Below, piece after piece: positions 1-64,000 of a DNA stretch of 64,000 bases. The notes beneath the pieces were generated by a model. That model searched no databases. It was not told where the DNA came from and worked only from the letters and a program-made list of their open reading frames with translations. How positions within the stretch are numbered: position 1 is the stretch's first letter; every line of letters begins with the position of its first letter. Origin of the DNA: Candidatus Dasytiphilus stammeri (GTDB taxonomy: Bacteria > Pseudomonadota > Gammaproteobacteria > Enterobacterales > Enterobacteriaceae); NCBI GenBank assembly GCA_037083745.1, contig JBAPLR010000003.1, forward strand, positions 5,689 through 69,688, written 5' to 3'. Made by a program: the position numbers and the translations under genes.

Positions 1-1
1 T

Positions 2-361
2 GGCTATGCTCAAGTAAATAAAAAATTGAAAAATATTTTTCAACATAGATGGAATACATATTTGCAAAATCGTCAGTGTCTTCAGGGTGTAGTACTTTTT
101 ATGGATCTACGTCATCCTCTCCGAGAATTAGATAAGCATAACTTCAGATTAGTTACTGACCATAATTTACCAATATTAATTTTACTTTCTAAATCCGATA
201 AGTGTTCTCGAGAATTACAGAAAAAAACGCTGCACATAGTGCGAAAATATTTTTTACAATTTAATAATTCTGTTCAGGTAGAAATATTTTCTTCACGGAA
301 GAGAGTGGGCATAGATAAACTGCAGCTCACACTGAATATCTGGTTAGGAAGAAAAGAATGA
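2..361 (+). CDS. engB: GTP-binding protein EngB/YihA, C-terminal part (5' end lies outside the window)
   Basis: Frame 2 is open from base 2. GYAQVNKK...LQGVVLFMDLRHPL...ILLSKSDK...VEIFSS aligns with the C-terminal two thirds of E. coli EngB (LQGLVVLMDIRHPL, LLTKADK). It is convergent with polA, as in E. coli. Confidence 0.85.
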   Translation, partial: GYAQVNKKLKNIFQHRWNTYLQNRQCLQGVVLFMDLRHPLRELDKHNFRLVTDHNLPILILLSKSDKCSRELQKKTLHIVRKYFLQFNNSVQVEIFSSRKRVGIDKLQLTLNIWLGRKE

Positions 362-374
362 AATAAATTGTAAT

Positions 375-2165
375 CTAATGAGATTGTAACCAATTATGTC
401 CTTTCCCTATATTAACAAGTAGAGGAACATTCAAGCGGATCCTGATGTGATTTTCCATAAGATCTCGTATCTCATGGGCGTACTCCTTCCATGCACCCTG
501 AGGAACTTCAAATAATAATTCATCATGAACTTGCATCAACATTCTAACAGAATTATTTTTATTTGTTATCCACTGATCTACTACTATCATAGCGCGCTTA
601 ATAATATCCGCCGACGTTCCTTGCATGGGAGCATTGATTGCAGTACGAAATGCAGCATTTCGTCGCACAATATTTTTAGAAAAAATACTCGGAATATAGA
701 TTGTTCTTCCAGTTATGGTATTAACATATCCAGTCTTTTGGACCTGAATTTTAATTTTTTTCATATATGTCAGAACATTAGGATAATGTTTAAAATATAA
801 ATTAATATAATTATGAGCATCTGTCAGGGAAATATTTAGCTGTTGTGACAATCCAAAAGCACTCATTCCATATATTACTCCAAAGTTAATTATTTTTCCT
901 CGACGGCGGTGTGCTGGGGTTACCTTTTTAAACGCAATGTTAAAAAGATTAGAAGCGGTGATAGAATGAAGATCTTCGTGATTAAGAAACGATTTTATTA
1001 ATTTTTTTTCTTGAGATAAGTGAGCGAGAATACGTAATTCTATTTGGGAATAGTCTGCGGTGATCAGATCGTATCCAGAGGATGCAATAAATGATTGCCG
1101 TATTTTTCGTCCTTCGGAAGTACGAATAGGTATATTTTGTAAATTTGGTTGACTTGAAGAAAGACGACCCGTGGTGGTGAGAGTTTGATGATAAGAAGTA
1201 TGTAATCTACCGCTGGTAAAATTTATCATGTGCAGTAATTTATCGGTATAGGAATGCTTGAGTTTAGTGACCTGGCGATATTCGAGAACTATTTTAGGTA
1301 AAGAATACTTTTCGGCTAGTTCGAGAAGCACTTTTGCATTTATATAAGGTATTCCACTCGGGAGATTATTCACACGTAAACTGTGATGTAGTACTTTCTG
1401 CACTTGGTGGGGAGAAGACAACTGAAACGATGTACCAGCTATTTTATAGGCTTTTTTTTCCAATTGATGCAATCGATGAGATAATTCAGATGAATAGGAA
1501 GAAAGAAAATGAGTGTCTATCAAAATTCCATGAGACTCCATTCGAAAAATAACTTTTAATAAAGGTCTTTCTATATGTTCATATATGTTTTTTATGACTG
1601 AGTTTCGGGCAATAAGAGGCCACATTTTCAAATGTAGTTGTAATATAATGTCTGACTCTACTGCTGAGCTACGGTGCTGTTCTATGGCACAATCTCTATT
1701 CTTGGTACCTCTGAACACTTTTTGTTCTTTTCCAGCATGATTCCCGTGTAACCAACGGTTAACTAGCGACTTTAAATTTCGTCTCCTGTTTTTAACACTT
1801 TCTAGCACATATGATTCTAACATAATATCAAAAATCATGCCTTTGATTTCAATTCCATAATATTTAAGTAGTTTATTACTTTCCTTGAAAGAAGAACATA
1901 TTTTGGAAATTTTTTCATTTTCTAAAATGAATTTTAAATGAGAAAAGACTTCTTCTCTAGTCGGTCTCTCGCGACTAGATATGGAAGGATAAGATAGAGG
2001 AAAATAAATTGATTCACCCGGCTTGATAGAAAAAGAAAAACCCATTAATTTCTCTCTCTTTCTAGAAAACTCATGAATATTAAATGCTACTAAAGATGCT
2101 TGTTCGAGTTTTATTTTCCATGAACAAAATGTTTTTTCATCAATAAGTATGACATTACTATCCAT
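375..2165 (-). CDS. polA: DNA polymerase I, Klenow-like part (degenerate 3'-5' exonuclease domain plus polymerase domain), encoded as a separate ORF
   Basis: 596 aa. Polymerase motifs are present: DYSQIELRILAH (A), RRRGKIINFGVIYGMSAFGL (B), QVHDELLFEV (C). The N-terminus VILIDEKTF..KLEQASLVAFNIHEFS aligns with E. coli VTILDEETL..KLEKAPVFAFDTETDS. Confidence 0.9.
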   Translation of the reverse strand: MDSNVILIDEKTFCSWKIKLEQASLVAFNIHEFSRKREKLMGFSFSIKPGESIYFPLSYPSISSRERPTREEVFSHLKFILENEKISKICSSFKESNKLLKYYGIEIKGMIFDIMLESYVLESVKNRRRNLKSLVNRWLHGNHAGKEQKVFRGTKNRDCAIEQHRSSAVESDIILQLHLKMWPLIARNSVIKNIYEHIERPLLKVIFRMESHGILIDTHFLSSYSSELSHRLHQLEKKAYKIAGTSFQLSSPHQVQKVLHHSLRVNNLPSGIPYINAKVLLELAEKYSLPKIVLEYRQVTKLKHSYTDKLLHMINFTSGRLHTSYHQTLTTTGRLSSSQPNLQNIPIRTSEGRKIRQSFIASSGYDLITADYSQIELRILAHLSQEKKLIKSFLNHEDLHSITASNLFNIAFKKVTPAHRRRGKIINFGVIYGMSAFGLSQQLNISLTDAHNYINLYFKHYPNVLTYMKKIKIQVQKTGYVNTITGRTIYIPSIFSKNIVRRNAAFRTAINAPMQGTSADIIKRAMIVVDQWITNKNNSVRMLMQVHDELLFEVPQGAWKEYAHEIRDLMENHIRIRLNVPLLVNIGKGHNWLQSH

Positions 2166-2281
2166 TAGGATTATATATTATCCCTATATTGTTAGGTAAA
2201 CTCTTTCCTAATACCTGTTTCATATACATCTTAGTGGTACACATTATCTTCGTCCATATATATAATTATTACAATTTTCAC

Positions 2282-3166
2282 TTATTCACTATAACAGTTA
2301 AATAAATTATAAAATTCATAATAGCTGAATAATGCTTGCAAGTGTTCATTATTGGGTTCGGTTACTGCCATATGTTCATAATTAGTTTCGATCTTCACAT
2401 CGGTGAAGATAGTGGCCAGTTTTCGAGAAAGAAAAGCAACTTCTTGATGTTTTTTTAAGCTATTTATAATTTTTTTTCCCTTACGAGAAGGGATAATAGT
2501 TTCAATTTTATCTAGATTATAAAAAATTTCGTTTAAGTTTCCTATATTTTGTAAAAGTTTTTGTGCTGTTTTAATTCCTATCCCTGGAACTCCGGGAATA
2601 TTATCCGAATAATCTCCCATTAAACCAATCAGATCAATAATAAAATCTGGTCTCACACCATATTTCAAGAATACTTCCTGTGGTCCCAGAATAAAATTCT
2701 GAGAAGTCATAATTTTTATATTGGTAGTCACTAGTTGCGCAAAATCTTTATCATTGGTACTGATATATATGATTTGTCCTTGTTTTTCCGCTTTTTTGGC
2801 TAATGTTCCAATTACGTCATCGGCTTCTACGCCTGCTTCTACCTGAATTGAAATTCCCATAGCTCTTATTAATTCATATAAAGGTTCTATTTGATCACAG
2901 AGTACTTGGGGCATCTGGGATCGATGTAATTTATATGCTTTAAACAACTCGTGTCTAAATGTTTTTCCTTTAGCATCAAATGCTACTAACATATAAGTAG
3001 GATTATATCGATGTAAAAATCTATGGATCATATTCATAAAACCATATATTGCACCGGTAGGGTCCCCGCGACTATTAGTTAAGGTAGGAAAAATATAGTA
3101 AGCTCGATATAAATAGGAAGTACCATCTATCAAAAATAGCGAATTTTTTCTGTTTAGATTCCACAT
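2282..3166 (-). CDS. polA: DNA polymerase I 5'-3' exonuclease (FEN-like) domain, encoded as a separate ORF
   Basis: 294 aa. LIDGTSYLYRAYY, FDAKGKTFRHELF, GVEADDVIGTLA, NDKDFAQL and GDYSDNIPGVPGIG match the Pol I N-terminal nuclease domain. The ORF stops in the linker 116 nt upstream of the Klenow-like ORF. Confidence 0.9.
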   Translation of the reverse strand: MWNLNRKNSLFLIDGTSYLYRAYYIFPTLTNSRGDPTGAIYGFMNMIHRFLHRYNPTYMLVAFDAKGKTFRHELFKAYKLHRSQMPQVLCDQIEPLYELIRAMGISIQVEAGVEADDVIGTLAKKAEKQGQIIYISTNDKDFAQLVTTNIKIMTSQNFILGPQEVFLKYGVRPDFIIDLIGLMGDYSDNIPGVPGIGIKTAQKLLQNIGNLNEIFYNLDKIETIIPSRKGKKIINSLKKHQEVAFLSRKLATIFTDVKIETNYEHMAVTEPNNEHLQALFSYYEFYNLFNCYSE

Positions 3167-3190
3167 CAGGATCTACTATTATCCATTAAA

Positions 3191-3781
3191 TTATGTGGTC
3201 TGGTGGGATAAAAATTTTATTATTTTTTCATATTGATGCCAATTAGGGATATTATTTGTAATTAGATATTGACCATTTACTACAATGGTAGGAACAGAAG
3301 TTATTTTGAGATTTTTGGCAGCTTCTTCTTGTTTCACTACCCAATACTGAACCAAAAAACTGTTCCATACTGCATCATAATCACGTTTTTTTATTCCTAT
3401 TTTAATGAAACACCTACGTACATCTTCTGAAGAGAAAATATTTTTGTTTTTAATCCCTTCAAATAACGGGTCAATTATTGCATCTTGAACTTCTAGCACC
3501 ATGGCTACACTCCATGCTTGAGTTAAGGTTTTGCCGATTGATCCTCCTAAAAAGGACCAGTGATATCTATTTTTTAATTTATCATGGATCATATATTCTA
3601 ATTGGTAACAATGAGGACATAAGAATGAAAAGAATTCTACCACCTTTGGTATTCCACTGAGAGGTGGGGCAAGAATGGTTAGATAAGGATCACCATTCCG
3701 CAATGAAAACGCAAAAGCGGAAGATATATTAATCGAAAAAAAATTGATACAAATAAGTAGTATACTTAAACATTTTTTCAT
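3191..3781 (-). CDS. dsbA: Periplasmic thiol:disulfide oxidoreductase DsbA
   Basis: It has a signal peptide and an FSFLCPHCYQLE active site. It lies upstream of polA, as in E. coli. Start set at ATG (MKKCLSILL) rather than the upstream TTG of the ORF track. Confidence 0.85.
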   Translation of the reverse strand: MKKCLSILLICINFFSINISSAFAFSLRNGDPYLTILAPPLSGIPKVVEFFSFLCPHCYQLEYMIHDKLKNRYHWSFLGGSIGKTLTQAWSVAMVLEVQDAIIDPLFEGIKNKNIFSSEDVRRCFIKIGIKKRDYDAVWNSFLVQYWVVKQEEAAKNLKITSVPTIVVNGQYLITNNIPNWHQYEKIIKFLSHQTT

Positions 3782-4184
3782 TTTATTAACCAAATAAATT
3801 ATTAATATCAGCTTTAGTCGACGTCTTCTTACTACAGAAGAGGATTAATCAATTAACTTCCTTAAGATAAAAATTTATTACTTTTTACAAAGTACCACAA
3901 ATTCCATGAGTGGCGGTTTTTGATATTTTATTCTAATGAATATTAAAAAATTTTAATCAATATATTTATTTTTATTTTCTTCCTCACACATATAATGTGT
4001 TTTTTTAGCTCCTATTATTCGGAGTTCTTGAATAGTTAGATAGAAGATTAGTTCAGTATTTAATATGTGATTAAAGTATTAATATTTAGTAATGATTCTA
4101 TCTGTACTGTTGTCTAGCTCTAATTTTTCTCCAACCTTATTCTGAGTAAAGATTACTACTCATTATCACCATTCATCATCAAAT

Positions 4185-5275
4185 TTTTCTAGTTGGTGCG
4201 CTCTTCTTAGTGGATCTAATAAGCATAACATCATATTACTAGCTCGTGCTCTTGTCCACAGAGGGGGATAATTACTTTCGACAGGAGGATAATCACAATT
4301 TTTTCTATGACGTTATAAAGAAGATGTACCATAATTTTGCGAACAAACATCGGAAAATAATGATCCCTAAGTTAACACCTGAAATATATTTACATTTGTT
4401 AAAAAAAACTATCTACCTCTGATGCAGGTAGAAGGCAGTACCATAACAACCGCACGACAGTTACAAGAAAAATAACTTTCCTACAATACTATTATAATAG
4501 ATAGTGATACTGCATTAGAATGTGTACAATAATTTATTGATCCTGCTTGTGTCATAGTAAAACATGCTAAACCATGCGGAGTATCTTTGGGTAGTAATAT
4601 TTACGAAGCATATAAAAATACTGAAAAACTGAGCCTCTCTCATCTTTTGGCGGAATTATTGCAGTAAAAAATCGTGAACTTGATGAATATCCTACCTATT
4701 TGATAATTAAGAACCAGTTTGTTGATATTATTATCGTACCAGCAGCCAATAAAGCATCCTTAAAATTATTATCGACAAACCGAATATCCGATTTCTCATA
4801 TGTGACAGAATGATACTTCGTCCTAGTAAGGAATTACAATTAAAAAGTATTTCCGGAGGAAATTTTAGTTCAATAAATAACAGAAGTATTACCCAAGAAT
4901 AAAATTTTCGAAGAGTTAGTTATCGTTTCCCTATTCCGATAGATAGAATGGGAGAATGCTATTTTTAGCTGTCAAGTATCCAAATTTGTTAAGTGTGTTT
5001 ATGCCTCTAATAAAATGACTATTGGGATATAATCCGGTAGTACACTTAGATTAGTAAAAATTATCCGGATGAAAGCACAAGAACAAAATCTTGAGGTCTG
5101 GAAAAAAATAGGTATATTTTTTTCCATTTTAGATAGTCTTGAAGAAGCACCCATGGGAATTCCTTGCGCCATTCAATCCGTAGTTTTTTTCCTCCGTCAT
5201 AAATAAATTATTGCATCTGCTAATGAACAGAAGATTGCTATGATATTTACGAGTTACCGTGATTTTTTTCACTAA
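4185..5275 (+). pseudogene. purH: purH (AICAR transformylase/IMP cyclohydrolase) pseudogene with multiple stops, frameshifts and an internal deletion
   Basis: Hand translation gives ALFLVD..LVLLSTEG (E. coli ALLSVSDK..VELLSTGG) and TTARQLQEK*LSYNTIIIDSDTALECV ([24 protein letters not shown]). It also gives [39 protein letters not shown] (GGIIAFNRELD..RQFVEVIIAPSA), QVSKFVKCVYASNKMTIGI* and IASANEQKIAMIFTSYRDFFH* ([20 protein letters not shown]). It lies next to hupA. Confidence 0.8.
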
Positions 5276-5394
5276 ATAGTCCTAATTTCTAGAAAAAATT
5301 GAAAATTAAGTTCTTATCTAAGAGGTAAGAAGGGGAGCCAAAAAATTAATAACTGTTAACTTATCCAGTATCCCCTCCCTATATAGCCTGTGAT

Positions 5395-5670
5395 TTATGA
5401 TTTTACCGCGGCTCTTAAAATTTTTCCCGAAATGAAGGTGGGTACATTAGTAGCAGCTATTTTTATTTCTTGTCCAGTCTGTGGATTACGTCCGGTTCGT
5501 TCACCCCGATAATTGACTTTAAAAGTACCAAAACCAACTATTTGGACTGTTTTTCCTGCTTTCAGTGATTCAGTAATAGCATCTAATATAGCTTCCAGAG
5601 CTATTTTGGACTGTATTTTAGTTAATTGTGATTTGGACGCAATTATTTCTATTAGTTCGTTTTTCTTCAT
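5395..5670 (-). CDS. hupA: Nucleoid protein HU, alpha-like
   Basis: [14 protein letters not shown]...[39 protein letters not shown] is near-identical in pattern to E. coli HupA. AAGGAG lies 6 nt before this ATG, and the ORF-track TTG start is an upstream extension. Confidence 0.9.
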
Positions 5671-6083
5671 AATTTCTCCTTGATTTTTTTTCAATTTTAA
5701 ATTGATATTGATTTTTATTTCAGATCAATGTGGTAAATGATCTAAAATTATTTAACTTAAGGAAATCAATCCTCTTTTCTAAGAATTGGATCAGAATACG
5801 TAGTAAGTAGCTTATCTTATGTTATTCTGCTATCCAAGTATTTAAAGGACCATGAAAATCTAACCTCCATTAGTCAATAGTCGTTAACTAGATAATAGAT
5901 TACATCTATCTTCACTTTTAAGTAGATAACACCAATTAAAGTTATTTAATTTATTACTATCAAAAACGACTTCAAAAATCGCATAAAATAATAATTAGAA
6001 GAGACCTACATTTCGATAATAGATCATCTTATTTTAGTTGGGTGTGTGATCATTAGTAATTTTATGACAGGGTAATTTTTTTC

Positions 6084-6725
6084 CTAGTCTTTAAGTTTAA
6101 TAAGATCTATCTTCTGATCAATTTTCATTTTTCTCATGACTAAAGGAAAAATATATCTTGCTATGGGAATATTAGTACTTTTAATTAGGTTCAACTCTTT
6201 CATGCTAGTTAAGTTAGGATACTTAACCCAACCGTTACCGGCTATTCCCCACGATCCTGTCAACTGTGAAATACGATTTGTTATTTCCACCGTACTTAGT
6301 ACTGTTTCAGTTTCTTTTCCGTACCATGAAATATTATCACGACGATATTCGGCCCAGTAAAATAATCCAATCTTTGCTTCCAGAGCTACCAAGACTCTTT
6401 TCGTACCCATTATCCTCCAAGAAGTTTCCGCTAGAAGAGCTAAAGTAGAGACCCCTATCATAGATAAGTCAGCACCTATTCCAAGTCCCTGAGCTACTCC
6501 CATGCCAATTCGTAAACCATTAAAACTTCCCGGACCCTTACTATATGCTACCATATCAAGATTCTGTAGATATATCTGTCCTTCCATGAGAATTTGTTGA
6601 ATCAAAGGTAAAAGCCGCTGAGAATGATTTCTATAACAATATTCTAGTGTCCAGTTAATTTTTCCGTGATTGAATAAAGCTACAGAACATACTTCGGTTG
6701 AAGTATCTAAAGCTAGAATTCTCAT
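6084..6725 (-). CDS. tsaB: tRNA t6A37 synthesis protein TsaB (YeaZ)
   Basis: MRILALDTSTEVCSVAL...GPGSFNGLRIGMGVAQGL is the typical YeaZ/TsaB N-terminus. Confidence 0.85.
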   Translation of the reverse strand: MRILALDTSTEVCSVALFNHGKINWTLEYCYRNHSQRLLPLIQQILMEGQIYLQNLDMVAYSKGPGSFNGLRIGMGVAQGLGIGADLSMIGVSTLALLAETSWRIMGTKRVLVALEAKIGLFYWAEYRRDNISWYGKETETVLSTVEITNRISQLTGSWGIAGNGWVKYPNLTSMKELNLIKSTNIPIARYIFPLVMRKMKIDQKIDLIKLKD

Positions 6726-6810
6726 TTTAACAAATACACATTAGTCATAACCAATTAAGGAGGAAAATTGCATCAATGATAATTTCTCCGGCCCTAAAAT
6801 AGGGATTCTC

Positions 6811-7716
6811 TTATTTAAGATACTGCTTAGTACGTAATGCTAGAATCCGCTTTTCTAACGAGGGATGTGTTTGAAATAGTTCACTACGGGAAGTAGATGT
6901 TTTCGTATTCGTAGTATTACTCCCATGAATACAAAAAGCTTTGACCAGATTATTTTCCTTAGGTTCACAGCTACTTTTTAATCGTTCTAAGGCGGAAATC
7001 ATTTTCTCAGCGCCTACCATCTTTGCTGCACCTGCATCCGCATAAAATTCTCTTCTTCGAGAAAACCACATTGTTATTAAGCTGGCTAGTACTCCTAATA
7101 CACCTTGTAATATTCGAATTATCATAGAATATATCATATTATTTTCAGGATTAGTTTTATAGATCCTATGATTCCGGGAGGATAATCCCGATGTTATTTG
7201 TGATATAATACGGACCATCAAAATTACCATAGTATTTACTATTCCCTGAAGTAAAGTCATAGTTACCATGTCCCCATTAACAATGTGAGACATTTCATGT
7301 GCTAAAACAGCCTCTATTTGTTCCTTTTTCATGTTATTTAGCAATCCGGTAGAGACCGCTACTACAGAATTATTACGAGTAACACCAGTAGCAAAGGCAT
7401 TCATATCTTCCGCAGTATAAATCGCTACCTTTGGCATAACTATTCCTATATGTTTTGCTTGATTTCTGATAATTTTTATCAGCCACGATTCTAGTTCATC
7501 CTTGGGTTTATCAATATACTTTCCTCCCACGGAACTGACCGCTATCTGTTTAGATAGTAATAGGGAAATTACTGCACCACTAAACCCACCGACTCCTGCT
7601 AGAAGAATAATTGTACTAACTGTTTTAAGTTTCATTCCTATTAAACTAACTATCAATACTAGTCCTATCATAACACTGATGTTAGTTAGCAAAAATAGAG
7701 CCATTCTTGTCATCAT
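6811..7716 (-). CDS. htpX: Membrane zinc protease HtpX
   Basis: MMTRMALFLLTN, the HEMSHIVNGDM zinc motif, FSRRREFYADAG and a C-terminal THPSLEKRILALR align end to end with E. coli HtpX. Confidence 0.9.
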   Translation of the reverse strand: MMTRMALFLLTNISVMIGLVLIVSLIGMKLKTVSTIILLAGVGGFSGAVISLLLSKQIAVSSVGGKYIDKPKDELESWLIKIIRNQAKHIGIVMPKVAIYTAEDMNAFATGVTRNNSVVAVSTGLLNNMKKEQIEAVLAHEMSHIVNGDMVTMTLLQGIVNTMVILMVRIISQITSGLSSRNHRIYKTNPENNMIYSMIIRILQGVLGVLASLITMWFSRRREFYADAGAAKMVGAEKMISALERLKSSCEPKENNLVKAFCIHGSNTTNTKTSTSRSELFQTHPSLEKRILALRTKQYLK

Positions 7717-8107
7717 AAAATAATTTCTCCTTTTTACGACATGTTCGTTTTTTTTGTATCTAGGTACAACAGGGAATTATTTCATCATTCCCTCCCATCA
7801 ATATTATTATGATATTATTTAATGCGTTGGTATAATATAGTACTGATTTATTGCTAATGTCTAATTCTCTTTTACTTAATATTAGATAACACGGCTTAAT
7901 TATATGAAAACGTAACTAATGATTTAACAAAAAGTAGGAGAATAAGTACTATAAATTGCTCTACCAGTCGTAGGAGGAACTCTGTAGGAGTGTATAAATG
8001 AAACTGCATATTTACTTTAGCATTCGATAGTACTATTACAAGATCTAAATTTTAATTTTAAACATGTGATTAATTGCTTATCTTCCCGAGAAAAATAATT
8101 TTTATCT

Positions 8108-8677
8108 CTATTTAGAATTTAGACTAATCAAGATACTACTCTGATTTTTATACTGTGAATTAAAACGTCGATGATAGGGACGTACGGCTGGACCAGATAG
8201 AAGTTCAAAACTAATTGCCCCTACTAACATACCCGGTTTAATAGCTAACGGTAATTTTCCAGAATTATAAAATTCAAGAACAAGACAACCTTTCCATCCA
8301 GGATCTATCCGATGTGCGGTAATATGTATCATTAGACCTAAGCGTGCAAGAGTGGAACGTCCATCCAACCATCCAATTAAATCGTCGGGCATGGTAATTG
8401 ACTCGAGAGTTATTCCTAATACTAATTCACCAGGATGAATAAACAAATAATCTTGATTGGAAATTATGAATTCTTCGCTCATTATGCGATTAATAATCTC
8501 GACATTAGGATTGCTTAAATCAATATAGGGAACTGTAGATGCATGAAAGGTACGAAATTTATTTCCTAAACGAATGTCTACAGTAGCTCCATTAATTCTA
8601 TGGCGTTCAGGTCGTGGAAGAATAACTAATTGACCACTATCCAGCCAATTTTCAATATCTCTGTCACAGAGTTTCAT
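8108..8677 (-). CDS. dcd: dCTP deaminase
   Basis: [17 protein letters not shown]...[17 protein letters not shown]...DPGWKG matches Dcd throughout. Confidence 0.9.
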
Positions 8678-8776
8678 TAATTGTGCTCCATTTTACATGG
8701 ATATATAAAATATTATAAGATATAATCATTTAAAAAATTATCTATACTTCACTGAAATTAATATTATACATAAGAT

Positions 8777-10162
8777 ATGTTAACTACTGAACTCCTATCT
8801 CCGGCCGGCACATTAAAAAATATGCGATATTCCTTTGCATATGGCGCAGATGCAGTATATGCGGGACCTCCTCGTTATAGTTTACGGGTCCGCAATAATG
8901 AATTTTATTCTGCTAATTTAGCTATAGGTATTAAAGAAGCCCATCACCAAAATAAAAAATTTTATGTGGTAGCTAATATTACTCCACATAATGCTAAGTT
9001 AAAAACTTTTATTAACGACTTAAATCCTATTATTGATATGGGTCCAGATGCGTTAATTATATCTGATCCCGGACTAATTATGTTAGTGCGAGAATTTTAC
9101 CCCACCATGCCAATACATTTATCCGTTCAAGCCAACGCTGTGAATTGGGCTTCTGTAAAATTTTGGCAAACTATGGGCATTAAAAGAGTAATTTTATCCC
9201 GAGAACTTTCTCTCGAAGAAATAGAAGAGATTCGACAGATAGTTCCGGAGATAGAATTAGAAGTTTTCGTACATGGATCTATGTGCATTGCATATTCAGG
9301 ACGTTGTTTATTATCAACGTACATTAATAGACGTGATTCTAACCAAGGAGCTTGTATTAATACTTGTCGATGGAAATATAATCTACTTCCAGCTAAAGAA
9401 GACGTCATGGGAAATGTAGAATTAAAGAATAAATGCCTAAATTCTAGCATCCAGATATCATCACAATTATTTTCCGTTCCTTTAGATCAAGAAGTGTTTC
9501 TACTTGATAGTTTTGATCATCAAACAACATCTCAGTCTCCTGAAAGGAGACAAAGCCAATATCTGCCTACTTTTGAAGATGTTCATGGAACTTATATTTT
9601 TAATTCCAAAGATCTGCGAGCTATTAGACATGTCCAACGTTTAATACAAATAGGTATTCATTCTTTAAAAATTGAAGGTAGAACTAAATCTTTTTATTAT
9701 TGTGCTAGAACGGCTCAAATTTATCGCTGGGCCATTAATGATGCTTTGCATAGAAAACCATTTAATTATCATCTCTTAGAGATGCTGGAAGGTCTTGCGA
9801 ATCGTGGTTATACTGAAGGTTTTTTTTCTCGTCATCAAACACAAAATTTTCAAAATATTAGTTCTGGATTTTCTCGATCTTTTAGACAAATTTTTGTAGG
9901 AGAATTTACTGGAGAGCGGAGAGAGGAATTAGCGCAAGTAGCTGTTAAAAATAAGTTTTCTTGCGGAGATAATTTAGATATTATTACGCCCTCTGGTAAT
10001 ATTAATGTTGTATTAGATCGAATGGAAAATAAGAATTTTAAGTTAGTTAGTGTGGCACCAGGAGAGGGACATTTAGTGTGGATTCCAGTTCCACTTAATC
10101 TCGGCTCAATAAAGTATGCGTTACTAGTACGTAATCAAGTAATTCCTTCGTCCATTCTTTGA
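8777..10162 (+). CDS. yegQ: U32-family peptidase-like protein YegQ (TrhP, tRNA U34 hydroxylation)
   Basis: ELLSPAGTLKNMRYSFAYGADAVYAGPPRYSLRVRNNEF...LKIEGRTKSFYYCARTAQIY aligns along the full length with E. coli YegQ. Confidence 0.85.
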   Translation: MLTTELLSPAGTLKNMRYSFAYGADAVYAGPPRYSLRVRNNEFYSANLAIGIKEAHHQNKKFYVVANITPHNAKLKTFINDLNPIIDMGPDALIISDPGLIMLVREFYPTMPIHLSVQANAVNWASVKFWQTMGIKRVILSRELSLEEIEEIRQIVPEIELEVFVHGSMCIAYSGRCLLSTYINRRDSNQGACINTCRWKYNLLPAKEDVMGNVELKNKCLNSSIQISSQLFSVPLDQEVFLLDSFDHQTTSQSPERRQSQYLPTFEDVHGTYIFNSKDLRAIRHVQRLIQIGIHSLKIEGRTKSFYYCARTAQIYRWAINDALHRKPFNYHLLEMLEGLANRGYTEGFFSRHQTQNFQNISSGFSRSFRQIFVGEFTGERREELAQVAVKNKFSCGDNLDIITPSGNINVVLDRMENKNFKLVSVAPGEGHLVWIPVPLNLGSIKYALLVRNQVIPSSIL

Positions 10163-10183
10163 AAGTGATCAATTAGATCTGAG

Positions 10184-11860
10184 ATGAATAATTTTAATTC
10201 TAGAAAAATATTTCTTGTTACTTGTGCATTACCATACGCTAATGGTTCCCTCCATCTGGGACATATCCTGGAACATATCCAAGCAGATATATGGGTGCGT
10301 TATCAACGCATGTGTGGACATAAAGTTTTTTTTATTTGTGCTTCGGATGCCCACGGCACTCCCATTTTATTAATGTCACAAAAAATAGGAATCGATCCAG
10401 AAAAAATGGTTCAAGCCATAGGTAAACAACATCAAAAAGTACTCGAGTTATTTTATATTAGTTATGATAATTATCATTCCACCCATAGTCAAGAAAACTA
10501 TCAATTTGCATTATTAATTTATAAAGAATTAAGAAATAAGGGATTAATTAAAAAACGTATATTAACTCAAATGTATGATCCGAATGTCAAGATGTTTTTA
10601 CCAGATCGGTTAGTAAAAGGTGGTTGTCCTAAATGCAAAGCTCCAGATCAATATGGAGATAACTGTGAAGTATGTGGTTCCGTTTATAGCTCCACAGATT
10701 TAATAAATGCTCGCTCAGCAATAACAGGAGTACGACCCGTATTACAGGAGACAGAACATTTATTTTTTGATTTGTCATTATACTCTGATATGTTAAGAAA
10801 ATGGACTCGTTCTGGTTCCTTACCCGAATCTGTAGCTAATAAAATGCAAGAATGGTTATCAGGGGGCTTACATCCTTGGGATATAAGTCGTGATGCACCC
10901 TATTTTGGCTTTAAAATTCCAGATACTATAGATAAATATTTTTATGTTTGGTTAGATGCCCCTATTGGTTATATAAGTACTTTTAAAAATCTATGTAATA
11001 AAAGAGAAGATATATGTTTTGAAGATTTTTGGAAACCAGATTCCACTGTACAACTTTGTCACTTTATAGGTAAGGATATTATTTATTTTCATAGTCTCTT
11101 TTGGCCGGCCCTATTAGAAGCTAGTGGTTTTCGTAAACCTACGTCTATTTACGTGCACGGTTTTGTGACATTTAACGGAACAAAAATGTCAAAGTCGAGA
11201 GGATCTCTTATAGACGCCAACACTTGGTTAAACTGGTTCGATGCAGATAGCTTGCGCTATTATTATGCTACAAAATTATCTTCTCGTATTGAAGATATAG
11301 ATCTTAATCTAAATGATTTTACTCAACGTGTAAATGCAGATATTGTTAATAAAGTGGTTAATATAGCCGCTCGTTCGGCTAGTTTTATTAACCAACGTTT
11401 TTCAGGATGGTTATCTACAAGATTAAAAGACCCACTGGTGTATCAGAGATTTACTGAAGCTTCTGTTCCCATAGGAATGGCTTTATCTAATTTAGATTTC
11501 AGTAAGGCGATTCGACAGATTATGTCCTTAGCTGATCTTGCTAACCGTTATATTAACGAACAAAAGCCTTGGATTATAGCTAGTTGTAAGAATGGAAATC
11601 ATGACGATAATTTACAAGATATTTGTACTATGGGAATAAATTTCTATCGAGTATTGATGACCTATTTAAAACCCTTTATGCCTTACTTAAGTCAGAAATC
11701 CGAAAAATTTCTTCAACAAAAATTAGAATGGACAGAAATTAAATTTCCTTTATTAAATCATCGGATTTCTATTTTTGAGAGTCTCTATCAAAGAATTAAA
11801 TCTGAAAATGTCAATTCACTTTTAGCTGAAATGGATCGACAGAAAAGTGAAAAAATATAA
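10184..11860 (+). CDS. metG: Methionyl-tRNA synthetase, lacking the C-terminal dimerisation/tRNA-binding appendix
   Basis: It has [17 protein letters not shown] (HIGH), the CPKC..CEVCG zinc knuckle and KMSKSRG. At 558 aa versus 677 aa in E. coli, it ends about where the active monomeric core ends. Confidence 0.9.
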
Positions 11861-11890
11861 CCCCAATATTTTTTGGGGTTATATAATTTT
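11859..11890. terminator. Bidirectional intrinsic terminator between convergent metG and ibpA
   Basis: An 8-bp stem AACCCCAA/TTGGGGTT (11859-11866 / 11873-11880) has a 6-nt loop and starts inside the metG stop codon. It is flanked by T-rich sequence on both strands (ATATAATTTT on plus, TATATTTTT on minus). Confidence 0.55.
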
Positions 11891-11909
11891 ATATAAAAAT
11901 AATATTTAA

Positions 11910-12398
11910 TTACTGTTGATGTGGTATAATACGATTCGTATTATTTGTTTTGCCTATGCTGATTTTTTGTGGTTTTTCATCTTCAGGAATTTCATATTCT
12001 AATTCAAGTTTTAATAAACCATAATCTAGATTAGCACTTTGAACTTTCAGTCTATTATGAAGATGAAAACTTAGCGAGAAGTTATCCTCTAAAATTCCTT
12101 TATGTAACCACTTAACATGATTTTTTTCTTTTTTTTCTTTAGTGATTAGATCATGTTTACCAGTTATAGTAAGCTGTCCATTTTGCAATAAAATATTTAA
12201 ATTTTTTTCTTGATATCCAGGTACGCTTACGGTCAAATGATAATGAGTATCATCAGTTTGAATTAAATTATAAGCTGGTGAGTCAGATAGTGGGGTATCT
12301 CCTGTTAACCTACTAAATAATTTATCCATTCGATCAAATCTATCTGAAAAAAGACTATCAGTAATTCCTGGGATAAGTGAAAATGAACGATAAGACAT
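11910..12398 (-). CDS. ibpA: Small heat-shock protein (alpha-crystallin family) IbpA/IbpB-like
   Basis: The alpha-crystallin core is YNLIQTDDTHYHLTVSVPGYQEKNLNILLQNGQLTITGKH...GLLKLELEYEIPE. Start set at MSYRSFSL, preceded by AAGGAGGAAATT; the ORF-track start is 23 codons upstream. Confidence 0.85.
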   Translation of the reverse strand: MSYRSFSLIPGITDSLFSDRFDRMDKLFSRLTGDTPLSDSPAYNLIQTDDTHYHLTVSVPGYQEKNLNILLQNGQLTITGKHDLITKEKKEKNHVKWLHKGILEDNFSLSFHLHNRLKVQSANLDYGLLKLELEYEIPEDEKPQKISIGKTNNTNRIIPHQQ

Positions 12399-12404
12399 AA
12401 TTTC

Positions 12405-12420
12405 CTCCTTAGAAAAGGAA
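12405..12420 (-). promoter_or_regulatory. Candidate SD-sequestering hairpin (RNA-thermometer-like) in the ibpA leader
   Basis: On the mRNA, UUCCUU-UUCU-AAGGAG can form a 6-bp hairpin (one G-U pair). This would occlude the AAGGAGG Shine-Dalgarno 6 nt upstream of the ibpA ATG. Confidence 0.35.
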
Positions 12421-12482
12421 TAATTCATTCTATTCAAGCTCATTGTGTTTTCTTGGATAGAAATCACCTTAGCTATTATTTA

Positions 12483-12511
12483 TAAATAAGGATTAATTCT
12501 CTCTTTTCAAG
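12483..12511 (-). promoter_or_regulatory. Candidate sigma-32 promoter of ibpA
   Basis: The minus strand reads CTCTCTTGAAA-13 nt-CCTTATTTA, against the sigma-32 consensus CTTGAAA-N13-17-CCCCATnTA. It lies about 85 nt upstream of the ATG. Confidence 0.5.
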
Positions 12512-12871
12512 AGAGAGGAGATTTTCCTTCTACCAGCAAGAATCTTCTAACATAATTCCTAAAAAAATAAAATAATAATTTTTTGTTGCCGGAAAATAAT
12601 TTTCGTTGATGGATACTACATAATTACTTAGCATCTTGCAAGAGATATAGATCTGAACTGAGATTCGTACTATCATATGTTTAAAGGCACTTCACGAATA
12701 AAAATTTCTAATATAAATAGAGAGCGTATCTACAAGATCTATTTATTATATTACAGAATAAAATCCAATTAGGATTGGACTTATACTATAAGAATAGTTC
12801 AAATATTTATTTGATTACTTTATCCATAAGTAGTACCTGATAGGTCATAATAAATCAGTATCTATAATAAT

Positions 12872-13612
12872 TTATTCATATTTTGGTGTTGTATTCCAAA
12901 TACAAATTCCATTTTTATCTTTTAGGTTTTGCAAATATTTCTCATGTGCTGTGATTTCTTCATTATTAGCTTTAATTACGGGTAACGTTACGGATGTTAA
13001 AGATTCTATTATTTCTTTTTTATTTAATTTGAATTTTTCTCTGGGTATAAATAAAAAAGAACTTTGTCCTGCAGAGGATATAGCTAAATAGACTTCCGCC
13101 AATATTTGGGCATCTACTAAGGCTCCATGGATCTTACCCTGTGGTAACATTCTTTTATTTTCTATTTTCAATCTTCTACAGAGGGAATCAAGACTATTTC
13201 GTTGACCTGGAAAAATTTTTCTCGCTAATACTAAACTATCGGTAACTTTACAGATATTTTCAATCCGCGGATAGGAGGCATTTAATAAACTTAATTCATA
13301 ATTTAAAAAACTAATATCAAATGAAGCATTATGAATAACTAACTCATGACCTTCTATATATGTTAGAAAATTATCAGCAATTTGAATAAATTGAGGTTTA
13401 TTTAATAATTCTTCATCTGTAATTCCATGGATACGCATTGCGAGGGGATCAACGGGTCTATTGGGATTTAAATAAACATGAAAATTATTACCCGTGAAAC
13501 ATCGATCTATGATCTGTATCGCACCAATTTCTATAATACGGTGTCCTTCGTAGGTAGGACCGTTATAATTCATCCCGGTAGTTTCAATATCTAAGATAAT
13601 TTGTCGTGTCAT
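12872..13612 (-). CDS. dnaQ: DNA polymerase III epsilon subunit (proofreading exonuclease)
   Basis: RQIILDIETTGMN, HNASFDISFLNYE and HGALVDAQILAEVYL (Exo I-III) are present. It is divergent from rnhA with a 24-bp spacer, as in E. coli. Confidence 0.9.
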   Translation of the reverse strand: MTRQIILDIETTGMNYNGPTYEGHRIIEIGAIQIIDRCFTGNNFHVYLNPNRPVDPLAMRIHGITDEELLNKPQFIQIADNFLTYIEGHELVIHNASFDISFLNYELSLLNASYPRIENICKVTDSLVLARKIFPGQRNSLDSLCRRLKIENKRMLPQGKIHGALVDAQILAEVYLAISSAGQSSFLFIPREKFKLNKKEIIESLTSVTLPVIKANNEEITAHEKYLQNLKDKNGICIWNTTPKYE

Positions 13613-13636
13613 TTATTTTAAATAAAGTGCTCTTAA

Positions 13637-14095
13637 ATGTCTAAAAAAGTAGAAATATTTACGGATGGCTCATGCCTTGGAAATCCAGGTCCCGGTGGAT
13701 ATGGAGTCATATTACGTTATCGTCAGTATGAGAAATTACTTAGTGCAGGTTATCATTTAACTACCAATAATCGTATGGAATTAATGGGAATTATTGTAGC
13801 TCTAGAATCCTTAAAATATTCTTGCATAGTCCAAATTATCACAGATAGTCAATATGTCCAAAAAGGTATTCAAGAATGGTTAGATAATTGGAAACAACAG
13901 AACTGGCTGACTAAAGCAAAAAAGCCGGTAAAAAATATTGAGTTATGGCTCCGTCTCGAGAAAAATTTAAAATTTCATAATCATATTCAATGGCAATGGA
14001 TTAAAGGACACTCGGGCCATGTTGAAAACGAACGTTGTGATCATTTAGCACGCACCGCGGCTAAACTCCCTACTCTTATAGATTTGATTAATTAA
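13637..14095 (+). CDS. rnhA: Ribonuclease HI
   Basis: [19 protein letters not shown]...[15 protein letters not shown]...TDSQYV...[19 protein letters not shown] matches RNase HI. Confidence 0.9.
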
Positions 14096-14221
14096 TAAAT
14101 TTATAAAAATTTTGTAATCATTCTTCTTAATTTACCACTTAAATTTTGTAATTTTTAATTAGTGATATTTTTTATTTGTAGTTTCGCCATTATTATCTTA
14201 TTTTCATTAAGCCCATTATTA

Positions 14222-14298
14222 TGGCGGTGCGGACGGGACTTGAACCCGCGACCCCCGGCGTGACAGGCCGGTATTCTAACCATCTGAACTACCGCACC
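14222..14298 (-). tRNA. tRNA-Asp (GUC), 3' CCA encoded
   Basis: The reverse complement GGTGCGGTAGTTCAGATGGTTAGAATACCGGCCTGTCACGCCGGGGGTCGCGGGTTCAAGTCCCGTCCGCACCGCCA forms a cloverleaf with anticodon loop CTGTCAC. It is distal to the 5S gene. Confidence 0.9.
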
Positions 14299-14306
14299 CA
14301 AAAAAG

Positions 14307-14426
14307 ATCCAGACAGATACCTGCTCTCACACGAGGAGAACCTCGTACTACCCTAGGTGCTACGGCATTTCACTACTGAGTTCGAGATGGAATCAGGTGG
14401 TTCTACCGCGCTTAACTGTCTGGACT
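14307..14426 (-). rRNA. rrf: 5S ribosomal RNA
   Basis: The reverse complement AGTCCAGACAGTTAAGCGCGGTAGAACCACCTGATTCCATCTCGAACTCAGTAGTGAAATGCCGTAGC... is collinear with E. coli 5S. Ends are within 2 nt. Confidence 0.85.
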
Positions 14427-14464
14427 AATAATCTTACTTTTAAATAGAACATTTCTGGTGTTGT

Positions 14465-17366
<2,902 letters not shown>

Positions 17367-17433
17367 TCACAACCCACAAATGTCCTGTATTTACAAAATT
17401 TTATTTTTTAAAGAACACATTAAATTTTATTAA

Positions 17434-17505
17434 TGTCCCCTAGGGGATTCGAACCCCTGTTACCGCCGTGAAAGGGCGAGGTCCTAACCTCTAGACGAAG
17501 GGGAC
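17434..17505 (-). tRNA. tRNA-Glu (UUC) in the 16S-23S spacer, no encoded CCA
   Basis: The reverse complement GTCCCCTTCGTCTAGAGGTTAGGACCTCGCCCTTTCACGGCGGTAACAGGGGTTCGAATCCCCTAGGGGAC is followed by ATTA rather than GCCA. Confidence 0.9.
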
Positions 17506-17553
17506 TAAATAGTCCTCATTTGGATGTGCACTGAACGGAATGCTCGTTAATTT

Positions 17554-19104
<1,551 letters not shown>

Positions 19105-19498
19105 AATTTTATTACCCTATAAGATTTTTTAGACTTAATGAGGTAAGCACTCCAATCTATTCATTCCGTTAAAACTTTTAACAGAACTTATCTCACAATC
19201 CGTCAGTGCACATTCAAATTTTTTACTAAATTCCTTCTGATAAAACACCTAAATAATAGGTTAGCACGTTGAATTATTCATCTTACTATATTATTTAACT
19301 AATAGCAATAGCAGCTAAGTTAATAGAGAAGTGTTTTTTTTAAAAAAAAATCAACACTTTTTGTTATTATAAACTTGATATAATCTCACTAAGAAATAAT
19401 ATTTGTAACTACTTCAAGAGAAAATTAATCCTAACGTAATAATTATTTTTTTATAAAAAAAAAAAATACATTTTAATGTCTATTTCATAAATTTTTCC

Positions 19499-20035
19499 CT
19501 ATCTATTTTTACTGATTGATCTTTCATAACACTTAATAATTTCCTGTCTAGCGGCTTTGACATTGTCCCATCCTATCATCTTAGACCATTTCTTTTTTTC
19601 CAGATCCTTGTAATGTTCAAAAAAATGCACTATTTTTGCGCACATCCATTCTGGTAAATCATTTAAATCTTTTATATGATCATACTCGACAGTTAATTTA
19701 TTATGTGGAACAGCAATAATCTTGGAATCATAACCAGACTCATCAGTCATGTTTAAGATACTCACTGGACGACAACGAATGATTGAACCCGGTTGTAAAG
19801 AATAAGGAGTAAGTACCAAAGTATCGAGACAATCTCCATCTAAAGCTAATGTTTGGTTTATATATCCATAATTATATGGATAAAACATAGCACTCATTAA
19901 AAATCTATCTACATAAAGAGCACCACTCTTTTTATCGATCTCATATTTTAGATTATTAGTATTCGCGGAAATTTCTATAATTACATAAATATCGTCGGGT
20001 AGATTGAAGCCCGCAGGAATACTATTAAAACCCAT
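19499..20035 (-). CDS. ppa: Inorganic pyrophosphatase
   Basis: [26 protein letters not shown]...[24 protein letters not shown] is the family I PPase signature. Confidence 0.9.
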
Positions 20036-20208
20036 TTAATTTTTCCTTCTTTAAGAAGAACTGAACTAAAAATATATATTTTTGATATTTTTGTGAATTT
20101 TATCTTTAAAAGATAAGAAAGTACTTATATTATAATGCACCAAATTAATTTGGTATTAAACTACATATTATCGTTATCTAGATAAAAAATCAATACAGAA
20201 AAATAGAC

Positions 20209-20844
20209 ATGACTAAAACTCAAGGCATACTTTTTATAGTTTCTGCTCCCAGTGGAACGGGAAAAACTAGTTTAATTCAGGAGGTATTAAAAGCAAAAAC
20301 AAGTTCTTCTGCTCAACTCTCCATTTCTCATACCACTAGAAAAAAACGTTCCGGAGAAAAAAACGGACTCCATTATTATTTCATTTCTCATGAAGAATTT
20401 ATCAAAATGATCAAAAATGGAGAATTTTTAGAGTATGTACGGATATTTGGACATTTTTATGGAACATCACGATCCTCCATCGAATCGATACTGTCGCTCG
20501 GTGTAGATGTATTCCTAGACATTAATTGGCAAGGATCGCAACAGATCCGAAAGAAAATTCCTAACTTTTTTATATGTAGTATTTTTATTTTACCTCCTTC
20601 TAAAGAAGAATTAGTTAGACGTTTATATCATCGGGGACAAGAAAGTACACAATCTATTGCTAAACGCATAGAGCAAGCGGTGACTGAAATGAAACACTAT
20701 CAGGAATATGATTATTTGATCATTAATGATATTTATGAACAAGCAGTATTAGATTTAAAGAATATTATAAATGCAGAAGGTTTAAAAAAACACCAGCAAG
20801 TACAACGTAATAGTAATATACTTAGTAAATTATTAAAAGATTAA
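20209..20844 (+). CDS. gmk: Guanylate kinase
   Basis: It has an SAPSGTGKTSL P-loop and TTRKKRSGEKNGLHYYF. The gmk-rpoZ pairing matches E. coli. Confidence 0.9.
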   Translation: MTKTQGILFIVSAPSGTGKTSLIQEVLKAKTSSSAQLSISHTTRKKRSGEKNGLHYYFISHEEFIKMIKNGEFLEYVRIFGHFYGTSRSSIESILSLGVDVFLDINWQGSQQIRKKIPNFFICSIFILPPSKEELVRRLYHRGQESTQSIAKRIEQAVTEMKHYQEYDYLIINDIYEQAVLDLKNIINAEGLKKHQQVQRNSNILSKLLKD

Positions 20845-20855
20845 AGTAAATAGGT

Positions 20856-21116
20856 ATGGCTCGGATAACAGTGCAAAATGCATTCGAAAAAATTGATAAT
20901 CGTTTTGATTTAGTGCTTATAGCAGCTAAAAGGGCGCGACAGATACAAATTTATAATCACGATCCCTTAGTGGAATACAAAGACGATAAATTACCGGTAA
21001 TTGCGCTGCGTGAAATTGAGGCAGGATTAATTACTAAAAGTATTTTTGATATTATGGATGATGAAGACACATATGTAATTAAACCCTTGTCCACGCATCA
21101 ATCACGGAAAAAATAA
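20856..21116 (+). CDS. rpoZ: RNA polymerase omega subunit
   Basis: [31 protein letters not shown] matches the RpoZ N-terminus. Confidence 0.9.
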
Positions 21117-21176
21117 TGACAAGTATTATTCAATAGATAAAAGGTAGATCAGGCCAGTGAAGGGATAGTTACGTTA

Positions 21177-22040
21177 CTATTCAATATTTTGTATTTGTTC
21201 TCTCATTTGTTCAATTAGAACTTTAATTTCAATGGCTGATGTAGTTAACTCGGAATTTATCGACTTAGATGCTATAGTATTAGATTCGCGGGTTAACTCC
21301 TGCATCATGAAATCTAATCGTCGCCCAATAGCTTCCTTCCTATTTATAATATGATAAATATGATTAATATGTGTCTCCAGGCGATCTAATTCTTCTGATA
21401 CATCACCACGTTGTTGTACCAGCAACATAATTTCTTGGAAAAACATATTCTCTTCTAACTTAACTTTTGCTTCTTGAAATTTTGCTACCAGTCGTTCGTT
21501 TTGCCATTTAATTATATCTGGCAACAGTAATCGTACTTTAGCTACTTCATTACTGACATTAATTAATCGCTGTTCAATAAAACGTTTTAAACTAGAACCT
21601 TCTAGTTCACGAATATTAATTAAATCATCAATAGTACTATCTAATACAGTTAGCAATTCAGTTCCAATACTATTGAAATCTATTTTTTCTGTTAATATTA
21701 CTCCGGGCCAACGCAAAATATCAAAAAAATTAATTATACTTTTTCCATTAGTTTGGGATTGGATCCAATTGCAGACTCGGAGTAATTGTTGTACAAGTAA
21801 TTTATTAATATTGAATGATAATTGAGAATTACTGTCAAATCGTAAAAAACATTCAATTTTTCCACGGGTTAACTTTTGATTTATCCGCTGACGAATTGCG
21901 GGTTCAAGAGTTCGAAAGTATTCTGGAATACGCAAATAAGTTTCTAGATAACGTTGATTTACAGAACGAATTTCCCAAACCGCATGTCCCCAAGATCTTT
22001 TTATTTCATTTCTTGTGAAAGCAGTCATGCTGCGAATCAT
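21177..22040 (-). CDS. yicC: YicC-family stress-induced protein
   Basis: MIRSMTAFTRNE..WEIRSVNQRYLETYLRIPE...GRRLDFMMQELTRESNTIASKS...LIEQMREQIQNIE is collinear with E. coli YicC. Start placed at MIRSMTA (the ORF track begins 8 codons upstream at TTG). Confidence 0.85.
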   Translation of the reverse strand: MIRSMTAFTRNEIKRSWGHAVWEIRSVNQRYLETYLRIPEYFRTLEPAIRQRINQKLTRGKIECFLRFDSNSQLSFNINKLLVQQLLRVCNWIQSQTNGKSIINFFDILRWPGVILTEKIDFNSIGTELLTVLDSTIDDLINIRELEGSSLKRFIEQRLINVSNEVAKVRLLLPDIIKWQNERLVAKFQEAKVKLEENMFFQEIMLLVQQRGDVSEELDRLETHINHIYHIINRKEAIGRRLDFMMQELTRESNTIASKSINSELTTSAIEIKVLIEQMREQIQNIE

Positions 22041-22471
22041 ATAAAAATTATACTCCTTCTCCAAAAATATTAAAAAGTTTAATGCTAGCTATGCAATAAT
22101 AACGAAACTAACATTTGATATTATCAACTTGATTAAATCCTCCATAAATAAAGAGGATATCGTCCTAGAAAAATAATAAAATTCAGATCTTCTCTTAGAA
22201 GAGCATGAATTTATCCTGGATAAATTCCATATATGTCTAAGAGAACATTATTCCTCACTGAGAAAATTAGTTAGTTTATAGGCCAAATACCAATGTCTCA
22301 TATTCCGCAAAGTTTTTGGAATTTAATTGAACTTTATTCTCTTGAGAACATCATTTCCATCTCTTTACGACATGCTTAATTTTAGCCCGAATTAGTAAAA
22401 ATTATTACTATAGTTCTATAGTAATCATAAGTAGTTTATATTAGAATGAAAAATTAACAGTCTGTCTGAGA

Positions 22472-22930
22472 TTATATATTTCCCGTATGTCCAAAACTTC
22501 CTTTTCCACGTTGGCTAGGACTAAAATTATCTACAATCTTGAGTTCAACTTGGACTATAGGTACAAACACTAATTGTGCAATCCGTTCATTAGGAGTGAT
22601 CACAAAGTTTTTTTCTCCACGATTCCATACTGACATCATAATTTCGCCTTGGTAGTCTGAATCAATGAGTCCAATTAAATTGCCCAAAACAATTCCATGT
22701 TGATGACCCAAACCAGATCTAGGTAAAATTATTGCTGCTAAAGTAGGATCTTTAATATGAATAGCCAAACCAGTGGAAACCAGAATAGTATTTCCCGGAG
22801 ATAACTCAATCATTTGATCCATACATGCTCGGAGATCTAGTCCCGCCGATCCTGGAGTAGCATAAGTAGGTAATGGAAAAAATTTTTTTAGTCTATTATT
22901 AATAATTTTAACTTCTATGTTTTTTTTCAT
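22472..22930 (-). CDS. dut: dUTP diphosphatase
   Basis: [13 protein letters not shown]...[26 protein letters not shown]...[10 protein letters not shown] are the dUTPase motifs. Confidence 0.9.
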
Positions 22931-23012
22931 GATTAACTAAAATAATATTACTTATATGATAAAAATAAGATATAATGAATTATATGATATAAAATATAAG
23001 TATAAAATAATT

Positions 23013-23240
23013 ATGTCAAGATTATGTCAAGTAACTGGTAAACGTCCTACCGTTGGTAATAAGCGATCTCACTCTATGAATGCTTCCAAACGACGTTTTG
23101 CACCTAACTTACACTTCCATAAGTTTTGGATAGAAGAAGAAAATCGCTTTGTGAAACTTCGTGTTACCCGAAAAGGAATTCGAAATATTGATAAAAAAGG
23201 CATTAAGTCGATTATATCAAATAGAAAAAATAAAAATTAA
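23013..23240 (+). CDS. rpmB: 50S ribosomal protein L28
   Basis: [33 protein letters not shown] matches L28. The ORF-track start is a 19-codon upstream extension. Confidence 0.9.
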
Positions 23241-23266
23241 TTTCCAGCAAAACAAGGATGATAAAT

Positions 23267-23434
23267 ATGGCTAAAAAAACTACGAGAGAAAATATTAAAC
23301 TAGTTTCTTCGGCCCAAACAGGACATTTTTACACTACTACCAGAAATAAAAAAAATCATTCGCAAAAGATCCAGCTGATAAAATTTGATCCGAAAATCAG
23401 GAAACATGTTTTTTATAAAGAAGCAAAAATTTAA
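23267..23434 (+). CDS. rpmG: 50S ribosomal protein L33 (below the ORF-track size cutoff)
   Basis: Hand translation of ATG at 23267 gives [60 protein letters not shown] lies upstream. It is directly downstream of rpmB, as in E. coli. Confidence 0.88.
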
Positions 23435-23475
23435 TTCCTACCGACAGAGAATCAGTATTCCTAAAGAGATTTAAT

Positions 23476-24285
23476 ATGCCAGAACTGCCCGAAGTTGAAA
23501 TTATTCGTCGTGGTATAGAAAAATATCTTGTAGGTAAAACGATTCTTTTTGCTCAGATTCGTAATGGCATTCTAAAATATCCAGTTTCAAAAGAAATATA
23601 TCATCTTAGAGATCAGCAAATATTAAGTGTGCGGCGAAGAGCAAAATATCTCATTATGCAATTAGACCTAGGTTATATTATAGTTCATCTAGGGATGTCG
23701 GGAACCTTGCGGATGGTTTCATTGGAAACATCATACTCTAAACATGATCACATAGATCTGGTTATGAGTAACCAAAAAATTTTACGTTACACTGATCCAC
23801 GTAAATTCGGATCCTTGAGATGGAGTAATGATCTAGATGCTTGTGAGTATATAAAAACATTAGGACCTGAACCATTAAGTAGTGATTTTTCAGTTTCTTA
23901 TTTATTTAAGAAATCTCGTAACTGCAAATTAGGCGTTAAATCATTTTTAATGAATAATAAATTAGTAGTAGGAATTGGCAATATTTACGCTAATGAATCT
24001 TTATTTTTAGCTGGAATATTTCCTAGTCGAAAAAGTTCAACATTAAATTTTAATGAAGCACAAAAGTTAGTAGAAGCTATTAGAAGAGTACTGCAAGGGT
24101 CCATAATTTATGGAGGTACTACGATTCGAGATTTTTGTCACGTGGATGGGAAGATAGGAAATTTTAGAAATTTCCTTAATGTATATGGACGTACAGGTGA
24201 GTCATGTTATCAATGTTCTAGATTAATTGAACGTATAACTTATCAAAAGCGCAGTACTTTTGTTTGCAGAAATTGTCAATCTTAA
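23476..24285 (+). CDS. mutM: Formamidopyrimidine-DNA glycosylase (Fpg/MutM)
   Basis: It has an MPELPEVE N-terminus, a GIGNIYANESLFLAGI helix-two-turn-helix and a C-terminal CxxC..CxxC zinc finger (CYQCS...CRNCQ). Confidence 0.9.
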   Translation: MPELPEVEIIRRGIEKYLVGKTILFAQIRNGILKYPVSKEIYHLRDQQILSVRRRAKYLIMQLDLGYIIVHLGMSGTLRMVSLETSYSKHDHIDLVMSNQKILRYTDPRKFGSLRWSNDLDACEYIKTLGPEPLSSDFSVSYLFKKSRNCKLGVKSFLMNNKLVVGIGNIYANESLFLAGIFPSRKSSTLNFNEAQKLVEAIRRVLQGSIIYGGTTIRDFCHVDGKIGNFRNFLNVYGRTGESCYQCSRLIERITYQKRSTFVCRNCQS

Positions 24286-24575
24286 TTTTACTTAAGAGCT
24301 AATATGGTAAAAATATTATCGTATAATGGATGGAAAGACTATTATTTCAAAGGTTAATTTCATAAGAATAAATAATTATATTCAGAATGAAATTTCTTAG
24401 GGGGTGAGGTAATATGTCTTATCTATTTCGTTTAAAGATATTGGATTTATTCGTCTCTGGTGATAAACTAATTTATCATTTGATTATTTTTTCTTAAAAA
24501 GAAATATTCGATAAATGGTACTTAAACAAATGGTTTTAGATATCGTACTAAATTTTAGTGGAGTTATAAATATTC

Positions 24576-25022
24576 ATGTCCGAAATAATACAGTTTTATA
24601 GTTCACATCCTATAATCTGTAATACTTGGTTAATATTATTAGTGTTGACAGTAGTCTTCACTATTAAGTCGTCCTTAGTTACCCGCGTAAACATGATAAG
24701 TTGTACTGAAGCAACTCTTTTAATGAATAAACAATCTGCTCAAGTGATTGATATTCGAAATCAGCAGGAGTATTACCAAGGACATATATATAATTCTATC
24801 AATATATTATCCAGTAATATTAAGAAAGGTTATTGGGATGAACTAGTAAAATACAAATCGTATCCTATTATTATAGTAGGATCTGGCCGAAATAATATTG
24901 AAGAAAATGAATTTGCTTTAAAAATTAAAAAATTAGGTTTTCTAAAGATATATATTTTAGAAGGTGGAATCCTGGGATGGAATAAAGCACATCTACCTTT
25001 AGTATCGGGAAAAAAGGAATAA
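24576..25022 (+). CDS. yibN: Membrane-anchored rhodanese-domain protein YibN
   Basis: MSEIIQFYSSHPIICNTWLILLVLTVVFTIKS... then IDIRNQQEYYQGHIYNSINI...LEGGILGWNKAHLPLVSGKK parallels E. coli YibN in length and order. Confidence 0.75.
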   Translation: MSEIIQFYSSHPIICNTWLILLVLTVVFTIKSSLVTRVNMISCTEATLLMNKQSAQVIDIRNQQEYYQGHIYNSINILSSNIKKGYWDELVKYKSYPIIIVGSGRNNIEENEFALKIKKLGFLKIYILEGGILGWNKAHLPLVSGKKE

Positions 25023-25218
25023 TTTTCACTAATCTTAAGTAGAAGATTACTTTTCTTCGAATAAGAATTGATACTAACAAATCACATGACAATAAAAATA
25101 AGAAATAAACTGATAATATTGTTTGAACTTCCTCTCTTATCTAGGTGAAGATAAACACGTACGTGCCTCAAATTAAACCTCAGTCTAATAGACTAGATTA
25201 AATTTTCATTACATTTAT

Positions 25219-26127
25219 ATGTTATCTCAATATTCTCGCTTAGTTAAACAAGCATTACTAGTATCTCTATCACTCGTGATACTAATTTTTTTTATAAAAT
25301 TTTGGGCTTGGTGGAAAACAGAATCAGTAAGTTTGATGGCTTCCTTAGTAGATTCTTTGATAGATATTGCTGCTTCAGTGACTAATGTACTTATCGTTCG
25401 TTATTCATTACAACCAGCAGATCAAGAACATACTTTTGGTCATGGTAAAGCAGAAGCTTTAGCAGTATTGGTTCAGAGTATGTTGATTTCTGGATCAGCA
25501 TTATTATTTCTAGTACTTACTGTTATCCATCATTTATCCCATCCTCTCGGAGTATATAATCCTGGTTTTGGAATTAGTATTACATTTTTTATAATTGTTC
25601 TCACGGTAGTAGGACTACTATTTCAGAAATGGGCGGTACAAAAAACCCGCAGTATTGCAATTAGAGCTGATATGCTCCATTATAAATCGGATCTTTTAGT
25701 ATCTCTTGCTATTATAATAGCTTTAAGTTTAAGCTATTATAAAGTATTAAAACAAGCAGATGATTTTTTTGCGTTAGGAATAGGGCTGTGGATTCTTTAT
25801 CGGTCGTTGCATCTAGGATATGAAGGAATTCAAGTTTTACTTGATCGTGCACTACCGTCTCATGAAATAGATAAAATAATTCATCTGGTTACTTCTCTTC
25901 CAAATGTCAATGGCATACACAAGCTTCGAACCCGAAAATCTGGACCGATTCGCTTTATTCAACTCCATTTAGAATTAGATGATAATTTACCACTAATTAA
26001 AGTACATATTATTACAAAAAAAATAGAGGAAAGATTATTTAGCTACTTTCCTCATTCTGATATTATTATTAGACAGGATCCTTGTTCCATAGTGACTGCC
26101 GAGAAAAAATCAGCTGATTACTTGTAA
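25219..26127 (+). CDS. fieF: Cation-diffusion-facilitator iron/zinc efflux protein FieF (YiiP)
   Basis: LVDSLIDIAASVTNVLIVRYSLQPADQEHTFGHGKAEAL...RADMLHYKSDL...LRTRKSGPIRFIQLHLELDD is collinear with E. coli FieF. Confidence 0.88.
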   Translation: MLSQYSRLVKQALLVSLSLVILIFFIKFWAWWKTESVSLMASLVDSLIDIAASVTNVLIVRYSLQPADQEHTFGHGKAEALAVLVQSMLISGSALLFLVLTVIHHLSHPLGVYNPGFGISITFFIIVLTVVGLLFQKWAVQKTRSIAIRADMLHYKSDLLVSLAIIIALSLSYYKVLKQADDFFALGIGLWILYRSLHLGYEGIQVLLDRALPSHEIDKIIHLVTSLPNVNGIHKLRTRKSGPIRFIQLHLELDDNLPLIKVHIITKKIEERLFSYFPHSDIIIRQDPCSIVTAEKKSADYL

Positions 26128-26137
26128 TTAAATTATA

Positions 26138-26932
26138 TTACTCTTTGATAAGAGCACTAAAATTCTTAATTCGATAGATATTTTCTACCGTTTGGACAAT
26201 TTTCGCAAATTTTAATGGATCTAAAGAAGATTCGCCTACTAATAAGCCGTCAATATCAGGTTGATTAAAGTATTCTGCTGCATTTGTAGTATTCACGGAA
26301 CCTCCATATTGAATAACTAAACTGTCCGCTATAGCTTCACTATTTTTGCCAATATGTTCTCGAATAAATTTATGTATGAATTGTACGTGGTGTGGGGAGG
26401 CACCGCATCCTGTTCCAATGGACCATAATGGTTCATAAGCAATTACTACATTCTGAAATGCATTAACCCCCTCTCTATCAATTATGGCGTTTAGTTGTCG
26501 AATACAGACTTCCATCGTTTCACCATTTTCATTTTCTCCTTTATTTTCCCCAATACACAGTACTGGTATAAGTCCTAACTTTTTCAAAATAGAAATTTTG
26601 TTTGCAATCAACTCATCATTTTCGTGATGGTATATTCGTCGTTCCGAATGTCCAACAATAATATATTGTGCGCCTATATCTTTTATCATTTGCGCTGATA
26701 TATCTCCAGTATAAGGTCCTGTTAAATGAACATCTATATTCTGTGCTCCTAGTTCGATAGAACTGCCCCGAATCTCTTGATGAGATTGGAATACATACAT
26801 TATCGGAGGAGCAATTATTACCCTACAAAATTTAATATTTTTCAGCTGACTTCGTAGAGTGGCAATGTAATTTCTCACCATTTGGTTATTACCATTTAGT
26901 TTCCAATTACCTATAACTAAGGGATAGCGCAT
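26138..26932 (-). CDS. tpiA: Triosephosphate isomerase
   Basis: GNWKLNG, GAQYIIVGHSERR, AYEPLWSIGTG and QYGGSV are the TIM motifs. Confidence 0.92.
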   Translation of the reverse strand: MRYPLVIGNWKLNGNNQMVRNYIATLRSQLKNIKFCRVIIAPPIMYVFQSHQEIRGSSIELGAQNIDVHLTGPYTGDISAQMIKDIGAQYIIVGHSERRIYHHENDELIANKISILKKLGLIPVLCIGENKGENENGETMEVCIRQLNAIIDREGVNAFQNVVIAYEPLWSIGTGCGASPHHVQFIHKFIREHIGKNSEAIADSLVIQYGGSVNTTNAAEYFNQPDIDGLLVGESSLDPLKFAKIVQTVENIYRIKNFSALIKE

Positions 26933-27002
26933 TTGAACATTTCTCTTATTAAATTAACTCAAAAAATAAAATACTGACTAGAAATAAAATGCAGGTATAA
27001 AA

Positions 27003-27758
27003 TTACCAATAATGTTCAGTACTTATATGTCCGGCTGGTCCCCGCCGTAAATGTTTTTTCATATTTTTAGTATTCTTTAGTACGTCTTGTGTTGATCGGA
27101 CCATATTAGGATTTCCACACAACATTATGTGACTATGTTGATGTTGAATTTTTAGACCAATACTATGTTCCAATGTTCCATTAGATATTAATGTAGGTAT
27201 ATGTCCCAACAAGGATCCTCTTACCTTTTCACGACTGACTATTGTTTGGATATAAAGTTTTTCCGTATATCTCTGCTGAAGTTTACGCATTAGGGGAAGA
27301 TAACACATATCTTGCTGATATCGCACTGCATGTACAAGGACTAGATTAGAAAATCTTTCTAGATCTTTTCCTTCCTGAAGAATAGATAAATATGGTCCTA
27401 CAGCGGTACCCGTAGCTAGCATCCATAAATTATTACAACTTGGGATCTCATGAAGAACAAAAAAACCAGCTGAGTCTTTAGCAATTAATATTTCATCGCC
27501 TATAGAGAGACTATGTAAATAAGTACTTAGCTGTCCGTCTTTAACAGTTACTAAATAAAACTCTAAGTTTTTATCACTCGGTGCATTAACAAAGGAATAA
27601 GCTCGTTGTATTATACATTTATTATTAATTTGAAAGCCTAGTTTTGTAAATTGACCAGCCATAAAAGGAGATACGGGGGCTTCTACATACAGGGTGAATA
27701 AGTTTTTGGTCCAGTGTTTGATTGCGGTTACTTTTGCTACTATCCATTTATTCATCAT
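27003..27758 (-). CDS. fpr: Ferredoxin/flavodoxin-NADP+ reductase
   Basis: AGQFTKLGF..RAYSFVNAP...LEFYLVTV..G.LS, LWMLATGTAVGPYLSIL, MLCGNPNMV and a C-terminal EHYW match E. coli Fpr. Confidence 0.88.
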   Translation of the reverse strand: MMNKWIVAKVTAIKHWTKNLFTLYVEAPVSPFMAGQFTKLGFQINNKCIIQRAYSFVNAPSDKNLEFYLVTVKDGQLSTYLHSLSIGDEILIAKDSAGFFVLHEIPSCNNLWMLATGTAVGPYLSILQEGKDLERFSNLVLVHAVRYQQDMCYLPLMRKLQQRYTEKLYIQTIVSREKVRGSLLGHIPTLISNGTLEHSIGLKIQHQHSHIMLCGNPNMVRSTQDVLKNTKNMKKHLRRGPAGHISTEHYW

Positions 27759-27897
27759 AACATCTCCTGTTATATTATCCGGTCATGAATTAAGACCTAA
27801 GAAAATCACTTAAATTAGAGTATTTTAACTATTGATTATAATCCTATGAAACATTAATTTTCTTCCATAAATTATGAAATAATAACTTAGGATATAT

Positions 27898-29394
27898 TCA
27901 CATATTCCATTTTTGTGTTAGAGACACCGCTTTTCTCCAGTGAGCATAACTATTATTTCGTTCTGAATTATTAGTTTTAGGCATAAAACAATGTTCCATG
28001 ATTAATTTTGAATGGATCTCTTCTAAAGAGATCCAAAAACCTACCGCAAGTCCAGCTAAGAAGGATGCTCCCAGGGCAGTAACTTCTCGAAGCTTTGGTC
28101 TTTCTACACGAATACCGAGGATATCAGCCTGACATTGCATCAGAAAATTATTAGTGACTGCTCCTCCATCTACGCGAAGTCTATTTAGAGATGATCCGAT
28201 ATCAGCTTGCATTGCTTCTATAACATCCCGAGTTTGAAAAGCAATAGATTCTAGGGTGGCACGAATGATATGACTGGCATTAGAATCTCTCGTTAGTCCC
28301 AAAATTGCCCCTCTCGCATACGGATCCCAATAAGGTGCTCCTAATCCAGTAAATGCCGGAACTACATATATACCATTAGTATTATTCACTTCAGTAGCAT
28401 AGTGTTCAGAATCTGACGCATGAGTAATCATTTTCATTTCATCCCGAAGCCATTGGATAGAGGCTCCTCCAATAAATACTGTTCCTTCCAAAGCATAGTT
28501 TACTTCTCCGGCTGGTCCACAGGCAATAGTAGTCAATAAACCATGAGTCGAATGAATTACTGCATTATTAGTATTCATCAACATAAAACAACCCGTGCCA
28601 TAAGTATTTTTAGTCATACCGAATTTAACACATAGTTGACCATAAAGTGATGCCTGTTGATCACCTGCTATCCCGGAAATATAAATATTTTTTCCATCCA
28701 ATCCCTCTATATTAACCGGACCATAAATTTCTGATGAAGAACGTACTTCTGGTAAGATTCCCTTGGGAATATCAAATATATCTAACAAATTCTGATCCCA
28801 TTCTAGGGTATGAATATTAAACAGCATTGTGCGGGAAGCATTGGTATAATCTGTGACATGAACATGACCCTGAGTTAGCTGCCACACTAGCCAGGTATCA
28901 ATAGTACCAAATAATAATTCTCCTCGTTGGGCTCTAATACGTACTCCTGCAATATTATCTAAAATCCATTTAGCTTTAGTAGCTGAAAAATAAGGATTTA
29001 ATACTAGTCCAGTAGTTTGATGAATATAATTCTCTAATCCCTCTGTTTTTAATTTATCACATAACTTAGCAGTACGAGAACATTGCCAGACGATAGCATT
29101 ATAAACAGGTTGACCTGTGTATTTATCCCAAATTAAACTGGTCTCACGCTGATTAGTTATACCAATGCCTGCTATTTGTTCACATTTAATATCTGCATAA
29201 GATAATGCTTTTACTAAAGCAGAACATTGGGAATTCCATATATCTAACGGATCATGCTCTACCCATCCGTATCGAGGATAAATTTGTTTTAATTCATGTT
29301 GTGAAATAGCTACGATATTAACATCGTGATCAACTACCAAAACGCGAGAACTGGTGGTACCTTGATCAAGAGCAACTATATATTTTTTAGACAT
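27898..29394 (-). CDS. glpK: Glycerol kinase
   Basis: [15 protein letters not shown]...GWVEHDP..IW...[13 protein letters not shown]...[13 protein letters not shown]-like and [20 protein letters not shown] match GlpK. The start is ambiguous: ATG at 29394 is chosen by homology (MSKKYIV), while the ORF track starts at 29415. Confidence 0.88.
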
Positions 29395-29699
29395 AGGCAT
29401 AATTCCTGATATCAAAAAACTTAACCTGAGTAGTAATCAGGTCATTAAACAACTGCTCGAGAAGTTTTATTTTGTGGAAAATTACCGTTATACTTACGAA
29501 GTTAATTACTATCAATCTACATAATAGTCCTATTCTCTTTAACTACTAAAGAGAACAATCTTATTGAAAATTAAGATTATCATTTTATTCTATGTAGATG
29601 TGATTGATCTAGATTAGTAATAGATAAAATTAGAGTTGGTTGCTTGGAGGTGTAAAATAAGTATATCTAACTTACACCGTATTTAAGGCATAGTTAGTT

Positions 29700-31034
29700 T
29701 TATAAAATAAATCGACTCAAATCTTCATCGGCTACCAGTTTATCAAGATGCTCACCTACGTATTTTGCATTAATCGTAATTTTTTCACCCATCCGATCAC
29801 TAGCTTCATAAGATATTTCTTCCATTAAACGCTCTAATACTGTGTGTAAACGTCTTGCACCGATATTTTCGTTACTTTCATTCACTTGCCATGCCGATTC
29901 TGCAATTCGACGAATACCATCATTAGTGAAGTCAATAGTTACTCCTTCGGTAGCCATTAGTTCCTTATACTGTCTAGTAATAGAAACACTAGGCTCAGTT
30001 AAAATACGTTCAAAATCATTGCTGGTTAGTGCTTGTAATTCTACTCGAATAGGGAGACGTCCTTGAAGTTCGGGAATTAAGTCTGAAGGAATAGCTACTT
30101 GAAAGGCTCCGGAAGCAATAAATAGAATGTGATCAGTTTTTACCATTCCATGTTTAGTTGAAACATTACATCCTTCAACTAATGGTAACAGATCACGTTG
30201 GACTCCTTCTCTTGAAACATCCGGTCCCGAAGTTTCTCCTCGTCTACAAATTTTGTCAATTTCGTCGATAAATACAATTCCATGTTGTTCTACTGCTTCA
30301 ATGGCTTCTTGTTTTAAATCTTCTGGATTAATTAATTTGGTTGATTCTTCTTCTATCAAAATTTTCATGGCATCGACAATTTTTAACTTATGTGTTTTTT
30401 GTTTTTGCCCACTTAAATTTTGGAACATGGATTGTAACTGACTAGTCATTTCTTCCATTCCTGGAGGCGCCATAATTTCTACTCCCATAGGGGTAGCAAT
30501 GAGACTAATTTCTATTTCTTTATTATCGAGTCGTCCTTCCCGCAGTTTTTGTCGCCAAGCTTGTCTATTCTCATTGTAACCTTGTTGAGAATCTTCATTT
30601 TTTCCCCATTTGTTTTTAGGAGGAGGTATTAATACGTCAAGTATACGTGCTTCAGCCCTTTCTTCTGCTCGAGCTCGATTTTGTTCCATAGAACGCATTC
30701 TCACCATTTTAATGGCTGAATCTGTCAGATCACGAATGATAGAATCCACCTCTTTACCTACATACCCAACTTCTGTAAATTTAGTAGCTTCTACTTTAAT
30801 AAAAGGCGCATGGGCTAGTTTTGCTAACCGACGAGCTATTTCTGTCTTTCCTACTCCAGTAGGACCAATCATAAGAATATTTTTTGGTGTTACCTCTTGA
30901 CGTAGTTCTTCATTTAATTGCATTCGTCTCCAGCGGTTACGTAAAGCAATGGCTACCGCTCGTTTAGCGCTGTTCTGACCAATAATAAACTTATCTAGCT
31001 CACTGACTATTTCGCGAGGGGTCATTTCCGACAT
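29700..31034 (-). CDS. hslU: ATP-dependent protease ATPase subunit HslU
   Basis: [35 protein letters not shown], Walker [16 protein letters not shown] and [10 protein letters not shown] match HslU. C-terminal DLSRFIL. Confidence 0.93.
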
Positions 31035-31045
31035 AATCCAGATCC

Positions 31046-31582
31046 TTACCCTTTATCTTTGTAAGTTAATTCTTCAATAGTAAAATTTTTGTTGGTATAA
31101 ATACAAATATCACCGGCAATAATTAAAGCTTTTTCGGTTATCTTCCGCGCATTCAGTTTAGTAGTATCTAACATAGCTAGAGCAGCAGCTTGAGCATAAG
31201 GTCCCCCAGATCCTATCGCTATGAGATCATTTTCAGGCTGAATGACATCACCATTGCCGGTAATAATTAAAGATGACGTTTCATCCGCCACTGCTAATAG
31301 GGCTTCTAGCCTTCGCAAAATTCGATCTGTTCGCCAGTCTTTTGCTAATTCTACCGCAGCTTTTACTAAATGACCCTGAGAAATTACCAATTTTCGTTCA
31401 AAACGTTCGAATAATGTAAAAGCATCCGCCGTTCCTCCTGCAAAACCAGCTAGCACTCGATCATTATAAAGACGCCGGACTTTCTTGGCATTTCCTTTCA
31501 TTATAGTAGGACCTAGTGTTACTTGACCATCTCCCCCAAGCACCACTTGGTCCTTTCTTCTTACACTAACTATGGTTGTCAT
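31046..31582 (-). CDS. hslV: ATP-dependent protease subunit HslV
   Basis: [24 protein letters not shown] (N-terminal Thr nucleophile) is present, and hslV-hslU are tightly linked. Confidence 0.93.
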
Positions 31583-31663
31583 GAAGGAATAAGCTCCTAT
31601 CTTTTAAAGGAAAAAAGATGGTTATCTAACCCAGAATGAGAATATTACATTCTACTATTTTTT

Positions 31664-31694
31664 TATATGGGGCAGAATAAATAGTATTCAACCC
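31664..31694 (-). promoter_or_regulatory. Candidate sigma-32 promoter of hslVU
   Basis: The minus strand reads GGGTTGAAT-13 nt-CCCCATATA. The -10 element at 31664-31672 is a perfect CCCCATnTA and the -35 element at 31686-31691 is TTGAAT. It lies about 80 nt upstream of the hslV ATG. Confidence 0.6.
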
Positions 31695-32417
31695 TTTGTA
31701 AAAAGAGATAAGAGTATCTCTATAAAATGTCTCTTCTAAAGAAGAGATGATTAAATTTTTAATAAAAAAAGATGAGATTATATTTAATCCCCTGATTTTG
31801 CATCAATTTCATAATATCAACTTCTTTTACATAAAAAAAGTTATTAAGTAAGTTAATAAGCAAAGTATTATCTATTTTCCAAGGTAATCTGCTATTGACT
31901 TATTGAAGTCTTTTCCAGAAATATATTTGAATAATATTATCATATCTAATTTAAGATGTAAAAAGAAAGAGTCTTTTTCTTATCGCGTATTTGTAAAAAA
32001 TATAATGTCCGATCCTGCCATATTTGAACATTCTTCAATTACTTTCATCCTCATTTTATGAGGATGCATGAAAAAAGTAATAATACAGGAAAAATATTAA
32101 AAATTACTGGGATAAGAAGTAAGATTAATATGAAAAGTGGTCATCAAAATACTCTTCTTATCAGGGATAAAATAAAAGATGACAAACCTTATTAGTTAAT
32201 ATGTGAAGAACATTAAAAGCCTATCCTGTCGCTCTCTATTATTAAATATTTTATGATAATTCACATGCGTGAATCCATTGGGACCTTAATTCTAATGACT
32301 TGTAATATAGAAATATGTTAACTTAAATTTTAATGAAATGATAAGGTGAGAAAAATGTGAGATTTATATCTTTTTTATTAAAGCTTAAAATTTTGTTACT
32401 CTCGGGGAGATTTTATT

Positions 32418-33323
32418 GTGCAACGTACTGATTTAAATTTATTGATTGTCTTAGATATGTTATTAGAAGAATGCAGTGTAAGTAAAACCGCACAAAAATT
32501 AAATGTTACCCCACCGGCTATAAGTAAATCTTTAAATAAAATTCGTGATACTTTTCACGATTCAATTTTAGTACGTTCTGGATCTCAATTAATGTTAACT
32601 CCTCTAGCTATGCAGCTGAAGCCGCAGATAAGAAATATAATTCATAATATTCAAAGTGTCTTAAATCAACATGTATCATTTCGGGTCGGAGACCAATCAC
32701 TCTTATTTACTATTGCTTCTACTGATCTGATTATGTCAATACTTAGCTTTAATTTTATGAAGAAAATGCATGAAGATGAACCCAATATATTAATTGAGTT
32801 TAAATATGATAATATGCCAGAGGATTTTTTACGTAAAGAGAACGTGGACTTATATATTGGCGAACCAAGAACACTAAGTCCCGAAATAAAAATTAGAACA
32901 GTATATCGGGAAAAGTGCTTAATTATTGCCAATAAAAAACATAAAATTATTAATCAAAGTAAAAAAATTAAAAATATCATTAATTATTATTTTATTACTT
33001 CTAAAGGAAAATTAAATGCAGATGTAGATGATATTTTTCTTGCTCATGGATACCATCGGAAAGTTATAGGTATTAGTCCTAGCTATTTAGCTACTATTGA
33101 AACAGTAATCCAAACCAATTCGCTCGCAGTGGTGCCTATCTTTTTTTTAAATACCTTGACAAGACTCAGCATTGAAATTGCTGCTTTTGAGCCCGACATT
33201 TTACTTCCCCAAGTTTGTTTAGTACAAGCTTGGCATCCTAGAAATGATAATTCTCCCGCACATAAATGGTTAAGAGATTATACTCGTAATTTTTTCTCAT
33301 TTGAGAAATTAAAAGTTGATTAA
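32418..33323 (+). CDS. LysR-family transcriptional regulator (LeuO/YidZ-like N-terminus), target unknown
   Basis: The N-terminal wHTH is DLNLLIVLDMLLEECSVSKTAQKLNVTPPAISKSLNKIRDTFHDSILVRSG, followed by a roughly 200-aa co-inducer domain. It has a GTG start. It is isolated between about 0.8 kb and 1 kb of non-coding DNA. Confidence 0.75.
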   Translation: MQRTDLNLLIVLDMLLEECSVSKTAQKLNVTPPAISKSLNKIRDTFHDSILVRSGSQLMLTPLAMQLKPQIRNIIHNIQSVLNQHVSFRVGDQSLLFTIASTDLIMSILSFNFMKKMHEDEPNILIEFKYDNMPEDFLRKENVDLYIGEPRTLSPEIKIRTVYREKCLIIANKKHKIINQSKKIKNIINYYFITSKGKLNADVDDIFLAHGYHRKVIGISPSYLATIETVIQTNSLAVVPIFFLNTLTRLSIEIAAFEPDILLPQVCLVQAWHPRNDNSPAHKWLRDYTRNFFSFEKLKVD

Positions 33324-33568
33324 ATTTGTTCAACATTGATTGAACGTAAAAAAGTGGTTAACTTAAAATGATATCTGGAAAAAAGAGCAATTGCAAATAA
33401 GAGAAAAATATGCAGATTAACTGAATTAATTCAAATAAATCTCTTAACAAGAGAGATATAAAAAAAATTATCAAATAACAATAACTATGCGCTAACTTGG
33501 GACAAGAATGATTCATTCTAATGAAATTGCACAGGATTTTTACTCCCACATGCCAGTTACGGACATAT

Positions 33569-34013
33569 TCATTGGCTAATGTCTATGCATCTAGCAAAAA
33601 TAAGATTCTGCTTCTTCAGAAAATCATAATAAATCAAAATCCTGATCTGTCTTTTCTTTGCTTCCAGTAAGTGACATCTAATAAATCTAATACTCCTAAC
33701 AGCTGTAATAAGTCCATCAAAGTGTTCATTTCGTATATCATCAAAATGATAATAAAATTTATTAAAATGACCTCCTGCAGTAATAGAAAGAAAGAAAGAC
33801 TTTTTTTATTTTTCTAGCTGGTTAATCTTTATAAAAAGTTAGATAATAAACATGTGATTATCATCAATCTTAAAGTTAAGATAATAATTTTTATTAAATA
33901 TTTTGTTAGATTTACTAACAAAAAATTTATATTTTGTTGAGGATTGAACATCTTTGACATAACATAGATGTTGACCTCCATTCGACGAAAGATCGCACGA
34001 ACATTTTTTTCAT
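33569..34013 (-). pseudogene. Fragmented flavodoxin-fold NAD(P)H:quinone oxidoreductase (KefF/KefG/MdaB-type) pseudogene
   Basis: A 78-codon stop-free frame (33805-33572) lacks a start codon. It reads FFLSITAGGHFNKFYYHFDD..FDGLITAVRSIRFIRCHLL, resembling E. coli KefF LLWAVTTGGGESHFEIG..FDVLSQPLQATAIYCGLNWL. Upstream fragments (YYLNFKIDDNHMFII*) fall in another frame. Confidence 0.4.
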
Positions 34014-34294
34014 AATTTAGACTTAAACTTATCCTCCTTAGTTAGCAGTACTTAGTTAGTAGTAGAATAAGTATTGATTAGACAAATTAGAGTTAACCTT
34101 AGTGTTAGTACTCTAGTCATAACTAAATAAAAATATCATTATCTTGGAATCAAGACAGATTCACTTTTAAATTATATAAATCATCATATCTTTCCATATT
34201 ATGGAGTAAGTACTAATTAGATCATCCGCCATATTCTCTAATAGAGTTCAATTTTCTTATTTGTTAATGATCTTAGAAAATTCAGTTTTTTGAA

Positions 34295-35254
34295 TTAAAG
34301 CCATTTTCTATATTTGAAATAGGCGTAAGGTGCTGCACCAGTCAGAAACATTAACAGAACCGCTGTCGGATAACCCCACATCCATTTTATTTCTGGCATG
34401 TAGTCAAAATTCATACCATAACTTGAAGCTACTAGGGTAGGAGGGAGAAATATTACCGATACTACTGAAAAGATTTTTATTATTCTATTTTGCTCAATAT
34501 TAATAAATCCCATCGCTGCTTGTAGTAAAAAATTTACTTTTTGGAGTAAAGATTCATTATGAGGTAATAAAGATTCAATATCTCGCAAAATTTCACGACT
34601 TTGTTCGCTTTGTTTAAGAGGTAATCTATTTTTACGAGCTAAAAAATTTAGTGCTCGCTGAGTATCCATTAAGCACAGACGAACCTTCCATACAATATCT
34701 TCTAATCCGGCTAATAAAGATAACGCTTCATCACTTTCCTCATCGCAATTACCTTTCATAATAATACGACTCAATTGTTCTAATTCACTATAAATTGTCT
34801 CTATTTCGTCCGCTAATTGTTCTATTTTAGTTTCAAATAAATCTAACATTAGCTCAAAAGCATTTCCTTCTAGTAAAACCTGACTGCGAGAACGAATCCG
34901 ATAAAGTCTAAAAGTTGGTAATTCTCTTTCTCTTAACGTATATAATCTTCCATCTCGGATAGTAAAGGCCACTGTGACATTGGCGGCATGTTCTTTAAAA
35001 TCTTCATAAAAAAAGAATGAGTGTATATGTAAACCATCTCTATCTTCAAAAAAACGAGCTGAAGCTTCTATATCTCTTAACTCCGGCCGGGTTGCTAAAC
35101 TTTGTCCCAGTATTTTTTGGATGCGTTCTCTTTCTCTAACTTCTGGTTCAATTAAATCTAACCAAATAGAATCTTCCAAATCATCATTATAATTGTTTAG
35201 ATCGAGCTCTAGACGTTTCAACCGATTATTAATTATTTTGTATGCGCTTATCAT
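34295..35254 (-). CDS. corA: Magnesium/cobalt transporter CorA
   Basis: [34 protein letters not shown]...[36 protein letters not shown] (GMN motif) is collinear with E. coli CorA. Start at MISAYKI (the ORF track begins 5 codons upstream at TTG). Confidence 0.9.
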
Positions 35255-35489
35255 AGGAATCACTCTCAATAATCAATACAATGGGTGTAAATAACATAAT
35301 TTATTTGATATTCTTTAATTTGTAATGACTTAGAAATCAATTATTTTTTAATAAAATTCATAAAAAATAATGATCCATTGAAGGAAGACATTAATATCTT
35401 TATATTTCTATCCAAATAATAGGGATAAAATTTTTCCTAACTATACCTATTTTTCCTCCAACTACGCGGTATAAAACCCGAGGACACTC

Positions 35490-37472
35490 TTATCTAGGAT
35501 AAGATAAATAATCAATACATAGTGATGGTAACTCATTAATAAAACGAGAGCGCTTATAATAAAGCTCTTTACCATAAAGGCGACGCTTTTGAGCCCAACT
35601 TACTATCAACTTTTTCATTGTTCTTGTAATTGCAACATAAGCGAGGCGACGCTCTTCTTGCATAAGAACTCTATTATCAATAGAATAATGAGTGGGACAC
35701 CAACCTTCTTCCATTCCTACCAAAAATACCATTGGAAATTCTAATCCTTTAGCAGAGTGCATTGACATCATTTGTACGGCATCAACATATTCAGAGGAAA
35801 TATTATTCGCAATACTTAAATTTTCTATACTAGCATGATAAATAAAAGATTGTAGTTGAGATCGGAAAATAAAACTCCCTTCTTTATCTTGCTCATTACT
35901 GTATTTTCGGCAAATAATTACCAACTGCTTAAGATTTTTAATTCGCATTCTAGTGGCTTGTTGCTCTTCAGGAAACTTTGTTTTTAGTTGGTACCCAGTA
36001 CATAATCCAGAATTTTTGATCACATAATCTACTTGTAAATAGAGAGACATCTCTGCAGTATTTTTTTTTAATTGTGCTATCAGCAAAGTAAAACACCGTA
36101 AAGCATCCCGAATTCTTTTTGAGAAGAATGATTTTGTAACTAATGTACATGCTGAATCCCACAAAGAAATATTGTTATTGGTAGAAATTTTTCGTATTTC
36201 CTGCAAAGTTTTCTTTCCTAATCCTCTAGGAGGTTTATTAAAGATTCGCTCAAATGCTAGATTATCATTATGATTAACTATAAGTCTAAGGTAAGCAAAA
36301 ACATCTTGAATTTCTTGTCTATCAAAAAATTTAATCCTTCCCGAAATATAATATCGGACATTAGATTTCCATAATTCATCTTCTATAACTTTAGACTGGG
36401 CTTTACTACGATAAAGAATAGCACATTGTTTTAGCTTACCTCCTTTTTTGTGCCATGATTTTATACGATTTACGACGAATTGTGCTTCATCTAACTCGTT
36501 ATAAGCTTTATAAAGAGTTATGCGTTCTCCATCACTTTTATTAGTCCAGAGTTTTTTTCCTATACGTTCTATATTATGAGCAATAAGTGCATTAGCAGCT
36601 GTTAGGATATGATTTGGAGATCGATAATTTTGTTCTAGTCTAATGATTTTTACTCCAATAAAATCTCTCATAAATCGCTGGATGTTTTTCGTCTTAGCAT
36701 CTCTCCAACTATAAATTGATTGATCATCATCTCCTACTATCATAATAGTATTATGATTATTTGATAGCAACTGAATAAGTTCGTATTGAATATTATTGGT
36801 ATCCTGAAACTCATCAACTAAGATGTGATTAAATATTGAGCGGTATTTCTGCAGAATAGATGGATTATGTAACCACATTTCCTTAACACGCAATAATAAC
36901 TCTGCAAAATCTACCAGTCCCCCCCTATCACACATACTTTGATATATTTTATAAATATGGAATAAATTTTCTTTTCGATGGAAAATTTCACTACTTTCAG
37001 TGGAGATATCAGGTCTAAATCCTGCATTTTTTCTACTATTTATATAGCACATCGCCTGTTGTGCCTCTTGTATTTGAGGAAAATATTTAATAATTATTTT
37101 TTTTATTAATCGTAATTGCTCTGCTTGATCTATAATCCTAAAATTCGATGGTAATTTTGCCGCTGAATAATGATGACGTAATAATCGATGTGCTAAACTA
37201 TGAAAAGTACCTATCCACATTTTTCTCCTTTTTAAACCGAGTATTTTTTCAGTACGATGACCTAATTCATCGGCAGCTTGAGTATTAAAAGTGACTGTCA
37301 TAATAGAAAGTGGGGAGCAATGCTGTACTTTTACTAACCAAGCAATACGATGCACTAATACCCTAGTTTTACCACTTCCAGCTCCTGCCAGAACTAGTAA
37401 ATTTTTGTTCGTAGTAGTAACAGCTTTCCGTTGTTGATTATTTAAAGATTTTAAAATTTCATGAAATTCCAT
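35490..37472 (-). CDS. uvrD: DNA helicase II (UvrD), lacking the C-terminal ~60 aa tail
   Basis: LLVLAGAGSGKTRVLVHRIAWL, ILVDEFQDTN, IVGDDDQSIYSWR, LEQNYRS, MSMHSAKGLEFP and RRLAYVAITRT match UvrD. The uvrD-corA and dapF-uvrD neighbourhood supports uvrD rather than rep. It is 660 aa versus 720 aa in E. coli. Confidence 0.85.
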   Translation of the reverse strand: MEFHEILKSLNNQQRKAVTTTNKNLLVLAGAGSGKTRVLVHRIAWLVKVQHCSPLSIMTVTFNTQAADELGHRTEKILGLKRRKMWIGTFHSLAHRLLRHHYSAAKLPSNFRIIDQAEQLRLIKKIIIKYFPQIQEAQQAMCYINSRKNAGFRPDISTESSEIFHRKENLFHIYKIYQSMCDRGGLVDFAELLLRVKEMWLHNPSILQKYRSIFNHILVDEFQDTNNIQYELIQLLSNNHNTIMIVGDDDQSIYSWRDAKTKNIQRFMRDFIGVKIIRLEQNYRSPNHILTAANALIAHNIERIGKKLWTNKSDGERITLYKAYNELDEAQFVVNRIKSWHKKGGKLKQCAILYRSKAQSKVIEDELWKSNVRYYISGRIKFFDRQEIQDVFAYLRLIVNHNDNLAFERIFNKPPRGLGKKTLQEIRKISTNNNISLWDSACTLVTKSFFSKRIRDALRCFTLLIAQLKKNTAEMSLYLQVDYVIKNSGLCTGYQLKTKFPEEQQATRMRIKNLKQLVIICRKYSNEQDKEGSFIFRSQLQSFIYHASIENLSIANNISSEYVDAVQMMSMHSAKGLEFPMVFLVGMEEGWCPTHYSIDNRVLMQEERRLAYVAITRTMKKLIVSWAQKRRLYGKELYYKRSRFINELPSLCIDYLSYPR

Positions 37473-37491
37473 TTTTTTTGCACAAAGGAAT

Positions 37492-38322
37492 TTATTGAAG
37501 ATCAGAAATTATTCCATCATATACGTGTGTTGCAGGTCCTGTCATAAATAATGCCTCACCCGGTCCTAGCCAGCTAATCTGCAGACTACCAACAGGAAAA
37601 TATACTTGGACCTCTTTATTTAAAAAACCACTTTTTACTCCTACTGCCACGGCTGCACAAGCACCACTACCACAAGCAGGAGTTTCTCCTACCCCTCTCT
37701 CAAAAACACGTAGCCTAATATGTTGTCGATTGATAACTTCCATAAAACTAATATTTACAGACTCTGGAAATAGATAATTTTTTTGCAGTAAGCAACCTAC
37801 TTTTTCCACGGGAGCATTTTTAATATTATCTACTGGAATGACACAATGCGGATTTCCCATAGATACTACACTACACATAATAGTATCATCTCCTACTACT
37901 ATGGGATATTTATTATGAATAGTATCTGCTAAAAATGGAATTCTTGCTGGGGTAAAATTTGGTTCGTTCATTTTTACACATATTTGTTCATTATCTTTTA
38001 TTAACAAAAATAACTTTCCTTTTATAGTACTAACTATAAGATTTTTTTTGTTAGTTAAACCTTTTAAATTAACAAACTTAGCTAAACAGCGTGCTCCATT
38101 TCCACATTGTGTTACTTCGTTACCATCACAATTAAAAATACGATAGTGGAAATCAGTATGATTATTTGGGGGTGTTTCAACTAGTAAAAATTGATCAAAT
38201 CCTATTCCTTGTCTTCGATCAGACATCCTACGAATAAGTGAATGTGAAATGGTTATATTTTGTGTTATTGATTCCACAATCATAAAATCGTTACCCAAAC
38301 TATGCATTTTAGAAAATTTCAT
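37492..38322 (-). CDS. dapF: Diaminopimelate epimerase
   Basis: MKFSKMHSLGNDFMIV, NCDGNEVTQCGNGARC, SMGNPHCV and ERGVGETPACGSGACAA include both catalytic Cys motifs. Confidence 0.92.
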   Translation of the reverse strand: MKFSKMHSLGNDFMIVESITQNITISHSLIRRMSDRRQGIGFDQFLLVETPPNNHTDFHYRIFNCDGNEVTQCGNGARCLAKFVNLKGLTNKKNLIVSTIKGKLFLLIKDNEQICVKMNEPNFTPARIPFLADTIHNKYPIVVGDDTIMCSVVSMGNPHCVIPVDNIKNAPVEKVGCLLQKNYLFPESVNISFMEVINRQHIRLRVFERGVGETPACGSGACAAVAVGVKSGFLNKEVQVYFPVGSLQISWLGPGEALFMTGPATHVYDGIISDLQ

Positions 38323-38396
38323 TATGCCTCCATTACTTATGACCCATAAGGCTTAACTACCTAGCAAAATGAAACTGAAATGGATGAGAAAGGTGC

Positions 38397-38426
38397 AAAA
38401 TGCGGACCAGGAAAGTCCGCATTTTT
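38397..38426. terminator. Strong GC-cored hairpin terminator downstream of the YsnF-like/OmpA-like gene pair
   Basis: AAAATGCGGAC-caggaaa-GTCCGCATTTT forms an 11-bp perfect stem (38397-38407 / 38415-38425) with T runs on both strands. It lies 46 nt downstream of the 38472 stop codon on the minus strand. Confidence 0.75.
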
Positions 38427-38471
38427 AATTAAAAAGAAAAGTTTTTTTCTTATAATGAGAAGTTGAAGCTG

Positions 38472-39260
38472 TTATTTCGTACATTTACCATTATTATTAT
38501 TATGCTTTACTTCTATTTCTTGCTTTCGTAAGGTATCCCGGATCTTTTCTACTCGATCTTTACCTTCTTTTCGCACTATTACCTCTTCAACAACATTAGC
38601 TTTTTTATTTATAACTGGTTGTTCATGAGTCTCTGAGATTTCGACTACTGTCTCAGACCAATCAATATTATCATCTGATTGGCAGTTACCACTCTTAAGG
38701 GCACGTCTCAAAATAGAGGCATGTTCTTCATGAAGAGGAACTTCTACTTCTACATCTTTTTGGGTGACAAACCGCCGAACTCTTGTAGATCCTTCATAAA
38801 CAACTTTTTTACCAATTTCTAATTTTTCCTCTGCTAACTCTAAAACCTCTTCTTCGGCATGTTTTGGGTCTGTAGAGAAATGACTATGTTTTTTTGCTGA
38901 GATAATATCCTCGTTATTACAGTTAGAAACTGTTGCGTCCGACATTTCTACTAGAGGATGAGTATTCAAAATACTGATAGCTCTAGGAGTATCTTCTTCT
39001 TTAGTACGTAAAGTTAAAACTACTCCACCAGTTTTTACTGCCTGTCCATATATTTTAGCTTCTTGGTCAGTTAAACTTTGACCTAATAAACGTCTCCAAA
39101 TATCATGTCTATGGACTAAAATATTAGCTCCTCCTTGAAGTTGATCATTATTAATAAAACTTATATCATGCTTTTTAAATCCTGCTTTTAAAAGATTTCT
39201 CTTAGCGTCTTGTGCATGTTGAAAGTTATCAAACAAAGTTACTATCTTTTCATAGCTCAT
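38472..39260 (-). CDS. YsnF/AvaK (DUF2382)-domain general-stress-type protein
   Basis: The C-terminal half carries the repeated pattern LELAEEKLEIGKKVVYEGSTRVRRFVTQKDVEVEVPLHEEHASI and VVEEVIVRKEGKDRVEKIRDTLRKQEIEV, typical of DUF2382. The N-terminus (IVTLFDNFQHAQDAKRNLLKAGF) resembles stress-protein YflT-like domains. Confidence 0.6.
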   Translation of the reverse strand: MSYEKIVTLFDNFQHAQDAKRNLLKAGFKKHDISFINNDQLQGGANILVHRHDIWRRLLGQSLTDQEAKIYGQAVKTGGVVLTLRTKEEDTPRAISILNTHPLVEMSDATVSNCNNEDIISAKKHSHFSTDPKHAEEEVLELAEEKLEIGKKVVYEGSTRVRRFVTQKDVEVEVPLHEEHASILRRALKSGNCQSDDNIDWSETVVEISETHEQPVINKKANVVEEVIVRKEGKDRVEKIRDTLRKQEIEVKHNNNNGKCTK

Positions 39261-39306
39261 TATTAAACCCTCTTAATCTAAGAGTTAGAATAGTATCTAA
39301 GCATTA

Positions 39307-39963
39307 TTACTTTTGTAGAACATTTATTGAAACTCCACGATTTTGGATTTTACCTGGAGTAGTTGTAGAAGCTATTATAGGATTTTTATCACCATAACCT
39401 TGCGCTAACACTCGTTCAGGTGCAATCTTTAAATCAATCAATTCCTTTCGAACACTTTCTGCTCTTGCTTGGGATGAAACTATATTTTTTTCAGTTCGTC
39501 CGATACTATCAGTATAGCCGCCAATTTTTATTTTTACATTTGGATACGCCTTTAATATAGCAGCAATATTTTGTAAATGTGTTTTAGCCTCTATTGTTGC
39601 GTCATCTTGAGTTCTATCAAAAACTAGATAATCCAAATTTAACCAAAGTTTATCGCTTATTTTTTGTGCGGGATCTTGAATAAATTTTAATAATTTTGCT
39701 TCTACACTATCATTTTGCATACTGATAGTAACACCATCCGGTAATGTAATATTATTAAGTACCTTTACGCTGGTTAATTTGTGTAAGGGAGTTTTAGAAA
39801 TTTGTTTTTCTTCCTTCTTATGTAGTGGTTGGAAATACCAATACAAAAAGAGTAACGATATAACTAATAGAGGTAGTAACCAAATTATTACATTCGAACG
39901 TTTTTTTATTACTTCTTGTGCGAGAATAGAATTCTCATTCTTTTTCTGTCTATTAGATAACAT
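39307..39963 (-). CDS. Membrane-anchored OmpA-like (peptidoglycan-binding) domain protein
   Basis: It has one N-terminal TM helix (VIIWLLPLLVISLLFLYWYF). The C-terminal OmpA_C domain reads LVFDRTQDDATIEAKTHLQNIAAILKAYPNVKIKIGGYTDSIGRTEKNIVSSQARAESVRKELI...NRGVSINVL. Confidence 0.7.
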   Translation of the reverse strand: MLSNRQKKNENSILAQEVIKKRSNVIIWLLPLLVISLLFLYWYFQPLHKKEEKQISKTPLHKLTSVKVLNNITLPDGVTISMQNDSVEAKLLKFIQDPAQKISDKLWLNLDYLVFDRTQDDATIEAKTHLQNIAAILKAYPNVKIKIGGYTDSIGRTEKNIVSSQARAESVRKELIDLKIAPERVLAQGYGDKNPIIASTTTPGKIQNRGVSINVLQK

Positions 39964-40142
39964 TTCTCTGCCTCTTCTTATTTTTTTATTTAGACTGGAT
40001 TATTAACAATTAAATATAGTTTTTTTTTTAAACAAATGCCAATTAAATATTAATTTATCAGTCTCCTAGATTAGTGATTTTAATTTTATCACTATACCAT
40101 CATTAGTCAATGACTGTAAATATGAATATTATATTTTAGTGA

Positions 40143-40216
40143 TCGGCGAGAGAGGATTTGAACCTCCGACCCACTGGTCCCAAACCAGTTGCGCTACCAA
40201 ACTGCGCTACTCGCCG
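40143..40216 (-). tRNA. proM: tRNA-Pro (UGG), no encoded CCA
   Basis: The reverse complement CGGCGAGTAGCGCAGTTTGGTAGCGCAACTGGTTTGGGACCAGTGGGTCGGAGGTTCAAATCCTCTCTCGCCGA is nearly identical to E. coli proM. The next bases are TCA, not CCA. Confidence 0.9.
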
Positions 40217-40236
40217 ACTACTTTTTTTTTTGTGAG

Positions 40237-40321
40237 TGCGAAGAGAGGGAGTTGAACCCTCACATCTAATTCAGACACTAGCTCCTGAAACTAGCGCGTC
40301 TACCTATTCCGCCATCTTCGC
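40237..40321 (-). tRNA. leuT: tRNA-Leu (CAG), no encoded CCA
   Basis: The reverse complement GCGAAGATGGCGGAATAGGTAGACGCGCTAGTTTCAGGAGCTAGTGTCTGAATTAGATGTGAGGGTTCAACTCCCTCTCTTCGCA has a long variable arm. It is followed by CTC. Confidence 0.9.
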
Positions 40322-40342
40322 TTTATATTTTTCTCATTATGA

Positions 40343-40419
40343 TGGGGTGGCTAATGGGACTTGAACCCATGACAACTGGAATCACAATCCAGGACTCTAC
40401 CAACTGAGCTATAGCCACC
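40343..40419 (-). tRNA. hisR: tRNA-His (GUG) with G-1, CCA encoded
   Basis: The reverse complement is GGTGGCTATAGCTCAGTTGGTAGAGTCCTGGATTGTGATTCCAGTTGTCATGGGTTCAAGTCCCATTAGCCACCCCA. Confidence 0.9.
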
Positions 40420-40439
40420 ATTACAGACATTCGATCGCA

Positions 40440-40512
<73 letters not shown>

Positions 40513-40607
40513 TTTTAGATAATGATATTTGTATACTCCAACGATGATTTATTTTTAAATAAAAAGTTATGATTTTAAAATCATTAATCTTCTTAAGATG
40601 ATTTTAT

Positions 40608-41867
40608 TTAATGTCGTTTCATCATATTAAAAAATTCCTGATTAGTTTTAGTCATGGCTAGTTTATTAATAATAAATTCTATCGCTTCAATTTCAGACAT
40701 AGGATGGATAATTTTTCGTAAGATCCACATCTTGTGAAGATCTTCTACTGAAGTTAATAATTCTTCTTTACGAGTACCGGATCTATTATAATCAATAGCT
40801 GGAAATACTCTTTTTTCTGCAATTTTTCTAGCTAAATGTAATTCCATATTACCAGTACCTTTAAATTCTTCATAAATAATCTCATCCATTTTGGAACCCG
40901 TATCAATAAGTGCCGTAGCTATGATAGTTAAACTTCCACCTTCTTCTACATTCCGAGCTGCCCCAAAAAATCTTTTGGGACGGTGAAGGGCATTTGAATC
41001 TACGCCCCCGGTTAATATTTTTCCCGATGCTGGTACTACTGTATTATAAGCTCGGGCCAGTCGTGTAATTGAATCTAGCAAAATAATAACATCTTTTTTG
41101 TGTTCAACTAAACGTTTCGCTTTTTCAATAACCATCTCCGCTACTTGTACATGTCTAGTGGCAGGCTCATCAAATGTTGATGCCATTACGTCTCCTTTGA
41201 CTAGCCTGTGCATCTCAGTGACTTCTTCAGGTCGTTCATCAATGAGTAAGACCATTAAAATACATTCAGGATGATTATAAGCTACACTTTGTGCTATATT
41301 TTGTAATAATATTGTTTTTCCTGCTTTTGGTGGGGCTACAATTAAACCTCGTTGTCCACAACCTATAGGGGACGCTAAATCTAATACTCTTGCAGTTAAG
41401 TCTTCGGTCGAACCATTTCCACGTTCCATCCGTAATCGTCTATTGGCATGTAAGGGAGTTAAATTTTCAAACAATATTTTTATTCTGGAAGTTTCTGGTT
41501 TTTCACAATTGACTTCCTTAACTTTTAACAATGCGAAATAACGTTCTCCATCTTTTGGAGGTCTAATTTTACCAGCAATAGTATCTCCCGTCCGAAGATT
41601 AAATCTTCTAATTTGACTCGGAGATACATAAATATCATCTGGACCTGCCAGATAGGAACTGTCTACCGATCGCAGAAAACCAAAACCATCCTGTAATATT
41701 TCCAGCACACCATCACCAAATATATCTTCTCCACTTTTAGAATGTTGTTTTAATATAGCAAAAATCATGTCTTGTTTACGTGTACGTGCTAGATTTTCTA
41801 GACCCATACTATCTCCTAAAGTTATTAGTTCGGAGACCGGCCTATTTTTTAATTCGGTAAGATTCAT
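40608..41867 (-). CDS. rho: Transcription termination factor Rho
   Basis: [32 protein letters not shown], Walker A PPKAGKT and [13 protein letters not shown] are present. It is 419 aa, as in E. coli. Confidence 0.95.
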
Positions 41868-42043
41868 AATGGGGATTCTTAAAATCGGAATAATTTTAAC
41901 TAATTAGTTTAGTTCTATGATATTTCTAATTAATAATATATATAAACTTCAAAATATTTACGATTAAATATAAATAACTAGATAATTTAATTGCCGAATA
42001 TCTGGGTGGATAATGTGCAGATTTCGGCAAAGGTTGTTCTTAG

Positions 42044-42074
42044 TAGCAATAAAAATATAATCTCCCGAAGGAGA
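42044..42074 (-). terminator. Candidate intrinsic terminator of trxA
   Basis: Directly after the TAG stop, the minus strand reads TCTCC-TTCG-GGAGA, followed by TTATATTTTTATT. The stem is short (5 bp) but GC-containing. Confidence 0.45.
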
Positions 42075-42419
42075 CTACTCCGGATCATTAATAAAAAATT
42101 GATTCAAAAATTCTTTCAGTTTTCCTAGGGTTAAAATTCCTACTTTGGTGTCCAATAATTTTCCATTTTTAAAAACTAATAAAGTAGGAATTCCACGAAT
42201 TCCATATTTTTGTGTTGTAACCGGATTTTTATCTACATTTAATTTTGCTACATTTAGCTGATGTTTATATTCTTCAGCTATTTCCTCTAAAATAGGTGCC
42301 ATTCCTTTACACGGACCACACCATTCTGCCCAAAACTCTACTAGAGTAACTCTATTATCTTCCTTTAACAAATAGTCTTCAAAATTATTATCGTGAACGT
42401 AAATAATTTTATCGCTCAT
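42075..42419 (-). CDS. trxA: Thioredoxin 1
   Basis: [18 protein letters not shown]...[23 protein letters not shown] (WCGPC) matches TrxA. Start at the ATG preceded by GGAGAACAAC; the ORF-track GTG start lies 4 codons upstream. It is upstream of rho, as in E. coli. Confidence 0.92.
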
Positions 42420-42945
42420 GTTGTTCTCCACAAGTGTATCCTTTTTAGCATAAAAATTTTAACCCATCAATACTTAGATAACTTCTTATCGACAAGTTAA
42501 ATTTTATTTTTTCGCTCTTTTTTTTGAGCTTTTTTTATTATTTGTTGAACCTACTTTTATAATACCATACTTACTTCGTAGATAAAGCACCGGAGAAAAA
42601 GGAATACAGGTGAAAATAACTCACCACTCCAAGAGAGAACATTGGTAACTACTCGGAGCAGTCAGAGTAGTTAATAACTTCCATCTAAATCTTTTTAGAT
42701 AGATGAATAGAATATTTTCTTCTTATTATAGATGAAAAATTCATACTTTACCTTTTCTATTTAAGTAAAAATTATGGCGTAATAATATTATCAATAAATA
42801 TAAATTATCCGATGATCAATTTAATTATATCATTCATATATCATAATAACTTTTAATTTCGAGTAAATTAGAGTTCTTTATGTTAAGGATCGTTATCTAA
42901 ATAATCTTCTTCAAGAACGAGTTTACTACCAAGAGGTAATAAAAT

Positions 42946-43201
42946 CTACAGATAAGATATTTTATCTAACCTCGTTGGGACGAAGTAGTGACAGAACGAA
43001 TTTACGATATACCTGGCAAATTTTGCTTCTTCATCATTGATAGGTTTTCTTTTGGACACTTGTAACTTGGAGCAGGACCAACCAGATATTTCTAATATCT
43101 GAGCTTATTTAATAGTAAAATTACCATGATGGAGAAATTTCCGGGAAAAATTGTTTATCAAAAAAAATAATAATTTTTGTTAAAAAAATTTCTATATTCA
43201 T
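42946..43201 (-). pseudogene. yifE: yifE (UPF0438) pseudogene with one frameshift and one in-frame TAA
   Basis: From ATG 43201: MNIEIFLTKIIIFFDKQFFP, then a frame change, then SRKFLHHGNFTIK*AQILEISGWSCSKLQVSKRKPINDEEAKFARY. E. coli YifE reads [53 protein letters not shown]. It is divergent from hdfR, as in E. coli. Confidence 0.75.
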
Positions 43202-43339
43202 GATATGTAATCCTAATATTATTTTAGGCATATTTATGCCAATTATCGAAAATATCCGCTGCAGAGTATGAGATAAAATTGATTAAGTGTAACTTAAAAA
43301 TTTTTATCAAAAATACAAAATTTATTATTGGAGAAAATA

Positions 43340-44185
43340 GTGAATACCGAATTATTAAAAACTTTTTTAGAGGTAAGTAGAACTTTACATTTTGGTAAAG
43401 CTGCAGAACTGCTTTACCTAACTCAATCCGCGGTAAGTTTTCGTATTCGTCAGCTAGAAAACCAACTAGGAGTAATTCTTTTTACCCGAAACCGTAACAA
43501 GATTAGATTGACTGCAGCGGGTATACGATTAGTTCCTTATGCGAATAGCATGCTCAACTTCTGGTTATCCGCTAAAAAAAACGTTATATATGCTCAACAC
43601 TATTATCAATTATCAATTGGAACTAGTGCTTCAGTATGGGAAGCTTATTTAACTGCATGGTTAAAATCCATTTATGATTACAATCAAGAAAACTCGTTGT
43701 ATATCGATGTTCGAATGGCATCACGTAATTTACTCATCAAACAATTACATGACCACCAACTAGACATATTAATTACTACTGATGTTCCTAAAATGGTAGG
43801 AGTAGTTAGTACAAAAATAGGAACTATATCACTCCAATTGTTCCATACAATACGACTACTACCTAATAATCATTATAATTATATAAATCTAGAGTGGGGA
43901 GATGATGGTTCCAATCATGAGCTGACGAGTACTGAAATACAGTTATTACCTGTCTTAATGACATCTTCAGCACATTTAACACGGAAGTTATTAACTAGCA
44001 TAAATGCTTGTGCTTTTTTACCTAATTTTTGGAATAAAATTTATCCAGAATTGATAACTATATCGCATATCCCACTAATCACCCGGCCTTTATACGCCAT
44101 ATGGCTAAAAAATAGTACTCAACAGACCCAAATACAAAAATTACTTAAATGGTCTCTTAATAATTTTAAGTTTAAATTTTTATGA
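43340..44185 (+). CDS. hdfR: LysR-family regulator HdfR
   Basis: NTELLKTFLEVSRTLHFGKAAELLYLTQSAVSFRIRQLENQLGVILFTRNRNKIRLTAAG is almost residue-for-residue E. coli HdfR. ...RPLYAIWLKNS also matches. GTG start at 43340 after GGAG; the ORF-track TTG lies 4 codons upstream. Confidence 0.88.
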   Translation: MNTELLKTFLEVSRTLHFGKAAELLYLTQSAVSFRIRQLENQLGVILFTRNRNKIRLTAAGIRLVPYANSMLNFWLSAKKNVIYAQHYYQLSIGTSASVWEAYLTAWLKSIYDYNQENSLYIDVRMASRNLLIKQLHDHQLDILITTDVPKMVGVVSTKIGTISLQLFHTIRLLPNNHYNYINLEWGDDGSNHELTSTEIQLLPVLMTSSAHLTRKLLTSINACAFLPNFWNKIYPELITISHIPLITRPLYAIWLKNSTQQTQIQKLLKWSLNNFKFKFL

Positions 44186-44212
44186 CTATTTCATGGAATC
44201 TGAAATAAATTG

Positions 44213-44285
44213 CAGGGGCGAAGGGAATCGAACCCCCAACCTCCGGTTTTGGAGACCGATGTTCTGCCTATTGAACTACGCCCCT
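44213..44285 (-). tRNA. trpT: tRNA-Trp (CCA anticodon), 3' CCA not encoded
   Basis: The reverse complement AGGGGCGTAGTTCAATAGGCAGAACATCGGTCTCCAAAACCGGAGGTTGGGGGTTCGATTCCCTTCGCCCCTG is followed by CAA. It is adjacent to hdfR, as trpT is in E. coli. Confidence 0.9.
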
Positions 44286-44346
44286 CAACAACTCATAATC
44301 CTTGATTATGGAAGAGATATTGTGTGTGCATCATGATTCAAATTTA

Positions 44347-45198
44347 TTATGACCTTCTGCTGATGATCCTTTCATTCTGCAGAGTTTTAATAACTGATGA
44401 AATTTCTGGCAATACCCCATACCATAGTAAAAAAGAATATGCGGCTTGTCCTACTAACATACCTAAACCATCCGCACAATATTTAGCTCCTTGTTCCTTA
44501 CTCCACTGTAAAAAAGGTGTTAAATTATTTTGATAAAATAAATCATAACAACACGTGTGAGAAGATATTACTTTTTTTGGTAAAAAAGGCATTATCCCAT
44601 TCAGACTACAGGAAGTAGCATTAATTATTAAGTCCACTTGTAATTCATTCAATCTATTTCTATGTACTGCTGTAATATTACCGTAAGCTCTAAATCTTAG
44701 AGCCATGTTCTGGGCGCGGATGAAAGTACGATTAGTAACAATAATCGAACAATTATAATATAATAAAGGTAAAATTATACCATAAGCTGCTCCTCCTGCT
44801 CCCAGAATCAAGATATTATCTTGAGGATGAATTAAGTTGAGTCTTTTTAGATCACTAAGTAACCCAATTCCATCTGTATTATCTCCTAATAAGTGATCAT
44901 TTTCTAACTTCTTAAGAGTATTAACTGAACCAGCTAACAAAGCACGTTCTGTCAAAATATTTGCTAAACTATACGCTTGTTGCTTAAAGGGCATAGTGAT
45001 ATTAGCGCCTTTCGCGATACTTCCTGAAAAAAACTCATTTAATCTATCTGCAAAACATTCTCTACTTGTCTGAATTTTTCCATAAATGTGAGAGTAAATG
45101 TGAAGTTGATTAGCAAACAACTGATAAATACGCGGAGATTGACTATGTTTTATGGGATAGCCAAAAATCGCAAAAGGATAATCATAATTATTAAACAT
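44347..45198 (-). CDS. aroE: Shikimate 5-dehydrogenase
   Basis: FAIFGYPIKHSQSPRIY, GANITMPFKQQA, GSVNTL, LLGDNTDGIGL, ILGAGGAA and ADGLGMLVGQAA match AroE. Its ATG overlaps the tsaC stop (TAATG). Confidence 0.9.
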   Translation of the reverse strand: MFNNYDYPFAIFGYPIKHSQSPRIYQLFANQLHIYSHIYGKIQTSRECFADRLNEFFSGSIAKGANITMPFKQQAYSLANILTERALLAGSVNTLKKLENDHLLGDNTDGIGLLSDLKRLNLIHPQDNILILGAGGAAYGIILPLLYYNCSIIVTNRTFIRAQNMALRFRAYGNITAVHRNRLNELQVDLIINATSCSLNGIMPFLPKKVISSHTCCYDLFYQNNLTPFLQWSKEQGAKYCADGLGMLVGQAAYSFLLWYGVLPEISSVIKTLQNERIISRRS

Positions 45199-45764
45199 TA
45201 TCCACCACTACGAATAATTTTGCCCGAAAATAAATACCTAATTTCGGTAGGATGCTGTAGTTTTCCAATATTACCAGGATATACTGGTAATTCATATCCA
45301 AATTGAGATCTTATCTCTGGTAGAGAACGACAAGGAGGACTACCTGATACATTAGCGCTAGTAGATACTAATGGTTTTTTAAAAGCTTTACACAATTGAA
45401 TAATTGCTTCATGCTTACTAATACGTATAGCTACTGAATTAAATGATCCCTTAAGCCAAGCTGGAGTCTGAATTCTAGCTGGCACTACCCATGTTAATGG
45501 TCCAGAATTATGAGAATATAGTTGTGCGCGCTGCTCATAAGATAATTTTTCACTTTCAATATAAGGTATTAACTGTTGGTAATCCGATGCTACCAATATA
45601 AAACCTTTTGATAAAGAACGTTTTTTTAAAGTCTGTAGGCTTCTAACAGCTTTTTTGCTATCTGGATCACAACCTAAACCAAAAACTCCTTCTGTAGGGT
45701 AAGCTATAATTTTTTCTTCGTAGAGAGTTTTCAAAAAAAACGGGAGAGATTTATATTGGTTCAT
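45198..45764 (-). CDS. tsaC: Threonylcarbamoyl-AMP synthase TsaC (YrdC/RimN)
   Basis: IIAYPTEGVFGLGCDPDS...KGFILVASDYQQL.PYI...KPLVSTSANVSGSPPCRS matches YrdC. Confidence 0.88.
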   Translation of the reverse strand: MNQYKSLPFFLKTLYEEKIIAYPTEGVFGLGCDPDSKKAVRSLQTLKKRSLSKGFILVASDYQQLIPYIESEKLSYEQRAQLYSHNSGPLTWVVPARIQTPAWLKGSFNSVAIRISKHEAIIQLCKAFKKPLVSTSANVSGSPPCRSLPEIRSQFGYELPVYPGNIGKLQHPTEIRYLFSGKIIRSGG

Positions 45765-45890
45765 AATTTTTGTTCTCTTTTGTGCGGTCCGCAGATATTA
45801 ATCATTAGTAACAATATACTAAGTATCTTAGCTGTGATATCATTATCGATAATAATTTCATATTTTACTTACTACTAAGAGACGAATTTT

Positions 45891-46397
45891 ATGGCCCCTC
45901 TGCAGTTATTAATGTATCCGGATCAGCGTCTGCGAACAATTGCCCGGCGCGTAATAAAAATAAATCAAGATATCCTGCGAATTGCGGAAAATATGTTGAA
46001 TCTTATGTACACAGAAAATGGGATAGGTTTAGCTGCTACACAAGTTGATATTCATCAACAAATTATTGTTATTGATATATCAGAAAAAAAAAATAAACCT
46101 TTAGTCCTTATTAACCCCGTCTTGTTAGAAAAAGAAGGTCAGATTAGTATTGAAGAAGGATGTTTATCTATTCCTGAACAGAAGGCTTTTATTCCCCGGG
46201 CTCAAAAGGTTACTATTAGTACTTTAAGTATCACAGGAGATCCTTGTGTGATAAAAGCAAATAATTTATTAGCTATTTGTATTCAACATGAAATGGATCA
46301 TCTTTTAGGAAAGATATTTATTGATTATCTATCTCCAATTAAGCAGAAGAAAATTTTTAATAAATTAAAAAAAAATAACTTTTTTATGAAAAAATAA
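45891..46397 (+). CDS. def: Peptide deformylase
   Basis: [16 protein letters not shown] and QHEMDHL are the three deformylase motifs. It contains an in-frame A10 tract (46084-46093). Confidence 0.92.
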
Positions 46398-46429
46398 AGA
46401 TAAAATTTAAAAAATTATCTCTAATTTAA

Positions 46430-47383
46430 ATGTCTAATTTTTTAAAAGTAATTTTTGCCGGAACTCCAGAGTTTGCTGCTAGTCAGCTATCCGTTATTCT
46501 CTCTAAACATCTCGTGGTAGGAGTTTTAACCAAACCCGATAGAGCGGTAGGTCGAGGTCAACAAGTAACTTGTAATCCCGTAAAAAAAATAGCACTTAAA
46601 CATAATATTGCTGTTTTTCAGCCTGGTAATATTAATCAGGAAACATTGCCCCAACAACTTTCTGCACTTAATGCTGATATTATGGTAGTAGTAGCTTATG
46701 GTACAAAATTACCTAAGAATCTACTGAATATTACCCGTTTAGGGTCTATAAACCTGCACTGTTCTCTTTTACCGCGCTGGCGGGGCTCTTCACCAATACA
46801 GCAAGCTATTTTAGCGGGAGACCTGTATACGGGAGTAACTATTATCCAAATGAAGGATACAATTGATAGTGGAGATATTCTGAATCAAATTTCTTGTCCC
46901 ATTGATTCTCTCGATACTAGTGACACCCTTTTAAAGAAATTATCTTTTCTGGGAACCAGAAGTCTATTATCGACGTTAGAACAGTTCGTCCACAATACTA
47001 TATCTCCAACAAAGCAAATTGAATTAAGGGCCACTTATGCAAAAAAAATTGGTAAAGAAGAAGCATATATAGACTGGAAACTATCTGCTTGTGAAATAGA
47101 ACGTCGTATTAGAGCTTTTAATCCATGGCCAGGATCCTTTTTTATTATTAATGGAAAATATATTAAAGTATGGAAAGCTTCCATATTGTGGTCATATTTT
47201 GATGAGTGTCAATATCAACCGGGTGAAATATTACATGTTAGTAACAATGGTATAAAAATTGCTACCGGAAAAGCAATATTAAATATAGAAAAATTACAAT
47301 TAGCGGGGAAAAAATCTATGTTAGTGGGTGAATTTCTCAAAGCCCGTCAACACTGGTTTCGTCGCGGATTAATTATAGGATAA
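46430..47383 (+). CDS. fmt: Methionyl-tRNA formyltransferase
   Basis: VIFAGTPEFAA, INLHCSLLPRWRGSSPIQQAILAGD and the def-fmt operon context support the call. Confidence 0.92.
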   Translation: MSNFLKVIFAGTPEFAASQLSVILSKHLVVGVLTKPDRAVGRGQQVTCNPVKKIALKHNIAVFQPGNINQETLPQQLSALNADIMVVVAYGTKLPKNLLNITRLGSINLHCSLLPRWRGSSPIQQAILAGDLYTGVTIIQMKDTIDSGDILNQISCPIDSLDTSDTLLKKLSFLGTRSLLSTLEQFVHNTISPTKQIELRATYAKKIGKEEAYIDWKLSACEIERRIRAFNPWPGSFFIINGKYIKVWKASILWSYFDECQYQPGEILHVSNNGIKIATGKAILNIEKLQLAGKKSMLVGEFLKARQHWFRRGLIIG

Positions 47384-47667
47384 ATAATTATTATCCTTGG
47401 ATAATAATCCGTTCATATATCTGACAAGTACATTATTGAGATAATCTTTGAAGTCTCGGATCAATAAGAAAATTACGCAGTTCATAGTCAAACCTCCAAA
47501 AAAAAATTTGGAATAACATTAATAATATTAATACTCAATAAGATTGATTATTTATATCTATCAACCAAGTAAAATTATTTTTTGATTTTTAATCTAAAAT
47601 ATTTTAACTGTAATACTCTAACATATATGTTGTGACAATAAATTTTTATAAAAAAAATTATCAGAAA

Positions 47668-47823
47668 ATGAAAGAATTAGGAGATAAATTTATCATAAAT
47701 AATATCAAAATAGAATGTCCCCGATGTGGTAAAAAAATTTTTTGGGAACCAAAGGAAACTTTTCGTCCGTTTTGTAGTAAACGATGTAAAAATAGTGATT
47801 TAGAACACTGGGTGCTAGAATAA
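47668..47823 (+). CDS. yacG: DNA gyrase inhibitor YacG (zinc ribbon)
   Basis: [32 protein letters not shown] matches E. coli [32 protein letters not shown]. It is convergent with secA. ATG start chosen; the ORF-track GTG start at 47632 adds 12 codons. Confidence 0.8.
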   Translation: [51 protein letters not shown]

Positions 47824-47846
47824 AAAATATTGGTGGACATAGATTT

Positions 47847-50507
47847 CTATCTCACCAAATAAAATTTTCGTCCGTGACATTTTTTATATTTTTTCTGTGA
47901 GCCACAAGGACAGAGTTGATTAGGTCCTATTTTTTTGATTGGAGCAATATTCTCACTTTGTTCTGATGAAGTAGACGAGAGTAGTGATAAGGATATTGTT
48001 TCAGAAAAAGGTTCTAAGTGATTAAAGTTCATTTTATAAAGTCTACTGACTACCTCATATTTCATGGTTTCTAGTAAAGTAGCAAACATAGCAAATGATT
48101 CCCGTTTATATTCTTGCATCGGATCTTTTTGCGCATAACCACGTAAATGAATGCCTTGACGTAGATAATCCATAGCAGCTAAATGTTCTTTCCACAGAGT
48201 ATCTAATGTTTGTAACATTATATTTTTTTCTAAATTACACATTTTTTCTGGGCTAACTATTAATTTTTTATTGTCATATATTTTCTGCGCATGAAAAATA
48301 ATTTTTTCACTTATTTCGGTTACGATAATTTTATCATCCTTTTTGATCCATTCAGTGATAGGAAAATCAAGATTAAAATCTCTCTTAAGTAGATCTTCTA
48401 ATCCAGTAATATTACAGAATTCTTTTAAACAGTTCGCAGGAATATGTCGATTAATAATCGATCTGAACACATCTTCAAATATCCGGTCTATTGTAATACT
48501 TATTGCCGGGTTGGCCAGTAACTCATTCCGCTGCGCATAAATCACTTGTCTTTGATCGTTATCCACATTATCGTATTCTAATACCTGTTTACGCAAATCA
48601 AAATTTCGACCTTCCACTTTACATTGAGCATGAGCAATAGCTTTAGTTACCCAAGGATGTTCTATAGCCTCTCCCGCTTTAATTCCTAATTTCCGCATTA
48701 TTCCTACTAGACGATCGGAAGCAAAAATTCGCATCAAGCTATCTTCCAGCGAGAGGTAAAATCTGGAAGATCCAGGATCTCCCTGTCTGCCTGCACGACC
48801 TCTGAGCTGATTATCAATTCTCCGAGACTCATGACGTTCAGTCCCTATAATATGTAGTCCTCCTGCTTCTACAACTGCATTATGGCGTTCTTGCCAAGCT
48901 TGCTTAATAATATTAATTTTAGCTGGATTATTAATAATTTTAGATTGTAAACTACCTCCTAGAACAATATCTGTGCCCCGACCCGCCATATTAGTAGCTA
49001 TAGTTACTGAAGACGGTTGTCCCGCTTGTGCAATTATCTCAGCTTCATGAGCATGAAATTTAGCGTTTAATACCTTATGTTTTATGCCGGCTCTACTAAG
49101 AGCTCGAGAGATAGTCTCTGATTTTTCAATAGAAATAGTTCCTACCAACACCGGTTGACCTTGAGTAATTCTAAATTTTAAATCCTGAATTATTGCTTCA
49201 ATCTTTTCTTTTTCACTTAGATATACCAGATCAGGTAAATCTTTACGTATCATCTTCCTGTTAGGAGGAATAACAATAGTATCTAATTGATAAATAGAAC
49301 GAAATTCAAAGGCTTCTGTATCAGCAGTACCAGTCATGCCCGCTAATTTAGTATATAATCGAAAGTAATTCTGAAAAGTAATAGATGCCATAGTTTGATT
49401 TTCATTTTTAATTTTTACTTCTTCTTTAGCTTCTATTGCTTGGTGTAAACCTTCGGACCAACGACGCCCGGTCATAGTACGTCCCGTATGTTCATCTACA
49501 ATGACTACCTCTTCATCTTTCACAAGATAATCTCTATTACGAATAAATAATGTATGTGCACGCAGAGCCGACGTTACATGCTGCATTAAGATTATATTGG
49601 AGGGTGAATAAAGTGACTCTTCTATTTTCATTAGTCCTTCCCTCACTAAAAGTTCTTCTATTAAAATTAGTCCCCGTTCTGTTAAATATACCTGTCTAGT
49701 TTTTTCATCTACCGAAAAATGACCTTGTCCTTGGTAAGAATCAGAATCTTCTTTTTCTTGTTGGATTAAGTAGGGAATTAAATTATTAACTTGGACATAT
49801 AGATCTGAGCGATTATTTTCCATTGGACCAGAAATAATTAAAGGAGTGCGAGCTTCATCAATTAGGATGGAATCTACTTCATCTACTAAAGCATACGACA
49901 GTAGTCTCTGGACCTGATTTTGAGTACTAAATGACATATTATCCCGTAAGTAATCAAAACCATATTCATTATTCGTACCATAAGTAATATCCGCAGCGTA
50001 AGCGGACTTTTTTTCTGCTGTGTTCATTCCCGGTAAGTTAAGTCCTATAGTGATTCCTAGAAATTCAAATAGAGGACGATTAGTATCAGCATCTCTTTGT
50101 GCTAGATAATCATTCACTGTTACAATATGTACTCCTTTTCCAGGGAGAGCATTTAAATAAGCCGGAAGAGTTGCTGTAAATGTTTTTCCTTCACCAGTTC
50201 GCATTTCCGCAATACACCCATTATTTAAAACTATTCCACCAAGCAACTGAACATCAAAATGACGCATATTCAATACCCGTTTACTAGCTTCCCTTACAGT
50301 CGCAAAAGCTTCCGGTAAAATATTTTCTAGTTTTTCACCTTCCTCCAGGCGTTCTCTAAATAACTTAGTATTTTCTTTTAATGACTTATCAGAAAGCTTA
50401 GAGTATTTTTTTTCTAAGTTGTTAATGCAGGCGACTAATTTGGTCATGCGCAATATTATTCGATCATTTCTGCTGCCAAAAATTTTTTTTAATATCTGTA
50501 ATAACAT
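47847..50507 (-). CDS. secA: Preprotein translocase ATPase SecA
   Basis: [55 protein letters not shown] and [10 protein letters not shown] match SecA. The C-terminal zinc motif is [14 protein letters not shown]. Confidence 0.95.
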
Positions 50508-50728
50508 AGTGAATTAATTCTCTTTATTCTTACTTATGTTTTACTCATCTTTTTTCATCAATGTCATATAAATTTTATTATAATATTTCTGAAAAACGTT
50601 ATATACTGAGAAAATTTCCATTCTTAGGAAAGAAATTCATTCTTAATGAAGTTAAAAATTATTTTTTATTCTCTAATCAATATTAGATTGTAAAATTATC
50701 AACTCCGATTATTAATGGAATATATTTT

Positions 50729-51211
50729 ATGAGATATAGTGCTCCATGTACCCTAAAAAATATTTTTGATAATGCTTGCGATCATAGTATGCTCAAATTT
50801 TTACAGAAAAAATCTGCCCAATTAATTTATTTAGATCAGGTAGTAAAATCCGCCCTTCCATTACATTTACATTCTTGGTGTCGCGTGATAAACTTCCATC
50901 AAGGAAGATTATCTCTAGCATTTGCTAATGCTCCCGCAATGAACAGATTACGTTATGAACAACGAATTTTAGTTTCCCTTTTACAATCCCTAATTCCATC
51001 ATTAATAGGAATTGATCTCAGTATTAATCCTTCATTGCCGATTACCAATAATTATCTGTGCTCCACATATTCATCATCATTCAACAAAAATATAATATTA
51101 TCGCGAACCATAAGTCATCAAAGTGCGGCAATATTGCGTAAAGTAGCTATCAAATGTCCGGAAAAAATAAAATCTGCATTAGAAAGATTAGCATCCTTGG
51201 CAACAGACTAA
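50729..51211 (+). CDS. DUF721/DciA-like protein (putative ancestral replicative-helicase operator)
   Basis: The core LPLHLHSWCRVINFHQGRLSLAFANAPAMNRLRYEQRILVSLLQ fits my recollection of the gammaproteobacterial DUF721 pattern (..HC.V.....G.L.L......WATRLRY....L...L). The location next to secA, on the opposite strand, is where non-enteric gammaproteobacteria carry this gene. No search was run. Confidence 0.5.
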   Translation: MRYSAPCTLKNIFDNACDHSMLKFLQKKSAQLIYLDQVVKSALPLHLHSWCRVINFHQGRLSLAFANAPAMNRLRYEQRILVSLLQSLIPSLIGIDLSINPSLPITNNYLCSTYSSSFNKNIILSRTISHQSAAILRKVAIKCPEKIKSALERLASLATD

Positions 51212-51223
51212 CTAGGTGATTAA

Positions 51224-52198
51224 TTATCTATCTCTCCTTATTGAGATATTACGCATATCCTCAGATATCGGGTTCTTAAGATCAGCTAAATTAAGAATTT
51301 CTACTAATAATTGAGAAAAATTACAACCTATCTGTTTTGCGGCCATAGGTACTAAACTCTGACTAGTCATACCGGGAGATGTATTTACTTCGAGTAAATA
51401 AAATTTACCATCATTTTGCATGATATCAATCCTACCGCATCCACTACAACCTAAAATTTTCCATGCTTTCATTACCAGCTGATTAAAATAACATTGTTGT
51501 TCACTGGATAAACCACTAGGACAAAAATATTGAGTGTTAGATGAGCAATATTTAGCTCTGTAGTCATAAACTAGACCGGCGTACTTAATACGAATCTCGG
51601 GTAAAATTCGATCTCCTAAAATAACAGCCGTGTATTCAGGACCACTAAGCCATTTTTCTACTAATACCGTATTATCATAATAAAATGCTTGTTTTAAGGC
51701 TAATGAAAGTTCCTTAATATGATTAACTTTTGTAATTCCTAAACTTGATCCTTCATGAATAGGTTTTACTATCACGGGCATAGATAAATTTAATATCTCA
51801 TCTTTTATATTACGATTTAAATAACCTTTGATAAATGCAGATTTATTAATCGTTATCCAAGGAGCTACTGGTAATCCAATTCTTTCCCATACTAACTTAG
51901 TATGTAACTTATTTAGACTAATAGCAGAAGCTTTAATACCACTTCCAGTATAAGGAATTCTTAAGTATTCTAGCATACTTTGCAAAACTCCATCTTCTCC
52001 TCCACGTCCATGAAGAGCAATAAATACTTTCTGGAATCCATCATTTTTAAGATTAATTAGGGGATAAGATTTAATATCTATTGCAGAGGCACTAATACCA
52101 GCATCTTTAAGACCGCTGATTATTGCTTGGCCCGATAGCAAAGATACTTCTCTCTCGGCGGAGTTTCCGCCTAATAATACTGCAATTTTATCACCCAT
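51224..52198 (-). CDS. ddlB: D-alanine--D-alanine ligase
   Basis: [41 protein letters not shown] and [20 protein letters not shown] match DdlB. It has a short C-terminal extension relative to E. coli. Confidence 0.92.
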
Positions 52199-52233
52199 CC
52201 AATTAATTCCTGTTGTTATAAAAATATAGAAAA

Positions 52234-53694
52234 TTATTTAGTTCTGTTTAATAAGTTAGTAATAAGAAGATCAGCTATTTCTCTTATATTTCCCGCACCC
52301 TGAATTAAAACTAGATCATTATTCTTCAATAATGAAGATAGCAAATTTATCAGAGTAGAATGTGTGGATACAAAAATGGCTTTTATTTGCTTATTCAGAC
52401 TATTAATAGAATGACAGAGGGCATTACTATTAGCTCCGTTAATGGGAGTTTCACCCGCAGAATAAACTTCTAATAAGAAGAGAATATCTAATTGGGAGAG
52501 TACCGAAACAAAGTCATTATAGAGATTACGCGTTCTCGTGTAACGATGGGGTTGAAATATCATTACTAGTCTTTTTTGAGGCCAGCTTATACGAACCGTT
52601 TGAATAGTGGCCGCTAATTCCGTAGGATGATGTCCATAATCATCTACTATTAACACACTCCCTGCTTTACCATTAAACTGGTGAAGAAAAAATTCACCAA
52701 TAAAATCAAATCTGCGCAGTGTACCCGGATAATAGGAGAGGGATTGTAAAATAACCGAATCAGCTATTCCTTCTTCGGTAGCTACAGCAACAGCAGCCGC
52801 TGCATTAAGTGCATTGTGACGTCCTGGCGTATTTAAACATATGGAAAAATTCGTTTTATTTTTACGTAATAAAAGAAAATAACTTTTAAGAATTTTTTGT
52901 TGATAATGAGTAATCCTAATGTCAGCATCTTCACTGAATCCATACGTTGTAATTTTGATGGTACGCTTAATCTCTGGCCAAATATGTCTAATCAAGATAT
53001 TATCGACGCATATAATTATATGCCCAGAATCCGGTAAATTATTCAAAAACTTTATAAAAGTTACTTTAAGATTGGATAATTCTCCTTTATAAGTATCCAT
53101 ATGTTCAGTATCAATGTTAGTAATGACTGCTACCATGGGTCGTAAATATAAAAAAGAAGCATCACTTTCATCAGCTTCCAATATTAGATATTTACTAGCT
53201 CCTAAATGAGCGGATGTTCCTGTCGCCTTCAATATTCCCCCATTAATAAATGTGGGATCTAATCCTGCTTGGGTGTATATAGTAGCTAATAGAGCAGTAG
53301 TAGTAGTTTTACCATGGGATCCAGCAACCGCAATACTATATCGATTACGCATTAACTCGGAGAGCATTTGTGCTCGTCTTATTACAGGGATATGTGCTTC
53401 ATAAGCAGCCCTTATCTCTGGATTATTATGATCAATAGCTGTGGAAATAACCACTATACATGCTTGTTGTACATGGGAGAAATCATGACTAAAATAAATA
53501 GTGACTCCTAGTGATATTAGGTGTTCTGTCATGGCATTGTGTTCCAGATCTGAGCCACTGATTAGATATCCTTCCCGTACTAGTATTTCCGCTAGAGATC
53601 CCATGCCCGAACCTCCGATACCTATAAAGTGGATAGATTTTTGTGATGATCTTAATAAAGTCCAATTTAAACGTAGATTTTGAAATTTAGACAA
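52234..53694 (-). CDS. murC: UDP-N-acetylmuramate--L-alanine ligase
   Basis: [44 protein letters not shown] and DDYGHHPTE match MurC. Confidence 0.92.
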
Positions 53695-53761
53695 TGATTT
53701 TTGTAATTATTCCGTATTTGTTAATGACTGTTATTTCTAAGAAAAAAATAGTTATCTTTAC

Positions 53762-54835
53762 TTATGAGTAAGTAGCAGCTCTTTGGATTATATCAGCTAT
53801 TTTTTCGGTAGCATTCATAATTCCTATTGATCTTGCTAATAAAGCCATTCGTAAGAGTTGTCTTCGATCAAAAGATTCTAACATAGCAGCTACTCTCGAA
53901 GCTGTAAAATATGATTGCTTTATAATCTTAGCTGCACCAATATCTTCTAGCAATACTGCATTCCAGTATTGATGTTGATCTTTATGTGGAAAAGGTACAA
54001 AAATAGCCGCTAAACCTACCGCAGATATTTCACTTACAGTTAATGCCCCCGATCTACAAATAACTATATCAGCCCAACTATAAGCTTCTGCTATATCAGA
54101 AATAAATTCAGTAATTCTATATGAAGTTTTATATGTTTCTTGATACAATTTTATTGTTTGGGTTAAAAATAAGGATCCCACCTGATGCCATAAAGTAATT
54201 TTGGATCCCAAAATCATTGCAACTTGTGGAATAATATTATTTATTATTTTTGATCCTTGGCTCCCTCCCATTACTAATACTCTTAACGGACTATTTTCGC
54301 GACCTAAAAATCTGACTTCAGGTGAAGGAATAGTTCTAATTTCATTTCGAAGAGGATTACCTACTACCAGAGCATTATTTAAATCTCCTGGAAAACCCTG
54401 TAATACATATCGAGATATTTTGGCTAACCATCGGTTTGTTAATCCTGCAATACGATTTTGTTCATGTATAACTATGGGAATATCATATAACCAAGCTGCT
54501 AAAATTCCTGCAGCGGAAATATAACCTCCCATCCCTAATACTACATCCGGTTTCCAATTTTTAATTATATTAAAAGATTTAATTAGGGTACCTCCTAATT
54601 GGAGAAAACCAGGTAAGTAATACTTAAATTCTTTTTTTCTGATTAAATTCATATTAAGAATTTTAATATCAATATTATGTTGGGGCACTATCCTGGCTTC
54701 CATACGATCAGCTGACCCTATCCAGAGAATTTTCCATTGCTGCTTCATAAGATAGTGAGCTATTGCTATTCCCGGAAATATATGTCCGCCTGTTCCACCA
54801 CCTATTATTAATAATCGATAAGTCAATTCATTCAT
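53762..54835 (-). CDS. murG: Lipid II-forming N-acetylglucosaminyl transferase MurG
   Basis: IIGGGTGGHIFPGIAIAHYL, GMGGYIS, VMGGSQGS, RSGALTVSEI and HQYWNA match MurG. Confidence 0.92.
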   Translation of the reverse strand: MNELTYRLLIIGGGTGGHIFPGIAIAHYLMKQQWKILWIGSADRMEARIVPQHNIDIKILNMNLIRKKEFKYYLPGFLQLGGTLIKSFNIIKNWKPDVVLGMGGYISAAGILAAWLYDIPIVIHEQNRIAGLTNRWLAKISRYVLQGFPGDLNNALVVGNPLRNEIRTIPSPEVRFLGRENSPLRVLVMGGSQGSKIINNIIPQVAMILGSKITLWHQVGSLFLTQTIKLYQETYKTSYRITEFISDIAEAYSWADIVICRSGALTVSEISAVGLAAIFVPFPHKDQHQYWNAVLLEDIGAAKIIKQSYFTASRVAAMLESFDRRQLLRMALLARSIGIMNATEKIADIIQRAATYS

Positions 54836-54968
54836 AGATTTTTATCTATCTAATTTTCTTAGATATGTTGATGATTTTAATTATAGGATATAAATAGGAT
54901 CCTAGCCGCACTTAAAGGAAATAAAATATTATGTTGGAGAAAAAATTACTTAAATATGGCTCCTGTAA

Positions 54969-56284
54969 TTATCCTAACTCTTTAGCTAAAAAAGTAAATA
55001 TATTACCACGTTGACGAAAATTAGAATATTGATCTTGACTAGAGCAGGCAGGAGATAAAAGAACCGTATCCCCCGGCTTTAATTTCTTAGCAAGTAAGTA
55101 CATAGCTTCGATCATAGTATTTGTTTGTATTGTTATCTCGGGATATAATGTTGATAATAGATCTTTATCTCTGCCAAAGCAGTATACTTGTATTCGATCT
55201 TGTAAATACTCTTTAAGAGGACTAAAATCGGAAGATTTTCCATCTCCTCCCAAGAGTAAATAAATTATTCCGCTTCTTATTTTTCTAGTTAACTTCAGTG
55301 CAGCTATTGTACTCCCTACATTAGTAGCCTTAGAATCATTTATCCATTGAATCCTATTATTTTCCCAAATTAACTGATATCGATGCGGCAACCCAGTAAA
55401 ATTAGAAATAGTTTTTAAACTCACAGCCCGGGATACTCCTAACATGTCTGCTACTGCTAGGGCGGCTAAAACATTCATGTAATTATGCTCACCTAGTAAC
55501 CTGATATTCTTTGTATTTAACAATTTGTTACCATCTACATATAGACAAACACTACCCGACGAAGATTTATCTAGATAATAGTTACCTTTAGTACTGCCAA
55601 AACTTACATATTCTTGGAAAGAACTTCGTTTAGGGTGTGTGTTCTTATCTTCTGCATTATAAATACAAACGTCAGATTGTTCATAAATGCGTAATTTTGT
55701 ATCACGGTAATGATTAAATCCAAGAGGGTAACGATCTAGATGATCTTCACTAATATTTAAAATAGTTGCGGCTACAGTCTGCATACTCTGTATCGTTTCT
55801 AGTTGAAAACTAGAGATTTCTAATACATAAAGTTCATAGGGTTTGAGTAAAAGTTTAAGAGCTGGTAACCCAATATTACCCCCTAGCCCAGTATAATATC
55901 CATAAGAGCTAGCTATATCTGCAATTAAAGTGGACACAGTGGTTTTACCATTAGTACCAGTAATCGCCACAATAGGAAATCGAGCTTCTCGACAAAATAA
56001 TTCAATATCGCTGACTATTTCTATACCATTAGCTAATGCTTCTTGAAGAAATGGATGCATGATACTGATTCCCGGACTTAATACTATCATATCCGTGGAC
56101 TGTAACCATTTTCTGTTTAAAAAATCACAATATTCTACTTTTTTTGGTAACTTATTAACTTCGGGGAGATAAGATCTAGTATCTATCACGCGAGGTAATA
56201 GATCCCGCGATAAAAAAAAATCAATACATGAGAGTCCGGTTATCCCTATTCCAATTATGAGAATCTTTTTTTTTTATAATTCAT
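54969..56284 (-). CDS. murD: UDP-N-acetylmuramoylalanine--D-glutamate ligase MurD, out of register with its ATG because of an A10 tract
   Basis: The body (GTG 56189 downwards) has [11 protein letters not shown] and DSKATNVGS. The frame stays open upstream to 56273 and encodes KKKILIIGIGITGLSCIDFFLSRDLLPRV (E. coli [28 protein letters not shown]), but has no start codon. ATG 56284-56282 abuts the mraY stop and sits one frame away, across A10 (56266-56275). Confidence 0.85.
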
Positions 56285-57361
56285 TTAAGGTACCTTCACG
56301 AACGTTGATATTCCTATAAAAATCATTATTAAAGATAAAATCCAAAATCTTACGATAATCCGAGGTTCCGGACATCCTTTCAATTCATAATGATGATGTA
56401 GTGGAGCCATAAGAAAGAAGCGTGTTCCTCGTAATTTAAACCATCCGACTTGAATAATGACTGAAATAGTTTCTATAACAAATACTCCACCCATGATAAA
56501 TAACAATAATTTCTTTCGTAAGAGTACTGCAATTATTCCTAATAAACCTCCTAATGGCAGAGATCCAACATCTCCCATAAATATTTGAGCAGGATATGTA
56601 TTAAACCACAAAAAACCTAATCCTGCTCCCATAATGGCAGTACAAACTATTACTATTTCACTAGCATCCTGTAAGTAAGAAAGATGCAGATAACTTGCCA
56701 AAGTTACATTACCAGTCGCCCATGATATTAAAGCAAAACCGGAAGATACCAATACTAGGGGCATAATAGCTAATCCATCTAAGCCATCGGTGAGATTTAC
56801 CGCATTGCTCGTCCCAATAAGAACAAAATAAATCATTAAAAAATATATTATTTCCATGGAAGGAAAAAAATTACTTAAATCAGGATACATTATATTCTGT
56901 ATTGGAATTTTATTTTTATCAATCCACCATATCAATACAATTATTATACCTGTTATTATAGATTGCCAAAAATATTTCCATCGGGCACTTAACCCTTGGG
57001 TATTACGACGTGATAGTTTTCGGTAATCATCAATAAATCCTATAATTCCATAGCCTATTAATACAAATAATATACACCAAATATAAGAGTTAGATAACTG
57101 CGTCCAAAGTAATACGGTAAGGAGAATAGATATTAAAATTATCGTTCCTCCCATAGTAGGGGTACCGTACTTATTTAAATGAGTCTTAGGACCCTCCCTA
57201 CGGATAATTTGATTAAGATTTAATTTTTTTAATTTTTTTATAAATGCTGGCATCATAAAAATAGGAATAAAGAAGGCGGTCAGAAAACTAAAAATAGATC
57301 TAAAATTTAGAAAGGTGATATTTTCTCCATGTGTAATTTTGGTCAGTATCCAGAATAACAT
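56285..57361 (-). CDS. mraY: Phospho-N-acetylmuramoyl-pentapeptide transferase MraY
   Basis: It is a polytopic membrane protein with [32 protein letters not shown] and [11 protein letters not shown]. Confidence 0.93.
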
Positions 57362-57373
57362 AAATGTTACTTA

Positions 57374-58750
57374 TTATTTTAAGGTCTCGATAATATAATC
57401 CAGAACAGCATTCCGAGAACCTTTTATTAAGATCGTTATTTTATTATATGCTTGAAGCAACATTTTTAGTCGTTTACTTAATTTCACTGGATTATCAAAA
57501 TGTTCTCCACTCGAATGAAAACGACTAATATTTTTGCTCAATGTTCCGATGCTAATCACTTTATTAATTTCTGCTATATTATGTACTGTAGCTCCTACTC
57601 TCTGGTGATATTTAACACTATGCACCCCTAATTCAGCCATGTCTCCTACTACCATCACTAAATATCCAGGCATTTTAGCTAAAGTCAAAGCTGCAGCATT
57701 CATAGATGCAACATTAGCATTATAGCTGTCATCTAACAGTAACTTATTTTTATCTTTATCTAAAAACACTGGATACATTCGTCCCGGAAAGGCTTGGACC
57801 ATAGATAATCCCTGTCTAATTTTTGATAATGGTACTTGCACTGCCGTAGCTAAAGCTGTGGCTGCTATAGCATTCGCAATATTATGCATACCTAACAATG
57901 ACAGATGCACATCCACTACTCCTACCGGAGTATGGATGGTAAAGGAAGTACTAAAAGAATTTAAAATAATATTAGAAGAAAAAAAATTACTATTACTTTT
58001 TTTCTTCATAGAGAAACGCCATAATACCTTATTACGAAGACTTTTTTTCCAAATAGGAAAATAATCATTATTTTCATTATTAATAATAGCTATTCCATTA
58101 TTTTTTAATCCCGTAAATATTTCTCCTTTGGCTCGTGCTACCCCTCTCAAAGATCCAAAATACTCTAAATGTGATAACGATATATTGTTTACTAATACCA
58201 CTTCCGGTTTTGTTAACTTTACTGTATAAGAAATTTCATTTGGGTGATTAGCGCCTAATTCAATAACACCAAAAGCATATTTTTGATTCAATTTTAACAA
58301 TGTTAATGACACACCTATTTTATTATTCATATTGCTAAAAGTAGATAGTGTCGGTCCACATTGACTTAATATAACATGCAACATTTCTTTAACTGTAGTC
58401 TTGCCACAAGATCCAGTTAATGCTAATATTTTAGTGCTATTGAGCTGTTGTCGAATACCCGACGCTAGTTTGCCTAGAGCTACGCTAGTATCAGATACGA
58501 TAATTTGTGGTAAATTGATAGTTAAAATACGACTCACCACTACTGCCTTAACACCATTATTTTTAATACTTTCAGTAATAAAATTATGCGCATCAAAATT
58601 GTTTCCTTTTAATGCAATAAAAAGAGCAGATGTTGCAGATTGTCGTGTATCAGTTAATATTGTATATATATAGTAACTTTTACTAAGAGGACAACCCATA
58701 ATTTTTCCATCAATAATATTAGCTATTTGAAATAATGAAAGAGGTATCAT
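57374..58750 (-). CDS. murF: UDP-MurNAc-tripeptide--D-alanyl-D-alanine ligase MurF
   Basis: LTGSCGKTTVKEM, IELGANHPNEI, LLDDSYNAN and GDMAELG match MurF. Confidence 0.92.
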   Translation of the reverse strand: MIPLSLFQIANIIDGKIMGCPLSKSYYIYTILTDTRQSATSALFIALKGNNFDAHNFITESIKNNGVKAVVVSRILTINLPQIIVSDTSVALGKLASGIRQQLNSTKILALTGSCGKTTVKEMLHVILSQCGPTLSTFSNMNNKIGVSLTLLKLNQKYAFGVIELGANHPNEISYTVKLTKPEVVLVNNISLSHLEYFGSLRGVARAKGEIFTGLKNNGIAIINNENNDYFPIWKKSLRNKVLWRFSMKKKSNSNFFSSNIILNSFSTSFTIHTPVGVVDVHLSLLGMHNIANAIAATALATAVQVPLSKIRQGLSMVQAFPGRMYPVFLDKDKNKLLLDDSYNANVASMNAAALTLAKMPGYLVMVVGDMAELGVHSVKYHQRVGATVHNIAEINKVISIGTLSKNISRFHSSGEHFDNPVKLSKRLKMLLQAYNKITILIKGSRNAVLDYIIETLK

Positions 58751-58754
58751 TATT

Positions 58755-60248
58755 TTATTTTTTGTAAAGTCTTGTTACTAGCGCCAAATCAGAATAATTA
58801 ATCCGTTGATTTTTCACTAACTGATAATTTTCATGACCTTTGCCACTTATCAAGATAACATCATCTTCATCTGCTAATTGAAGTACTCTGTTTACGGCTA
58901 AGGCTCGATTAGGTATAATCTCAATCTTTGATGATAAATTCATTCCTCTTAAAATATCATTTATAATAACTCTCGGATCCTCATTACGAGGATTATCATT
59001 AGTTATGATGATTTTATCAGCTAAATTTTCAGCAATGCTTCCCATAAGAGGACGCTTTCCTTGATCACGTTCTCCTCCACAACCAAAAACACACCATAAG
59101 TACTTACATCTGATCTGCATTCGGGTAGATATAAGCGCATGTTTCAAAGCATCAGGGGTATGTGCATAATCTATAATTACTTTCGGTTTTCCCTTCACAT
59201 GAAACATATTCATTCGTCCCTTCACTGGTTTTAAAGAAGTACATGTCTCTATCAATTGATCTAGTGAGTAACCTAATGTTAATAGAGTAGTAAGTGCTAA
59301 TAATAAGTTGCTTACATTGAAATATCCAATTAAATGACTTTTGATGTGACCATTTCCCCAAAAAGATTGGAATCTAATTTGAGTTTCTTGATAATTAAAA
59401 AAATTAATTTGAGTTGCCTTAAGCCATCTCCTTCTTTTATAACTGTGTTGATTAATAGAAACTATTACCGCATCTGGTAATAGAGATAACCAAGATCGTC
59501 CAACTTCATCATCGCCATTAATGATAATATTTTTAGTCTCATGTTCGGAGAACAATAACCATTTTGCTTTTTTATAAGATTCCATAGTGCCATGATAATC
59601 GAGATGATCACGACTTAAGTTAGTGAATACTACAGCTGCAAAGGGAACTGATGTTACGCGATGTTGAGATAAACCATGCGAAGAAATTTCTAGAGCGGCA
59701 ACTTTGCTTCCTTGTTCAACTAACGAGTTTAATATTTTTTGAATTTCTACTGCTGACGAAGTAGTATTTTTCGTATTAAAAATATGTCCATATAAACCGT
59801 TACCTAATGTTCCCATAATGGCACTTTTTTTCCCAAGTAATTGTACCCATTGTGCCACTAAGTTTGTAATCGTGGTTTTACCATTAGTACCTGTAACGCC
59901 CACTATAGATAATTTTTTACCTGGATGACCATAGTAACGAGCTGCGATCTCCGAAAGATGATGAGATAAATTTTTTAAATATATGATGGGAATATTCTTA
60001 TTATGGACGGATAAAATTTCACTATTGTTAGTACGGTTCATCTCTGCTTCCGTAATAATCGCTTGTCCTCCTTGCGCGATAGCTTGGGAAATAAACTGAC
60101 GTCCATCTAGTAAATATCCAGGGAGAGCAACAAATAAATCGCCGGGTTTTACTAATCGGCTATCTAGTTGAATTTCCCGGATAAAAACATTTGGCACTGA
60201 ACTTATCCATGGTGCCAATAAGTAATCTAAAAAATGGTTATTTATCAC
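58755..60248 (-). CDS. murE: UDP-MurNAc-L-Ala-D-Glu--meso-diaminopimelate ligase MurE (the ORF stays open a further 55 codons upstream, to ATG 60413)
   Basis: (M)[13 protein letters not shown] aligns with E. coli [44 protein letters not shown] and DNPRNEDP also match. GTG 60248 gives a 497-aa product (E. coli 495 aa). The upstream extension is discussed in findings. Confidence 0.85.
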
Positions 60249-60499
60249 TAATATTTCATTAGGTAGGGTTATTGTTAATACTATTAAAGTAACTGTTACT
60301 GGATCCAGAGTAATTATTGTTAATAATAATTTATTATTTATAGATATCTTTTTGAGAATATTTTCTTGAAAAGAAACATTTTCTTTTTTTAAGTTTATTA
60401 CGACTTCTTTCATAAAAACTTATTAAGTTAATATAATAGCAGAATTCTGGGAGAAACATTTTTATTAATTTTTATCTCCTTTAACTGTTCTCTAATTAC

Positions 60500-61465
60500 T
60501 CACATTCTCAGTTTTTCTGCGCTGCGTAATATTGCACTCCGGGCTCTATGGTTCATAGCTATCTCCATTCTACTAGGCTTTATTTTACCAACTGCTTTCA
60601 ATAAATAACCATCTGAGCAAATCAATATTCCGGAATTACGATTTTCGTTAATTAAATATCCTGAAGAATTATTATCTGAAACTAAACAGCACGTACTATG
60701 GTTCCGAATAAAAAACTTTACCAAACGATCTTCTAAAGAATGAAAACTAATCACGCATAAACGTCCGCTAGAACGCAGACATTTTAAAGATCCTTCTAAG
60801 CCTTTTCGTAGTTCTGTAAGTTCGTTATTGATGAATATTCGAATGGCCTGAAAACTTCGTCGAGCGGGATGTTTTTTAATAAATTTTTTATGAGAAAGAG
60901 ATGTTATAACTTCTACTAATTCCTTTGTTCGTGTAATAGGAGAATTATTACGTCTTTTTATGATCGCACGAGCAATGCGTCGGGCAAATCGTTCTTCTCC
61001 GTAATTTTTCAAAACTACAGTAATATCATGTTCAGTAGCATTAAATAACCAGGCAGCAGCTGATAAGCTTTGCGTAGGATCCATTCTCATATCAAGGGGT
61101 CCATCGTTCCAAAAAGAAAATCCCCGCTCTACATTATTTATTTGTTCTGAAGACAGACCTAAATCTAAGAGTATTCCATCAATGCGTCCTATTAATTGTC
61201 TTTTCTCCATATATGATGATATACGTGAAAAACAACCGTGGATGATAGTTAAACGTTGATCATTCATACCTTTCGAAGCTTCTATGGCTTGAGGATCTCG
61301 ATCTATAGCATATAATTTTCCTGCAGAAGATAAACGATTTAATATCATTCTAGCATGTCCCCCACTGCCAAAAGTACAATCTATGTAGATCCCATTATCT
61401 TTTATATTAAGAGCATTCACGGCTTCATTGAGAAGCACCGGATTATGTTTGATCCAATTGGGCAT
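60500..61465 (-). CDS. rsmH: 16S rRNA m4C1402 methyltransferase RsmH (MraW)
   Basis: HNPVLLNEAVNALNIKDNGIYIDCTFGSGGHARMIL, LLDLGLSS and SFHSLEDR match RsmH. It is the first gene of the dcw cluster. Confidence 0.92.
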   Translation of the reverse strand: MPNWIKHNPVLLNEAVNALNIKDNGIYIDCTFGSGGHARMILNRLSSAGKLYAIDRDPQAIEASKGMNDQRLTIIHGCFSRISSYMEKRQLIGRIDGILLDLGLSSEQINNVERGFSFWNDGPLDMRMDPTQSLSAAAWLFNATEHDITVVLKNYGEERFARRIARAIIKRRNNSPITRTKELVEVITSLSHKKFIKKHPARRSFQAIRIFINNELTELRKGLEGSLKCLRSSGRLCVISFHSLEDRLVKFFIRNHSTCCLVSDNNSSGYLINENRNSGILICSDGYLLKAVGKIKPSRMEIAMNHRARSAILRSAEKLRM

Positions 61466-61753
61466 AGATTTTTATCTCTCTTTTCGACGGGGTTTTTGAA
61501 AAATAGAAGAAAATACTTATTCATTAATTGTTCCCGACCTATTTTATTCTGATAAAATTGCATTATACATCTTGATCCTCTGCTCGAGAATACGATCTTA
61601 ATGGAATATTATATAATGAATGTAATAAGAACAATTTCTTTTCCATATCATAGCTATCGGATAAAAGATACCATAATTTCGTGTAATTATAGAAGATAAT
61701 AATCTTCCAATTATTTTTTTTAAGATATTAACTCTTAGCCTAAAATTTAGCTC

Positions 61754-62272
61754 ATGAATATAATAATCAAAAAAAGTATTATTTTGTTTTTACTGGTAGT
61801 AGGATTGACATCTTCTTCTCTAAATATAGAAGTAGGATTTTCGCCGGATATTTCCGCATCAAAACTTATTTTACAGTCCATCTCTCAAGCTCATCATAAA
61901 ATTGATATAGCGGCTTATTCTTTTACTAGTAAACCTATAAGTTTAGCGTTACTTGCAGTTCAGAAACGGGGGGTAATAATTAGAATTATTGCAGATCACA
62001 AAGCTAACAATAGATATACTGCTCTTACTTTTTTAGCAAACCATGGAATATCAATAAGATTAAATAATAATTATGCTATTATGCATAATAAATTTATGAT
62101 TATAGATAATCAAATAGTCCAAACGGGCTCCTATAATTATACAAGAGCCGCGGCTAAACAAAATGCGGAAAATGTTATTATCTTATATAATGCACCTTAT
62201 ATTGCTTTACAATATGAAAAAGAATTTAAACAACTCTGGGAGGAATCATCAGTTTTACAAACACAACATTAA
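61754..62272 (+). CDS. Secreted phospholipase-D-superfamily endonuclease (Nuc-like, single HKD motif)
   Basis: It has a signal peptide (MNIIIKKSIILFLLVVGLTSSS). VGFSPD...IDIAAYSFTSKPI..AL..A.KRGV.IRII.D follows, with the HKD motif MHNKFMIIDNQIVQTGSYNYTRAAAKQNAEN. Size (172 aa) and order match my recollection of plasmid pKM101 Nuc. Confidence 0.7.
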   Translation: MNIIIKKSIILFLLVVGLTSSSLNIEVGFSPDISASKLILQSISQAHHKIDIAAYSFTSKPISLALLAVQKRGVIIRIIADHKANNRYTALTFLANHGISIRLNNNYAIMHNKFMIIDNQIVQTGSYNYTRAAAKQNAENVIILYNAPYIALQYEKEFKQLWEESSVLQTQH

Positions 62273-62482
62273 TTATTTTTATTAAATTCTTATCTGAAAC
62301 CAATTTTCGAAAAAATTATTTTTTTTGTAATATTCTTTTTATAACTACATAATTTTTATCACCGAAAATATTCTTTCGAAGCAAATGAATTCTTACCAAA
62401 GAAATAATTTTTCTCTTAGAGAGAACTACCATTTTCTACTTTTAATAAGTTCTCAATATCTTCAAAGGCAATTATTCAAATT

Positions 62483-63448
62483 ATGAATATTATCAAAATA
62501 CTTATCTTCATCCTCACTTTTTTGTGCCATCAGAAAATTTCTGCACGTCCAATATTAATTGATAGAATTTCAGTAATTGTAAATAATCAAGTAATATTGC
62601 AAAGTGATATTGACTATATAATTCATTTTTTAAAACCGTGGTCTAACATAGATTCACAGCGAATAGTGAAAGAACTTATCCTTAATACAGTATTATTGCC
62701 GGTAATCCAAACAGATAATACTAAAGTCAGTGATGAAGATATTCATACCACTGTTATGACTAATATCAATCAATATGCTGTAGACTTCCATCTGTCATCA
62801 AATAATTTATTATATGTCTTTTTATTTGCTAACAAAAAAATAGACTATCAGTCATTTCATAATGAAATTAGTTACGAAGTAAGATTTAATCATATAATGA
62901 ATTCTGTTCTAAACGAGAGAATATTAGTTACGCCATCACAAGTTAATGCCTTCTTAAAAAAACATTTTAATATTCTTCATCCTTTTCTATTGACCGAATA
63001 TCAACCAAAAAATAAAAATGAAAACTTATTTTTAACTGAAATGTATGTCCGCCACATTCTGATCAATTCTCCTCTCATTACTAATAAAAAATCTTCCGAA
63101 ATCTTGAGAATAATTGTTGAAAATCTAAAAATAGGAAACATGAATTTATCTCGGAATAATAAAAAATCAGATGAACAGTTAGAGTGGATATTACCTCAGA
63201 GATATCATTCTTCTTTAAGAAGTGCTCTGTTAAAATTATCACTTAATGAAATTAGTCCACCCATCTTTAATGAAGATGGATGGCACTTACTTCAGTTACT
63301 TGAAACTCGAAAAATTCTACATCATAAAGATAGTATCTTTCAAGAAGAATCTTGGCAAATATTAGAGAATTTAAAAATAGCTGAAGAAACCTCCTCTTGG
63401 ATCCAACACCAACGTAATCATGCTTATATAAAAATAATATCTACTTAA
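62483..63448 (+). CDS. surA: Periplasmic chaperone SurA, shortened (single parvulin domain)
   Basis: It has a signal peptide. IDRISVIVNNQVILQSDID matches E. coli VDKVAAVVNNGVVLESDVD. One parvulin block runs YVRHILI...DGWHLLQLLETRK (E. coli P2: ARHILL...FGWHLIELLDTRN). The C-terminal tail SSWIQHQRNHAYIKI matches ASWMQEQRASAYVKI. It is 321 aa versus 428 aa. Confidence 0.75.
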   Translation: MNIIKILIFILTFLCHQKISARPILIDRISVIVNNQVILQSDIDYIIHFLKPWSNIDSQRIVKELILNTVLLPVIQTDNTKVSDEDIHTTVMTNINQYAVDFHLSSNNLLYVFLFANKKIDYQSFHNEISYEVRFNHIMNSVLNERILVTPSQVNAFLKKHFNILHPFLLTEYQPKNKNENLFLTEMYVRHILINSPLITNKKSSEILRIIVENLKIGNMNLSRNNKKSDEQLEWILPQRYHSSLRSALLKLSLNEISPPIFNEDGWHLLQLLETRKILHHKDSIFQEESWQILENLKIAEETSSWIQHQRNHAYIKIIST

Positions 63449-63893
63449 ATTAATAAGGTGAGAATATTATTCTCTCTTTTTTTTGGTACTTAGATATATA
63501 TTATTATTATTTCCCTAAAAAAATAATTTTCGAATAATCATAATTGATGAGACTGGTTATTCTGATACCAGAAAATGGTAAACATCATTGTGGATAATAA
63601 TGATGAGTTAATTTTCTTGACTTTTTTAGCTATTAAATAGGTGTGAAAATAATATTTTCTCCCATAATCAGTTGGTGTAAAAGAATTTTTCTTGCAAATT
63701 CCTGGCAGGATTATTTGTGAAAGAACAGAATCTCTGCTAAGATAATAGCTTCATTTGATCATAGTTTTCTTTAAACTAGGAATAGTTATTATTCCCTATT
63801 CTAAAATTTAAGATCATTGATCATTTATTAAGACATAGATGTTAGTATGTTCATAATATTTATCCAATGAATAATATCTAATTAACCATTCTA

Positions 63894-64000
63894 ATGTGCA
63901 CCAGCAAATATCTATCTACTGCTCGCAAGAGATGGGGACAATATTTTCTTCAGGATAACATAATTATTAATAATATAATCTGTGCTATTGCTCCGCATTT
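63894..64000 (+). CDS. rsmA: 16S rRNA dimethyladenosine transferase RsmA (KsgA), 5' end only (runs off the window)
   Basis: ATG 63894 gives MCTSKYLSTARKRWGQYFLQDNIIINNIICAIAPH, against E. coli [28 protein letters not shown]. It lies downstream of surA, as in E. coli (with pdxA missing). Confidence 0.7.
   Translation, partial: MCTSKYLSTARKRWGQYFLQDNIIINNIICAIAPH

Follow-up and report, generated by a model that had tools for sequence, protein, structure and literature searches.

Class A PBPs are missing from the Chlamydiae, which have retained MreB, SEDS proteins and class B PBPs (PMC5814848), and the sole Buchnera strain with only a class A PBP (aPBP) was judged to be in the course of pathway degradation (Atwal et al.). 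In mealybugs, aphids and Angomonas, some peptidoglycan or division factors are encoded by the host, and reviews have proposed that intracellular bacteria tune their reduced peptidoglycan to sensing by the host (PMC8406291; PMC7154730). Candidatus Dasytiphilus stammeri is an obligate bacteriome endosymbiont of Listrus/soft-winged flower beetles with a genome of approximately 0.5 Mb. The stretch of 64 kb analyzed here (the window) encodes a MurG 89–92% identical to that of the Dasytiphilus strains Lsp04, Lsp06, and Lsp02 of the Listrus clade and approximately 60% identical to those of other clades; judged by this protein, the source symbiont is Candidatus Dasytiphilus stammeri of the Listrus clade. 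The strain is probably that of Listrus sp. 09.

The minus strand of the window carries a pruned dcw cluster with the order rsmH-murE-murF-mraY-murD-murG-murC-ddl, followed by dciA on the plus strand and by secA. Gene families were assigned with NCBIfam and Pfam profiles, and each Mur, Ddl, and MraY protein passes the curated cut-off of the NCBIfam model that fits it best. The corresponding loci of nine other Dasytiphilus genomes (L001–L008 and L066; three host clades) were compared, with Gilliamella (L009 and L012) and an Arsenophonus symbiont (L010) as outgroups; DNA was searched directly over the 64 kb of this genome and 15–21 kb from each of the others. The features of the window are the following:

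From 61754, plus strand: PLD/NucT-like ORF, next after the spacer upstream of rsmH
61466..61753, minus strand: spacer upstream of rsmH, expected site of mraZ, 288 bp; no mraZ (tblastn, Gilliamella MraZ query)
60500..61465, minus strand: rsmH, 16S rRNA m4C1402 methyltransferase, first retained gene of the cluster (TIGR00006, 347 bits, cut-off 154)
60249..60499, minus strand: non-coding spacer, ftsL-ftsI deletion site, holding a 55-codon ORF extension; no FtsL or FtsI similarity
58755..60248 (long ORF to 60413), minus strand: murE, meso-DAP-adding ligase (NF001123, 706 bits, cut-off 586; match from residue 62 of the long ORF)
57374..58750, minus strand: murF (NF008041, 580 bits, cut-off 551; dN/dS 0.19–0.33)
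56285..57361, minus strand: mraY (TIGR00445, 431 bits, cut-off 192; dN/dS 0.18–0.47)
54969..56284, minus strand: murD, frameshifted in a poly(A) tract; long ORF 54969–56189 (TIGR01087, 354 bits, cut-off 212)
56266..56275, minus strand: A10 tract in murD codons 4–7, site of the frameshift
54836..54968, minus strand: spacer, ftsW deletion site, 133 bp; no FtsW similarity
53762..54835, minus strand: murG (TIGR01133, 330 bits, cut-off 250)
52234..53694, minus strand: murC (TIGR01082, 527 bits, cut-off 335)
51224..52198, minus strand: ddl, D-Ala-D-Ala ligase (NF002378, 380 bits, cut-off 243; residues 3–306 of 324 matched)
51212..51223, no strand: ddl/dciA junction of convergent 3' ends, ftsQ-ftsA-ftsZ-lpxC deletion site, 12 bp
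50729..51211, plus strand: dciA (DUF721, helicase-loader family; Pfam PF05258, E = 2.2e-9)
47847..50507, minus strand: secA, housekeeping comparator (NF009538, 1222 bits; dN/dS 0.15–0.24)
39307..39963, minus strand: YiaD-like OmpA-family lipoprotein with a peptidoglycan-binding OmpA_C domain (Pfam PF00691, E = 7.5e-17; NF053611, 90 bits, under the cut-off of 175)
37492..38322, minus strand: dapF, diaminopimelate epimerase, outside the cluster, meso-DAP supply for MurE (Pfam PF01678, E = 4e-57)

The initial annotation had given 86 bp between the rsmH stop and the first ATG of the murE ORF, a murD-murG gap of 133 bp, a ddl-dciA gap of 12 bp, and 288 bp upstream of rsmH, all of which are correct, and its claim that mraZ, ftsI, ftsW, ftsQ, ftsA, ftsZ, and lpxC have been lost from the dcw locus is borne out by tblastn and gene order. 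When all dcw proteins of Gilliamella were used as tblastn queries (E<=1e-3), none of mraZ, ftsL, ftsI, ftsW, ftsQ, ftsA, ftsZ, or lpxC was detected in the window. Loosening the search to word size 2, with E limits of 50 for the gaps and 10 for the whole 64 kb, returned noise and no remnants, every whole-window match for the missing genes lying at E>0.4. The Gilliamella queries recover all eight genes in Gilliamella L009, and all but mraZ (for which the query was partial) in Arsenophonus L010. Assembly artefacts as the cause of the absences were considered and rejected: the stretch from mraY to ddl, including the murD-murG junction lacking ftsW, is identical in the Logan assemblies L081 and L082, two independent assemblies of this symbiont, and the nine other Dasytiphilus genomes also carry all of the junctions.

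The pruned gene order and the absences are common to all nine of these genomes, with rsmH syntenic in 10/10 Dasytiphilus genomes, and the full cluster is kept in both outgroups. As the nine genomes represent three clades that differ from one another by dS above 1 (0.14–0.22 inside the Listrus clade), and carry exactly this cluster, the deletions can be placed as ancestral. The comparison of gene orders shows that the ancestor shared by all sequenced Dasytiphilus underwent deletions at four sites (mraZ; ftsL-ftsI; ftsW; and ftsQ-ftsA-ftsZ-lpxC), which left rsmH, murE, murF, mraY, murD, murG, murC, and ddl in their original order and orientation. The order ftsZ-lpxC-secA is found in 31 free-living gammaproteobacterial loci, and relatives have ddl-ftsQ-ftsA-ftsZ-lpxC-(dciA)-secA; on this reconstruction, one deletion of approximately 4.3 kb accounts for the loss of ftsQ, ftsA, ftsZ, and lpxC. 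The dciA gene, at the matching position in 8/9 of the other Dasytiphilus genomes and in Arsenophonus L010, by its placement marks the ancestral right-hand border of the cluster. The loss of secM that had also been claimed is not supported and cannot be asserted, because dciA occupies that place in relatives.

The 55-codon extension, previously singled out as a feature of the locus and as a possible ftsL remnant, is open in this strain only and has no demonstrable similarity to ftsL. Its frame is closed by stops or indels in L001–L003, and within the Listrus clade the rsmH-murE spacer has 86% identity, with indels of 1, 4, and 5 nt. The conserved GTG at 60248 is likely to be the start of murE; the MurE motifs DNPR and GTNGKT are retained in 10/10 genomes.

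For murD, the TIGR01087 match begins at profile position 57, so that the N-terminus is not contained in the long ORF. The true ATG lies at 56284–56282, with the conserved N-terminus KILIIGIGITGLS in the -1 frame relative to it. The tract has the length A10 in the window, both Logan assemblies, L002, and L003, and A12 in L001, all of them out of frame by an equal amount. Across the 26 codons downstream of the tract we counted 7 synonymous versus 2 non-synonymous changes in the murD frame, and 1 versus 7 in the other frames; substitutions in the segment past the tract still follow the pattern of coding sequence when it is read in the murD frame. The earlier description of all Mur, Ddl, and MraY genes as full length apart from the murD tract holds with respect to length, and the frameshift is shared within the Listrus clade (four genomes, two independent assemblies). 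Expression of murD in this clade would need either transcriptional slippage adding one extra mRNA base or a -1 ribosomal slip on the poly(A) tract.

Genome-wide content was taken from the KEGG/orthogroup table that Wierz et al. 2024 published for 20 Dasytiphilus genomes (Supplementary file 2; PMC11191362); absence here refers to a text search of this table, which would miss pseudogenes and very divergent proteins without a KO number. Across the 20 genomes the search returned no ftsZ, ftsA, ftsW, ftsI, ftsK, mreB, rodA, mrd, minD, or zipA, and no amidase, endopeptidase, or carboxypeptidase. No lpx gene is listed, the string "lpx" occurring solely within clpX, and the six "fts" strings correspond to FtsH (the hflK, hflC, and ftsH rows), ftsY, and ftsJ. 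The fts genes and lpxC could in principle act from elsewhere in the symbiont chromosome, or as imported products of the host nucleus, given that the direct search covered just 64 kb here and 15–21 kb per other genome. Host-encoded factors of this kind exist in the mealybugs, aphids, and Angomonas mentioned above, but this explanation is very improbable in view of this table, which covers every gene of the 20 genomes without an entry for the fts divisome, mre, mrd, or lpx and also contradicts the relocation within the chromosome raised in the initial annotation. We know of no case of an imported FtsZ encoded by an insect.

The same table lists murA, murB, murJ, and uppS, with mrcB (PBP1B, class A) as the only PBP; mrcB is absent from exactly the mur-less strains, the symbionts of D. 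aeratus, D. plumbeus, D. virens, and P. viridicoerulea. The proposed likeness to Chlamydia is therefore only superficial: with a class A PBP and no MreB, SEDS protein, or class B PBP listed, Dasytiphilus presents the reverse pattern, and its proposed pathway would be the opposite solution. The analogy with nested endosymbionts is likewise not borne out, Dasytiphilus being an ordinary beetle bacteriome symbiont. The statement that every lipid II precursor gene is kept applies to the dcw cluster and does not extend to the genome: alr, glmU, and uppP are not listed in any of the 20 genomes, murI is listed for the Dasytastes clade only, and six strains that retain mur genes lack the DAP pathway (dapF is retained in most Listrus-clade genomes). 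Because these genes are missing, the pathway depends on outside supply and may be stalled. Among lytic enzymes, the table has MltG alone, and this for the Dasytastes clade. The pathway as a whole is gone from four lineages, so that it is dispensable in some hosts.

Where they are present, the mur, ddl, and mraY genes form intact, full-length ORFs in the 10 genomes compared, with dN/dS of 0.19–0.47 versus 0.15–0.24 for secA, a range as for secA and rsmH. This supports the view that the lipid II genes are under selection at a locus from which FtsW/FtsI, the FtsZ ring, and lpxC are gone, and the substitution patterns show the retained cluster genes to have been kept, by this estimate, by purifying selection since the ancestor. 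Alternatively, the Mur genes could be functionless and not decayed so far, in a pathway on its way out, as was judged for the aPBP-only Buchnera strain (Atwal et al.); the loss already completed in the four mur-less symbionts, the frameshifted murD of the Listrus clade, and the absence of alr, glmU, uppP, in most clades murI, and of DAP genes in several mur-keeping strains would agree with this. We consider such a relic unlikely, since all 10 genomes, although separated by dS above 1, still have the seven genes (approximately 9 kb) at full length, with dN/dS as for secA and rsmH and with the MurE catalytic motifs kept. Moreover, the murD frameshift is itself conserved, with an intact ORF downstream and a segment upstream that is still coding-like, and mrcB has been kept or lost together with the mur genes.

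The reading that fits best, and in which we have reasonable confidence, is a minimal, predicted PBP1B-only and cytoskeleton-free peptidoglycan pathway together with FtsZ-independent, possibly host-assisted division; on the gene content, the symbiont probably builds wall material without any known bacterial division machinery. Lipid II would be made in the cytoplasm by the products of the cluster and of murA, murB, and uppS encoded elsewhere, flipped by MurJ, and polymerized and cross-linked by the predicted PBP1B (mrcB) alone, with no part for a SEDS/class B PBP pair, an FtsZ or MreB scaffold, or any amidase or endopeptidase listed for the symbiont. The host or moonlighting enzymes would have to supply UDP-GlcNAc, D-Ala, D-Glu, and in some strains meso-DAP, and LPS would not be made. 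Wall synthesis would be dispersed and not septal, which fits coccoid to short-rod cells, although this shape was described from strains without the pathway (D. plumbeus and D. virens; coccoid, 2–4 um across). Division would be independent of FtsZ and most likely achieved by host factors (peptidoglycan hydrolases, membrane constriction) or by passive envelope-driven fission.

A growing closed sacculus is hard to explain with no scaffold listed and MltG of the Dasytastes clade as the sole lytic enzyme. Lipid II or muropeptides might instead serve mainly as a host signal or metabolite (e.g., as ligands of peptidoglycan-recognition proteins regulating the bacteriome) without any load-bearing sacculus, as the viability of the pathway-less strains and the proposed tuning to host sensing (PMC8406291; PMC7154730) would allow. 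This, too, seems improbable to us, as both the co-retention of the bifunctional polymerase mrcB with the pathway and the keeping of a peptidoglycan-binding OmpA-family lipoprotein suggest a polymer.

Some further features of the window can be added. Both dapF and the OmpA-family lipoprotein are supporting genes for the pathway. Ddl extends past its profile by an 18-residue C-terminal tail, the protein having 319–324 aa in the Listrus clade versus 305–306 aa in other clades. The murD-murG spacer measures 100–139 bp in 10/10 genomes, is conserved inside the Listrus clade only, and contains a recurring -10-like box (TCTATACT / CCTATAAT).

The dcw locus of the window is built of eight consecutive minus-strand genes (51224–61465), recognized by ORF listing and family scans, which form a collinear one-strand backbone (rsmH-murE-murF-mraY-murD-murG-murC-ddl) in the same order and orientation as in the free-living relative Gilliamella (L012). 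The claim of the initial annotation that the lipid II genes of the cluster are retained is borne out by these scans: for every Mur, Ddl, and MraY protein, the score of the best-matching NCBIfam model exceeds the curated cut-off set for it. Its further claim that these genes are full length, apart from an issue with a tract in murD, stands, on ORF lengths and family scores, for MurC, MurE, MurF, Ddl, MraY, and MurG, but MurD is full length only after correction of a frameshift found in the Listrus clade. The gaps measure as first given: rsmH has 288 bp upstream of it, murE is preceded by 86 bp and a 55-codon extension, murD and murG are separated by 133 bp, and ddl is followed by 12 bp.

Genes of the dcw locus and its flank (window coordinates; minus-strand genes from the ORF listing and family scans)
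60500–61465, minus strand, rsmH
58755–60413 as an ORF, likely 58755–60248, minus strand, murE
57374–58750, minus strand, murF
56285–57361, minus strand, mraY
54969–56189 as an ORF, minus strand, murD
53762–54835, minus strand, murG
52234–53694, minus strand, murC
51224–52198, minus strand, ddl
50729–51211, plus strand, DciA/DUF721 ORF, stopping 12 bp from the ddl stop, with secA next
47847–50507, minus strand, secA

A homologue of the DciA (DUF721) helicase loader separates ddl from secA, and Arsenophonus has it at this site too; in the symbiont of Dasytastes bicolor, tblastn gave no dciA match at the ddl–secA position (L006, about 13500–14200). The Ddl of the Listrus clade carries a C-terminal tail of 14–19 residues (319–324 aa, against 305–306 aa in the other clades; window 51224–51277), which may represent read-through into the former ddl–ftsQ junction. 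Scans of 50400–61900 returned 61 promoter-like sites (61.3 expected) and 5 terminator-like sites (4.7 expected); as this DNA is AT-rich and the counts equal expectation, they are uninformative.

The head gene mraZ and the interleaved ftsL, ftsI, ftsW, ftsQ, ftsA, and ftsZ that belong to a dcw cluster are absent from this locus, as is lpxC. We searched the window by tblastn with the full dcw protein set of Gilliamella L012 (mraZ, rsmH, ftsL, ftsI, murE, murF, mraY, murD, ftsW, murG, murC, ddlB, ftsQ, ftsA, ftsZ, and lpxC): the eight retained genes were matched at 46–58% identity, and nothing was found at E<=1e-3 for the other eight, either in the window or in nine other Dasytiphilus loci. As a positive control, the same queries recovered all missing genes in a second Gilliamella (L009) and, the partial mraZ query excepted, in an Arsenophonus aphid symbiont (L010). 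Pseudogene remnants were also considered and rejected, permissive tblastn over all four gaps and the entire 64 kb giving noise only. With no match above noise under strict or relaxed settings, the loss of mraZ, ftsI, ftsW, ftsQ, ftsA, ftsZ, and lpxC from the locus, as first proposed, is confirmed. The position of mraZ is occupied by a small PLD-family, NucT-like nuclease gene (61754–62272, plus strand), for which tblastn found matches in Listrus-clade genomes only and none in the other Dasytiphilus clades.

The MurG of the window is 89–92% identical to that of three genomes of Candidatus Dasytiphilus stammeri from beetles of the genus Listrus and about 60% identical to that of six further Dasytiphilus genomes (477–601 kb), and an identical protein is encoded in two Logan assemblies (runs SRR27829356 and SRR27829357). 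Judged by the gene numbers in the published orthologue table, the order of genes in the window agrees best with the Listrus sp. 09 strain. All nine other loci share the order rsmH-murE-murF-mraY-murD-murG-murC-ddl-(dciA)-secA together with the absences, and synonymous divergence between clades exceeds one (dS >1), which places the deletions before the radiation of the symbiont; Dasytiphilus is reported to derive from a single acquisition followed by codiversification with its hosts (PMC11191362). Given the gene orders of relatives, which read ftsZ-lpxC-(about 1 kb)-secA at 31 loci of free-living Gammaproteobacteria and ftsZ-lpxC-dciA-secA in Arsenophonus, the right-hand loss is explained by one deletion of ~4.3 kb between ddl and dciA. 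The initial annotation had counted secM among the losses, but on the evidence of these orders this gene need never have been there.

A competing explanation for the remaining genes is that the mur pathway is a relic in transit, caught while decaying. Their substitution pattern is not the signature of decay: dN/dS, calculated by the Nei–Gojobori method on six pairs from within clades and one pair spanning two clades, is 0.19–0.47 for murE, murF, mraY, murD, murG, murC, and ddl (leaving out the murE values of pairs with L001 or L066, in which an alignment beginning in the spacer produced an artefact), in the range of secA (0.15–0.24) and rsmH (0.16–0.36). The ORFs are full length in all ten Dasytiphilus genomes, and MurE has retained the ATP P-loop and, in 10/10 genomes, the DNPR motif characteristic of enzymes that add meso-DAP. 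The retained lipid II genes are under purifying selection, as the initial annotation had surmised, and the division genes and lpxC were excised ancestrally. Near the locus, a shortened SurA homologue (62483–63448, plus strand) of 321 aa, which scores 126 bits where the cut-off is 394, is fast-evolving (dN/dS 0.25–0.52) and was missed by KEGG in most strains of the published table of Wierz et al. (2024).

Two details of the retained genes deserve closer description. The 55-codon extension of murE had been put forward as a remnant of ftsL, and its hydrophobic stretch is suggestive, but no such remnant is demonstrable: the extension is open in the window strain only, its frame being closed in the three sister genomes, and the rsmH–murE spacer of roughly 250 bp, 86% identical across the sisters with indels of 1, 4, and 5 nt, behaves as neutral noncoding DNA. 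A conserved GTG at 60248 gives MurE a normal N-terminus. In murD, the sequence ATG-AAT-TAT is followed by an A10 run (56266–56275, minus strand; codons 4–7), after which the conserved N-terminus of MurD, KILIIGIGITGLS..., lies one base out of frame. This defect, which would need one extra base, is common to the window, both Logan assemblies, and all three sister genomes (L001 at about 8560–8575, and the equivalent sites of L002 and L003), with a tract length of A10–A12 that reaches A12 in one sister; murD is intact in the other Dasytiphilus clades. Assembly error is ruled out by the two Logan assemblies and the three other genomes, all of which are out of frame. Between the window and L001, the 26 codons from the tract to an internal GTG show 7 synonymous against 2 nonsynonymous differences in the murD frame, and 1 against 7 in the other frames. 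Because the defect is conserved and the segment downstream still evolves as coding sequence, expression of murD most probably relies on slippage during transcription or on a −1 slip of the ribosome at the A run, itself a candidate ribosomal slip site (A-AAA-AAG type). Tamas and colleagues in 2008 and Wernegreen and colleagues in 2010 reportedly described ancient poly(A) frameshifts in Buchnera and Blochmannia that slippage of the polymerase rescues. The murD of Dasytiphilus resembles these in its long A tract, in sharing the same frame defect across four diverged genomes, and in being otherwise intact and constrained, all of which we observed; it differs in that slippage is here predicted from the sequence, with a −1 ribosomal slip as the alternative.

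Another rival explanation for the empty gaps is that the division genes have been relocated or are encoded by the host. To view gene content genome-wide, we used text searches of the KEGG-named table of hierarchical orthogroups for 20 Dasytiphilus genomes (PMC11191362), which is an annotation. The table has no entry for ftsZ, ftsA, ftsW, ftsI, ftsK, mreB, rodA, mrd, minD, zipA, or tolB, and text searches found no amidase, endopeptidase, carboxypeptidase, "septum," or "rod shape" entry; its six "fts" strings belong to FtsH (the hflK, hflC, and ftsH rows), ftsY, and ftsJ, and "lpx" occurs only inside clpX. The word "penicillin" occurs once, for mrcB (PBP1B, K05365). This gene is listed in all strains that keep mur genes and missing from exactly the four that lack them, a coloss supporting a functional link. 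The complete MurA–G set and mrcB are kept in 16 of the 20 genomes. The initial interpretation is supported in its core, with the genome-wide absences and the presence of mrcB read from this published annotation.

According to the same table, the lipid II pathway does not appear to be self-sufficient, and moonlighting enzymes or the host may fill in for the functions it lacks. For the Listrus strains it lists murA (except in Lsp07), murB, murJ, and uppS; murI and mltG are listed in the Dasytastes clade only, and alr, glmU, and uppP in none of the 20 genomes. DAP genes are unlisted for the symbionts of Danacea, D. niger (L007), D. alpigradus (L008), Listrus sp. 01, and Listrus sp. 06, which nevertheless keep a MurE of the DNPR type. 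The window itself encodes dapF, the supply of meso-DAP otherwise being read from the table, and the "lysine" genes of the Listrus symbionts, which have no lysA, may serve wall synthesis instead. Adjoining dapF are two genes (38472–39963, minus strand), one for a protein with a YsnF/DUF2382 domain and the other for a YiaD-like lipoprotein of the OmpA family that carries a domain for binding peptidoglycan. It has also to be considered that peptidoglycan is made as a signal to the host; dapF and the peptidoglycan-binding lipoprotein fit a real polymer. An OmpA-type orthogroup is kept even in strains without a peptidoglycan pathway according to the table.

Taking the published gene content as a guide, lipid II would be flipped by MurJ and then polymerized and cross-linked by PBP1B alone, with no involvement of a SEDS/class B PBP pair, an FtsZ or MreB scaffold, LPS, or any amidase or endopeptidase listed for the symbiont itself. 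Class A PBPs are able to act independently of the cytoskeleton, and synthesis would for this reason be dispersed rather than septal. Division would have to be independent of FtsZ, and host-assisted fission or wall hydrolases supplied by the host would be the most economical guesses as to how it is brought about. That PBP1B by itself builds and maintains a genuine peptidoglycan layer in Dasytiphilus, without a SEDS/class B pair, FtsZ, MreB, or a listed amidase or endopeptidase, and with growth and fission of the sacculus dependent on host enzymes or host membrane constriction, is a proposal we put forward tentatively and regard as less likely than not in its entirety.

The loss of FtsZ in endosymbionts with tiny genomes is known and has been tied to loss of the wall (PMC4164004); Chlamydiae have peptidoglycan without FtsZ (Otten et al. 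2018, PMC5814848). With these, and with Wolbachia, Orientia, and Anaplasma marginale, Dasytiphilus shares an obligate intracellular life and a lipid II pathway kept despite severe loss of envelope genes. The likeness to Chlamydiae suggested in the initial annotation holds for the absence of FtsZ, at the locus and genome-wide according to the published table, while lipid II genes are kept. It does not extend to the synthases and the cytoskeleton, where the pattern is reversed: every "peptidoglycan-intermediate" bacterium, Chlamydiae included, has at least one SEDS protein and one class B PBP but no class A PBP (PMC5814848; PMC8406291), and Chlamydiae divide with MreB/RodZ, FtsK, and FtsQLB-like proteins (PMC5814848; Atwal et al. 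2021, PMC8406291). In Dasytiphilus, the locus lacks ftsW and ftsI, the table lacks rodA, mrd, mreB, and ftsK, and a class A PBP (mrcB) is the only synthase listed there; with SEDS and class B PBPs absent and a class A PBP listed, it is not of the Chlamydia type.

The survey of Atwal et al. (2021, PMC8406291), which covered 4,985 closed genomes, concluded that SEDS and class B PBPs are almost universally retained and turned up only four "aPBP only" cases: one Paenibacillus, one Streptococcus pyogenes, Buchnera aphidicola JF98, and Candidatus Purcelliella pentastirinorum. We suspect the first two to be annotation gaps. Buchnera JF98 was judged to be degrading (PMC8406291), and in the literature searched Purcelliella is described only as having lost some genes of peptidoglycan synthesis. 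Both resemble Dasytiphilus as gammaproteobacterial insect endosymbionts with mrcB as the sole peptidoglycan polymerase gene; Dasytiphilus differs in that 16 of its 20 genomes, spread over an old clade, keep MurA–G in full along with mrcB, the lipid II genes of the locus being under purifying selection. From the locus and the table, the latter being the source for mrcB, it would belong to the rare aPBP-only category, and there as a stable and selected state found throughout the clade.

A pruning convergent with that of Dasytiphilus, and less complete, is seen in Candidatus Westeberhardia cardiocondylae, an ant bacteriome symbiont (533 kb; L011, 2500–15700), which has independently lost ftsL, ftsI, ftsW, ftsQ, and lpxC and kept rsmH, murE, murF, mraY, murD, murG, and murC, but which retains ftsA–ftsZ, lacks ddlB, and has gaps of about 0.5–0.7 kb. 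Baumannia cicadellinicola of the glassy-winged sharpshooter has likewise lost FtsA and the late divisome (FtsQBLWIN), and its authors propose division mediated from outside the symbiont; it differs in keeping FtsZ and MinCDE and in lacking mrcB (Bennett et al. 2014, PMC4196230). Kinetoplastibacterium in Angomonas deanei has also lost most core divisome genes while keeping peptidoglycan precursor synthesis, and its division was shown experimentally to depend on a dynamin-like protein of the host (Sci Adv 2025, PMC13109935). It differs from Dasytiphilus in keeping FtsZ, the Min system, and amidases, and in having a protist as its host. We know of no host control of division comparable to that of Angomonas in beetles.

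Class A PBPs are held to be a dispensable partner of SEDS/class B pairs (PMC8406291), and FtsZ-less bacteria with peptidoglycan are held to use MreB instead (PMC5814848). As a clade keeping lipid II synthesis and one class A PBP under selection, well after all divisome and elongasome genes were lost, Dasytiphilus would be a natural counter-example, and a tractable system for asking what a class A PBP alone can build and how a walled bacterium divides without known machinery, possibly through its host. If true, the PBP1B-only reading would provide a natural example of a cytoskeleton-free aPBP-only wall, and also of host control of symbiont division through cell-wall cutting. Retention of the peptidoglycan pathway is already published and the data are public: the genome paper reports which strains keep or have lost it, its main text being silent on cell division and ftsZ (PMC11191362). 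What seems to be undiscussed so far is the pairing of a lipid II/PBP1B pathway under selection with a complete lack of divisome and elongasome genes.

Elsewhere in the window, the stretches at about 3800–5390, 31600–32400, and 33330–34290 contain no ORF of at least 90 aa and may hold pseudogenes. DNA polymerase I is split into two ORFs 116 bp apart (375–2165 and 2282–3166, minus strand), which encode a 294-aa 5'-3' exonuclease and a 596-aa polymerase/3'-5' exonuclease part; either a frameshift or nonsense change has divided the gene, or the arrangement as two genes is genuine. Two LysR-family regulators (32418–33323 and 43328–44185, plus strand) are kept in this genome of ~0.5 Mb.
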